A program made the translations under genes and the position numbers. The notes under the pieces are model-generated. The model did no database searches and was not told the DNA's origin. It saw only the letters and a program-made list of their open reading frames with translations. From Selaginella moellendorffii (Eukaryota; Plantae; Lycopodiophyta): a stretch of 64,000 nucleotides of DNA. Positions 1 through 64,000 of the stretch are shown here, piece after piece (position 1 is the stretch's first letter; the number at the start of each line of letters is the position of its first letter). The stretch lies in assembly GCF_000143415.4 (NCBI RefSeq), contig NW_003314267.1, positions 703,394 through 767,393 on the forward strand, written 5' to 3'.

Positions 1-320
1 CGGCGGCGGTGGCTCCTCCGCAGGACTACAAAGGCAAAGGCAAGGCGATCGTCCAGGAGGAGGACAGCAGCAGCGACGATAGCGAAGTGGGCGTGGACGA
101 GGACGAGTTCCTCAAGGCAAACATGGCAGCGCTCAGGGACGCCGATGCGCTGGAGGAGGTGGACTTGAACAACATTCTTCCCACAAGGACGCGCCGGCGG
201 ACGATCCAGCAGCCCGTCCATTGCGATGATCCTGGCAATGGATCCAGCGAGGAGGACGAAGACTATGTTGCCGGTGGCGAGCTCGGCACTCCAGGAGGAG
301 GAGGAGGAGGAGGAGGAGGT
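1..320 (+). CDS. Histone chaperone CHZ-domain protein (5' partial; 3' end uncertain)
   Basis: Acidic tracts flank LEEVDLNNILPTRTRRR, the CHZ motif. The frame is open from the window start. A (GGA)n run ends at a likely donor (GAG|GTAGGC) near 318. Confidence 0.75.
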
Positions 321-1295
321 AGGCAAACACAGAAAAAAAGTCGATTTCTTTTCTTCCAGATCGAGCTGAAACTTCGTCCGTGGTTTTCCAGGGAAATGAT
401 CACGCTGCTGTACGTGGTATGTTCTTCCATTTCTTTTCCCTGTCGCTGAGATCTCTTAGATTTGATCGTGTGATAGTTTTGGTGGTCTGTGAATGCAGGT
501 GACTTGTTGCCTATGCGTATTTCATTGCTGCAAAATGTTTGCCAGTTTTGATGCAATGTAGGGTTTTTCTTGTCTTCCTGGTAACTTTTCTTTTCTTACT
601 TTCTAACCCAATGTAAATATTGGATTTTCACCTCCTCGAATATTCTTCTAATGTATTCTTCCTAGCGCGCAGCTGCGCCGGAATCAGGCGCTCCGTTTCG
701 ATTTCCATGGCATCGTCTGTCCGAAATGCCAGGAAGAATGTCGAGAAAAAGGATTTCGTCCCAGGAATTGATGAGCGCCTTCATTCGGACGAGGAGCTCG
801 ACGCCAAAATGTGTGGAATGGTGAGGGCTGGTGACGCCGGATAGGACTTGCGTGAAGGCCAAGCGACACCACATATTAAGCTCGCCGAAAAATCTCTCTT
901 TTGCCTGTTTTGCATGGAAAATGATGTTCCAAAGACCAGGTTTCAAAGCAACTATTGCCCACTACATTCCTCCCCCGGCAGACCATCTTTGGAGAGATAA
1001 TAAGGCGGCATTTTGCAATTTATCTCTGCGAGCAAATGATATTCCAAAAGACCAGATTTCAATAAAATCTTTGCCTCGTTCGGCAGACCATCTTTGCAAA
1101 GGTGACATGCCCATCTTCCGAATAGATATGAAGCATCACTGTCCACGAAAAGAGGATCTTCTCGCTCATCTCCTCGGACATTTACCTCGCGCAAAACATT
1201 CGAGCTCAGAAACACTCCGGTAATCCAGATGATAAGGAACGTCAAGGTGGAGCTAAGACATAGCCATCCTTTGCCCACGACGCACAAAACTTTGC

Positions 1296-1440
1296 AGGTT
1301 TCAGCCGAACGTGTTTGGAACGTTTGCGAGCGCGTTCGGCCGTTCGCAAACGCTTTTGGTCCTGGAGCCGAACGTTCGCGAACGCGTTTGGCGTTTGGCG
1401 TTTGGCGTTTGGCGTCTGGCGTTGGCGAACTTGAATCGGT
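1296..1440. repeat. CG-rich palindromes plus a heptamer tandem array (TTTGGCG)n
   Basis: CGTTTGCGA...TCGCAAACG inverted repeat at about 1321-1352, CGTTCGCGAACG palindrome, and about 5-6 copies of TTTGGCG (later copies degenerate) at 1387-1427. Confidence 0.7.
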
Positions 1441-2470
1441 GCCAGCATTCAGGATGGAGATTCGGGCGAGGCCGAGCGATTGTTCTTCGGAGCCCGCGAG
1501 GAAAATGATCGAGCGTGAAAAATTACCCGCCATACTTTGTCATACAATAATCCAAGAATTACCCGCCATCCTTTTGTCATACAATCCAGATTCCATGACC
1601 TGGTCTTGTCAGTGGTTACATCTCGGGTTACATTTACAAGGAGCATGGCCGCGACATCACTTTCCTGTGTGGAGCTTTGAGGCGGAGAGAAAGGATTTCC
1701 TTGGTCACGAGGGTGTATGTTATCTGGGAGATCGACAAGCTCGCAGGAATATGGAAGCAGCGGTATTAAGGAAGCCGAGACAGCTTTCGCCATCTACCTC
1801 AACGCTGCTTGTAGGAAGCACTGTTGGTTTTCTCCGTGGTTGAAACCAGATGCACATTCATTCCCAGCACCATCGAGCCGAAGATACTGCCTGGCTCCAC
1901 CTCGGCTGAAAGATTGCTCTGGATTCTACAAAAGAAGGGCCCGGGATTTTCCTTTGATAATTCTAGCATATTTTAACCCGATTTGCTTGTAGGCGGGTAA
2001 GAGTTCGTTAGCTCTTTCCGATGGTTACCTTGGATCCAGCACGAAAATGATTACATTGCTATCTGGGAGAATCAGCATTGTGAAAACGCAGCTAGGCTAG
2101 CCGAACGATTGTACCAAAGTAGTTCTTCTCCTGAAAGAGGGAAAACCCCGACTGAAAGGGCCCAAGGTGATGGGAAACTTGTATGGCAGCTTTAGTCTCT
2201 TGAACCTCCTCTTGTCATTCCTGAGCTTCCCACCACGCCCGGGGAGTCATCACTGGCGTGGCAGAATGATATGACGGTAAGGAAGGAGTTGACAGCTCTT
2301 CTCGTACTCCAAGAGATCGTCAAATCGTCCCATCGCCTCCCACCGATGTTCCGGCCACGAGCAGCGGCTTGTTGTTCGACACCACCTTCACCCACGGCCT
2401 TGGCATCGGCGCCACCACCGCGCAGACTCCTGACTGCCGTCTGCATCTTCTCCTGGAAGTATGTGTTTCC

Positions 2471-2710
2471 ATGACAACGCTCTCGGTCATTACGTGGAAC
2501 TGTCGGGGGCTCAGCTCTGACGACAGTCGTCTCAACAAGCTCCGGATGGATTCCACGTCGAAGATGGAGGTTCCAGTTGCATCCGCGAGCAACACATCGT
2601 TGCCAATACAGAGCCGCGGGATCCAGCTTCCAAAGGTTCCATCACTCACGAGACCAAAACGTTTGGCCTCCTGCTCCCCATGCTTCAACCACAGGCCCAT
2701 GAGTATTTGA
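2471..2710 (+). mobile_element. Possible degenerate LINE (L1-like) endonuclease N-terminal fragment
   Basis: MTTLSVITWNCRGL matches the [ST]WNxRGL start of L1 APE domains. No further motifs recognised. Confidence 0.4.
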
Positions 2711-3017
2711 GTATTTGAGTAATCTGGCTGGAGAAAATGTGCCAGCCTTCTATCGGGAAATTAGGCGAACGAGATCATCTTCGCGATAAATTCCAATAGC
2801 GCCGCTCTGCAGGATCATTTCAAAACCAGGATACCGCGTCCCTGCGAGGAGCTGATGGGATCATCCTCGCGCACTGGTAATCGACTAACGAGCTTAGTGA
2901 GGATGGAACTCTTGATATAGGCCATTGTTCCTCCCGGAAGGACGTTACTGCTTGTTTTCCAGGCGGTGTTCATGCCCGCAGCTCCATGCAGCGTCAAGCC
3001 AAGGTGATAGAATGATA

Positions 3018-5682
3018 TCAGAAACGTATTTGGCGCGAAACTAAGACCCCCGAGTCCCAAGTCTCGCACCACCTACAAAGAAGGAAAAAGGACGCCATCA
3101 AAGATGGATAGACAAGAAGAAAGATATGATCACCTGGAGCCGGACGAGTCGCAAAAGATGCACTCGCCATGCCTCGAATTTTTCCAGAAGTGCCCAAACA
3201 AAACACTGCCGTCTGCCGAGTAGTATCGCCCTTGTCCGTGCGCTCTCCCTTGCACAAATTCGGCATGGAGCCGGTCGCCCGAGTGGAAATAAAACCATCC
3301 CTGAGACCACACCTCAATGCTTGGCTTGACGATCAAAACACATACCTTTCCATGGATGAGATTGTCACGCCAGTGCCCTTGGTAGACGTCGCCATTTGCA
3401 TAGTAAAGCGTTCCCATCCCACTTCTCTTGCCTTGGACCCAATCCCCGTCGTAGAAACTCCCATCAGCGAACGTCCATCGACCCTGAGAACGTATAGCCA
3501 CGATGAGAAAATAAGAAGGAATTTAAACGCTCGTTACTTGATTACCTTGCCATCTGGTTGTCCTCCTTCACAACGTCCTTTATACGAACCACCTTGAAAG
3601 TTCATCTCCACCGACGGAGAGAGGCTTCTCGGACTTCGCTCGTTTTCCTGGTGAAGCTAATGTTGAATATGTAAGAACAAACCAAATGGAAACTTGCCAG
3701 CATACACGCAGCTCGTTCCGACAGAGACTGCTCTGGCCTGTTGCGATCTTTGTCTTGGATCAGCTCGGAGGCCGTTCTACACGCCTCCAACACCGCGTCG
3801 ATTCCCATCTTTAGAACGCCGGTGTTAGGCACTGCAGCTGGGTCACAAGGCAACGGTTGCAGCGCATTCACCTTGTTTGCTTCGTTTGGTTCCACGTAGC
3901 TGTGTGCCTGTGCTTGCCGGATTTCTCGAACTCGACCAGGCTGCCGAGGCTCGTTTGATCTCGACTGGGCCCAAGCTCTCGCGTTATCAGAAAATGGTCC
4001 TGATTCCCATGAACGACATTCCTTATCACTCGTAGAAGCGGTTGGAAACGTTCTCTGTGCCTTTGAATCGATGTGAGTTTCAGTCACGGAAGTTCCATTT
4101 GCTCTTGTATTCTCTCGACTTGTTGATGAAGAGTTTTTAGCAAGGAAATTCTCTGTAAAAGTAGAGCTCGACGTAGGAGCATTCTGACAATGTCCGCGGC
4201 TGTCTTGACGCGTGCTGGGATACACAACCTTTCCAATCAAGTTGTCTTTTCCAGTTTCCATCCTGCATTGAAACTTCTTAAGACTTTTTCTCACGTAAGA
4301 AAGCTGCATGTACCTCGTTGTCATTAACAGAACGTGATGAGTTCCAGGAGCCAGACTTGTATCAAGCACGGAAAAGCATGCAATTGTCGCCTCTGTTTTT
4401 GATACAGAGCGGAGAATGCGCGCAGCGGTGCGCATTTCATCCTTTCGTACTCGCTTTGAGTTGGCCACGGCACAAATTATCGGTCCTTGTCTCTCCTGCT
4501 CGCATCAGTTAGTATTGAGACGTATACACCAGAAAGAAAAACATACCTTCTCTGACATGGGAACCATGTCGAGAGCTTCCTTGACTGCTTCCATCGGCGA
4601 AATCCCACTTCCAAGCCTTACATTTGCCACGCTCCATAGCCGAAGGATCTGAGCAGAACCGAATAGTAACAAATGAATGAATTAGAGAGAAGTATCTTAC
4701 CATTTCAGAAATAGAGAATTCAGTAGTTCCATCATAAAAGAAAGACGTTTGGCCCTGTAGAAGACGATGAAAATTGTCAAACTAAGAGCAATGTCGTCAC
4801 TTACAGATATCAACTGAGAAACAGCCTGAACTCCGAGTGAAACCATATTGTTCGATAGACAAGTTGCTTCCATTACAGTAAGACCATCTCTTGTCAGTAA
4901 TGTCTCGTGATCGATCACTGCAAAGTAGGAAACCTCACATAACTTGCGACAAAGATCAGTCATCTTACCAAGAAGTAAGTCAGCAGCAGCTTTAAGAGTG
5001 GCAAGACTCCGCTCAGCCTACTTTCGACGGTTGGAACAAGAAACAGTAAAAACTGCCAGCTTATCAAGACTTACTTTCTCCAGACGTCTTTGGCCCTCAA
5101 ATCTGAATGGTTTCGTGGCGATACAAAACCCGATACCACCACCAGCGCGCACAGCCCTGAGTTTAGCACATATTGCATCCAAGCATTGACAAGTCCCTGC
5201 TCCAAAGACCTTGAAAATATGCCTGAGTTTATCTTGAATAAAATCTCGTATTAACATACCAGTACAATCGCAGCTTCCACAGTTGATGAATTTTCAGCAA
5301 GCCGAATAAGTGGTCCTTCCATTTCGATTCCTAAGCACAGAAATATTTTCACGGACACGAGTAAAGAAGAATCCATTCGTACCTTCTCTTGCTTCCATTC
5401 TCTCTCGAAACCTGTTAAGAAATTTATAAAGCTAAAGCTAAACACAAAGGAGAGAATGAGCTACCTTTGGTTCAACACTGTCGCAACTCGCGAGCTCCAC
5501 AGTGCCGCCCGCGACGATTCTAGCTCGGGATTTCTCTCCTCTTGTCTAGAACCAAGCAGCACACTGCATTCTACCACTCTTCTCTTGCTCTCGGGCGATA
5601 CCTTCAAAACACAGGGCTCACGCAATCGCGCAACGGCAGCTCCATTGGCCTGGCAAAATGCCACGCCGATGCCCAGGGCCAT
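3018..5682 (-). CDS. ARC3: ACCUMULATION AND REPLICATION OF CHLOROPLASTS 3 (FtsZ-like N-terminus plus C-terminal MORN repeats), multi-exon
   Basis: Transit-peptide-like exon from ATG 5682. FtsZ-like TKPFRFEGQRR. ARC3 linker LSERAACML|ENERS...GGSYKGRCEGGQPDGK. MORN repeats (YDGDWVQGKRSGMG, YQGHWRDNLIHGKG). Last exon WCETWDSGVLVSRQIRF*. Confidence 0.92.
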
Positions 5683-5807
5683 TGCCTCGCCTCGCCCTAG
5701 CGCTCGCCTTTCCCTATTTCCAAAATCTCCTTCCCTCCATTATTTAGGGTTCTTCGAGCAACGCGATTCCATCGCGCTCGCTTCTAGCATTGCGCGCGGA
5801 GGATGGA

Positions 5808-7823
5808 ATGCAGCGTTCGATCCAGACGCCAGATTTCTGTCAGGTAAGTGAGCTTTCGCAAAGGATTCCAAGCTAGGCCGACCGTTTTTCTTCCTAGTAG
5901 CTCGAGACCATCGATCGCAAGCAGACCAGGCTACGACGATACCTCGCCGGGCTCAAAGAATGCGGCAGCTCCAAGGATCTGGCAAGAGGGAAAAGAATCC
6001 ACAGCGAGGCCGTCCAGAATGGGGACGAGAGCAACATCTACTTGGCCAGCAGTCTCATCAGCATGTATTCCAAGTGTGGAGATCTTCCGGACGCGAGGGA
6101 AGTTTTCGACAGGCTTCCTCGCCACAACCGCGACGTAGCAGTCTGGACAGCCTTGATCATGGGCTACGCGGACAACGGCCTGGAAGATCGAGCACTGGAC
6201 GAGTTTTTCCGCATGGATTGCCCGCTGAATCCTCGACCATTCGTCGCTGCGCTCAAGGCTTGCTCGAGTCTGGCGGAGAAGGAAGAAGCCATACAGGATG
6301 GTGGTAAGGCTATGGCGATCAAGTCAAGGAGCCTCGAGAGGGGCCGGGAGATACACGCTCGGGCTTGCAGGCTTGGATTCGACTCTAGTGATGTTTTCGT
6401 GGGGAATACGCTGGTGGATATGTACGCGAAGTGCGGAAGCATGGCCGATGCTCGCAGAGCTTTCGAGAAGATCATGGCTCCAGATACGGTCTCCTGGAAC
6501 GCTCTAGTGCTGGGATATGCAACGAACCACGAAGAAGCAGTGGCCTTTGAGGTGTTCTCTCGATTTCTCTCGACTTGGCTCCAACCGGATCATTTGAGCT
6601 TTGTGGCAGTTCTCAAGGCATGCAGTAGCTTAGCAACGAAAGAAGTGGCTGCTCATAACAGGCTCGTCAAAGTTTTTGCTTTGGAGAAAGGCATGGCTGT
6701 TCATGCTGAGGCAGCAAGAAGAGGACTTGATACCAGCCTCTTCGTGGCCAGCAGTCTAGTAGACATGTACTCCAAGTGTGGGAGCATGGTGGACGCTCAG
6801 AGGATCTACAACAAGCTGGAGTCATGCAACGTTGTTCTTTGGACAGCGCTCATGCTGGGATACGCAGAAAATGGCGAAGAAGATCTGGCACTGAAGCTAT
6901 TCATAGAGCTAAGACCGAGAAATTGCCGACCAAATGCTCTGAGCTTTCTGGCTGCATCGAAAGCTTGCACCGGCCTCGCAGTGAAAGAAGAAATCCAACA
7001 CCAACAAGTGGAGACGATCAAGAGAAGGCCAGTAAAGATCAACTCTCTGGAGAAGGGGATGGCCGTGCACTCGGAAGCTATCAGGTGTGGCTGCTGCGAT
7101 CTCTTCCTCACGAGCAACCTGGTGGACATGTACGGAAAGTGTGCAAGCATGGAGGACGCTCAGCGGGCCTTTGACGGAATGGAGCGGCGAAACGCGGTTC
7201 TATGGACGGTACTTCTGGCGGGATACGTTGAAAACGGTGAAGGTGAAAAGGCTCGCGAGCTCTTCGCTCCAATGCGACGCGACGGATGCCATCCAAACTC
7301 GGCCTCATTCGTCGCAGCACTGGGGGCCTGCAGGGACGGAGTTTCGATCGAAACCGGCAGGGCCTTCCACGCTGATATTTGCCGGAGTGGCGTCGAGTGT
7401 GAGACACAGGTCGGCAGCAAACTCGTGGACTTGTATTCCAAGTCCGGGATGGTGTCCAAAGCTCACGAGGTATTCGATTCACTTCCAGAGAGGAACTTGG
7501 TGACTTGGACATCGCTACTGGCAGGATATAGTCGCGAAGGGAGGACGCGAGAGGTTTTCCATCTCTTCGGCGGGATGCTAGACGAGGGCCTCCAGGCGGA
7601 CAGGGTGACGATGCTGTGCCTTCTCACGGCTTGTAGCCATGCCGGGCTCGTGGAGAGGGGCCGTGAGCTTCTTAAGTCGATGAGCTCCAGGTATGGAGTG
7701 AGTCCTGGCGTGGAGCACTGCGAATGCATGGCCGATTTGCTGGAGAGAGCTAACGAGGCCGAAGCTGCGAGGGAGATGAGAAAGATGGTGGCCAGGAAAG
7801 AAAATCCAACAATAATAAACTGA
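5808..7823 (+). CDS. PLS-class pentatricopeptide repeat protein (no clear DYW)
   Basis: Repeated LVDMYxKCGS / VxWTALxxGY motifs. The frame extends upstream of 6042 to 5901. A probable 36-bp first exon lies at 5808-5843 (CAG|GTAAGT). Confidence 0.92.
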
Positions 7824-7840
7824 AATTAACTTAGTGCTAA

Positions 7841-7913
7841 GGCCTTTTAGCTCAGTTGGTCAGACCGTGGTGCTGATAACGCCAAGGTCGCAGGTTCGAA
7901 CCTGCATGGGCCA
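7841..7913 (+). tRNA. tRNA-Ile-like gene with GAT anticodon (probable pseudo-tRNA)
   Basis: GGCCTTTTAGCTCAGTTGGTCAGACCGTGGTGCT-GAT-AACGCCAAGGTCGCAGGTTCGAACCTGCATGGGCCA has a plant cytosolic Ile(AAT) body. It carries an acceptor-stem T:T mismatch, a D-stem mismatch and a 6-nt T-loop. Confidence 0.8.
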
Positions 7914-8145
7914 AAACTGCTGTAGTAAACAAGGATGTTTTTTCTCTCTATCTGCGGCTTTAAGAAATCTTCCATAAGCCTGTACAGTTTCTGATTCACC
8001 GGCCGAATGTCAATGTTCGAATGTTAATGAACTTAGTGTTATTTACATTATAATATTTATGGCAGTACAAAATTATGTTCGCTAGCTAATAATTTATTAG
8101 CAATTAACTAACTCAGATCATTAATCATAGGTATATCTCATGAAT

Positions 8146-9522
8146 TTAACTTCTAACCGGCTTTTCAAGCAAAGCAGTGAGAAAGACATGGCGAGAGTTG
8201 TGAGAGTCAACGGACCATCTAACTCTCTCATAGCCCATGCGATCAATGGCAGGAACATAGACCGTTTGCAACATCTCATAGCTGCAAGCCAGCTTCTCGA
8301 GCCACAAGAGCCCTCCAGGCCTCAATATCCTGTCCAGATCATACACAAGGAACTCGAAGCTTTCAGCGGGCATGGAGCCCGATCCAACGATGTCCTCGGC
8401 GTGGACGATATCCATGGTGTTGTCAAAGAAGGGCAGCCGCTGGGATATGGTGACATGCATGGGCACCAAGCCCCTCGCCGCCACGACACTGCTCAAGGGA
8501 GCGCCCACGTCCAATGTGGTGGTGACGATCGTCACGCCCATCTCTCGCATCCTAGCTGCAAAGCTTCCAGTCCCGCCGCCCAGATCGAGCCCAATCCTCA
8601 GCCCACCTCGCTTCATCGCCAGCACCCCGTGAATGACGAGGTCGTGATCGTCGCGAGCGCTCACCCATCTGTGCTTCTCCTTGTCCAAATCGAGGCAGGA
8701 ATCGCAGCCCATGATCGAGCTCGAGCTATGGCGGCCCAGGCAGCTGAAGTTCTTGCAGGCGTAGTGCGTCCAGAGGATGGCATTGTCGGGAGGGAGGCTC
8801 CAGAGACAAGCCGGGAAGGGCAGCGGATCGCTGGACGAGTTTGGGGATCTTGCGAAGCATCGCCTGCGCGGGAGAGGCTCGCAGCCTTGCAGCATCAGCG
8901 TTTGTGCGAGATCGGAGTCGTCCGGGCAAAGGCCTCCCACGGGGTAGTCCATGAAGGTCTGGAGGAGATCCTTGCTGCTGGATCCGGCGCACGCGTGGCC
9001 CACCGGCGATGCCACCCTTGAGATCTGGAAGAGCTTGTGCTTGCCGAGAGGAAGGTCGCGGAGCGCGATGAACTCCTGGAGCTCAGAGCTGGGGATTGGA
9101 TCCAAGAGATTGAGGTTGTCGTTCACGTTTTCGGGAAGCATGGATTGATCTTCGTTCTCCTCTCGCTGACTCCTTGGCTTTGGATCTCGCTGCTGATCTA
9201 GCCGACCCAGAAACGAGGATAGATCATTCCGGATCCCGACCAGCTGAATCTGCGCTAGCTCCAGCTCGTGGTGGACGCGAGAGATGTGGCTCGTGATCTT
9301 CGTCGCCTGAAGCTTGCTCGATCTTTCGCCGGCTAATCTGGAGAAGAAGCTGCTGTAGCTCTTGCTGCCATGATCGTGCTGCGAGCTCGTTGCTGTGAGG
9401 CTGTAGAGCATCACAAAGTTGGTTCCAAGGAGACAAAGTAGAATCACGCATTTCCAAATGCCTATGCAAATCCTAGAGCAGTAGCTACTCTTTTTCTCGT
9501 CCGCCGCTCTCTTGCTTCCCAT
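8146..9522 (-). CDS. Type II membrane SAM-dependent methyltransferase (Methyltransf_29-like), intronless
   Basis: N-terminal TM helix, GCEPLPRRRC, RIGLDLGGGTGSFAARM, QRLPFFDNTMDIVH, DRILRPGGLLW. Confidence 0.93.
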   Translation of the reverse strand: MGSKRAADEKKSSYCSRICIGIWKCVILLCLLGTNFVMLYSLTATSSQHDHGSKSYSSFFSRLAGERSSKLQATKITSHISRVHHELELAQIQLVGIRNDLSSFLGRLDQQRDPKPRSQREENEDQSMLPENVNDNLNLLDPIPSSELQEFIALRDLPLGKHKLFQISRVASPVGHACAGSSSKDLLQTFMDYPVGGLCPDDSDLAQTLMLQGCEPLPRRRCFARSPNSSSDPLPFPACLWSLPPDNAILWTHYACKNFSCLGRHSSSSIMGCDSCLDLDKEKHRWVSARDDHDLVIHGVLAMKRGGLRIGLDLGGGTGSFAARMREMGVTIVTTTLDVGAPLSSVVAARGLVPMHVTISQRLPFFDNTMDIVHAEDIVGSGSMPAESFEFLVYDLDRILRPGGLLWLEKLACSYEMLQTVYVPAIDRMGYERVRWSVDSHNSRHVFLTALLEKPVRS

Positions 9523-9748
9523 CTCTCTCTATAGATTGAAAGTTTAGTGGCTCGCTCGTGGCATGCTTGAAGGAATGAAACTCAGATCGTGGATTAACTA
9601 TAGAAGATCGATCATGATGGCTTCGTGGATTATAGTATGATGGTCAGGTTGGTAATCATGGCGATGCGTTGGAGGAAAATTTTCCTATGTAGATTCCACT
9701 TTGTTGGTATCTCATGGACTTTCGTAATATTTTTGAAATACTTTCATA

Positions 9749-10330
9749 ATGTCTATCTTAATAATTCGTATCTTCATGATCTTAGGAAAAACTCACCGCT
9801 CAAGCTTGCTAAAAGTCATGGTACATGCTTTATTTTGTTAAAGTGGAACTTATTCAGTAAAGTGGGACATTAATTAGCATGTGTCCACATGCCATTTCCT
9901 AGTACTTAATTAATATTTATTAATATTTCTATCAGTTTTTTAATTTATTTTTTTATATTTCACAATATTATAACACAAAATCATATGAAAAGTTTTTAAT
10001 TTATAAATTATAAAGCTAAAACTTTAATTTTTTATTGTTGTTATAAAAATGGCATGTGGCCACACACTATAAGTGGGATAATGAAAAATTCCACTTTAAC
10101 AAAATAAAGCATGTACCAGAATTACTATCAAATGGTCATCCCACCATTCCAGAATGCCGGGGGTTGTTTTCTCAGGATTGTTCACCAAACAAGCTACACT
10201 GGTTCCTAGATTTCACGTATCTATACAATAGAGAATTGATAGGCCTAATATACCAATTCAGCTCTTAACTGGACTCGAGCTTCTTGGACAAATAAGTATG
10301 ATAAAAGAAATTTCCTTGCAGTGGGTTTGA
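9749..10330 (+). pseudogene. Deleted, MITE-disrupted copy of the spherulin-4-like gene
   Basis: 9746-9823 aligns with 11536-11613 (start and signal peptide). About 10120-10165 and 10260-10325 align with about 11745-11780 and 12087-12150. Confidence 0.8.
9824..10113. mobile_element. MITE (Tc1/mariner/Stowaway-like), 290 bp
   Basis: Perfect 25-bp TIRs CATGCTTTATTTTGTTAAAGTGGAA and a TA target duplication. The empty site CATGGTACCAG is seen in the paralog near 11607-11617. Confidence 0.9.
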
Positions 10331-10665
10331 ATTTGAATATCTTTGAGTGTTACTTAATTTCTCAATTAGAATGAACTTAGAACCCTCGAGTTCATTAAGT
10401 TTTGTATTTGCCCGAACAAAGGTGTATCAACTAAATAAGGTTTTCAATGAAATTGTCAATAGAAAAAATCCAAAAATTATAAACTAAATGAATTTGCTTG
10501 TAGTACAATTCGTTATGCTTTAGTGTTCTCTAATCAGTATGCAAACTTTCATAAAAGAAACAAACATTCATACCATAAATTTCTTTCCAAGTAATTTCTA
10601 TAACTGATGGAGAATATTAAAAAAATCGTGGAATAGATAAGTTATAAATAAAATAATTTGTTTCT

Positions 10666-10917
10666 GTTTTCTTAATAGTAGTGTTATTCCTATTTATCAA
10701 TGTAATTGATAAAATGAAAGTTTATAATTATAAACATGTTTTTAATTTATAAACATATTGCATATCAACCATTCGATGGTAGAATAAACTATAATATACT
10801 AGAAAGTGTTTAGGAAAGTTTATAAATTATAAATACAAGATTAATCTAAATGAATAATAACTGTTAGATTGTAGAATATCTTAGAATATTCAAGCATATT
10901 CTAGCTATATTCACTGG
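10666..10917 (+). repeat. AT-rich dispersed repeat, inverted copy of 25823-26082
   Basis: Collinear reverse-complement similarity, e.g. ATTGCATATCAACCATT and ATACAAGATTAATCTAAATGAATAA. Confidence 0.75.
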
Positions 10918-11538
10918 CATCTTAGTCCCCTACAGTTTTGCCTAAGTAAACCAATAATTTGTATGTTGTCTAATGGCTTGCTATAAACTTTTTGTTGAAG
11001 GATTAAAAAAATATTAAACCAAAATCATATCAGAAAAAGTATATATTACAAATATACATAGAAAATAAAATGATTTAAACTTTAGAGTATTATTTTATTT
11101 CCTGGATGCTGGATCTATGCCCTTAGAAACATAAAAATAAAAAAAATATGAATCTATGCAACTAAAAGTAAAACATAATTGGAAATTAATGGGAATGTTG
11201 TGTAAATTCTCACAAATTTATAAAAAGAATAAATTAATATCTAAAACTTTATGTTTATATATACAAGAATATTCAAACATATGCTAGAAGAAGATAATAA
11301 TATCAATAGGTAGAGAACCACTTCTGGCTGTGTGGTGGATTTAGAGCTTTAGAAAAGATTGGTATGTGTGGTAAGATAAAGGAGACGTGTTGCTACAGAG
11401 CTACAAAATTGTCAAAAGTAAGATATTGCCTTATTGGTGATCAATTAAAAGCCCAACTCTATATAATCGTCTCATTAATTCAAAACATCTCACCCTCTCT
11501 CCTTTTTTACTTTCATGTTTAGTGGATCATATCCCATA

Positions 11539-12330
11539 ATGTCTCTCTTAGCAATTCTTATCTTCGCAATCCTAGGAAGAACTCACTGCTCAAGCCTGCT
11601 GAAAATCATGGTACCAGCATACATCTATCCATCTCCCAGCAATACTGCATGGCAGACCCTCACTACCCAAGCAGCCTAATTTCCATACTGCCTGGTTACA
11701 ATAATAAATCCCAATAATGGTCCTGGTACTTCTGTAATCTCAGACTACCAAAATGCCATCCAAGCTTTCAAGAATGCCCAAGGTCTCTTACTCGGTTATG
11801 TTCCCACAACATATGGCAACCGGGCATATGCAAATGTTATTTCTGATGTTGATAAATACTATAGCTTCTACCCCAATATCATTGGCATCTTTTTTGATGA
11901 GGCAAGCTCCAACAATGGCTCCCAAGGTTATTACCAGAACCTCTATAGATATGTGAAATCTAAGAGCTCATGTAGCTTGGTGGTGAATAATCCTGGGACA
12001 GCAACACTAGAATCTTATCTAATATATAATGGGTCACGAGTGACTGACGTGATCTGTGTCTTTGAGGGTAACAATACAGCACAAAGAGCTCTCGCTTGGA
12101 CTCAAGCTTCATGGACCAATAAATATGACCGAAGTAATTTCCTTGCAGTGGCTTACAATATCAGTAGTGGGGTTTACCAGAGTGTTATGGATCATGCTTA
12201 CTAGCAAAACACTGGATGGGTTTATGTTACTGATGATGGTGGCAATAATCCTTATGATAATATTCCACCTTATTTTGCAAACCAAGTAGCTTATGCAAGT
12301 ACTTATTCAAAGAACCAGAATTGTCCATAG
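11539..12330 (+). pseudogene. Spherulin-4 / GH135 (Sph3-like) secreted glycoside hydrolase with two in-frame stops
   Basis: One intronless frame of 263 codons: signal peptide, IMVPAYIYP, IINPNNGPG, LGYVPTTYG, GIFFDEA, VVNNPGT, ICVFEG, GWVYVTDD, NPYDNIP. Stops at TAA 11677 and TAG 12202. TATA-like TATATAA at about 11459. Confidence 0.85.
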
Positions 12331-13055
12331 AATATTATATAATGAGATAGATCGGTAGAGATGGATGTATAAAGGTCACCCCATGGGGCATCAGATCTAT
12401 GTACATATTTCCTAATATTGGCAAAGTTATTGCATGTTGTTGTTGTTGCTTCTAGAATGTCTTGAAGCTTGCTTAAGGTGGGTGACAAATTATTGTTGGG
12501 TAAAATGCAATTCATCAAGCCTGTAGGGTGGATGTTTTGATGATGAACTACATCTAGTCAAATTTCACATTTACTAATTAATTACCTTTTCTTGTAAAGT
12601 ATGGGCATTCTTAGATGATGATCTATTTCATTGCACACTAGAAAAGCATCCAACCTTTTATATTTGAAACTTATTTTGGAGGGACAGTAGCATTGGAGTA
12701 AGGAGTGATTTTATTGGAAACTAACCTCAAGTTAATTTAAAAACATAATGGGTCTATATTAATCCTAGATGCATATAGTAAGTTTTGATTCAAATTCTGT
12801 GAGTAAATTTTTAATGTTTGAATCTTGTTGTGGTGTCAAAATACACTTTATCCAATATAAGGAAATGACAAATACATAACAATGTAAGTCAATGCTATAG
12901 AAGTTTATGGCTTAATTTCCTCATATTTTTCCAATGGGGCTACTATTGTTGACTATGATGGAGGCAATAGGCTATTCTACCTCTCCATTTTGGGACTTGA
13001 GTTTTCTATATTTTACTTATATTGAACATGCTTAACCTTTAGATTTAATACTATT

Positions 13056-13243
13056 TGTGAGTGCATGGAATATAAAAAGGGAATACAAAAAATATGCATA
13101 TCAATTAGCCCAAAAACCCTAACTTATATACATGAGCGATTGATTTGGATTGAAACTAATTCAACAGCTACTAAAATCTCACTACACTAAATCTACACTA
13201 AATATTAATATATGGCATCGTAGCTGTACACTTGGACCTCACA
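13056..13243 (-). repeat. 3' LTR of the gypsy element
   Basis: TG...CA ends, directly after the PPT, homologous to 23995-24170. Confidence 0.85.
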
Positions 13244-15205
13244 TCACCCCCTCCTCTCAAAATAATAGAAGACTATTAAGGTTCTCTTGTGGATGGGCCA
13301 GGATTTGGAAGAACGTTAGGAGGAAGCATTGGCAGATATATAAGTAGTATTAATTGTTCTTGATCCTTTTGTATAAAGCATTTCAACTGTTGCACATATA
13401 TAATTTTTGGAGGATTGGCTTATTGAATGTCATGCCAAACTTCATAAATTTGTGGTCCAACTTGTTGTAACACCCGATATGGTCCTTATCACTAAGCAAG
13501 GAGCCTCTTAAATAAACCATATACCGTAAGATGGAAAAAACAGACTAACACCAAGTCATCCACTTTAAACTTTGCAGGTGGACGATAATGGGAGTTGTAG
13601 CGCCATTGTTGTCCCACTTGTACATATTTTAAGTGTTTGGCAAACTCCGTTCAGACAAGTGGAAGAATGCTCATCAAACACTGATCCCATGACTTAGCAT
13701 CGGCAATTTGTGGCAATCGTAAAGGTAAACCCAACTTCATTGGTAATATTGGATCATAATTATATAGGAGTTTATATGGTGAAGTATCAGCAAAACTTTG
13801 CACCCCTATAACATATGCATACCGAAGAGATGCCAAATAACCATCTCAATCCAAATGCTGAAAGTTTATATACTTCACAATCATTCCTTTGAATATCCGA
13901 ACAAGCCGTTCCACCAAGTTTTTTGATTGTGAATGATAAGCATTTGTGAAAGTGTGGTATATCCCCAATCGAGATGTTAAAATATGAAATGCCTTAGCCA
14001 TAAATGCAGGACCATTATCTGAAAGGATCTGCTTCGGATAAAAATGCTGGAACACCACTCGATTAAGGAGGAAGTATCTAACAGTAGTTGCAAAGATGCT
14101 AGCAAGAGCACGAACTTCCACCTAACGAGTTAAATAGTCAGAAGCAATAATAACATATTCATTGTTAGTAGTCGATCGTGGAAAAGGTCCTATAAAATCA
14201 AATGCCACAAACTCAAATGGATGGAAAATTGCAATTGATTCTAGTCATCCTTCTGTAGCACAAGGGGGAGTATTACGAGTTTGGCACTAAACAGAGTTAC
14301 ACATATACTGGATAACATCACTTCATATCTCTAGCCAATAGAAAGACTTGTGCAACTTCTCGGTCACATGATGATGTCCCATATGCCCATCTAGAACTGG
14401 AGAATCATGATAAGCATAGAGAAACTGTGGAATAAAGATGGAAGGCACCACCAACCGTAAATGACCATCAGAATCCATCCCCATAAAATAAAGAAAGCCA
14501 TTTTCAACATGATATTGAGATATAAATGCCAAAATGGCAAGTCATTAGTAAGTGATGTAGGATTCTCAAACCCATCTCGAAGCCTTTGAATCCATGGCTC
14601 AAGCTTTTGAGCCTTGCGAACCTCATCAAGAGAAGGTAGGTTTTGTTCTGCATCTTGTGGACATTGAACGTTATGTACAACAACCATCGACAGCATAGAA
14701 TCCTCATTTAAAAAATCCACAAATGCTGGAATAAGAGACTCGTCAGAAATATGAAAAGAGAGTGAAAAAGGAAGAAGAGCTTGAGAAAGGGCATTAACAT
14801 TAGCCATAGAACTATCTAGGCAATGAATAACATCAAAATTATATATTTGAAGCTTCAAAGTCCACTGAGAAGTACAACCAACTAGGTTCTTCTACTTCAA
14901 AATGAAGTAACGGCAGCATGATCACCTTTTAGGAACATCCGAGAACTATGTAGATATGCATGAAGTTTATCGAAACCTGAGACTCTTGGCAAACACTTCT
15001 TCTCTGTTGTGGAGTAATTCACCTCCACTGATTGTAATGTACCACTTATATATGCAATGGGATGGCGCTAACTAGGCACACTTGGGCTCTCTTGCATCAA
15101 CACTCCTCCAAAACTAATATTAAAAACATCTACATGCAAAATGAAAGGTTGAATGTAGTCAGGATATGCCAAAATCGAAAGAGTTGTTAATAGCTTTTTG
15201 AGATC

Positions 15206-18200
15206 GAGCTTTTAGTCCAAACGTGCTATGCTCGTTTGGCTTTCGCTTCGACCACTACCACATGGCACCCTTTCAGCTCCTCTTTGGGGCCTAGGGATTT
15301 TATGTCTCACATTATCTTGGGTACTATATTTCTCATGAGGGTTTGTAAGTTGATCTTAAGAAATTTATGGTTGTTCTAAAGTTTCCTACTTTGAAGTCTA
15401 TGAATGATGTGTAGCTCTTCTTGGGCAAAGTGCAGTATCTCAGTTATTTTGTGGATCATTTTTTTGATCGTACTACACTATTGCGAGCATTGTTGAAATC
15501 ATCAACTTATCTTTCATTTGGTCTCCAAATTATGAGTGAGTGTTCATGTGATTTGGAAAGTTGAGAGCAGGAGTGGAACTGCCAACAAAGGGCTCGAGGA
15601 ATGAGCACGGAGTAAGCAATAAGTAAGTCTCTAAAAAAAGGGGAAACAAAAGGACCAACATATGACATGTGGAAGGAGTCCAAGATGGAGTCTGAGATAG
15701 ACCTAAGATGGAGTCTGAGATAGACCCGAGATGGAGTCCAAGATGGAGTCTGAGATGGACCTGAGATGGAGTCCGAGATGGATCCGAGATGGAGTCCAAG
15801 ATGGAGTCCGAGATGGACCCAGGATGGAGTCTGAGATAGACGCGAGATGGAGTTTGAGATCGACCTGAGATGGAGTCCGAGATGAACCCGAGAAGGAGTC
15901 TGAGATGGAACCGAGACCGAGATCGAGATCGAGATCGAGGCTGAGTCTGAGTTTGAAACCAAGACCGAGTCCGAGTCTAAGTTTGAGTCCGAGTACTAAT
16001 ACAGGCTGTTGGGCAAAAGCCCAAAGCGATCATCCCCCAGAAGGGGGGGGGGGGGGAGGGGGGTTGTAGTGGGTTCCAAAAGTATAGTAGGGAGAGTGTG
16101 GGGGTTGAACCCCAATAGAGCCAGTTTCGCTAGGAAAGGCTAGTTTGGCCCAAGAAGGTTGTACCCAGGTGTTGGGTGATGGGATAACCACTGGGAAGTC
16201 CAAGGCTAGAGTGAATACGGATTGACAAGTGGGGTAGCTTGGTGAAGTGTTCAAGAGCCGACTCTAGTTCCCCTAGAAGATCGAATGGTCGATACTCCCA
16301 GTTCAAGTGTGGGTGGCACTACCTACTTGGATACCTGGTGTGGCTTAACAGAACCTCACTTTAAACCCATGGCTAGAGCACCCAAAGGTGGAAGGCGGGG
16401 AGAGTACTCACGAGGCTTGCATAAGGTTATGGTGTTCCGAAATGTTGTCTCAAAGTCCAAGACTATGGAAAGGAAGATGAGCAATCCTCTAATGTACTGA
16501 CCAAGGATACAGTCATGTGGTGAGGAAGTCCCAAAGGACCGTAGGACTTAGTGGTCGGGCCTATGGGCCTTGATCCAAAGGCAGTGTTGGCAAATATGGC
16601 TATGGATAGAAAGGGACTTGGTGGGGACCAGAAAAGGGATATTGGGGAAGGCTATTCCCCATGTCTACGGGCATCCTAAAAATGCTAAAGAGTGGATCTG
16701 GGATGATCACTCATGGATGGATGACTCAGTCTTTGAGAGACGGGACTGTGATGTAGGTGGTGTTAGACCACCAATGTGACCAAGGTGAAGGGGTATAGCC
16801 TTAGCGTAATGGGCTGATATGTCAGTGGTACTTTGAGATGTCGGTCATGAGATTGGACACATGGAGCACTTGGACCAAGTGCAAAGGCTAAGTGGCAAGG
16901 ATGCTATTCTTGGGGCTAGCAAGTCCCTAAGTTTGAAATAGGACTTATGGAGGTTATGAGTGAGACTCGTCCAAGTGATCGAAGGCGTGGTTAAGTTGAC
17001 TAAAGTAAAATGGAAAATTTAGTCATTTACAATTTGGTATCGGACCTATTCCTTAGTCTGATTTTTATTGGTGCTCAAGTATATCACCACTGGTGTTGGC
17101 ATCAAAAGGTCTTAGGAGTGGGCATATCCTTAGGGAGTAGCAAGTTGGGAAGACATGGCTCTCCACTATAGTTCATGTGTGAAATTGTAGACAAAGTGGT
17201 AGATAGAAAAAGGGCCAATAATAGAATAACTTTGGGATCTTGGGAACAGTATAAGGTTTTCCTCAGAGAGTTGAGGATGTGATCCAAATGAGCATTTGGC
17301 TTAGCAAACTGGCTAATGTAGTTGTGGTAAAAAACTATAGTTAGGATCACGGGAAAGATAGAGACTCCAAAACAATAAAGGAGTCACTGTAAGGAACCAA
17401 CTCCCCAAGGTGTTGTAGGCTAAAGGATCCCTAAAAGAATGACCGAAATGACAAAGAGTTCATCGAATAGGACCATCAAGACCGAGTCCGAGATCGGGTC
17501 CGAGATCGGGCCCACCCAAGAAAGTGCTTAAAAGCAGCTCCCACTCCCAAAAGGGAAACCAACTACGGTGTTCCCGGCTCATGTAGAGTGGTGCCCCACT
17601 TGAGTACCTTATGGCTCATTGGTCCTTGCCTTTCCTAGGGGTTTGGGCCTTCCCTTCAGGATGGAAGTGGTGGGGTAGAGATACCCATACTGGGCCATTA
17701 GGCCACGGTGTTTTGCCTCAGTATCCCGAAGCAAGTGTTGCATCCAAGGCTTGATTTAGAGGGTCCCATAATCAAGCTTTGTTGTACCAAGGGGTGTTAG
17801 GAACTTGGAGGCTTGGTGTGCTTAGCTGCTTGTGCCCGCGGGGAGTGTAGCTGAGCTTTAAGTCCAGTCTAACCCAGGGAGGGGGATTAGGAGAGATTTG
17901 GGAATTTGTGGATGGATGGCTAATGCTCTATTGCTCGTGCAGTGAGTAGTTGAAACCAAGTAGGAGCTGGTACAATAGGCGAGAACCTTGGCGAGGGAAC
18001 TTAGCAAAAGCCAAAGCAGTGTTGGTCGGATAGACGAAGTAAGCTGGCAAATTGGAAAGAAAAAATTTGTGACTTACAGTTATAAGATTATCCTCATATA
18101 GTTGAGGCTGGTGCTCATGAATTTGATATCGGAATTAATAACTGTGAGAGGTCAAATACGGATGAGAACACGAGTCCTTGAAATGGTAGCCGGGGCTACC

Positions 18201-21200
18201 TTTTATAAATGCTAGAACAAACCCAAGGAGTTCGGGGTGTGCTTAGAGGATGAGATGGCTCAAGTAAAGTCAAGGAATGGTCCTAAGGGATTGGTAAAAA
18301 CATTTGGACTGAGATGTGTTGTGCCCCACGGAGGATGGGGAGGATCATAAGATCCAAGTATGAAAATAGTGGGTATCTCAATGATAGAAGAATATGTCAT
18401 ACTAAAGTCGTGGGAAAGGTGTTCCCAGAAGAAAACAACTTTGACACAAAGTTGTGTGTAAACTCTATGGTGCAATGCTAACAGATAGTTGGCATAAGAA
18501 AGAATTGTATTGGTCTTGGCAAAGACCTAGACACAAGTAAGAAGTGTCATAAAGGTAGGCTCGTGTAGCCGATAGTGTGAAGACACCGAATGTGCCAAAG
18601 CGTGATGCCTTGAGGTCAAGTTGGCAAGTTCATAAGAACCCCTTCCCAAAGGAATCCTAACGAAAATGGGAATGGCATAGTCTACGTTGGAAGGCATGCA
18701 ATTAGAATGTGGTGATCTAAATAATGATGGAGGTGTGAAAACACTAGCAATGAGTTGTAAAATTGAACAACTATGAAGTAACTAAGCAAAAGGTGTAAAA
18801 TAATTCATTAAACTGGTAGAAGGTACCTAAGACTTCTTATTGGGATAAAAAAAATAAATATACCTTTGTAGGGGATAAATTGCTTATGTTGTGATATAGT
18901 AAATCAATGTCGTAAAAGAAATGTTCATTATCAAAGAGGTTATCATTGAGACACTCAAGCACTCTAAAACACCAAGAGGTGGTGTTTAGTGTCGTGAAGG
19001 CAATAGATAAGGCCTAAGGGACTAAGCCCCTAGTGAATGATAGATAAGAAGTGTTATCCAAATGTCCAAGGTTGCTGAGACAAAAGAAGTTTATCTACCC
19101 GAATTGGACAAAGCCAAGAATGGGGATTTAGCAAGGGTAGTAATGCGCATATATAGGCCTATAAGTAGCAATGTTAATCCCGATGTGTAGGATTATAAGG
19201 TGAGCATACCTAAATTAAACAACTACTCCCTAGACTATTAGGTAGGTTCATCCCTATAAATACTTGTTAAAGCATGGTAGAAAGTGCAAAGTTATCCTCC
19301 TAGTCTAAAGGAAAATAACCGAAGGAAATGTGTGAGGCCAAAAGCAAGTAGTAAAGGGATAGAACCAAACCATAGAAATCGACAAGCATAAAGTAATACT
19401 AGCATGTATTACCCTTTCCATCCTTGGCATCTAACCAATATTCATCAATGGTTTGACACTGAAGGCTCACCATGCTTTGTCCATCCTCTAAGGAGCATAG
19501 TCTTTCCAACATAAAGACTGATTCGACCACCCGTGGTGGTTCTCTCACTTTTATTGATTTAGTTCTTGCTAAACTTGTTAGAGACATTTTTTCTTTCTCA
19601 ATCCTGCTACCCATTCTTGAGTAGTTTTGGTTTCCATTGATATAACCTTTGCACTTTGGAACTTTTAATTTTGACTTTTCGAAGTCAATTTCCTGGATGT
19701 TTCCAACACTTTGCATGGCATATATCATGCACATGCCACTTTCCCCTCCTAGGAAGTTCTCTACTTGAGGACACCATCATCCTCTTTTCTATCTTTTGCC
19801 CTCTTTGGCACTAAATTCCAGTTATTATAATTTTTGTAGGGTTGTTTATGGCTCTATCATTTGGCTACTTTGCCACTCCGTGCCTGGGAGTTTTCACTTC
19901 TCCAAATTGGAGCACTTGGGAATCCATCCTTGGAAGTACACTTCCTTTCCCACAATCTATTATCATTCAACACATTAGTGTTTCTCGACTAACTTTGCCA
20001 TTTGGATTCTCTCCAATGAATTTTATGTCCCAAAATTGGCCACTAGTCTTTTCCTTCTATTCGTTGATTGTTGCATCAAGCAACATAGGCTCATTACCTC
20101 CATCCTTGGGGTATTCTTTCGGTTCCATGGCAAAGGCTCCACTTTACCAAGTCCAGAGGGTGCTCACCCATAATAAGTCTCTTTAGCATTCTTTGTTATG
20201 GGCTCTATCCATAGCCCAACTTCACAACCCTTTCATGGGTCTTTCCTAGAGACTAGTTCCTTAGACTTACTATACCATCACATTGACACTACTGATTTCC
20301 CTTTTTGGTGTCTTTCCCATTTGGTCATTTTGACTAAGTCACGCCATTACCAACAGTTCAAATTATCACTTTGAACTAGGAATCTTATTCCTTAACCAAA
20401 CAAGAACCTTATCTTTATTTAGCCACAAGATCACCTAGTGATTTCACCTTGGTCACCTTGACAAGTTTGCTAATAAGTACTAAGTCTTCCAAATCGTTAA
20501 CTTGTTGACCATGACCCTGAGAGCATCCCCCACACTTAGTGGTGCACCCAAGTTAGCCCTTTCGACCAAGGGTCCATAGCAACTAAGATTGGGTGTCCCC
20601 ATCTCATTCACCACGTCCTTGGTGCTACTTACAGTATGTTGAGCTTTCACACAAAACAATCTAACCATGCATCACGACTCTAGGGCATCCCCCACTTGGC
20701 GGTGTGCTCAAGTTAGTCTCCTTACTAAGAGTCCATGACCATTGAAAAATGAGTGTTCTTATATTCCAAACCATCACCTCGCCCTAGTGAGTTGGGACTC
20801 GAACCCAAGCACTAGAGGGTTAGGACTCAAACCTAACCTCCATATATGCATTTATGGATGGCATCACATAGGATGCCTAACGTGGCTCCCTACGCCGGTG
20901 CACCAACTTATACTTAAAGCGCACTACAAATCACAGCTTAGGAATTTAGTTCCTTTATACTACCAAGTCCTCTCACTTGACAAGTCTGTGATCATAAATG
21001 AACTCCTCTATGCTTGGCCCCATGGGCCATCCCTTTTGAAGTTAGCACCTTCAACTAGGGGATTTGTTCCCCTGACTTGCCAATCTCACTTAGCAAGTCA
21101 TCCAACCAACGTAACATAGTTTCATACAGAAGTGTGAAAGTCCTTGACCATTGACTTTAGTTCAAAGCCATCCCTTTAAACATTCAAGAACTACTTCCCC

Positions 21201-21892
21201 AACCTTGATAGCCTTGCCTTATGGCAAGCTTCAAGGCCATGCTTCTGCTATGCCACTCTGATTTCGTGCATTTTATGAATCATTTACACTTGGCTTTCTA
21301 GGTACTAAGCTACTTAGAATTGTCTTTAGGAACCTTGAAGGAACTCTGTCCTTTAACTTGCTAAGGCTTCTTCTTTCACAAGCTTTTTAATTACCATATG
21401 GTCTAACATGGATAATTCTATGCTTTAGACTCTCCATGGCATCACGGTTGCTAGTAACAATATGCTCAAGCACCCACTTGATTCTCCACTCCCAACTTAC
21501 ATAATTACCCTTGGTTACACATGCCTAATAATAACCTAACACATTTCAAATTCTCATTAGCCATTGGAATATCAACTTGATTTTTTCTGGTCCAAGTTTA
21601 AGAAAGCCCCCCCCTGGCCCCCCCTCTTGTCACTTTATATTGTATATAAAATAGTTTATCATTCAATAACGACATCGAACTTCGTCTATGGGTGGTGGAG
21701 TTGTGAGACATAAAATCCCTAGGCCCCAAAGAGGAGCGAAAGGGTGCCACATGGTAGTGGCCGTAATGAAAACTAAACAAGCATAACATATTTAGACTAC
21801 AAGCTCTAACTTGGAAAATTGAGAGCGGGAGTGGAACTCTCAACAAAGGGCTCAAGGAATGAGCATGGAGCAAGCAATAAGTAAGTCTCTAA
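15206..21892 (+). mobile_element. Nested LTR retroelement, probably non-autonomous, inserted into the host RT
   Basis: The LTR starting TGTGAGACAT at 21702 follows a purine-rich tract and runs into the gap. It matches 15206-15311 (inverted) plus 15550-15632. Putative 5' LTR end at 17031 with a Met-type PBS-like TGGTATCGGACC at 17035. Confidence 0.7.
15675..15995 (+). repeat. 12-bp tandem repeat (GAGATGGAGTCC-like) inside the LTR
   Basis: More than 20 degenerate units, decaying to 6-bp GAGATC/GAGTCC units. A few similar units recur near 17480-17510. Confidence 0.9.
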
Positions 21893-21992
21893 NNNNNNNN
21901 NNNNNNNNNNNNNNNNNNNNNNNNNNNNNNNNNNNNNNNNNNNNNNNNNNNNNNNNNNNNNNNNNNNNNNNNNNNNNNNNNNNNNNNNNNNN
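21893..21992. other. Assembly gap (100 N)
   Basis: Run of N. Confidence 1.
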
Positions 21993-23994
21993 AAATAAAT
22001 ACTCCTATCAGGCTTTCATCACAAGATGAGGTTCACATGCCCAGGGACTGCACAAGTTTCAAATAACACCCTTTTCCAATATCTTTTTGACATTTGCACG
22101 TAAAATCTTGATCTCTTTATATGACTGATAACAAACATGAATCTTGATTGGATGAGCATCCCTAATTGGAATCGGATGACATGTGGCAATCTTGGCCTTA
22201 GACGATAGATCAAATTCAAATAGATTAGCATACTCCTTCATGAGTTGGTCAACTACTACAACACAAATACTATCGAAAGGATCGGAAAAGGGAAGAGCGG
22301 AAAAAGATAGAAACATAGGAGGAAGTCGTGGGGAGACAAAAGTAATGGAAGCAAAGGGATGAAAAAGTACGGAAGTGAGAGGAATGAATAAAATATAAGG
22401 AAGTATAAAATGAGCGAGAAAAGCCTCAAAATCATACTTGGCATGATTGCACTGGAACTAATCCATACCAAAATGAGGTCAAAAGCTTAACTCGACACCA
22501 CCCACAATGACTACAACCCAAGCTTGAGATCACCCACACACACAACTAGGTCCACCTCATCCTGTGCACATGCATGTGTATGGCCATTGCTATAAAGAAT
22601 GAAAACTGGCTCCGGTGCACAATGCAAATGTAAATAGCAATGTGTGGTAACATGTTAAGCAATAGAAGATAAACTCGAACCTGTATCAACCAACACAGAG
22701 AGAATCATAGGAGACCTTTTGTTATAAAAATGATCTTAGAGAATAAATACTGGATGAACTGGTGCCAAGTGAACCTCTTGATGAAACTCCCAAAAGAAAG
22801 ATAGAGGGATCACTGACTTATTCATGCAAGATCTCTTCGTTACTTGTGCAACTCTTTGTTTCCCAAATGCATCTCAGTATCTTGACCTTCTACTTCAGCA
22901 GCATGAATAAGATGTTATGAACGCCAAGGTCTCCATCTAGGAAATGGAGGTTGCCAATCTGGAAAAATGTCGACAATGCCGATAAGTGTGACAAACTTCA
23001 TCACACGTGCAACAGCGAACATTATGACCACAACCACATCCTCGCTTTTATCCTTGAACTCGAGTAGCAGTAGCATCAACCTCTATTAGAATAGCACCAT
23101 TCCATAAAGTGGAGTTGAAGGACATGCAGCAAGAAGTGGAAAAGAAGACATCTCATAATGTTATACCAATCAAAGAGCATTATCAAGGGTGGCTAGAATA
23201 AGTGCATGCAAAAGTCTGACAAGATCTTGATGAAGGGTTGGCCATAACAATTTTAGCTTGATTTGCTCCTATATATTTGGCTCCATACGAAGTAAGAAAC
23301 TTTGGAAACGAAAGCCAAATTACATTACTGACTTAGAGGGCCTTTGACGAAGACGATGCAATTGTTGGAAGGTGTCATCATAATCATTGGTATATCCAAA
23401 TGCATATTTGAAAATGTCCGAAAAAACACTCAAATCCCCACAAATGGTTGCACTAAAACCATTGTACCACTATAATGCCATCCTTTAAAAACATGTGGGA
23501 AACTTATACAAATGTCAAGCATCATCCCAAAAATGATATATGGTAATCACCATGAAGTGATCAAATTAATGGTACATATCATCCCTAAGATTCCCACAGA
23601 AGAATTCCGGCCAAACATGAGGATTGGCACCAAGAGCAAGAAGAGTTGTACCATATATCGTGAATGCCACTATCAACTAAGTTTGGTTGTTCAATTACAA
23701 ACACATAGCATCAAACATTTGCACTAACTATTGCTCCAAAGTCAAAGGAAGAGGAGACTATTGTTTTTCCATGAAGATGAATGAAAAAGAAAAAGTAAAA
23801 AAAGAGAAATGAAAAAAAAAATTAAAAGGAAAGGGAGATCTAGACAATGCAAAAGTTAAATCTAAACCAAAATCCTGAAAGGAAAAAATAAAAGAAAGGA
23901 AATAGAAAAAGATGATACAAAAGTTAAATCTAAATCAAAATCCCAAATCTAAAACTCCTCAGGAACAATCAAAAGTGCCCCTAATCTTTATTAA

Positions 23995-24170
23995 TATGAG
24001 TGCATGGAATATGGAAAGGGAATACAAAAAATATGCATATCAATTAGCCCAAAAACCCTACTTTATATACAAAAGTGAGTGGTCTATATTGAAATCAATC
24101 CCATAGCTACTAAAATCCCACTATGCTAATATTAATATATGGCATTGTAGCTGTACACTTTGACCTCACA
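23995..24170 (-). repeat. 5' LTR of the gypsy element with adjacent degenerate tRNA-Ala PBS
   Basis: Homologous to 13056-13243. It is followed on the minus strand by TAATAAAGATTAGGGG, close to TGGTGGAGATGCGGGG. Confidence 0.82.
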
Positions 24171-24858
24171 CATTTTAATTTATCAATATGTTTTTTTTAA
24201 TTACCTTAGTGTCTTGGTGAGCCAAGAGCATGAAATTATGCAATGAAATCAAATATAGGGTGCTTTTACTACTCATTTTACAACTTATGGTCAATATAAA
24301 AGCTGGGAAATTGAAATGCATTCCCATTTTGTGTCAAGTGTAAAGCTTTTCATTATTTTTTTTTTCTTTGATTCAGCCATTTCCAATGTTGAGAGTGTAA
24401 AGAATAATTAAAAGTAATGTAGCAATGCTTAAAATAGATATTATATACTTTCAAATGGAAGTTTACTGATCACTAGCACCTAAAGAAAATGAAGTACTTG
24501 GTAAGAGTCAAGCAGTGTAAAAGATAATATAAACTAAATGTTCTAGTATCAATCCTTCTATTATCTTCTTCTTGTAGATTTTCTTAATACAAAATTCTTT
24601 GAGTGGCTAGAAAATTCATAATAAGCTATATGTTATAATAATACATACTAACAAGCAAACAAAGAAAAAAAATATTTATATATTATAATAATATATTATT
24701 GAATCTCAATTATTATAGACTAGCAAAGAATCTAGCTACACTAGACTAAATGGAAATAAATATTTTAAAAATTTTAATAGGATAGAAATGATAATATTTA
24801 TGATCTCATCTTGATGATAAATCTAAACCCACAAATATATATAATAAAATAATTTTTT

Positions 24859-25057
24859 AGTGTGTACAACTATGATGTTGTACACTAATATTAACAGCCA
24901 TACACTAAAATTAGTTTTAGGTTTGATAATCGTTAGATTGGTTTCAATCTGGATTACTTGCTCATGTATATAAACTAGGGTTTTTGGGTTAATAGATATG
25001 CACATTTTTGTATTCTCTTTCTATATTCCATGCATTTATATTAGTGGAAATGAGGGG
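24859..25057 (+). mobile_element. Third LTR copy of the same gypsy family, opposite orientation, with PBS
   Basis: TAGGGTTTTTGGGTTAATAGATATGCA...TATTCCATGCATTTATA followed by TAGTGGAAATGAGGGG. Confidence 0.8.
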
Positions 25058-25822
25058 CAGCTTTGATTATCTCTAAACAAAACAAACTCCCATATTGTAA
25101 AATTGGTTTCCCATTCATGGAAAAGCCTCCAAAGAATAAAATCTTTACCATGATCCTCACTTACAAGTCTCCATGCTATTAATGCCAATCAAGAGTGGCA
25201 GTCACACAATCTAAACACATTGAAAATAAGATCCCACTTAGTACCATCTAACCCTATTGTTATGTTGATGTGTAAAATGGCCCATGATGACATGATGCAT
25301 TGCATTTCCCACATAACATTGTCTTTTTCATATGTGGTATAAAAGACTAGTTTCAACAAGTTTTAAGAACTTCCAATTTTTATTAAAAAAAAATTATAGT
25401 ATTTTTAAAATATGACTAGTGCCCACATGTGTGTGCCAAGCCTGCTTCCTCCCTGATTTGGGCTAGGTCTGCCTTTGAAAAGTTTAGTTTAGCATGTCTA
25501 AACCACCACTATGGCAACAAATGTGCGATTATATATGGGAGTATTATATATTTACATATATGCATTTTTTTTTAAATTTTGAGGTGCATGTAAAAATATT
25601 ACATACAATCACTTTTTGATTGCCATATAACCAATTGAAATGTCATTGTATGTATAATATTTTTGTCATGGGATATGACATGCATGCATGGGGCATGACA
25701 ACTCATATTGCCATACAAGATTGATGCCACATCATATTAATAACATGATATCACTATAAATTTAGCAAAGATTTTTTTTCTTCTCATTTTTGGTTTGCTT
25801 AAACAAATCTGGGATTGGGATG

Positions 25823-26082
25823 GTAGTGAATATATATAGAATAGGATATTCTACCATATAACAGTTGTTATTCATTTAGATTAATCTTGTATTTATAAAT
25901 ATGTTTATAATTTATAAACTTTCTTAAACCCTTTCTATTATATTCTTTTTTATTCTATCATCTAATGGTTGATATGCAATAAGATTAATCTTGTGTTTAT
26001 AAATTACAAACATGCTAATAATTATAAACTTTATTTGATAAATAGGATTAATAAGTAATAATAAAACTACTATTAAGAAAAC
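25823..26082 (-). repeat. AT-rich dispersed repeat, inverted copy of 10666-10917
   Basis: See the partner feature at 10666-10917. Confidence 0.75.
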
Positions 26083-28106
26083 CAAGCGTTGCTACATGCA
26101 ACACATAGCTATTTATTATGTCATTAACTGCAGATTTATGATTTTTAATTGTGATCATCTCTCTCTTCCTTTGTGTATGTTTTATTTGCCTCTTATTCCA
26201 CATGACTATGCCTCAGTTCTCATGGCTTGGAGGCATATTTCGATTGCAGCACATACTAATATCAGTATAGTGCTTCAATCACTCTTGCAAGTGCTATTGC
26301 AACTTATTTGCAATGTGACACTTTAATTTAAATAATGATTGACTTGTGTAATGGCAAGTGTGATTGATAGGAGTGTGAAGATTAATATAAATGTTTTTTG
26401 GATGTTTGGGGCATTGAGTGCAATGGTTGTTTTGCAAGTAAGTGGATCTTGTTGTAGCTGAAGTAAAGCATTAGTTCCATTGATTTTCATATTTTTAATC
26501 ACGTGTAAATTTTTAGCATTATAGGGATTTATTGTGCTTGGGCTTACCCTCATCAGAAGAGTGCCTTAAGCATGCAATAATAGTAAGCTCAACCTGTGGC
26601 ATTAAAAAAATGTTTAAAATCCAACTTATGCAATGCAAAACATCACATCTAGAAGCCTTAACCCAAAGTCAATCTGGTGTAGAGTCATGTATATATGGTA
26701 AATACCAATGCATTCCCATGCGTAAAAAAAAGTTGTATTCAAAATACTATTTTGTGAATCACACATGCATTATAACAATGTGCTTTCTTAAATATATTTT
26801 ACACACTTGCACAATTTTTTACTAAGCCACCCACCTCATCCCCTCTTAAGAAGTATACCTCCCCCCAAAATTGCTATCACAAATTATTTTCTTTACACTA
26901 TATTGCAATAATTAAAGTTGGAAGCTTGAATTCACTTTTTAATATGAAAATGAAAAACCTAAAACTTGATGTGTCTATATAATCACTACATAAATTGTTT
27001 GGTTGGCAAAGTTTTTACTGATCCACATATTATCAATAATCTCTTGCTAGATCTCTAAGACATCATCCAAATCCATGCAATTATTCTTGTGCATGGCAAA
27101 GTATTAAGCCTGGAGGAAATGCCTTTTAAACTACAAATCACTTCATGATATCCTCACAACCCAAATCTTCACCATTCCCACCAACTTACCATTGTCCATA
27201 CCAAGTAGCTTGCACAAGAAGAGTTTGCCTTATTATCCATAAACTATTATAATTAATTGTATGTTCATATCTTGAAATTGCAAGTGGGATGCCAAGTTTG
27301 AGTTGGGGCAAGTAAAGCAATTTAACCTAATGAAAAGCATAGGTATACACGCTTGGGCTTGATTCTCTCTCCCTCCTTGAAATGCTGATATAAAGTTTAT
27401 AGCAGCTCCTCTTGAGTAGAAAATACTATTCACATTAACCCTAGCTCACTTAAGATTGAATATTGTTCTGGAGTTGGCAATTTTGTTTACTGTCCCACTA
27501 CCAAAAAATGCCATTTGCTCTTTTGCATGGCTTGTAGTTTGTCCATTGTTCTGGGTTAACTCAACTTGAGTGTTTGATTTCCCTCTTGTGAGAATTTTAG
27601 AGAAAAATGCTTATGATCACAGTTGAAAATGTTGATTAGACTCTTGAAATCATCTGTAGTTACTTAGAATTCCAGTACTAAAATTGAAATTGATAAGAAG
27701 TAAAGCAAAACAAATTTGTGGACATCAAAAAAAAAAAAAACAAAACAAAATATCACCATGTAACACCCTAGGCTACCTAGGTCATGCAAGACAAAATTTA
27801 TGATCATGATGAATTTGAATGATTTTAGATTCAAATAAACATTTTTAAACAAAATTCATGTTCACCTAGGTCATGCAAAACAAAATTCCTTACACTTAGA
27901 AATTTTTGCTTGCCAATACTTTCAGCTAGTACGTTGAGCTCTCACGTATGAGGTTGGCCCCCAACCACACACCCTAATTTACCATGTTTTCTTGTTTCCT
28001 TTGCTACACAAACTTTAACGTGGCAAAAGAAAATGAAATTCAATAGGAATAAGAAGGAAGCACAATGGACATGCAATGTGCAAGACAAATTAAAATATTC
28101 TAGCAA

Positions 28107-29189
28107 TTACCCCTCCATACCATGGGTTGCGGTGGGCTCTAGGGTTAGGTTATGCTCTTCCTCCTCCACGGCCCGGAGAGCTCGCTGGAGCAGGGCCACA
28201 GCGTGATCGATCTCCCCTAACGATTCGTAGATGCCAGCAGCCTCGACGAGGCCGCTAACAAGCGCATCTGCCGGCTCGCTCGTCCTGTCGTAAATTCGCG
28301 ACGCTCTCTCGCAGAAGATCCGCGCGGCGCCCACATTCCCTAGCTTCAAGCGGAGATCCGCGAGACTGAGGTAGACGGATCCCACTGCAGCGTGGCCCTC
28401 GCCCTCGATCCTCGTGAAGATTTCCAGCGCCGTGTGGTAAGCGATGTCCGCGTCCTTGAACCGGCCCAGCGACGCGAGTGTGTCGCCAATGCAGGCCTGG
28501 ATTGATGCCCAGTCCAGGCGCGATTGGGAAGGGTCAATGATCGAGGCTGCCCTTTGGAGATCCCTTAGCGCGGATTTGTGGTCGCCCCTTGCGCTAGCGA
28601 TGAGCGCCATGAGATTCCTATCGCTAAATTCCTCTTCTCTTAGGAACAAGTCGCTGCTCCTCTCGTGGATTTTGAGGAGCTCCTTGGACACCTCCTCGGC
28701 TCTCTCAAGCTCCATTGCCTGTGATCAGCAGGGAATTGTCACAAAACAAGAGTCTTTCTTTTAGCATACCTGGAGGTGTGATCTCGCCAAGAACCGGCAA
28801 GTTTCGGCGACGACGCGATCGAGATGGGCCTGCTTAGCAAAGTGGTAGCCTGTGATTGACCCTTGCTCGCTGCTCATGAGCGAGAAACCATCGCCTAAGA
28901 TCGAGGATCCAGGAGCTACTTGATCTTGGCAATCGCCCACTTCCACTGCCAGGCAACGATTGAGAGCTTTGATGGCCTCCGCGAACTCGCCCGGCTTGCA
29001 ATGAGCGTCGGCCAGTGCTTGGTGGCTCAAGACGAGCTCCACACCATAGCTTTTGTCCGATATCTTCGCATCCTCGCTCTGGAGCCTCTGGAAAAAAATC
29101 ACCGCTTGCGACGATTTAGCGAGCTTGAGGCTGTTGGTTTTCCCCAGGTTCAAGCCTCGCCTCCTCACACTCTTGGATGCCGCGCTCAT
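28107..29189 (-). CDS. TPR protein (kinesin light chain-related-like), two exons, possibly C-terminally truncated
   Basis: Exons 29189-28770 and 28718-28107 are joined by a 51-bp GT-AG intron. KLC-type TPRs (IGDTLASLGRFKDADIAY, GEGHAAVGSVYLSLADL). Confidence 0.78.
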
Positions 29190-29998
29190 AGCTTCAGTCC
29201 TATCCAGAAGAAAAGATCGAAAACAAAATCTGTTCTACGGACTTGTCGCTTGCTAGATCGACTTAGGTAGATCACATCGCTTGGAGATCAAGAAAACTCC
29301 ACGAAGATCATCCAGGAAACTGGCACCACCGAACTTACACCCGAATCAAGCACCAAAAACAAATCCAGAAACCAACCTCGAGGAGTAAAACTACATCATC
29401 ACATATCGCATCCAACCAGCAATTTGACTTGGCTTCCAAGGATCTGGCACTGGCACACCAAAGTCGAGAGCTATCTCAGCAGATTAAAGATTTCTAGATG
29501 GGTAGGCGTAGACCGCTGTTGCTCTAAAGAGCCAGGCCAGCCAAAGCGTGTTCTTCGTTGACAACGGCACTCAAACTTTAAATATACTTGGCAAAAACGA
29601 TGGAATCGTTCTAACTGACCTTGTCACTGGTTGGGGAGCTTTGCAGGGGACCGTTTCTATTGTGCCGACGAGACGAGTACTCAATCAAGGTGTCCCTTTC
29701 AATGTCTTGATTCCAAAGATTCCCTGTTGATCATATATCTTTGGAGAAACGATCAAAATGGATCTTTGATCTTTTAACCTCTAGATAAATTCTGTAAGTT
29801 TGAAGATCCACACGTCTACTAAGAACTTAGACGTGGCTTGATCATCTTTTTGTTTCTTCTCGTCGTTAGTTTCATGTCTTGGTAAAGATACCATTGTGCA
29901 ATCATGGTATATTCGAATCTAAGTGAATATTCTCATATTGTTAATCAACGGTCAGTTCAGCTGACACAACAAGGAATTAGGGTAAATTAATGTAGGGA

Positions 29999-32626
29999 AT
30001 GGCCTCGGCAGGGGAGAGATCCAGTCCAGCACAGGCCATCGCGCCATGGCACAAGAGTCACTCTGCGGTCCAGTTTGTCGCGGCAATCAAGCGCTGCGGC
30101 AAGTCGCAAGACCTAGAAGCTGGGCAATCGCTGCATCGGCAAGCGCTCTTGGCTGGATTCCACTCCAACAGGTTCGTGGCCGCGGCCCTGATCACAATGT
30201 ATGGCAAATGCCAGTCCATGGCGCTCGCAAAGGGGACCTTCGATGGGATGATCCACGGCGAGCGGGATGTCGTGGCTTGGAATTCTTTGATCTTGGGGTT
30301 TGTGGAGAATGGCGAGAGCTCAGTGGCGATGGAGCTCTTTGGCGAGATGGATTGCGAGCCCAGTTCTCACACGTATGTCGCGGCGATCAAGGCGTGTTCT
30401 TGCCTGGCGGCTCAGCATTTGCGTCTCTCTCTCGAGACAGGGATTGGTATCCACGATCGAGTGAAAGCGCGGGGATTGGACTGCGATTTGGTGGTGGCGA
30501 CGAGCTTGGTGGGTTTGTATGGGAAGTGTGGGAGAATGGATCTGGCGAGAGGAGTTTTTGGTGGGATGATCCAGAGGGACGTGGTGGCCTGGAACTCTAT
30601 GATCTTAGGATATGCCGAGAATGGAGAGGGCTCGAGGGCGTTGGAAGTTTTTGCCGCCATGGATTGTGAGCCGAGCGCTGTGACATTCATGGCTGCGATC
30701 AAGGCTTGCTCGAGCATTCTTTTTTCTTGCAGCGAGGAGGGATCAAAAAGAGGGATTTGTCTCGAGAAAGGGATTGCGATTCACAAGAGGGCCAGTGAGA
30801 AGTTTGGATCCGAGAATTTGGATGTGGCCTTGGCAACTTCGCTGATAGATTTTTACAGCAAGTGTGGAAGTTTGGAACGTGCGAGGGATGTGTTTGATGG
30901 GATGATTTGGAAGAATGTTGCGACTTGGAACTCCATGATCTTTGGATGTATAGAAAATGGACAAAGTTTACTGGCTATGGAGTTATTTGATAGCATGGAT
31001 TGTGTGCCAACTTTTGTCACGTATATTGCGGCTCTCAAGGCGTGCAGCTGTTTGGGCAGTGGTGAAACTGGCTCAAACAAGCAACTTTGGCTTAGAAGAG
31101 GGATTTTGATTCATCGAAGAGTGAGAGAGTGTGGAATGGATTCTTCTATGGCTGTGGCAAACACTTTGGTGGACATGTATTGCAAGTGTGGGAGCTTGGA
31201 ATTTGCTACCAAGATTTTCTACGGAATGACTCAAAGGGATGTTGTTACTTGGAATTGCCTGATTCTGGGATGTGTGGAGAATGCGAGTTACTCCAAAGCT
31301 ATGGATCTGTTCACCAAAATGGACTGTGAGAGAGATTCTATCACTTATGTTGCTGCTTTCAAGGCCTGTGAAGGTTTAGCTTCAGAGAAATTCAATAGAG
31401 ACTTTTATCTCAGAGAAGGGATTTCTCTACACAAGAAAGTGAGCGAACTTGGATTTGATTCTAACTTGGTTGTCCTCACCACCTTGCTGGACATGTATAA
31501 AAGCTGTGGGAACATGCTACTTGCAAGGGAGGTCTTTGATGGTTTGAGGAAGAGAGACGTGGTAACTTGGACTACCATGATCTTGGGATATGTAGAAAGT
31601 GGAGGAAATTTGGAAGCTCTGGAGCTCTTTTCCAGAATGGACTGTGAGCCAGATCCCTATGCTTTTGCTGCTGCTCTCAAGGCTTGTGAAGGCTTTTCCC
31701 GCAGAGAAGAATGCCTTGACAAAGTGGTGACTATTCACAAACAAGCTGAGCGCTGTGGACTACAATCCAACACTGTTGTGGCAACTTCACTTGTGAGTGT
31801 GTATTCCAAGTGTGGAAAGATGGAAATTGCCAGGCTTGTTTTTGATGAAATGATCCAGAGGGATGTCCTGGCTTGGACCTCTCTTATACTTGGATATGCA
31901 AAGAATGGCCAGAGTCTGATAGCTCTAGAACTGTTTGCTACCATGAACTGTGAACCAGACCCTCTAACTTATGCTGCCTCACTGGAAGCTTGTGGGAATC
32001 TAGCCATGGCTGGATTGGCAGCTGGGAAATATATCCATGCTAGAACTTGCAAGCTTGGACTAGAAGAAGATAATGTAATTTCTGCTAGCTTGATGAACTT
32101 CTATGCAAAGTGTGGCAGCATCTCTAAAGCTCAAGAACTATTTGACAGTGTAAAGTCTCCAAATCTAGTGCTTTGGAACACTTTGATAGCGGGATATAGC
32201 TCGGCTGGAGACCCTTTCCGGGTCCTTCATCTGGCAAGAGAAATGAAAGACGCTGGCGTTGGAATGGATGGAATCACATTGGTTTCTATCCTCACAACTT
32301 GTAGCCATGCCGGTTTGCTCGAGCAAGGAGCTCTGTGCTTCGAATCAATGGTGAAGTGTGGGGTTGAAACGAGCGTGGAGCACTATAGTTGCTTGGTTGA
32401 TATGTTTGGAAGAGCAAACCGGCTGGAAGAAGCGCTAACTCTAATCCAAACCATGCCAATGGAAGCGAGTGGTAGTATGTGGAGAAGTTTGCTAGGGGCG
32501 TGTAGAAACTGGAAGAACGTAAAGGTTGGCGAGGTTGCATTTCAAGCGCTGGTCAGTGACGGAGAAACTAAATCGGCCGACTACGTTTTGATGAGTGATC
32601 TCTATGCAAGCTCGAGCATTACGTAG
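29999..32626 (+). CDS. PLS-class PPR protein with a partial E domain
   Basis: 875-aa ORF with about seven MYxKCG repeat units. It ends EHYSCLVDMFGRAN...MWRSLLGACR...YVLMSDLYA with no DYW. Confidence 0.95.
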   Translation: MASAGERSSPAQAIAPWHKSHSAVQFVAAIKRCGKSQDLEAGQSLHRQALLAGFHSNRFVAAALITMYGKCQSMALAKGTFDGMIHGERDVVAWNSLILGFVENGESSVAMELFGEMDCEPSSHTYVAAIKACSCLAAQHLRLSLETGIGIHDRVKARGLDCDLVVATSLVGLYGKCGRMDLARGVFGGMIQRDVVAWNSMILGYAENGEGSRALEVFAAMDCEPSAVTFMAAIKACSSILFSCSEEGSKRGICLEKGIAIHKRASEKFGSENLDVALATSLIDFYSKCGSLERARDVFDGMIWKNVATWNSMIFGCIENGQSLLAMELFDSMDCVPTFVTYIAALKACSCLGSGETGSNKQLWLRRGILIHRRVRECGMDSSMAVANTLVDMYCKCGSLEFATKIFYGMTQRDVVTWNCLILGCVENASYSKAMDLFTKMDCERDSITYVAAFKACEGLASEKFNRDFYLREGISLHKKVSELGFDSNLVVLTTLLDMYKSCGNMLLAREVFDGLRKRDVVTWTTMILGYVESGGNLEALELFSRMDCEPDPYAFAAALKACEGFSRREECLDKVVTIHKQAERCGLQSNTVVATSLVSVYSKCGKMEIARLVFDEMIQRDVLAWTSLILGYAKNGQSLIALELFATMNCEPDPLTYAASLEACGNLAMAGLAAGKYIHARTCKLGLEEDNVISASLMNFYAKCGSISKAQELFDSVKSPNLVLWNTLIAGYSSAGDPFRVLHLAREMKDAGVGMDGITLVSILTTCSHAGLLEQGALCFESMVKCGVETSVEHYSCLVDMFGRANRLEEALTLIQTMPMEASGSMWRSLLGACRNWKNVKVGEVAFQALVSDGETKSADYVLMSDLYASSSIT

Positions 32627-32722
32627 CTATGGCTACCATGAAAGAAGAAATATCTTTGCTGGAAAGATAACAATTAAAGTTAAGGTTTGACGAGGGGTTT
32701 GATATCTTCCTTCTTGTGGGCG

Positions 32723-34917
32723 ATGGAGCTCCTTGCGCCTCCAAGCCTCGTGGGTTTTCGTGGAGTGGCTTGGAAATGTGGAGCGAAGCCGAGAAGATTG
32801 CTACCAAGGACGGTATGGCTATGCAGGGCGTCTATCGCGGACGAGGAACGCCTGGATGCCGCGAGAGACATGACAAAGTGGCTACAAGAACAAGGATTTC
32901 CACAACAGGTTCTCCAATTTACTCTTTGGTTTCTTTGGAACGAATCGAGATTTGCAGCCACTTCTCGTTTCGTCTTTCGAAGACAAGGGACTTGGGTGTT
33001 GTGCTACTCGTGATCTACAGGTAAATGCGGATAGAATTGCGTAGAAAATCTCATTTTTCTTGGTTTTTTTGCTGTAGGCTGGCGATGCTGCATTGTCTAT
33101 CCCCGAGAACTTTACCGTCACGGCTGTAGATGTTGCGAACCATCCCGTTATCTCGAGTGCGGCCGAAGGTTGGTTTTTTCCTCTTTCTTCTTTCTTAAGC
33201 TTAAAATCTGACTCCTCACAGTGTGTTTGCAATGCTAGGAAGAGACGAACTCGTCGGGCTTGCACTATGGCTTATGTATGAGCAGGAAAGATCGCAAGAC
33301 TCGCCATGGTATCCATACTTGAAAGTTTTTCCAGCCTCGACTTTGAGTCCTTTGCTATGGGAACAAGAGGAACAAGAGGAGCTCTTACGTGGTTCTTCCG
33401 CTCTAGGTACGTCTTACAGCCTTTTTCTTCTATCCAGTGTTTTCAACCGTGTTTTTCTCAGCAAAAGTCAAGGACCAGCTCACATCTTTGCGGCAAACCT
33501 TTGATGCGTTGAAGGATACTCTCAAAGACAACAAAGTATGTCTTTCTTTGTGCTTCTCTATTGGTGAAACTTTGCTTGTTCTTTTGCTCTACAGGATTTT
33601 CCCATGGAGAAATTTACGTTCAGTGCGTTCAAGGCAGCATTCTCGGTTGTTTTATCACGAGCAGTGTACTTGCCTTCGGCAGAGCTATTTGCTCTGGTAA
33701 GTGGATTCTTCTTGTCTTTCGTTTTTACGATCCAGACTTTGCAGGTTCCGTTTGGAGATTTGATCAATCACGAGTCGTCACGATCTTTGCTAGACTACGA
33801 CATCGAAGAGCAAAAGGTTAAAGCCCTCGGTACGCTCTTTTGGCTTGAATAGTTTTTCTGTTTAACAGGTGAAGCTGGCCGTGGACAAAAGGTACAAGAA
33901 AGGAGATCAAGTTTTTGCCTCGTATGCACAAAACTTGACCAGCGCAGATTTTCTCATAAGGTGTTCGATCTTGTTTCTCTGATTTTTACCATGCTTGAAA
34001 CTAAAGTTTTTCGTCAGGTATGGTTTTCTTGACGAGAGTGACGAGAACGATTTCATCGAGATAGAGGTACTTTCGACCTTTCTATGCGAACTTGCGCAAA
34101 GTTTTTCTCATTTTCCAGGTTGGTTTAGTAAGTGGCGATTCTCTAGCCCCACTCAAGCGCGAAATCTTGCAAGAAGTTGGCCTCACTGTTCCTCAAAAAT
34201 TTCCCGTGTACCTTAATCGATTTCCAACACAGGTAGCACCACTGTTGTTTGCTTTTAATGTATTCACGGTCATGGGCTTTGTAGCTCTTGACATATACAA
34301 GGTTAGCAAGGATACAAGACTCGGGGCTCTTCGCCAAAATCACCTTTGAGAAAGATCTAATCGTTTGTCAGGTAACAAACGATTCGTCTTTTTATTTCTT
34401 TCGTTGGCGCTGGAAGCTTTTGATAAAACTTTGGCAGACAAACGAGTACGAGACGCTGATGCTGCTAATGGCCGACTGCCGTACAAAGCTTTTGAGCTTC
34501 AGCGATACCATGGAGGACGACATGCAGACGCTCAAGCGAAAGGTAAGAATCTTACTTCTTTTTCTAGTGCTCCATCTCTTGCGTTGCTTTGGAACGATAT
34601 CTGACTTTTGATGTTATAGAACCTCTCGTACAAGCAAAGAGTGGCAGCGCAGCTTCGATTGAAAGAGAAAAGGATCCTGACCGACACAATGTCCGCGCTG
34701 AGGAACAGATTGGCTCCGATCAGAGGAATTCCCACAAAGTCTGGAAACCTCAAGGTACAAAGTTTTTCTTTTTTCCCCCTGGGGATCTTAGCGATGGTTT
34801 TTTCTCCAGGATCCAAACTCCGACATTCGAGAGATGTTTGATATGGTAGAGCAGGTTGCTTCGGCTCCGCGAAAGTTTCTCGCAAGCATTCTCGAGCACA
34901 AAGATAGCAACAAATAG
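32723..34917 (+). CDS. Plastid SET-domain lysine methyltransferase (Rubisco LSMT-like), multi-exon
   Basis: Transit peptide, GLGCCATRDL, LALWLMYEQ..SPWYPYL, LVPFGDLINH, YGF, and an LSMT substrate-binding region ending RNRLAPIRGIPTK...DPNSDIREMFD. Confidence 0.88.
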
Positions 34918-35179
34918 AGAGAAGGAACAAAAAAGGAAGTGCTACGTCATTTTCCTGAATGGGCTTTTGTTCTATTCCTGTACTTATTTTAAAGTATCAA
35001 AGAAAAAAAGAAGAAATTCTTGGGTTGGATCCAAGTTTCTAGAGCCATTTTCTCTTGCTGGAACCTACACGCGGAAGATCACAAATAAATAATCTGAATT
35101 AATTGATAGTTTTGATTTTTTTGATTTTATTTATTAATTTGTAAGGCTATTCCTATATCCCGAGCACTCACAAATTAAT

Positions 35180-35745
35180 TCAAAATTTAGTGGAGGGAAG
35201 TTGTGAATGAGACCATCTCCAAAGGGCTTCCGCAATGGTATTGCTGGATGATATTGGACAGAGAAAGAACAATGCGGCGGGCTTCACCAAAGGATTCCTC
35301 TGTGGAACAAGCACGAAATCATACGTGTGGTTCTTCGCACTGAATGGATTTGGGTATGGGATGTTGTTGCTAGTGTTGGAAGGAGCCACATAAGGCTCTA
35401 GAATGCTTCCGTTCACGGGTCCTGCAATGGCATCCAGCAGAGATGAGCTTCACAATCTAAGATCATATAAAATATACTTCACCCGAGCTGCCTGCTGGTA
35501 TGTTTGCAATCCAGAAGTTGATGTAGGGATAAGTGGCAAATGGGCTTTTTGATCCGCCATCACCACGGAAAAGAGACGAACGCTACCATTCCCTGGATAT
35601 CAACTGTGGGAGCCAAGTCAGTGTCACTAACGGGAATGAAATTGCCATCGACTGTGGTAGAACCATAGTGCACGAGAAGACCCACTGTAACTTGAGCCAG
35701 CAAGCAGCAGTAGAGAACAAAAGAAAAGACAATGGACGTTGCCAT
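35180..35745 (-). pseudogene. Secreted PEBP-like protein, apparently doubly frameshifted
   Basis: Signal peptide, LLVHYGSTTVDGNFIP..APTVDI, (shift) RLFSVVMADQK, (shift) YINFWIANIP, intron, GSILEPYVAP...HTYDFVLVPQ. This is the PEBP motif order. Confidence 0.6.
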
Positions 35746-36051
35746 TAGAAAATGTATGGATTGATTTGATATTTGCTTTGGTGCATTTTTCTTGGGGTTT
35801 TACACAAGGCCAGATGGCTAAAATCGTGCCATGCCTTCGTCCAAAATATATATATGCCAGCTGTCTAGAATAACTGGAATTGTGTGGCAGAAAAATGGAT
35901 AAGTTCTAAAAAGAGCTCAACCAGAAAAGAAAAAAAGGAGGAAAATTTGCTGGAAATAAAGAACTTAAAACAAACAGGAACTTTGGAGATAACTTGCATT
36001 TCGGTGAAGGATTATATATGTGGAAGCTTAGTCTATGAAATTTACGAGAAT

Positions 36052-36059
36052 TAGGGTTT
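36052..36059 (-). promoter_or_regulatory. Telo-box (AAACCCTA) just upstream of CGI121
   Basis: TAGGGTTT lies 6 bp before ATG 36066. Telo-boxes are typical of plant translation-related genes. Confidence 0.5.
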
Positions 36060-36065
36060 ATCGCA

Positions 36066-36589
36066 ATGGAGGTGCCGCTAGGCGGCGGTCGGGCGCTGCG
36101 CTTCTTTCTCTTCGATGGCGTGAGCAACAGCGGGTAAGGCGCCCTTGCTAGATTCGCTCTTGATTTCCATTGGAATCTTTCCAGTGAGCTGCTGGCCTCG
36201 CTTCAAGCCGGGACACTCTCTCCCGAGGTTGCGCTCTTCAATGCATCGCTGGTATTATTTCTCTTTGGTTTCCAAGAGAACTTCCATTGCGTTTTCGCTG
36301 CTCTTGTAGGTGCCGGATTTGTTTCCGGTGCTTGCGTCGGCACACCGGACGCTCTTGTCGCAGTCGCGAGGTAATCTCGTCACGCGAACTCTACACTCGG
36401 AGCTCGTTTACAACTTTTCTGGATCGAAGCACGTAAGTTCTGGTGTTCTTTCAAGAGTTTCTTAGTTTATAGTTCTACTCTTTTTTTTTCTTCTTTGTTT
36501 CTAGATCACGGAATCACTGCGAAGGTGTGGAATTTCAAGCGATACCAGCTACGTTCTAGTTGCTCAGTTCGACTGTCCTGCTGAAAAGG

Positions 36590-36629
<40 letters not shown>

Positions 36630-36889
36630 GAGTTATACAACGATCGTTTTCTCACGCAGGAGAATGAAGTGAGGAAGCTCATCCAAGGACGAGAAATAAG
36701 CTTGGAGGAACTGGCAAAGCGAGCAGACACGGCTCTCATCCAAAAGGTAGAAACAGCTCTAGCATTTTCCTTTCTGACTTGTTCTTTGTTATATGCATGC
36801 AGCATTTCAAGGTTCCACCGCTGGAGTTGGAAATCTCCTCCTTGACCGACGCCGTGACATCCCGCATTGCAGCTCGGGATGCACTCTAA
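36066..36889 (+). CDS. CGI121: EKC/KEOPS complex subunit CGI121/TPRKB, six exons (absent from the ORF track)
   Basis: The spliced product includes LFDGVSNS, TRTLHSELVYNFSGSKHITESLRRCGIS and the C-terminus SLTDAVTSRIAARDAL*. Confidence 0.92.
36593..36627. repeat. (CT)n microsatellite in a CGI121 intron
   Basis: About 17 CT units. Confidence 0.95.
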
Positions 36890-37505
36890 TCTAGGTGTAA
36901 GATTTTCCTAAGTAAAGGAAGCATTTTGCGTGTTGGTCCGCTGATGAAATGGTTTTAAGCTCGTGATCCTGGCCAGTTCTTTTCAGCGATTTTCCACAGG
37001 TACAATCTGACACCAAGCGCCAGGTTTGCCTGAAAATTCTTTCCAGATGCATTAACAAAGCATCAGGCTTCGTTCTTATAGAAGGTTTTTCATCCAAGGT
37101 AAGCAAGCACTCCCTCACTCTCCTAGCTAGTTATGCCTTTTCGAGATAACAGGATCCAAATTCCGACATGTTTGACATGGTTGAACTAGAAAATAGAAAG
37201 CTACGTCATAAGCATTTTGATCAAGTCGGTTCCATTGCTCTTTTCTTTTCTTTTCTTTTTATTTTGCGTATCTCATATTTTTTATCCCAGGAAGTCAGAA
37301 GTTTGGGAGAAGTTTCCAAAACAGGCGCCCCCTAAATCCGTGCAACTGTACAAAATCTCTCGTGCACGCTCGACCGAAGATCCCGAAAGAGTTGAAACGA
37401 GTTGACGTATAAAGCGCAGTGCTCGAAAGCTCGTCGCTCTTCTCCCGCGGAGCAGCAAAAGATAAGCGCAGAAAAACTCTTTTTTCTTCTTGTTCCATCG
37501 TTTCA

Positions 37506-38301
37506 ATGGGTGTTGCGAGCCAAAGCAGTGTCGCAAATGAAGCCGGGGCAGCTCCAGAGGCTTCGATCCAGCAAACTCTGCGAGGATTTTCGAGCCCCAC
37601 CAGCTTGCTGCTCCGTATCGCAACTGCAGTCCTGTGCACTCTAACTCTCGCGTTTCTCGTCACTTCCAAGGAGAGGAAGGAGATCGCCTCTATTGATATC
37701 GTTGCCATATGGTCCAACTCGAAAGCTTTGATGTAAGTTGGCTTTCTCTTGTTTCTTCATTTTCGAAGTAAATGGTGGTTTCGTTTTTATGTTTTTTCAC
37801 AGATTTCTAGCAGTCGTGAGTGGAATTTGTCTCGGCTATTCGCTTCTACACGCAGCAGTGTTCCTCGTCATGCTGTCTGGAAATCGAAAACCTCTGGCAC
37901 GGAAGAAAGCTCTCGATTGGATGGTGTTCTTAGCTGACCAGGTACTCTAGCTTAAGAGTTTATCTTCTAAAGTTCTTAGACCTTTTGGATTGCATTTCGA
38001 AGGTTTTCTTCAAGATCTTTTGTTGGTTCTCTATTAGAGTTTCTAGCCGAAGATCTAAAGCTGGTTTTGTTTAATTTTTTGGCAGCTCTTGTCTTATGCC
38101 ATGCTCTCGGCCGCCGCGGCATCGGCAGAGGTGGCTTATCTCGCAAAGAATGGACAAGTGAGCTCGGGATGGTTCGCAGTTTGCAATGCTTTCAATGGAT
38201 TTTGCAACAAAGTTGGAGTAGCACTCGTGCTCTCCTTCTTTTCTGTGATTCCCCTAGCTATCAACGCATTCATCTCGGCCTATCACCTAAGACCAAGTTA
38301 G
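37506..38301 (+). CDS. CASP-like (CASPL) four-TM protein, three exons
   Basis: [40 protein letters not shown]. Confidence 0.92.
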
Positions 38302-38509
38302 AAGACAAAAAGCCTTCCCACACACCAAGAACAGGATGATAGAATGGAACATTGTATCTTCTTTCATTTCTTTAGCTAGTTCGTCAAAGGGACAAGAAAA
38401 AAAAACGAGAGAAAAAATCTACACTGCTGCTGCTTCCATAGTCTGCTGTAAACTGTGAAATGCAAACAAAGGATTTAGCAAAAGCTTCCAAAGGGATGTT
38501 GTTCTTACT

Positions 38510-39290
38510 TTACTTGAAGCCTTTGCTCTTCCTGAAGAGATAGTAGGCCGAGATAGCAGCCGACACGGCGAAGGCAATGACGGCAATGAAGGAGAGGAAC
38601 ACGGTGGCGGCGAAGTGGTCGCAAAATCTCTTGAAAGGCCCACACACCGCCTTCCACTGGACTTTGTCCTCGCCTCTCTTGGCGATGTACGCAGCCTCTG
38701 CCGTGGCCGCGGCAGACCCCAGTAGCAAATATGTTAAAACCTGTTCACGAAGAATCAATGCCGCCTGGTCTTGGATAGAAGACAAAGAAGCAAGAAAACA
38801 GGCAACAGGAAAAACTGAAAAACTATACAGGAAAGAAGCGAGCAAAACGAAGCTCACCTGGTCCAGAAGAAAGGTGAGCCAAGCGAGCACCGTGTTGTTA
38901 AGCACCCTCTTGTCTCTTATAAACGATAGCAACGATACGACTGCCTGGAGGAAAGCATAGCCACAGCAAATGGATGCTAAGACGAGCAGTGAGCTGCAAA
39001 GCGAAAAGACCATAAGCTACAAAGAGAAAACAAAGAACTTACACTGGGGCTTTGGTGTTGTTGTATTTCGCTTGCAAAACTATCCCAGGAGCGATGACGG
39101 TAGTCTGGACGTTGTTCTTGAGCAGCACGATCACAGCAAGGCAGAAGGCAAAGGCCTTGATCCGGACCAGGAAATCCACCCCTTTGAGCAGCTTCCTGTG
39201 TCCAAAGCTCTCGTTGTTCGTCACCACTACACTCCCGGGACTAACTTGGCTCCCGATTGGCACATGAGCATCGCCTCCCAGTACTCCCAT
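38510..39290 (-). CDS. CASP-like (CASPL) protein, three exons, convergent with its paralog
   Basis: DFLVRI, FLLDQVLTYLLLGSAAATAE, WKAVCGPFKRFCDH. Confidence 0.92.
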
Positions 39291-39617
39291 CCTTGAAGAA
39301 CTAGACGAAAGCTGGCGTCGCGCACCAGGCCCTTTCTGAACGCTTTGAAAATGTAGACTGCTACTGGTAACCACCAGAGGGAAGTAGCGACGGCCCCGCA
39401 GAAATATAGCTACTCAAACGGCCTTAAACGCCAGTAAAATCCGGATTTTCAAACGGGAGAGTTGATCGCGCAACGTGAATTGGGCCGCTGTGCGCTGCCT
39501 GTTGATTTCGCTGCAATGAATACCCGGACAGGCGGCGAGCAGTAAATGCTGGCAAATGTGCTGCTGCGTAAAGTACCACCTCTACTTTATCACCACCTTC
39601 CGTTGTTCTAACCTGTG

Positions 39618-41255
39618 TCATTGAAATCCCTGAACAAAAAGGTGTCTTTATCCAAATCCACCAACACTCGCTCACCTTGTTTAGGCTCATAAGAGTGTGT
39701 TGTTGCTGCTGCTGCTGCGGGTTAGCATCCAAAGCGAGAGTTTGCTCGTTTTGTGGCAAACTCGACCGTCCTGAGATGGACTCTCGGTACAGACTGGTAA
39801 TCACTGCACGCATCCGTTGGCTGTGACCCGAACAGTAAACTTTGGTCGCCAACGGCCTCGGAATGTCTGCTGGAGCCAAGGAGGAAGCAACAAATATCAG
39901 CAGTTTGAAAAACAGACAAGGAAGGACGGACCTTGCTGTGACTTTCGCGAGTTATTGTCCTTAAAATCTTGAAGCAACGCATCAAAAGGTTTTCTCCGAC
40001 CAGTAACAGCTCGTTTACTTGAAATTGAATGTGATTTACCTATGCAGCAAAGCCAAGGCTTGTCATTCTTCAAGAGCGTCGAGGCACACACACTCACATG
40101 TCAATGGTTGCCTGCAAGGAGCTCCAGATCGAGGTGACGGTACTCCACACATGATATCCAGGTCATCGACAGTGAACGGCAGATGCCTGAAAGTTAAGAC
40201 CGAAACAGGATTAAACAAAACTAAGAACGAACACAAATAGAAGTCTTACTGCTTTCGCCGTTTTCCGGATGCAGACAAACCTTCGGAATGTGAAACAGTA
40301 GCACTTGGGCCCACTACCAAGCAATCTTCTCCAGGATTACCGTCGCTCATCTCTACAAAGAACCTCGGCATTAAGTTTCAGCAGCTCAATTATGCGGCTT
40401 AGACCTCTTGGATTGTACACCGATAGTTTTCGTGGCCTCCCAACCTTTGGACCTGTCCCTCCCACTTCAGCTCCTGGATATAAAGAATCAGAGATATGGT
40501 TTTTTCAGGATGCACATAACCTCTTACGTTTTGCTGCTTTTAATGTAGAAAAGCTTCCCATTTGCATATCGGACATGGATAACCCCGACTCGAGCGGAGC
40601 TGCATCGTCCATGTCTTCGCCTAGCATTCCGTTTCCTAAACACAAGCAAGTATGAAGTAAAAGAACACAGCTAAAGCTCTTACTTGATTTTGGAATAGTT
40701 CTCTTGCCACCATTCTCTACATCTACTCCGCTATCCTCCGGCACCAACAATGATCTACAGCGCTCTGCAACAACAGGACACAAGGAGCTGAGAAAAAAAC
40801 ACATGAAATGGAAAACTAACCTGCATGAGCTGCATACTGGCTAACCTTAACAGGCTATTTGCACGCATTGCACGAAACCTGTATCGCTTCACACTCAGAA
40901 AGCCACGCAAGAAAAAACAAGAAAGTTTTTCTACATACAAGGCACAAGTGACCAGAGACGTGCACGTCTACAAGGAGAAGTACGCATCGGCAAACCAAAA
41001 GGATTAGATGGAACTGCTTCTTCCAAAAAATTATCAGCCTCACTCATCTCTTTGTAGATAGTAAGCATTGGCACTCTCTCTCGAGCAATCTCTTGTGCTC
41101 GAAAAGGCAGAGAAAGCGTATGTTCCTAGCTAAGATAATTTCTATGCTAGAAAAAACCAAGAAATGAAGAAAACTATGAGAATAGAGCAATGGTAAAGAT
41201 AGTTCGTACCTGGTGAAGGATCCAAATTACTTCCACTCTGCAGAAGCCTTCCCAT
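39618..41255 (-). pseudogene. SCA7-domain (Ataxin-7/SGF73-like) gene with an in-frame stop in the N-terminal zinc finger
   Basis: SCA7 motif [18 protein letters not shown]|[23 protein letters not shown]-terminal zinc finger [18 protein letters not shown]|ERC with TAG at 40855-40857. The start codon is uncertain. Confidence 0.72.
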
Positions 41256-41586
41256 GGCTGCCAAATGCCCCCCAGCCGCAAACCCTCTCCCCAATAGCCT
41301 GCAAGAACACCAAATTCCTCAACCTGGATCGCGAAACAACTAGATCACTCACATTTCCCCGTGCATTTCCGCTGCTCATTCACAGAGACGACGATCTTGG
41401 AGGAATCCGCAACCGCCCCTGCCCTAGAACAAAGGACTGGATTCCAACGCAAATCCAGCGAGCGCCAAACGATAATCCGCGATCTGAGCAGCTTCCATCA
41501 CCGATCGAGGATCCGAGAGAGAGAGAGAGAGAGCGCCATCGCGAAGAGAGCGCAAATAAAAAAAGGGAAGTGATAACAAGGAAATA

Positions 41587-41658
41587 AGGTCCTACCGAGA
41601 CTTGAACTCGGGCTACTGGATTCAGAGTCCAGTGTCCTAACCACTAGACCATAGGACC
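41587..41658 (-). tRNA. tRNA-Gln (anticodon CTG)
   Basis: GGTCCTATGGTCTAGTGGTTAGGACACTGGACT-CTG-AATCCAGTAGCCCGAGTTCAAGTCTCGGTAGGACCT forms an intact 72-nt cloverleaf. Confidence 0.96.
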
Positions 41659-41749
41659 AATTGCTGTGATGACGAGGCTACTACGGCAAACATAATGAAA
41701 TAAAACTACACATCTTCCTCCCTTTCTTTTTTCCTCTCTCCAAAGGGGA

Positions 41750-42460
41750 ATGGCCGAGGCCAAGCAACACACGGGCTCCGCCGACGATGGTGGTGCTCCG
41801 GAGCTCTCCGCGCACACTCCAGCCACGCCACCGCCACCTTCCTCAGCATCCTCGCCACACAAGGTCAAATCTTCGCGACCCAGCTCGCCAAAATTTCTTT
41901 TTTCTTTGCTCGATCGATTTTGCTCCCAAGCAATTGGATTCTTTAGTTTGTGTTGATCGATCGATCCATTCCCAGGAGCTACAGCAGCTCCAGTTGGAGC
42001 TCAGGCTGCTCGAAGCGCTCGAGATTTATCATCCATCCAAGCTCCAAGGTAATAGCGATTAGATCGAAGAGAAAAATTCCTCCACCAACTTGGGAACGCT
42101 GTTCTCTTTCTCATGTTTCTCTCTGTGCGTGTCCAGGCATCCACCGGCACTTCATTCTCTATGGGCTCATGGAATTTCTAGAAAAGAGGTATGAAATCTT
42201 CAAACGCTCCGCTCTCGATGCTATGATCCATTTTTTTTCAACTTCTTACCAGATTAAACAGGCATTTTAGTGCCGAAGAGATCCTCCAAACCTTGAATGG
42301 ATTCTACAACCTGGAATTACTGGTAAAATTCGCATTTTTTTCACTTCTATGATCCCTCTCTTTGTTTTAGAAACCCGATGACGAAGAAGTGGAGCTAGCA
42401 AGCCACCAGGAAGATTTCTCGTTGCCCTCGTCCGTCAGAGAAGATCCAAAAGACGGTTGA
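41750..42460 (+). CDS. EAF7: NuA4 subunit EAF7/MRGBP (CT20 family), five exons
   Basis: LELRLLEALEIYHPSKLQ|GIHRHFILYGLMEFL..FSAEEILQTLNGFYNLELL..EDFSLP. Confidence 0.88.
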
Positions 42461-42712
42461 CAAGCACACGGATGCGTGACACGTGTTGCGCATCCGCCGA
42501 GTAGGGAATTCTCATTAACTTTTGACGCTTTGCCTCACATTAGAATCTTTGGCGAGCCCGCATTGACAAAAAACAATCATTGAACAACGTTTCCTTGTCC
42601 TTTTACTTCATATAAATATCATCATCCATTTCCATAGCCAAGCAAGTAGCAAGCCATAGAGCTCTAGTCGAGAGAAAGATAGATAGAAGCATCAGTAACG
42701 AAAGAAAGAATC

Positions 42713-43084
42713 ATGACTGCCACTTACAAGCACTTGATCATCCTCTTTGCTTTTGTGATTTTCACAGAGATGACTTTGGCGGCGATGAAAGGCTGTGGAC
42801 AATCCTGCACAAAGGACGAAGAATGCAAGGGAAAGTTAGCCTGCGTTGGACAAACGTGTGGAGATGACCCCGACATGGAAACGCAAATCTGCGGGCCTAG
42901 CCAGTTTCCAAAAGGCTGCTCCAAGCCTTGCAAGGTTCACGACGACTGCCCAGGCAAGCTCGCTTGCATGGACGGTGCTTGTGGCGACGATCCGGCTATG
43001 GAAACTCACATTTGCTCGAAGACTCGTGGTCGCCGTCCACATCCACCAAAGGCTGCGCCGGCTCCAGAATCCGACTCCGACTGA
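42713..43084 (+). CDS. Secreted cysteine-rich protein with two tandem kissper-like (kiwellin N-terminal) modules
   Basis: Signal peptide, then CGQSCTKDEECKGKLACVGQTCGDDPDMETQIC and CSKPCKVHDDCPGKLACMDGACGDDPAMETHIC. TATA-like TATAAAT at about 42611. Confidence 0.85.
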   Translation: MTATYKHLIILFAFVIFTEMTLAAMKGCGQSCTKDEECKGKLACVGQTCGDDPDMETQICGPSQFPKGCSKPCKVHDDCPGKLACMDGACGDDPAMETHICSKTRGRRPHPPKAAPAPESDSD

Positions 43085-43096
43085 AGGAATGGAGTA

Positions 43097-43207
43097 ATAA
43101 TCATTAGTGTGTCCATCAAAAATTAAAAGATGATGGAAATAAGTCACTAGTGATAATCATTAGTGTGTCCACCAAAAATTAAAAGATGATGGAAATAAGT
43201 CACTAGT
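43097..43207 (+). repeat. 56-bp tandem duplication in the 3' region of the kissper gene
   Basis: Near-identical copies start at 43097 and 43153. Confidence 0.9.
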
Positions 43208-43640
43208 AGACCATGTAAGTTCAATACCTCATAAAAAAGATGCAAGATGCAACGATCTTTTTTTCTTGTCCCGAAGTTCAGATGGTTCCGCGAGTCGTGG
43301 TTTCTTCATGCAGTCTGCCAAAAAGGTCACTGAATCTCATCTCGAGAAGAAAGGAAGAAAAACTGGACATTGATCTCGCGTACCTCATTGATCCTGATCT
43401 TCGCGTTAGATCTTCTCTTTTCAGTGTGGGTGTGTTCCTGCAAAACAGTAGCTCGAGCTAGGAAAGAACTGTGGATGAAAATGTCAGCCGTTTGCAACAC
43501 GAGCAGCAAAAGATGATCAACCTTCTTAAAAACAGAGTCCATCTGAATCAACCATGATGCATAGACGGGGATTGTTTAAAAACTGCTTCGTCGGGTTTGT
43601 GCACATCCTTCTTCTTGTTTTTACGAGCATCTAAAACGTA

Positions 43641-45449
43641 TCAACTTATGCCCGCGGAGTGAGCCACCGTCGCAGCGTTTTCCTGGATTAGCTGCAGTTT
43701 CTGCAGCGTATCCCTGTGCTTCTCTAGCACCTCCGGCTGTGCTTTCTGTTCTTCGAGATGCTTCACCACCTCAGTCTGGCATTTTATCGCCTTGTCCCAC
43801 CTGATAATAAGCAAAAGAGCAAGTTTCAAGCTAGAGAAAGACAAAAATAAGACAAAGTTTTACCTGTTGAGCGAGGAGTACGCAGTGACCATGTTAATGG
43901 TTGCGGCCACTGTGTTTGGATGGCCAGTGCCGAAATGCTTCACGGAAATCACCTTCGCTCGCTCAAACTGCCCCGAAGCCAATACCAAGTTCTTAAGACC
44001 CAAGTTGGCAACCCCCATTGTGTTCAACATGTCGCCGAGATCAGGATGATCTATGCCAATTTTGTCTTCAATCAACTTCACACCACGCCCAAGAATCGAC
44101 ACGGCAGTCTCACTCTTCTCCATGACCAAGTAGATGTGTCCAACCCGGGCATACGTTTCTGCCAAAGAAGTTACTGCTTCTGGGAAGTTCACGTAAATCC
44201 TTTGAGCTTCCTCAAAGTGATCGATGGCACTGTCATAGTCCTTCACCGCCTCAAAAAACGTTGCGAGTTCAGCAAACGTCTCAGCATCTTTCAGAGTGAC
44301 GCCCTTGTTCTTTCGCAAGATCATAGATGCCTCTTCGGTGTGTGCAATTGCCTCGTCCGCCTCGTTTTCCAGCACGCAGATTCTCGCGAAGCAGGCGTGA
44401 GCAAATCCCTTCAGGCGGCCACGAACTTCCTCATCGTCCAGAACTGCATTAAGAACCTCTTTTGCTTCCTCGTACTTCTCCGAGTCCATGTAACACTGCG
44501 CAAGCTCCAGCTCAATCCACCTCGCATCCTCGTTCCTCCCATGCTTCAGGGCAAGCTCTTTCACCACCTTGAGCTCCTCGATAGACTTTGGAAGCTGCTT
44601 CAAGCCTCTGTACACGACTCCGAGCAGCCTTCGAGACCTGGCCTCATCGAAAGTTCCGTCTTCAGCAGAATCCAGCGCTTTCCTGCACTGCTCGGCAGCC
44701 TCTGGATATCGACCGAGCTCTACCAGGGCCTCGGCAGTGTGGATGTAGTCGTCCACAAATGCCCGCTTATCATCGCAAAGCTTCTCCTTCTTCGCGATGC
44801 TTGAGAGAAACAGCGGCAGAGCCTCCTGGAACTTCCGAGTAGCAACCAGAACTTCGGCCACCCGAATCTCCGTCTCTGCCCGTATAAGTTCAGCAGTCTC
44901 ATCCTCGTCCTTGTCAAGGAGCTCCAGCACCAGCTTGAGCTTTTGCATACACTTTGCGTAGTCCTTGCTAAGAAAAAATCCGTCCGCCTCTAGGTGTAAG
45001 CATAAAGCATGGAAGACCGAGCCTTGCGGGACGAGCTTTGCGGCCTTTTCAGCGCAAAGCAAGACCTTGTCCGCAGATCCTTGTATGGTGTAGAGCTTCC
45101 CCAAACAAAAGAAGTCCTGGAAGCTCTTCTCTTCGTCCTTGGCCGAGTCCACCATCTCCAGGCACTCGTTCAAATCCACGAACCTGATCTTCGACAAAGT
45201 TTCACCTTTACGGACATTGAGGATCTTCCTCTTTGCAAGTGTCTCGACATCTGTTTCCGGGCATTCCAGGAGATTTTTCATCCATTTCCACAATCGAGAG
45301 CTTCCAATGTTCTTGCTCGATCCAGTGCCTGGTGACGATTCCGGCTCCGATGGGAAAGATTGAGCGCTGGAAAATCCTCTCCCGCGCGCTATGGCTCGCA
45401 TCGTACCTCCCGATCGCCCGCGCCCCAGCGCCCGCGCCAATGCAGCCAT
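43641..45449 (-). CDS. TPR protein (kinesin light chain-like repeats) with a probable mitochondrial presequence
   Basis: Arg-rich N-terminus (..RGRGFSS), many TPRs (GIDHPDLGDMLNTMGV, GHPNTVAATINM), and a second exon at about 43801-43641. Confidence 0.85.
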
Positions 45450-45458
45450 GGCGATGAT

Positions 45459-45568
45459 AAACCCTAGCCCTAAACCCCATAAGATGCCTTGAAAATTCTA
45501 ATGCAGACGTGGCAGGCTCTTAGTGTGCCACGTGTCGTTTATGACCGTTCTGATAGTGACGTTGGGCC
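45459..45568. promoter_or_regulatory. Telo-box (AAACCCTA at 45459) and site II (TGGGCC at 45563) in a divergent promoter
   Basis: The motifs lie in the ~370-bp interval between divergent ATGs 45449 and 45820. Confidence 0.45.
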
Positions 45569-45819
45569 TTTCTAAAATGAGGAACAGCCTCGCGTATGAA
45601 TGCCATGCCCTAGAATTATGGCGGGCAGAGAAAGCTAGGGTGCGGTATTGTGATGGAGCGCTCTGCGAGCGTTTCTTGGCGCCTTGCTTGATCGATCGCC
45701 GGGTAAGCGAGATTCTTTCCGAGAAACCAGGACTGGATTCGTGATTGCTTCTTTGCAGTGCCTCGCCGATTTCCCTTTCATCGCTTGGCCTCTCGAAATC
45801 CCGCGATAATCTTGCAAGC

Positions 45820-47319
45820 ATGGCGCCAGCTGCGACCCAAAGTGCAAAGATCGCAAGGCCAGCGCCTTCCATTCCGAAATCCAACTCCATCGGCTCCTAC
45901 AGCTTCACTCGAAGCGCCTCCAGCGGGCACGATTCTTTGGGGGCTGCCAAGAGCGACGCGTCCTCCTGTACCAGCGTCTTCAAGAAACCCGAATCCACGG
46001 CTGACACCAAGACGCGCCGCGTTCTTTCGGATATAAGCAATTTCCCTGGTGGTGTGGCTCTACCCGAGCAACATTCGCTTTCAACACCCAGGAAGCTGTC
46101 CGTGGACGTGGATTCGCATGGTTTTGGGACAGCCGCAACCCGATACGAGGACTCACAGCTCAAGAGGAATTCGTCGTTGCCAGGCAAAGCCATTGCGCCG
46201 ATCACTACAGCACTTCGCTGCGGTGGGAAATCCCTTTCGAAAGGCACCACTCCAGTGGCAGAATGCATTCTAAAGACGAAAGTCCAGGCTCACCCGAAGA
46301 AGAAACCGAGGGACGACGCGATCACTCCTTTGCAATGGAGCCGATCTCCTCCATCCAAGCTGTCGACGCTGAGAAAGAAAATTCTGGACAAGGTGGCGGG
46401 CAAGTCCATTGTGAAGCCGAAGAACCAGGTCCAAAGGCGCAGTATTTCCAAGGACAGGGAGTTCAGAAGGCTGTCCATGGTGATTCGAAGCGAGGAGGAG
46501 CTCCTGGAGAAAAGCAAAGCGTACGAGGAAAAACTCCAACTTCTCCAGCAGCAGTGTGTCAGCAAGGAATCTGAGGTACAGTCTCAAAATCCCGCGCCAT
46601 CTCACTGCTGTGTTTTTCCACGAATCCAGATTGAGAGCGTCCGCAACGTGGGAAAAATGCTCGGAAAGCTTTGCGTCAACCAGGCCGAAGAACTAAAGGC
46701 CCTCAAAGGGATGTTCCCGCCGACGCTGAGGGAAGTGGTCCAGCTTCGCGACGTGTGCCAGAAGCAGGAGAAAGAGCTGCGAGACGCCCGCACAGTGGTG
46801 CCATCGCTGCAAGAACAAGTGAAGCTACTCACTGCCCAGCTCGATTCCCTGGCAGACGATATTGAAAAGGTGAGAACTCGAAAACTTGTCTACCATAGAT
46901 TCAAACTGTGCGAATCCAGGTGAAAGCCGCTAGACTGGCAAGGAGAGCACTCACCTGTGACGTTTCTACAAAGGTAGTGCATTCGAAGTTTTGGATTTTC
47001 TCGTGTGAGAGAGCGTGACTTGGTTTCTTTGATCTCAGTCGGCAGTGGAAAGCGCTAGCACTGAACCGATCCATCCCAAACAAGATCATGCAACACAGGT
47101 AGAGCTCTCTTCGCACTTTTCAAAATGTTGGAAGATCGATAGCGACGATTTCGTGATTTCTGGCAGCCAGGAAGTGTCACCACCTCGATGACCGAAGCAA
47201 ACCTGGAAGCTTTGATGCAAAGGATGAATCTAACGTCGGCGGAAGAAAAGGATTTGTCCGCGCTGGAGGAGAAGTGTGCCTCGGCTTTCAGGGACCTGGA
47301 AAAATTCCGGCCATCTTAG
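45820..47319 (+). CDS. Uncharacterised Ser/Lys-rich protein with a C-terminal coiled coil, multi-exon
   Basis: Long first exon from ATG 45820, coiled-coil segment LQEQVKLLTAQLDSLADDIEKVKA, and short GT-AG introns to a TAG at 47317. Confidence 0.7.
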
Positions 47320-47598
47320 CCGTTAGATGTTAGACCCCTTGACCGTTCGATGATAGAGGCCTTCTGTATCGGAATCGATGGAATGTATGTATTCCAGACC
47401 ACCCAAACCCAAGCCCTATCTCCTGTGCCAGAGCTCTGGTTGGTTTTTCTCTTCCTCCACCTAGCGGCGATCGATCGGTGAGTTTGCGGCGATTGCTTGC
47501 ATTCCTCGAGCGGGATTGGATTATCGATTGGATTGGAGCAGCATTTGAGCAAGAAGCTTCGTTGCCTCGATTGAATTGGAGCTCTGTGCCGTGCAGCG

Positions 47599-48572
47599 AT
47601 GGGTGTGCGTATTAGATTTGCGCGTTTTGGGAGGAAGAAGCTGCCGTTCTATCGAATCTACGTTGCCGATAGCCGCTCCAAGCGTGACGGGAGATTTCTG
47701 GAGAATGTGGGCTACTACAATCCCATTACTGGTAAAGTTCCATTCAGCGAGAGAGAAAATTTGGTCTCTCAAGTTCTTCTTTGTTGTCGCTTCGATGCTT
47801 GCAGGAAAGGATGGTGAGAAGCAATTTGCGCTCAAAGCGGACCGAGTCCAGTAAGTCTTCGCGTTTTCTTCTTTGATAGTATCGGTCCCTTTCTCCTTGG
47901 ATCATCTTTGAGTGTTTTAATGACATCCTTTTTCAATTCTCTTTGGTCCTTGTTTGAACTTGGTTTCGTCTTGGTCATCGTTTCATCATTTTGAACTTGG
48001 CCTTTCATATTCGTCATAGCTTCTGTCGCTCTTTAGCATTGTCTGCCAGAATTCTAGCCCAAATTCTTCCTGTGAATGGAACTGTTTCATTCTTTTGATC
48101 TCGTTCTTTAAGTTTTTGTTTTTGTTATTATGTTTGCCAGTCCCCCTGAGAGAACTTCCCGCTCCGACAAAGTGTTCCAGCCCTGGAATCGGTCCACAAA
48201 TGCTTATTTGCTGTCATTCCTTGTTTAGTATTGTTCGATCCTGTTGTTTAGCTATGTCTGTCAGTGTCCCCGAAAAGCTAGCGTTCTAAGTTACAGCTTC
48301 GCATTTGAATCAGTCCATCTTCCACTTGACATTCTTTTTTCTTCAGGTACTGGCTCTCGGTTGGAGCTCAGCCTTCCAATGCCGTGGCAAGGCTTCTGGC
48401 ACGAACAGGCAATCTTCCAAGCGCTTATCCTCGGGGGCCGCCCGAGTCATCGTCGCCATCGCCACTGGCAACACTCTCGCCGGACGACAAGCCCGACGTG
48501 ACCATCACTGCCAAGCTCTCCTCCGCCTCCTCGGCTCCGATGCTCGCTTCCAGGATTCTGTGCTTCTGCTGA
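47599..48572 (+). CDS. RPS16: Nuclear-encoded organellar ribosomal protein S16 (bS16), three exons
   Basis: [42 protein letters not shown]...[17 protein letters not shown]. Confidence 0.95.
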
Positions 48573-49632
48573 CGCCGACGAACACAAGAGAAGAAGAAAA
48601 TTAAGAACTCCGCCTAGAGAGGTTTGACATTTCAATCTTATAAATCGCTCTTATCTATCTCAAAGTAAGCTCTGACTTTTGATAGCGATGGAATCGCTCT
48701 CGTTTCTTCGTTTTTTTTTTTTTTCTTTTCTTTTGTTTTGTTAGTTGCGTAGCACGGCCACTTTGGTTCGTTCCTCGGGCATTCATGCTTTGTGTAGCTT
48801 TTGACTTCCAGCGAAACGCAGGCAAAAAATTTCTAAGATTTACAAAGTCACTCTCTCACACTTCGTACACGCAACGCATGTTTTGGCGAAATCTCTCCTT
48901 TAAGAAAGCCATTCCTTTCACTGTAGCGTATGTGATTCGTGGACACAAACACTAGAGCTAGTGGTGGAGTGGCGAGTGAATGGAATATAAGTGGTGATCC
49001 ACTTTTAACTCCAAAAGCACAAATGCCCACACAAAGAATACCAAGTGCCACGCCATCTTTTCGATCTAATCTTCTCTTCGATTACACTCAATGGTAGGCT
49101 AGACCATCGTCCCTTATAGTCAACGATTAGAACGTGGAACAACACACTTTTTCCATAATCTTTGACCCGATCCCTCTTGTCAACACTGGGTGAAATCTCG
49201 GTTGGCTAAAGAAAAATTTCACCAAATTTTCTATCGCATTCTTACCGGGGAGATGATGCGATTGGTTTTTGGACGGGACGGATTCGCGATTCCGTAACGC
49301 CCCTACGCGCTAACTAACCGTTTCTAGTCAGAAAAGAAAGGTGAAAAAGGTTCCAACGGACGCAATCCAGCCACGTGGCAACGTCTACGCTGTGGGATTG
49401 GACGGCTGAGATAAAGTCCACCCCATGGGTTTTTTAGGCGGCCATAGCCATAAGCAGGGAAGAACAGACGCTCATATACCCACATTACGAAACGCACGCA
49501 TTCGATCGGTAGCATTCAAGGCGGTGGTGGATGACGGCCGCCACAAACTTTGCTCTGGCGATCGGGAGAAATTTCTTGGGTAATCTATGAAAGCCGACGA
49601 TCCAGGGGCCGCACAGCAGCGCCAGGGAATTA

Positions 49633-52600
49633 ATGGAGCCGCGGCGCCAGGCAAGAACGCTCCTGGTCTTCTTCTTCGCGATATTTCGGGCGCTAGATCC
49701 ATCGGCAGGCCAGGATTCGTGCTCTGTGACAGAGATTGAAGCGCTGGAAGCCTTCCAACGAGGGGCGAGCTCGCTGGAGCTGTCGTCATGGTCTAGGAAT
49801 TCGAGCTGCTGCCAGTGGCGAGGTGTCAGATGCGCGGCGTCGATCGATCAAGCCTACCGGGAGGCCGGCATCGATTACCGCGTCCAGGAAATCCGCCTCT
49901 CAGGATTGAAGCTCCGGGGCGGAAATATTATCGACAGCCTAGCGAGATTGCGCGGCCTCAGCCATCTCGATCTCTCCAGCAATGCTCTCTCCGGCTCCTT
50001 CCCAGGCAACGCTTCATCGCTTCCCAGGCTCGAGCGGCTCGACTTGAGCGCCAACAATCTCTCGGGACCGATCCTCCTTCCTCCAGGTTCGTTCCAGGCG
50101 GCTAGCTATCTCAACCTCTCCTCGAATCGCTTCGACGGCTCCTGGAATTTCTCCGGAGGGATCAAGCTCCAGGTGCTCGATCTCAGCAACAACGCTCTCT
50201 CTGGCCAGATCTTCGAGAGCTTGTGCGAGGATGACGGTAGCTCCCAGCTACGCGTGCTGAATTTCTCGGGCAACGACATCTCGAGTAGAATTCCAGCCAG
50301 TATCACCAAATGCCGCGGCCTGGAAACTTTCGAAGGGGAAGATAATCGCCTCCAAGGGAGAATTCCATCGTCCCTGTCGCAGCTACCACTGCTACGATCC
50401 ATCAGGCTCTCGTTTAACTCGCTTAGCGGCAGCATTCCAAGCGAGCTGAGCTCTCTCGCCAACCTCGAGGAGCTATGGCTCAACAAAAACTCTATCAAAG
50501 GTGGAGTGTTCTTGACGACGGGGTTTACGTCGCTGCGAGTTTTCTCGGCTCGGGAGAACAGGCTTTCCGGGCAGATCGCGGTGAATTGCTCCAGCATGAA
50601 TTCCTCGCTCGCGTATCTGGACCTCTCATACAACTTACTGAATGGAACCATCCCGGCAGCGATCGGCGAGTGCCACCGTCTCGAGACGCTTGCATTGACT
50701 GGGAACTTCCTCGAGGGCCGGATACCATCTCAGCTGGGATCTCTCACGAACCTCACGACACTAATGCTCTCCAAGAACAATTTGGTCGGGAGGATTCCTC
50801 TCGAGTCTCTGCGTGAGTGTTCGAGCTTGGTGGCTCTGGTCCTCTCGAAGAACTATTTCTCAGGAACTCTCGACATGGCGCCATCGCCAGTGGGGAGCTT
50901 CAGGAACCTCCAGCTGCTCGCGGTCGGGAACTCGAACCTCTCCGGCACCATTCCTCTGTGGCTGACGAACTCGACCAAGCTACAAGTCCTGGACCTGTCG
51001 TGGAACAGTTTCACTGGAGAGGTTCCACTCTGGATCGGGGACTTCCACCATCTCTTTTACGTGGACTTGTCCAACAATTCCTTCTCGGGTGCGCTCCCGG
51101 ACCAGCTTGCCAACTTGAAATCGCTCCGAGGCGACGAGATCGACACCTCGGGCATCAAGGCCGTCGAGAGCATCCTCTTCGTCAAGCACAAGAACAACAT
51201 GACTCGGCTGCAGTACAATCAAGTGTCTGCGCTGCCTCCCTCGATCATCCTCGCCAGCAACCGGTTCCACGGACGGATTCCCGACGGCTACGGCGCTCTG
51301 AGAAGATTGGTGTCGTTGGACCTGGGCATCAACTTACTCTCGGGAGTGATCCCGGCAAGCCTGGGGAACTTGAGCAACTTGGAGTCGATGGATCTCTCGC
51401 AGAACTCGCTGGGTGGAGCAATTCCCACGACGCTGACGAGACTCTTTTCGCTGGCCAGGCTCAACCTCTCGTTCAACAAGCTCGAAGGCCCGATCCCGCT
51501 GGGCAACCAGTTCTCGACTTTCACGGCCTCGGCCTACGCTGGAAACCCAAGACTCTGCGGATATCCACTGCCGGATAGCTGCGGTGATGGAAGCTCTCCA
51601 CAGTCACAACAACGTAGCACCACCAAGAGCGAGAGAAGCAAGAACTCCTCGAGCTTGGCAATCGGGATCGGCGTCAGCGTGGCACTTGGAATCAGGATTT
51701 GGATCTGGATGGTGTCGCCCAAGCAGGCCGTCCACCACCGAGACGACGAGGAGGAAGACTCCGCCGCGGAGCTCCGGGACCTGTCCGAGATGATGAAGCG
51801 CACGGTGGAGGTGTTCCACAACCGGGAGCTCCTCCGGACCCTGGTCAAGCAGCAGCGCCCGCTCACCAACGCGGATCTCGTCAAGGCGACGGACAACTTC
51901 GATCAATCCAACATCGTGGGCTGCGGCGGATTCGGGCTGGTGTTCGTGGCCAGCCTCCCCGACGGCACCAAGGTGGCGATCAAGCGCCTCACAGGCGACT
52001 GCCTCCAGGTGGAGCGCGAGTTCGAGGCAGAGGTCCAAGCTCTGGCTATGGCGGACCACCCCAACCTGGTAACGCTGCAGGGCTACTCCAGCTATGGCGA
52101 GCACCGGCTACTCATCTACTCCTACATGGAGAATGGTAGCCTGGACAGCTGGTTACACGAGAGCGCGAAGCACCTGGATTGGTCCACGCGGCTGGACATT
52201 GCCAGGGGGGCCGCGCGGGGATTGGCGTACCTCCACCTGGCCTGCCAGCCACACATCGTCCACCGCGACATCAAGTCCAGCAACATCCTCCTGGACGGCC
52301 GATTCGTTGCCCACTTGGCGGACTTTGGTTTGGCCAGGCTGATGCTGCCGACGGCCACCCACGTCAGCACGGAGATGGTCGGAACGCTGGGGTATATCCC
52401 GCCGGAATATGCGCAGAGCTGGATGGCGTCCCCGAAGGGCGACGTGTATAGCTTTGGCGTGGTGCTGCTCGAGCTACTGTCGCGGCGGAGGCCTGTGGAT
52501 GTGTGTAGGGCGAATGGAGTGTATGATCTTGTGGCGTGGGTGAGGGAGATGAAAGGGGCGGGGCGTGGAGTGGAGGTTATGGATCCGGCGCTAAGAGAGC

Positions 52601-52728
52601 GGGGGAACGAGGAGGAGATGGAGAGAATGCTAGAGGTGGCGTGCCAGTGTATAAACCCTAATCCGGCGAGGCGGCCCGGGATCGAGGAGGTGGTGACGTG
52701 GCTCGAGGGGATTGGTCACGGAGTGTAG
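49633..52728 (+). CDS. LRR receptor-like kinase, phytosulfokine-receptor-like (LRR-X), intronless
   Basis: Signal peptide, CCQWRGVRC cap, about 20 LRRs, island motif LQYNQVSALPPSI, TM, and a kinase with GCGGFG, HRDIKSSN, DFG and GYIPPEY. Confidence 0.95.
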   Translation: MEPRRQARTLLVFFFAIFRALDPSAGQDSCSVTEIEALEAFQRGASSLELSSWSRNSSCCQWRGVRCAASIDQAYREAGIDYRVQEIRLSGLKLRGGNIIDSLARLRGLSHLDLSSNALSGSFPGNASSLPRLERLDLSANNLSGPILLPPGSFQAASYLNLSSNRFDGSWNFSGGIKLQVLDLSNNALSGQIFESLCEDDGSSQLRVLNFSGNDISSRIPASITKCRGLETFEGEDNRLQGRIPSSLSQLPLLRSIRLSFNSLSGSIPSELSSLANLEELWLNKNSIKGGVFLTTGFTSLRVFSARENRLSGQIAVNCSSMNSSLAYLDLSYNLLNGTIPAAIGECHRLETLALTGNFLEGRIPSQLGSLTNLTTLMLSKNNLVGRIPLESLRECSSLVALVLSKNYFSGTLDMAPSPVGSFRNLQLLAVGNSNLSGTIPLWLTNSTKLQVLDLSWNSFTGEVPLWIGDFHHLFYVDLSNNSFSGALPDQLANLKSLRGDEIDTSGIKAVESILFVKHKNNMTRLQYNQVSALPPSIILASNRFHGRIPDGYGALRRLVSLDLGINLLSGVIPASLGNLSNLESMDLSQNSLGGAIPTTLTRLFSLARLNLSFNKLEGPIPLGNQFSTFTASAYAGNPRLCGYPLPDSCGDGSSPQSQQRSTTKSERSKNSSSLAIGIGVSVALGIRIWIWMVSPKQAVHHRDDEEEDSAAELRDLSEMMKRTVEVFHNRELLRTLVKQQRPLTNADLVKATDNFDQSNIVGCGGFGLVFVASLPDGTKVAIKRLTGDCLQVEREFEAEVQALAMADHPNLVTLQGYSSYGEHRLLIYSYMENGSLDSWLHESAKHLDWSTRLDIARGAARGLAYLHLACQPHIVHRDIKSSNILLDGRFVAHLADFGLARLMLPTATHVSTEMVGTLGYIPPEYAQSWMASPKGDVYSFGVVLLELLSRRRPVDVCRANGVYDLVAWVREMKGAGRGVEVMDPALRERGNEEEMERMLEVACQCINPNPARRPGIEEVVTWLEGIGHGV

Positions 52729-52862
52729 TAAGTAGAGACGTTTTTACCTATTTGTCGCTGTGCCCCTTTGTGGATATTTATTTTTGGGGGAAAGCTCACG
52801 CAAACACGCAAGCACGGTGTTGCTTTGATTGAGGAGTTTGTTTCTAGGTTTTCTATTGCGCC

Positions 52863-54420
52863 ATGGAATCGTCCCTCGTGCTAGCGGCGGCCGCGATCGC
52901 TCTCCTGTTCTCGGCGGTGGCGCAGGTGATTGATTGGCAGGGTTTTTCCATTGCGCATTTGAGAATGCGGTGTGGTTTTTGCGATGGCAGGGCGTCAGGG
53001 TCGCGGAATCTGGGAAGCTCGATCTAGGGAGGCCGCTCTTGCAGGTATTGAGCTAGATTTTGCTTCTTTGCTAAGCTTTTCTGAAATTTTAGAAATCTAT
53101 CGTTGACATCGTGAACAATGACCCCAATGCCGGGTGGAAAGCGGGATTCAACGAGCGGTTCATCAATCACACGGTGAGTTTCGCTATAAATTCCAGGCAA
53201 GAGAAGTGACTGCGTTGTTCTTTCTTTTCAGGTGCGAGATTTCAAGAGGCTTTGCGGTGTTCTTCCAAAGTCATCAGAGGAAGTCCAGCCGTTGAGACCC
53301 TTGCGAAGCCACCCGAGAACTTTGGATCTTCCTAAGCATTTCGATGCCCGTGAAGCTTGGCCACAGTGTGCTTCCATCAAAACTATTCTTGACCAGGTGT
53401 GCTCTACTTGTACTGCTGTGTGGCTGCTTATGATCGCTCAATCTTTCGCCAGGGTCACTGTGGGTCATGCTGGGCTTTTGGAGCTGTCGAGGCACTGACG
53501 GATCGATTTTGCATCCTCAACAATGAAGTGAGTGGAGAATCTTTTCTTTTTTGTTCGTGTGCATTGTGATACAGATGCTTCGCTTTTCTCAGAATGTCTC
53601 GCTCTCCGAGAACGACCTTGTGGCCTGCTGTAGCTCCTGTGGATTTGGCTGTGAGGGTGGATATCCATATGCGGCTTGGGAATACTTTGCACAAACAGGG
53701 GTGGTGACGTCTCAAGTAAGGAGCTCCCAAGTTTCATAAACTCTAGTTTTCTAACTTGATACTTTCAGTGCGATCCATATTTTGATGGAAAAGGATGCAA
53801 GCATCCTGGTTGCGAACCTGAGTATGACACGCCGGTTTGCGTAAAGCAATGCGTGGACAATGAGCAGTGGAGGGACTCTAAACACTTCACGGTGCAAACT
53901 TACGCTGTCAACTCCGATATTTACGACATCCAAGCCGAGATTTACAAGAATGGGCCCGTGGAAGTTTCCTATACCGTATATGAGGTAAAAGTTTATGAGC
54001 GCTAGAACCTTTTTTTCGACTTATCGGTGTTAATTGTCGATGCAGGACTTTGCTCACTACAAGTCTGGAGTTTATAAGCACGTTTTCGGTCAAGTCCTGG
54101 GTGGGCATGCAGTGAAATTTATTGGCTGGGGCACCACCGATGATGGAAAGGATTACTGGGTAAGCAGTATGTGGCCTTTGGTGCATTCTTGAACTAGCGT
54201 ATTGTGTTTTTCTGATCTAGATTGTGGCAAACTCGTGGAACCGGTCATGGGGAGAGGTTAGTCATTGATCATAGCTCCGAAGCTTCAGGTTTCTAACCAA
54301 GAGCGTGTGTGTTCGCAGGACGGATTTTTCCAAATCTCTCGTGGTTCCAATGAATGTGGTATTGAGTCCGAGCCTGTGGCTGGAATCCCGCTCAAGAAAA
54401 CTGGATTCTCTGACATATAA
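52863..54420 (+). CDS. Cathepsin B-like cysteine protease, multi-exon
   Basis: [58 protein letters not shown]. Confidence 0.96.
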
Positions 54421-54596
54421 TTTGTAAATATGCTGTACACAGACTATTAACTCTATTCCTATTTCTATTTGTTAAATCCTATTGTCTACTATTGTCAACG
54501 GAGTGATAGAATTGTTTTTTGCGAGCGTAAAGGACAGACACAAGAGGGAACTACAATGTAGTGAGACTTATTTTTCATCATTTTTTTAATATTCGA

Positions 54597-55212
54597 TTGA
54601 CACACTAACGATATATCACTCCAGTCCTTCAGTCGGATTCTAGAGCCGCCGGGCAAATGGGAGTTTCCATATTGTCACCGTAAGCATTGGCCATGCACGC
54701 GAGCTTGTTTGGGCAGTCGTCGTCGTGAACTTTGCAAGGCTTCTAGCCTTTTGATCACGGTCTCCATGCTCCAACGCAAGCTATGCATTCTTCGTCCTTC
54801 ATTCATCCACAGGCTTTCATCGCCGCCAAAGACAATCTCTGTGACGAAAGCAAATCAAGTGGTTGAGCTGCGTGTCCTCTTACCTGAAATGTTGCTCGGG
54901 TAGAGGGTATATCCGTGTTTAAGTGTCAGGCGTGGATTCGGGTCTCTTTCAAAAGACGCTGGTGCAAGAGGACGCATCGCTCTTAGCAGGCCCCAAAGAA
55001 TCGTGGCTGAGGCTGTAGGAACCGATGGACTTGGATTTCGGATTGGAAGGCGCTGGCTTGGCACTCTCGGCAGCAGCTGGCGTTATTAGTCCTCGGAAAG
55101 AATCTAGCCTACCGGATCAAGAAAGCGCCAAGAAACGCTCGCAGAGCGCTCAGGATCGATGTGCTTGGCTTTCAAACAATAACGGTTACATGACAACGAA
55201 CGCCTGCCAGCG
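54597..55212 (-). pseudogene. Chimeric relic: 5' part of the coiled-coil gene fused to a copy of the kissper gene
   Basis: About 55212-54880 matches 45510-46080, and about 54853-54597 matches 42746-43112. Many microdeletions. Confidence 0.85.
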
Positions 55213-55753
55213 GGGCGCGGGCAGCACGCGGCAGGGGATTTTCCATGCTTTCGTTTCTTTTAGAAGTGTTTGGACGTAAGAATTTGGTCATTCCGGGCAT
55301 GTTTCTCAAAATTTCAGTATCACAAACATCTCATCAATTCAATAGAACGATTCAGTTTCTTCTTAGTTGACTATGGTTTGCTCTACAATCAACCAAGACA
55401 CTTCTACATCCACCAGATTCATTGTTTTGCCATTGTGTTTTTATTAATTTGCCATTTTCTTGGATATAACTTGTTTTTTAGCTTCTTTTTCTTCTTTGTT
55501 TTGCTATGGTGTTCTTGGATATCTTCTTCTTTGATTTGTACATGATTCTTCTTTAGTGCTGGTTTCTTGTAAGATAGCCAATTTAAGTGCTTTTGTTTGT
55601 CCTTTTTACATTATTTCAATCCATATGAATCTTTGGATTGCATGGCTTGGTCTTTTGTTTCATTTTCTATTTTCTTGCAGACTAGCAAACTGGGACTGGC
55701 TCATGACTTAGATTCCAAACTAAATAGATCCAAAAAAACTAAGTGGTTAATAT

Positions 55754-55756
<3 letters not shown>

Positions 55757-55814
<58 letters not shown>

Positions 55815-55828
55815 GTCTGTCTGTCTGT
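55757..55828. repeat. (CT)n(CTGT)n compound microsatellite
   Basis: Directly visible. Confidence 0.95.
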
Positions 55829-58800
55829 GTTTCTGCTGCAACGAGTTATCAGTCATTCCTTAGATCACTGGATCGCTCATTGCAGCAAACGAGCATGATC
55901 CAGCAGCCTGCAGCAGCCATAGCACTAACAACATTGGGACTGAAAACGAAGTAATTTATGAGAAATTAGGGTATCATCTTCTTTTGTGGAAGACAAAACG
56001 GGGCATCTTCCACATTCCAGACAAGATCATGAATGCTGGAGTAGATCTTCCATTTGACAATCCAAGTTCACTTTTCTACTACATTTGGGACCACACTCTG
56101 AGGGAAGGAAAATTCGGGATCCTAGAGGCTAGATTCGGAGACTCCAGATAGATTCAACATCATATCAGCACTAGTTAGTTGATCTATCTGGGATTTCCAT
56201 GAACTGCCTGGATGTTGAGGGGGATGGTGTGATCTTAGATTGGCATCAAGAACTTGGTTTGAGGTCCAAACTTTGAAGGAACAGTTTCAAAAGTTTTGTG
56301 CTTTTTCATCCAGCCAACAGAAACCAAAAGCAATGGCAGCTCTAGTGGGAAGAGGTGTTCTTGATGCTCACACAGTGGCAATTTTGCCTAAATTCTAACA
56401 AAGACCCCTGTCTTCATGTGAAAAGAATCAAATTATTCGTGTCATAGCTCAGTGTGACACAACAATAAGTAGTAAATCTTGCTTCTCTAATGAAGTTCTT
56501 TCTAATGCAATTCAAAGTGCTATAAAGAAAACACAATGTCATGGCCAAACTTGATCTCTTGAGACAACAGCTGAATGAATCACTTCACCAGTTCAATTAG
56601 TGTTTCCAGACATACATTTGCAAATGCAATGACTGAGGTAGATTCCATGAGCCTTCAAGTTGTCTGTACGTATGTCGATGCACTTCATCTCGACTTTGCT
56701 TGTAAAGTTCATTGAAAGGAGCTGGTCATTATAGAACTTGCAATTAGTGAGGCCGAAGCACAAGAACAAAAGTATCTTATCAAGATGGGAGCTACCTTGT
56801 TTGCTTGTGAAATTCTTTTCCACTGCTGAATATATGTATGCAAGACATTACCAAGATGATTCCAACCGTACTCACCACTATTAGTGAAGGGCATAAATGT
56901 CTGACTGAAAAATTGATGTTTGCTACTCTCAAACATGATCCCATACCAATTCATTCCTTGCTGGCAACTTCAATAGATGCTCCACTTGTCCTGCCAAGTT
57001 GTACAATGGGAGTTCCATCTCCTCCTATGCTCCCAATATATCAAGCGGGAAGTTACTTTTGACCAGAAGGGCAAGAAAGAGGAAACAATACAGATTATTG
57101 TATGGTCTTTCCTTCTATATACACTCCTCAAGCACCATGGCAATTTGCTTTGTTTGCTACTTCTATGCCACCTTGGTAACCACTGGGAACTCAATCTTTT
57201 CACCAGCAGCCATCAATGTCTTATTTCTACTGGGGCAAACCTGAACACATGGAAGAGTGATGCTTTATAAAACAACATGTTGCTCAAACTTGTAGATTTG
57301 TTTAGTGACTACGAACCTAAGGATTTGCTTTCATCAGGGGTTCTCATTGCCATACGTACTCAATGCACCGATGCAAATGAAACTTTTCAACAACTACAAC
57401 TGTCTCATTGCCATCAGATTGCAACTCTAAGTGCTCAGTCCAACCACTTTTACATCTGATGGTGTTGTGCCGTATTCTCTCTTCAATAACCTCAAGTCCC
57501 TGAAATCAATGACTTTTATAGCTCAAATTCTTTAAATAACTCCTTGAACTTTCAACAGCTATTCTTGACCTATGACAAGAAATTAGAATACATGTGATGG
57601 ATCCTAGAATACATGTGGTGGTTAATCCATCATCTGCTAAAAATTGAAATTTGCTATTTCTACAAAAACCTACTTAATCCTAAAAACCTTTGCTCCAATG
57701 GGATTTATCAAAAATGTGATTAGTGTTCTAGTGGTTGAGTTCCCATAAGAAGATTGAAACAATCGGTCATACTCCCTACTCTTAGGATGTAAGGAGTCTC
57801 AGCTCATATGGATTGGGATTATTGTTAAATGAACATTTCAGTTGGAGGCAATTAACCTCTTCTTTACAATATAGTAGATTGCAAGAAAAATTTCAACAAT
57901 TCTTTATGTGAGGTAACAGTTGATACACCACAAAAGGATTTCTCTTCCTTTTGATGAATGAAACTTGTGATAAAAAAAATTCCATCTTTTGTAAAAGGTG
58001 ATGAGTTCAATATAGTAAACCTTTGCTTTGATGTTCTATCTGAAATAAGAAATATCCTCATTTCACTAATGTATTATATGCTTTATTGAGAAATATCACT
58101 TCAAATCATTATCAACTATTTTGTGATGGTGATATTCATGGCTTCTTGATCATGATAATATTAGAGTAGTTTTACTTTGATTTATGGGCCAAGTTATATT
58201 TTCTTTATCATTTATTCACCTCTTCCAATGATGTCAAATATCACACTATAATTATTGTTTCTCAATGGGCTTATAATCATTATGTTTACACTTACATATG
58301 AGGTCAAATTTGCAGTTTCTAGTATGTCAAGTTTTATAAAATTATCAACCACTAACTTCAATTTCTTCTTTGATGTTGCTTTAACAATTTAATCTCTAGT
58401 ATATTATCCTACATGGTCATGGATGCTTTAGCAAAGTAGGGTCTTTAGATGCTAGTTACTTTTGACACTATCAAAGAAACAATATTGTCTTCATCTAATA
58501 AAGTAACCTTTGTCAATATCCTTCAGATTCATGTGGATGTCCCAATCTCCATGTGTATAAAACAATTGGTTAAAGACTTGGAGTTGGAAAATGTCATTAA
58601 TCAATACTAAATATAAGAATCAATGCACTACAATTATATTAAGCCATATATTGTGTAAATTAGTAAGCTTTTTTGCTTTTTGGTCCTAATAGTGTTTATA
58701 GAGAAATCATTTTTATAGCATTAATGAATATAGGGTTAAATTAAATGGCCTTCATAACACTCTTTATAGCATTTATTGCTTTTGATACAACAAATAAAAT

Positions 58801-61269
58801 ACTATAAAATACCATCAAAATTAAGTGAAGGGTAAGAGAAATAATCTTTAGTACTCACTTATAAACAATATTTAAATAAAATATTATACTAAACTATAAA
58901 CTATATGTATATTTTCAGATTTCATTTATATTTAGCAAATAAAAATAAAATTTTTATTTTTATTGTACTTATTAACATTGTATATTTTAGTGAGGGTGGA
59001 AATATAGACTCTATATTTTTATATTGGAATAGATTGAAGCAATACAAGAAAAAAATTGTATTATGTCAAAATAGAAATTTATCTTTAAAAAGTAAAGAAA
59101 TTTCTATATTACATCAAATAAGCATTTTAAATCTACCAATAGAAATCTGGTTAAAATTTAAAAAACTCAAATAATAATAAGTCAGATATTCATAGTTTAA
59201 ATATATGCATCTAAACACCCAAAAGATTATCTAAAAACAATTAAAATCCAGCTATCTATACAAATGAATAACAAGAAAGATATTCAAATTTAAACTTATC
59301 TTAATATTTACTGAATTAAATATGTTGTATGACAAAATAATCTTGTGCAACAATCTTTGACACTAATCAATAATTAATAAATATTACTTATTTCTTAAAA
59401 TATTTAATTTATTAAGTAGACAATTATTTGTACTTATATTGAGTGATGTGATTTAAAGGAAAAAATTCTTAAAACTACAAAAGGAAAAATTAATGAGATG
59501 TAAAAAGTTTATAGAGAGCTTAAATTTTATTATGCTGAAAGTGCTATCACTAGCTTGTCTTAAATCGTATTTTGTAGAAAGGTCCAACCTACTCAAACTT
59601 GAGACATTATACGAAGGGGACTCAGGTGTCAAGCAACAATAAGTTGACCTTAATCGTTTTTATGTTGTAATGTGAATTTCTCATTCTATTTACATTCATT
59701 TTGAGTTTGCTATTATTTAGATCAATTCGCATAACTTTAACATTTTAGGCGAGCTTGATAATACTGTAATAATAACATATGGAGAAAGTAAGCTTCATAA
59801 TGATGACTTCCTAAACATGATTTTTCAGGTATTCTAAAGCATGTGACTTCTAAAACATGACCAAGAGGATGTATATTCTGATCCACTGCTATAAGTTTGT
59901 AAAAGAGCATTGGACTTAATGATGAGTGTATTACAATCTTTTATATAAATAACTAATTGTTAAAGTTGTAAATTTATCAATCATACATAATTTTAATGAC
60001 AATCTATTTTTTTATAAGAATGACATACATATAAAGGTTTGTAATTTTATATAGTAATTTGATTTTAATATACATCATAACAATACAAATATTACTAACA
60101 AAAACAAATGATTTTAATATCAACTCCATAGATTTATCCATCCATTGTATAACCCTAGAAAAATAAGATGTCTTTAATTTTTTTCAGTGGTTCTAGAAGT
60201 TTATTTCTTGAACAATGGCCATTATGTGCTAAGATAAAATATGATAAATTATATAACATAAAGATTAAAACCAAACATAAAATATAAGAAACTAGTTAAT
60301 AGAATAATAAGTTTTCAACCTTTAATCAATATATTTGATTTTTTTTCTATCTAAATGCAAAGTTGCAAGAAAACTATAAATATTAAGCTTTATATAGGCT
60401 TAGAGTGTATAATTTTGTTTTAGCTTTAGTGCTTTATATAGTAAAAAACAATGAAAATATTATTATTTTTACATTCATTAAAATCTTATTCTTATAAATA
60501 TTCTATTTAAGTCTCATTTCCTAGGTTTATGTTTTGTTTATAGCATGTGAGTAAGGAGGAATGAAAGAACAAGTGGTTTAAAAATAATTTCAATCAAGTT
60601 AGAAACACAATAGACATAAGATTTGAACATAGAAGTGGGAAAAAACAAAATCCTCAAACTAAGAAATGCTACTCTTTGACAAAAATGTTTTGCAATGATT
60701 TTTTCTAAATAAAAAGTTTTCTTAGAGTTATTACAAGTTATGAGCATGTTCTAACCATAAGGATGTGGCACAAATAACAATAGAACAACAATAAACATAT
60801 CAACAAAGGCATGATGTGATAATGATTCATATAAATAATAACGATAAGAATTAAATAGTAATTTTGTATTGTTGAACTCATCCTTGATATTTACAAATTA
60901 TGTTCAGTCTGATAGAGATACCACTCATCATATAACATCAGGTCATTTGTTTTTTCAGCAAATAAACCATAGGTATGTATAACTAATGGTGAGGCATTGA
61001 GAATAACAACTTTTAAAAAGATTTTTATTCTTACTTTACTATGTAGGATAATTAATTTTTTATTTGTCCCAAAGTTTTCTAGACACATTTTTCCATTTTT
61101 AAACTTGCAAAGGATGGAGTTTATGCATACATAGGTAATAATCAGATGATCAAACAATAATAAATTTTATTTATAGACACATATATATTGCTCAAGCTAT
61201 TCCAAAGAATGGACTTTTTTTTCTTCCTCTAATCTTTATTAGTGCTAATATTGCCTCATTGTCTAACAA

Positions 61270-64000
61270 TTTGACTCTATAACTTTGGCATTAAAGACTG
61301 GCATATGCAAGCAATTAATGGGCCAAAGGCACTTTCACATCACATACTATATTTGAAAGGATCAAATACAAACATATGAGGATTGTCCAATATAAAGAAA
61401 AAGCTACTTTTAAAAAAGGTCACATATTTGGGGAACCTCTCCATATAAATCTTTGCATGGAGTTTGTTAGTTCTTACTAATAGTGGACAACTTTAGTCAC
61501 ATCATTATGGTTTCTTTCCTTAAACAGAAATCAGATGCACTAAAAGCATTTCATGATTAGATCTAGATAAAAGAAAAAGAACTTGATTGATTAATTCACA
61601 TGCGTAGAGTAGATGATGGCTGGGACTTTTCTTAGCAAAATTTAAGACTATCCTAGCTTCACGAAGAATTTCACTCTAGATCTCAGCACTATAAAAACAT
61701 GGCTAGAATGGGCTTGTGGAGAGGAAAATGCTCATAGTTCTTGATATATCCCATGTGATGTTAAATCCTGTGAACACAATTGTTCATATCCAAAACATTC
61801 TTCCCCCCAAGGCAACTTTGAATAAGACACCAAAGGAACTCTAGAATGGTAATAAACCTACACTTTCACTTTTATGGGTGTTTGGTTGTATTGGATACTT
61901 ATAAGTCTCAAATAAAGAATACAGAACAAAGTGGCAAGATCGCTCCATAAGATGTATTATGCTTTGTTACAGTGATACTATCAAAGGTGAATACCACATA
62001 TGGATTTTCAAATAGAAAGAGGTTTTAGTATGCAGGATGGTGTTCTTCAAAGAAATGATTCTAGCATATTCAGTTTCCTCAACAAACAAAATCACCAACT
62101 CTAATTATATTTCACCTTCAAGTCTAACCAAATAGCTTCATGGATGCAATGAATTTCCTAGTACAAAAACATCACTATCACCTTATAGACTGCCACTTCT
62201 TTTAGAACCTCCACCAAAAATCCCACCACTACTGCTGGAGGATATACACTTGGACAACTCCATCATTGAAGGTCATTTACAAATTGGTTTTATGATCGTG
62301 AATGCAGAAAGTACACCAGTTTCTAAAGATGCTCCCGAGTGACAAAATGAAGTTGACAGTGATAGCACAGCTCTAGATCCCACACCTCGACATTCAACAT
62401 GAGCATAGAAGCCTACACAAGCAATTCTATATTCTCATGCATATGCAGCATGGGTACAACGTTTTCATTAGTAAGCCACGATGAGAGCCAAATACACTAC
62501 TCGGTTAGAGAACAATTCTAGGATATTAGTTCTTCCCAAAGAAGTACGTACAGGATTAGCAATTGTGCCATGCAAATAGGTCCACAAACTCAAGTACCAA
62601 GAGACAGATGAGATAGAACGGTATAAAGCACATCTAGTAGCTAAAGGATACAAACAATATGTAGAGATTGATTACCATGAGATTTTCTCACATGTAGTCA
62701 AGATGTTTTTTATATGCAATTGCTAATCCCTTGAATCTGGGCTTAGAGCAGATGGCTATGAAGAATGCATTTTTAAATGGGGAACTTGAACGACTGGTGT
62801 ACATGCATACCACCATGTTTTGAAGTACGAGGAAAAAAACACTATATGTGCGAACTTAAGAGAAAACTTAAGCAATCTCCTAGGATATGGCACAATACAT
62901 TGAATAAATTCTTTTTGACGCTTGGTTTTTCCAGCACAGAAGTAGATTAGAACCTCTACCATTATATTCATGATTCCTTTCTAATTCTGGTCTGTGTCTA
63001 TGTTGATCGTATAGTGGCAGGGAAGACAGAAATTTTAGCATGGCTTAAGGCACAATTATCTCAGAAAGTAAGGATGAAACTTGGGTAAGCTTTCATTCTG
63101 CCTTGCCACAAAATACTACGTGTTCATCAACATATATATATTGTAAACTTTGTAAAAAAGTATCAATAGCTTTTTACACAGCACAATGCTCCTACACTTG
63201 CACTACAATGCTACAAATTATCAAAAGTACATGCTTCACATTTTGAGGGTGAAAAGCAGGAGATGGCAATGCTACCATACCAGAATATAGTTGGAGCACT
63301 CATATACTTAGCCACAGCAAGCTGTCGCGACATAGCAGCAGTAGTCTCTCAAGTATGCCAGTTCATGCAAGATCCAGGGAAGCATGATTGGTATGTGGTG
63401 GAGTGTATCTTCAACGATGTGAAGCAAACAGCAACACTCTACATTGAGTACAAGAGCACAACATCTGGGGAAATTGGATCAGAAGGTGTGATACCTCATG
63501 GTATGGTGGATGCAGATCTGGCAGGAGATCTTGATGATTGATGATTTACAACCAGGTACATTTTTAAGTTTTCTTATCGTGGCACAGTCAGAAGCAAAGA
63601 ATGGTCGCATTATCCACATGTGAGGCAGAGTACAATGCTGTGACAGAAGCAGTGAAGGAAGCACTCTGGATTTGGAGGTTAGTCCGGGATATTGTTTTGT
63701 CGAAGGCAACACAGTGTGTCTACAGGCAGTACACCACCGCAAACAAGCATTTCAACATGCTCCATTACTTCATTCAGGAGTGAGTTGAACAAGAGGAGAT
63801 CTTACTAAAGCACATATCAACAACCAATATGGTTGCTGATCTACTCACAAAAACTATTTTTCCTATCCAACAGTTCGCGAGACTTCGATCCAAGCTAGGC
63901 TACATCAGCCAAGGGGGAGTAAGAAGCATGCGATCAGACCTTCAACCAGAATCTGATCGAAGGGGAGTGTTGGAGTAGGACCGTGATCGAAGGCAAGACT
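61270..64000 (+). mobile_element. Degenerate Ty1/copia retrotransposon (integrase-RT-RNaseH, PPT, start of 3' LTR)
   Basis: LWH*RL, FLKQKSDA, NGLVERK, VFGCIGY, RYKAHLVAKGY, LPYQNIVGALIYLA, VALSTCEAEY. PPT AAGGGGAG, then TGTTGGAG at 63968. Confidence 0.92.

What the first reader, a model, noticed from the sequence alone, without database searches (positions are those of the whole stretch)
11539..12330. Hidden spherulin-4/GH135-like secreted glycoside hydrolase gene, a candidate horizontal acquisition
Reading through two stops gives a full-length, intronless 263-codon protein with a signal peptide and all the spherulin-4 motifs (INPxNGPG, GYVxTxYG, GIFFDE, NPGT, FEG, YVTD). This family (Aspergillus Sph3, Physarum spherulin 4, bacterial homologs) acts on GalNAc-rich exopolysaccharide and is not a standard seed-plant family. 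A secreted plant version could attack microbial adhesion or biofilm polymers, making it a candidate undescribed defence system. Both stops are one C>T change from Gln codons and there are no frameshifts, so inactivation looks recent and intact paralogs are plausible.
Basis: partly seen in the sequence, partly recalled or inferred. Interest (0 to 1): 0.85.

Follow-up and report, generated by a model that had tools for sequence, protein, structure and literature searches.

The report
Null allele of spikemoss GH135 gene
This is one haplotype's broken copy (two premature stops) of a Selaginella gene for a probably secreted sugar-cleaving enzyme of bacterial ancestry; the other haplotype still carries the intact, already annotated gene, so the locus is a real but modest case of a transferred gene being lost.

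Summary
Window 11539-12330 (+) is an intronless 263-codon frame with in-frame TAA (11677) and TAG (12202). It matches Pfam Spherulin4 (115.9 bits, E 2.7e-33) and keeps the three Sph3 catalytic residues.

The genome is the lycophyte Selaginella moellendorffii, not a seed plant. The gene is only partly "hidden". The collinear partner scaffold GL377715.1 carries an uninterrupted 267-codon version, annotated as spherulin-4 (XP_024522685.1 / EFJ05707.1). It is 97.8% identical with no indels and reads CAA and CAG at the two stops. Silent divergence (0.029) matches the neighbouring genes, so I read this as the null allele of a heterozygous locus.

A scrambled older relic copy lies 1.2 kb upstream, with a haplotype-specific 292-bp MITE-like insertion.

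In ML trees the lycophyte and fern proteins form one clade (98/88). It is sister to a bacterial pair (98/96) and nested among bacterial sequences. Fungal Sph3 is only about 25% identical. This supports an ancient bacterial origin.

The scan found this family before on other DNA of this genome (s1-421006, s1-402794). The defence role and the substrate are untested.

The parts
11539..12330 (+). Intronless GH135/Spherulin4 reading frame: 263 codons plus stop, broken by two nonsense codons. This is the null allele.
   Evidence: It is 97.76% identical (18 differences, no indels) to the intact 267-codon ORF at L006:10001-10804.
11539..11607 (+). Signal-peptide-like leader: 23 codons with a hydrophobic core (LLAILIFAIL), ahead of the first barrel strand (MVPAY).
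   Evidence: The maximum 9-residue Kyte-Doolittle score is 3.48. Fern and lycophyte homologues have equivalent leaders. No dedicated signal-peptide predictor was available.
11677..11679 (+). Premature stop 1: TAA at codon 47 (CAA Gln in the other haplotype).
   Evidence: X2 reads C here, and the X1 contig confirms T.
11689..11691 (+). TGC Cys where the other haplotype and all 9 other plant homologues have Arg (a CGC>TGC change at a CpG).
11896..11901 (+). GAT GAG, the Asp-Glu of GIFFDE. Equivalent to Sph3 Asp-166/Glu-167. Retained.
   Evidence: Profile alignment to 5d6t with a chain offset of 32. The catalytic residues are named in PMC10485009. The Asp is invariant in the 34-sequence alignment A2.
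12064..12066 (+). GAG, the Glu of VFEG. Equivalent to Sph3 Glu-222. Retained.
   Evidence: Invariant in A2.
12202..12204 (+). Premature stop 2: TAG at codon 222, where the other haplotype has CAG and all plant homologues have an invariant Gln (YQQN).
12328..12330 (+). Terminal TAG. The other haplotype reads TGG and runs on for 4 codons (WNII). Relatives end at this position (...YLP / ...YLPS), so this stop is probably the original one.
11460..11465 (+). TATA-like box about 75 nt upstream of the ATG, as expected for a eukaryotic-type promoter.
   Evidence: Pattern match only. Its function is inferred.
9745..10327 (.). Scrambled relic of a second, tandem GH135 copy. The 5' end is at 9745-9824 (+), followed by pieces at 10124-10158 (+), 10163-10225 (inverted) and 10270-10327 (+). 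The pieces are 77-84% identical to the gene. Both haplotypes carry the relic.
9821..10112 (.). 292-bp MITE-like insertion with ~30-46-nt terminal inverted repeats, inside the relic. It is present only in this haplotype and is a high-copy element.
   Evidence: Inverted repeat I1. X2 skips 9820>10113 and shows depth ~10^4 over it. The equivalent gap in L006 is 134 nt against 430 nt here.

Best explanation
The stretch is a nuclear Selaginella moellendorffii gene of glycoside hydrolase family 135 (Pfam Spherulin4). In this haplotype two C>T nonsense mutations (Gln47, Gln222) have inactivated it, and an Arg>Cys change sits at a plant-invariant residue. The other haplotype (GL377715.1) keeps an uninterrupted 267-codon gene, annotated as spherulin-4. 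The intact form is inferred to encode a signal peptide followed by a (beta/alpha)8 barrel with the Sph3-type Asp/Glu...Glu catalytic residues. By analogy with Sph3 it would be a secreted retaining endo-alpha-1,4-N-acetylgalactosaminidase-like enzyme acting on a GalNAc-rich polymer. The window's allele would stop after 46 residues and give no enzyme, although it may still be transcribed. The locus arose by tandem duplication. The upstream copy decayed long ago and is shared by both haplotypes, and the surviving copy is now being lost. The plant family as a whole (lycophytes plus ferns) descends from a bacterial gene acquired anciently. Shown here: family membership, the lesions, collinearity with the intact haplotype, and the tree topology. 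Inferred: secretion, substrate, direction and date of the transfer, and transcription.
For: Family: Pfam 115.9 bits. The PDB profile hit to Sph3 5c5g/5d6t has E 5.7e-26 and aligns FFDE and VFE to D166/E167/E222. The AlphaFold model of the intact allele has pLDDT 92.9. Its best Foldseek match is Sph3 at TM 0.77, E 4.5e-13, with the next fold near TM 0.5.

Allelism: L006 (GCA_000143415.2 GL377715.1) has the same gene order, PPR then Methyltransf_29-like then GH135 then TPR. It aligns collinearly at 95-97% over about 10 kb. The CDS differs at 18 of 804 nt with no indels. dS is 0.029, against 0.035 (PPR) and 0.013 (methyltransferase-like) for the neighbours, and the flanks are 96.9-97.5% identical. 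An independent DNA run holds only one version of the locus, at flank-level depth.

Relaxed constraint: 13 nonsynonymous against 5 synonymous differences. Omega is 0.57 without the stops, against 0.25 for the PPR neighbour. Ten of the 18 changes are C>T or G>A toward the window.

Genuine plant locus: PPR, LRR receptor kinase and TPR genes surround it.

Bacterial ancestry: in two careful ML trees the 16 plant rows form one clade (98/88-89). It is sister to P0170+P0013 (98-100/96-99) and nested among bacterial sequences, including Cohnella zeiphila, a Ruminiclostridium MAG and a Bacteroidetes MAG. P0170 sits among ABC-transporter, DeoR and GH4 genes on a 64% GC contig. Plant proteins are 46-60% identical to these bacterial ones but about 25% identical to fungal Sph3. 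Named plant members are only Selaginella, Adiantum (two species), Ceratopteris and Pteridium.
Against: Allelism rests on the assembly holding both haplotypes (my own knowledge of the S. moellendorffii v1 assembly) and on one coded DNA run. A very recent segmental duplication would give the same alignment. The second stop (12202) has no independent read support, because X1 ends at 12021 and the X2 rows beyond 11882 were not shown. Transcription rests on a single 481-nt contig from a run whose RNA label is a guess. Two true RNA-seq runs gave no reads, which is no test. P0170's gene is 55% GC on a 64% GC contig, and it is closer to plant proteins than to any other bacterial protein. A plant-to-bacterium transfer for that sister pair therefore cannot be excluded. 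Absence from seed plants, bryophytes and algae is inferred from ranked hit lists, not from an exhaustive survey. No enzymatic or secretion evidence exists for any plant member.
Confidence: 0.78

Rival explanations
1. The window copy and the intact GL377715.1 copy are recent paralogs (a segmental duplication of at least 25 kb), and the window copy is an ordinary duplicate pseudogene.
For: Divergence of 3-5% in parts of the region, with large rearrangements or insertions between window 13-24.6 kb and L006, is higher than I would expect on average between the two haplotypes. X2 is a third sequence variant, which shows that the locus is variable.
Against: X2 holds only one version of every position at flank-level depth. 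Silent divergence equals that of the neighbouring genes. The other GH135 locus is likewise present on two scaffolds of this assembly (2.47 Mb and 6.18 Mb), as expected if both haplotypes were assembled.
Confidence: 0.13
2. The gene is functional in this haplotype too, because the two stops are sequencing errors, are removed by RNA editing, or are read through.
For: The frame is otherwise perfect, and every conserved residue and catalytic residue is kept.
Against: An independent run's contig reproduces the TAA exactly. If that run is RNA, it also shows no U-to-C correction. Editing in Selaginella is organellar and runs C-to-U (my own knowledge, and PMC4174432 listed), which is the wrong compartment and the wrong direction. 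Two tandem readthrough events plus an Arg>Cys change at an invariant residue are unlikely to leave an active enzyme.
Confidence: 0.03
3. The plant GH135 family was inherited vertically from an early eukaryotic or streptophyte ancestor and lost many times, and the bacterial look-alikes (P0170/P0013) took it from plants.
For: GH135 also occurs in fungi and in Physarum, the name-giver. P0170's gene has a GC content 9 points below its contig and is nearer to plant proteins than to other bacterial ones.
Against: The clade of plants plus P0170 is nested within a large and diverse bacterial radiation: 5568 representatives in total, and the top 150 are almost all long multidomain or metagenomic proteins. 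Fungal Sph3 is only 24-25% identical. No seed-plant, bryophyte or algal protein appears among the best 120 hits of either profile search. Both Selaginella loci are intronless, and the Adiantum gene span (816 nt for 271 residues) leaves no room for an intron.
Confidence: 0.1
4. The stretch is bacterial contamination of the assembly.
For: It is intronless and has a bacterial-type closest outgroup.
Against: It lies between plant PPR, LRR-kinase and TPR genes on one contig. It is flanked by high-copy plant repeats and is found collinearly on a second scaffold and in an independent DNA run. A TATA-like box and a eukaryote-style leader are present.
Confidence: 0.01

Closest known systems
Selaginella moellendorffii spherulin-4: XP_024522685.1 (P0001) and EFJ05707.1 / SELMODRAFT_431316 / UniProt D8TC72 (P0363), on GL377715.1
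   Same: The same locus on the partner haplotype. The CDS is 97.76% identical in nucleotides with no indels. It has the same neighbours and the same upstream relic copy.
   Different: It is intact: CAA and CAG where the window has TAA and TAG, Arg instead of Cys at codon 51, no MITE in the relic, and TGG instead of the terminal TAG (a 4-residue extension). Neither public model looks complete. XP_024522685.1 starts at Met24 and so lacks the leader. EFJ05707.1 splices away the natural C-terminus.
Selaginella GH135 array paralogs: SELMODRAFT_403642-403644, SELMODRAFT_411700, XP_024531904.1 (scan finding s1-421006)
   Same: Same family, intronless, with signal-peptide-like leaders, and in the same plant clade.
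   Different: Only 55-56% identical in protein sequence. They sit at a different locus and are intact, with GC3 of 52% against 37% here. The lineage in this window sits on a long stem (0.85-0.97 substitutions per site) as sister to all other plant members.
Aspergillus Sph3, founding member of CAZy GH135 (PDB 5C5G, 5D6T)
   Same: The (beta/alpha)8 barrel (TM 0.77). [quoted passage not shown]
   Different: 24-25% identity. Sph3 is described as membrane-bound and is encoded in the five-gene galactosaminogalactan biosynthetic cluster (PMC12054363). The plant gene has a leader that looks cleavable and no such neighbours. It is a family member, not a Sph3 orthologue.
Bacterial 'spherulation-specific family 4' proteins: metagenomic P0170/P0013, Cohnella zeiphila WP_185129019.1, the Bacteroidetes MAG protein with a T9SS tail (L001), the Ruminiclostridium MAG multidomain protein (L002)
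   Same: 46-60% identical across the whole domain, with shared motifs and the closest tree position.
   Different: They lie in bacterial operon contexts and are often fused to secretion tails, Fn3 or carbohydrate-binding modules. The plant genes are single-domain and have eukaryotic leaders.

Membership tests
Pfam PF12138 Spherulin4 / CAZy GH135 | Sequence match to the family profile above the curated threshold | tested here: met
   115.9 bits against a cut-off of 30.2 for piece 11680-12201. Piece 1 matches profile positions 1-22 at E 6e-4. The Atlas feature search also returns Spherulin4 clusters.
Pfam PF12138 Spherulin4 / CAZy GH135 | (beta/alpha)8 barrel like Sph3 | tested here: met
   Tested on the intact allele P0001, which is 95.5% identical in protein to the window's frame. 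The model has pLDDT 92.9. Its best PDB match is 5c5g Sph3 at TM 0.77, E 4.5e-13.
Pfam PF12138 Spherulin4 / CAZy GH135 | [quoted passage not shown] | tested here: met
   The profile alignment to 5d6t places FFDE and VFE on these residues (residues from PMC10485009). The window keeps GAT GAG at 11896-11901 and GAG at 12064-12066.
Pfam PF12138 Spherulin4 / CAZy GH135 | Retaining endo-alpha-1,4-N-acetylgalactosaminidase activity | not testable with these tools
   No plant or close bacterial member has been assayed in any paper I could find.
Functional (expressed, translatable) gene | Uninterrupted open reading frame | tested here: not met
   Stops at codons 47 and 222 in the window. The frame is uninterrupted in the partner haplotype L006:10001-10804.
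Sph3 orthologue (fungal galactosaminogalactan biosynthesis) | Encoded in a cluster with GAG synthase, deacetylase, Ega3 and epimerase genes; membrane-anchored | tested here: not met
   The neighbours are PPR, Methyltransf_29-like, TPR and LRR-kinase genes. Identity to Sph3 is 24-25%. The plant clade is nested among bacterial sequences.
Horizontally acquired plant gene (bacterial donor) | Plant clade nested in bacterial diversity with support, patchy plant distribution, and a genuine host genomic context | tested here: met
   Trees (98/88 and 98/96). Named plants are only lycophyte and ferns. The host context is shown. Caveats: no fungal or amoebozoan sequences were in the tree, and the root is assumed.

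The most novel reading that the evidence does not exclude
Lycophytes and ferns kept a bacterially derived, secreted GH135 enzyme as an extracellular weapon or tool against GalNAc-rich microbial matrix polymers (fungal galactosaminogalactan, Pel-like bacterial exopolysaccharide). This divergent second locus would then segregate functional and null alleles in Selaginella, in the way presence/absence polymorphisms do at defence genes. That would make it a natural knockout for testing the function.
Probability: 0.15. Interest if true: 0.7.

Novelty: new member of a known kind. Interest (0 to 1): 0.36.

Why it matters
On its own, the window's copy is a dead allele of an annotated gene, so it is of limited weight. 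Three things add some value.

First, it shows that Selaginella has a second, strongly diverged GH135 locus besides the tandem array the scan reported earlier.

Second, this locus is caught in the act of being lost. There is an old scrambled relic, then an intact allele and a null allele side by side in the sequenced plant, and possibly a third lesion in another accession.

Third, the heterozygous null gives a ready-made natural knockout for asking what a bacterial-type GH135 does in a vascular plant.

No paper in the searchable library mentions GH135/Spherulin4 in any plant. The family-level story of an ancient bacterial gene kept only by lycophytes and ferns therefore appears undescribed, although it is visible in public annotation.

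Tried and rejected
**Searches that found nothing**
- NCBIfam gave no meaningful hit.
- Exact-sequence contig look-ups for P0001 and P0003 found nothing. The look-up succeeded only through the older model P0363.
- Cluster look-ups gave no taxonomy for the top metagenomic hits.
- Literature searches combined spherulin, Spherulin4, PF12138 or GH135 with Selaginella, fern or lycophyte. I also searched the Ceratopteris genome paper's supplements. None found any plant GH135 report. One search failed on a term-length rule.
- A search of the scan's own findings by sequence was blank.

**Reads**
- Two RNA-seq raw-read runs (X11, X12) put no reads on the 3.4 kb. The tool marks this as no test, so it is not evidence of silence.
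- The read-laying table was cut after 40 rows. The state of X2 at 12202 and 12329 is therefore unknown.

**Readings rejected**
- Contamination, stop-codon editing or readthrough, and assembly error at stop 1 are all rejected. The reasons are given under the rival explanations.

**Not significant**
- The C>T/G>A excess toward the window allele is 10 of 14 transitions. It is suggestive but not significant on its own (one-sided binomial about 0.09, my arithmetic).

**Handling of the broken frame**
- The frame was searched piece by piece. In the tree script it was read through with X at the two stops only.

Full report
**1. What is in the sequence**

Window 11539-12330 (+) translates into 263 codons plus a terminal TAG. 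It has exactly two internal stops: TAA at 11677-11679 (codon 47) and TAG at 12202-12204 (codon 222). There is no frameshift. The other five frames carry 11-24 stops, and none of 2000 shuffles had fewer than 5.

- The 174-residue middle piece hits Pfam PF12138 Spherulin4 at 115.9 bits, E 2.7e-33, against a cut-off of 30.2.
- The 46-residue first piece matches the first 22 profile positions.
- The last 41 residues are too short to score.

**2. Which genome, and is the gene hidden?**

The best database match to the middle piece, at 97% identity, is "spherulin-4 [Selaginella moellendorffii]". So the window comes from a lycophyte, not a seed plant.

That protein is XP_024522685.1. An older model of the same locus is EFJ05707.1 / SELMODRAFT_431316. 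Both lie on the 278,539-bp scaffold GL377715.1 of GCA_000143415.2. I fetched that locus as L006. The evidence that it is the partner haplotype is as follows.
- It has the same gene order as the window: a PPR gene, a Methyltransf_29-like ORF on the minus strand, the GH135 gene, and further on a TPR gene.
- It aligns collinearly at 96.9% over 7.2 kb and at 95.0% over 2.8 kb. Beyond window ~13 kb there are insertions and rearrangements.
- L006:10001-10804 is an uninterrupted 267-codon ORF. It differs from the window at 18 of 804 positions and has no indels. It reads CAA and CAG where the window has TAA and TAG.
- Synonymous divergence of the GH135 pair (0.029) matches the neighbouring PPR gene (0.035) and the methyltransferase-like ORF (0.013). 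The flanks are 96.9-97.5% identical.
- An independent DNA run (X2) contains only one version of the whole locus, at the depth of its flanks. It has C at 11677 and lacks the MITE described below.
- The published assembly is known to contain both haplotypes of the sequenced plant (my own knowledge). The other GH135 locus also appears on two scaffolds.

From this I conclude, at about 0.85, that the window carries the null allele of a heterozygous locus and that GL377715.1 carries the intact allele.

**3. Nature of the lesions**

- Of the 18 differences, 13 are nonsynonymous and 5 are synonymous.
- Ten are C>T or G>A in the direction from the intact allele to the window.
- Polarising against nine other plant homologues shows that Arg51>Cys and Gln222>stop hit residues invariant in the plant clade. 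They are therefore derived in the window.
- The window's terminal stop coincides with where the relatives end. The TGG plus four extra codons in the other haplotype is probably the derived state.
- Apart from the stops, none of the 13 invariant and 25 nearly invariant columns of a 34-sequence plant-plus-bacteria alignment is altered in the window.

Omega is 0.57 with the stop codons excluded, against 0.25 for the PPR neighbour. This hints at relaxed constraint, but the counts are small.

X2 is a third haplotype. It reads G at 11631, where the window has A and L006 has T, and it shows a 4-nt deletion at 12300. If real, that deletion would alter the last ~9 residues.

**4. Surroundings**

A second copy of the gene lies 1.2-1.8 kb upstream, in ruins.
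- Its 5' end, with the same leader, is at 9745-9824.
- Further pieces lie at 10124-10158 (+), 10163-10225 (inverted) and 10270-10327 (+).
- The pieces are 77-84% identical to the gene.
- Both haplotypes share this relic.

A 292-bp element with terminal inverted repeats splits the relic in the window only. It is absent from L006 and from X2, and it belongs to a family with depth ~10^4 in X2.

The gene sits in an AT-rich patch (31-35% GC). Its GC3 is 37%, against 51-76% for neighbouring genes and 52% for the intact array paralogs.

**5. What the intact protein is**

- The N-terminal 23 residues have a strongly hydrophobic core, and all fern and lycophyte homologues have equivalent leaders. Secretion is inferred from this, not shown.
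- A profile of 34 plant and bacterial sequences hits only Aspergillus clavatus Sph3 in the PDB (5c5g/5d6t, E 5.7e-26). With the chain offset of 32, the alignment places the FFDE Asp-Glu on Asp-166/Glu-167 and the VFE Glu on Glu-222. These are the putative catalytic residues of Sph3 (PMC10485009).
- The AlphaFold model of the intact allele is confident (pLDDT 92.9). Its top structural match is Sph3 at TM 0.77, and every other fold is near TM 0.5.
- Sph3 and PelA hydrolase domains are retaining endo-alpha-1,4-N-acetylgalactosaminidases (PMC10485009; PMC12054363).

The most likely activity of the intact plant enzyme is therefore hydrolysis of an alpha-linked GalNAc-rich polymer outside the cell. 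The window's allele would terminate after 46 residues and cannot make this enzyme.

**6. Origin**

The family is very large, with 5568 50%-identity representatives at E<=1e-3. The best non-plant hits are long multidomain or metagenomic proteins.

Named plant members are Selaginella (this locus and a tandem array at another locus), Adiantum capillus-veneris, Adiantum nelumboides, Ceratopteris richardii (three tandem genes) and Pteridium aquilinum.

Several bacterial proteins, all from clearly bacterial gene neighbourhoods, are 46-60% identical to the plant proteins.
- One is from a Bacteroidetes MAG and carries a T9SS tail.
- One is a multidomain protein from a Ruminiclostridium MAG.
- One is the metagenomic P0170, which sits between ABC-transporter, DeoR and GH4 genes.

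Fungal Sph3 is only 24-25% identical.

Two careful ML trees (LG+C20+F+G4) give the same picture.
- The 16 plant or plant-like rows form one clade (98/88-89).
- That clade is sister to P0170+P0013 (98-100/96-99).
- The whole group is nested among bacterial sequences, including Cohnella zeiphila.
- Within the plant clade, the lineage of this window (window plus intact allele) sits on a long stem (0.85-0.97) as sister to all other lycophyte and fern sequences.

That last position could reflect an old paralog or a fast-evolving one attracted to the base of the clade.

This supports a single ancient bacterial acquisition, at or before the common ancestor of lycophytes and ferns, followed by loss in seed plants. 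Three caveats apply.
- The tree holds no fungal or amoebozoan sequences.
- Absence from other plants rests on ranked hit lists.
- P0170's gene has 55% GC on a 64% GC contig and is closer to plant proteins than to any other bacterial protein. The sister pair could itself be a secondary recipient.

**7. Expression**

One run whose RNA label is only a guess (X1) has a 481-nt contig identical to 11541-12021, including the TAA, and nothing on the flanks. That pattern looks like a transcript of the null allele. Two genuine RNA-seq runs gave no reads on the 3.4 kb, which the tool marks as no test. Transcription is therefore possible but not shown.

**8. Comparison and verdict**

The object is a member of GH135/Spherulin4: profile, fold and catalytic residues are all met. 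It is not a Sph3 orthologue, because there is no GAG cluster, identity is about 25%, and the clade has bacterial affinity. In this window it is not a functional gene.

The scan had already reported the family on other DNA of this genome (s1-421006, s1-402794). My independent trees agree with that follow-up's reading of a bacterial origin, and I saw two intact intronless copies at that locus (L005:8392-9207 and 13354-14157).

No paper in the searchable library mentions this family in plants. Public annotation, however, already names the intact allele.

What is new here is modest:
- a second, divergent GH135 locus in Selaginella;
- its allelic null;
- the older relic next to it.

Noticed in passing
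window 9745-10327: A scrambled relic of a tandem second GH135 copy. The leader-encoding 5' end is preserved at 84% identity, the middle part is inverted, and large parts are deleted. The other haplotype shares it.
   Followed up: yes
window 9821-10112: A 292-bp MITE-like element with terminal inverted repeats. It is an insertion polymorphism: present in this haplotype, absent from L006 and from run X2. The family's depth in X2 is about 10^4.
   Followed up: partly
window 10626-10967: A very high-copy AT-rich repeat, with summed contig depth up to 4.7x10^4 in DNA run X2 and many variant joints. The element type was not determined.
   Followed up: no
window 12300 (run X2): The DNA run X2 carries a third haplotype of the gene. 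It has Gln at codon 47 but a 4-nt deletion at 12300, which would change the last ~9 residues. This may be a second, independent lesion at the locus. It lies 46 nt from the contig end, so it needs checking.
   Followed up: partly
L006:10001-10804 (GL377715.1): Both public models of the intact allele look imperfect. XP_024522685.1 starts at Met24 and so omits the in-frame leader. EFJ05707.1 predicts an intron that replaces the conserved C-terminus with a downstream ORF, which corresponds to window 12434-12526.
   Followed up: yes
L003:3918-4766: This is the bacterial protein closest to the plant clade (P0170, 54-60% identical to plant proteins and at most 51% to other bacterial ones). Its gene has 55% GC on a 64% GC contig and long intergenic gaps on both sides. 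It may be a recent arrival there, possibly from a plant.
   Followed up: partly
window 13000-24600 versus L006:11476-16487: The two haplotypes differ by several kb of inserted or inverted sequence just downstream of the gene, with blocks of 82-83% identity in opposite orientation. This is probably transposon turnover.
   Followed up: no
window 6042-7823, 29999-32626, 49633-52728: Ordinary plant genes flank the locus: two PPR proteins and an LRR receptor-like kinase. TPR proteins lie at 28107-28715 and 43860-45449.
   Followed up: partly
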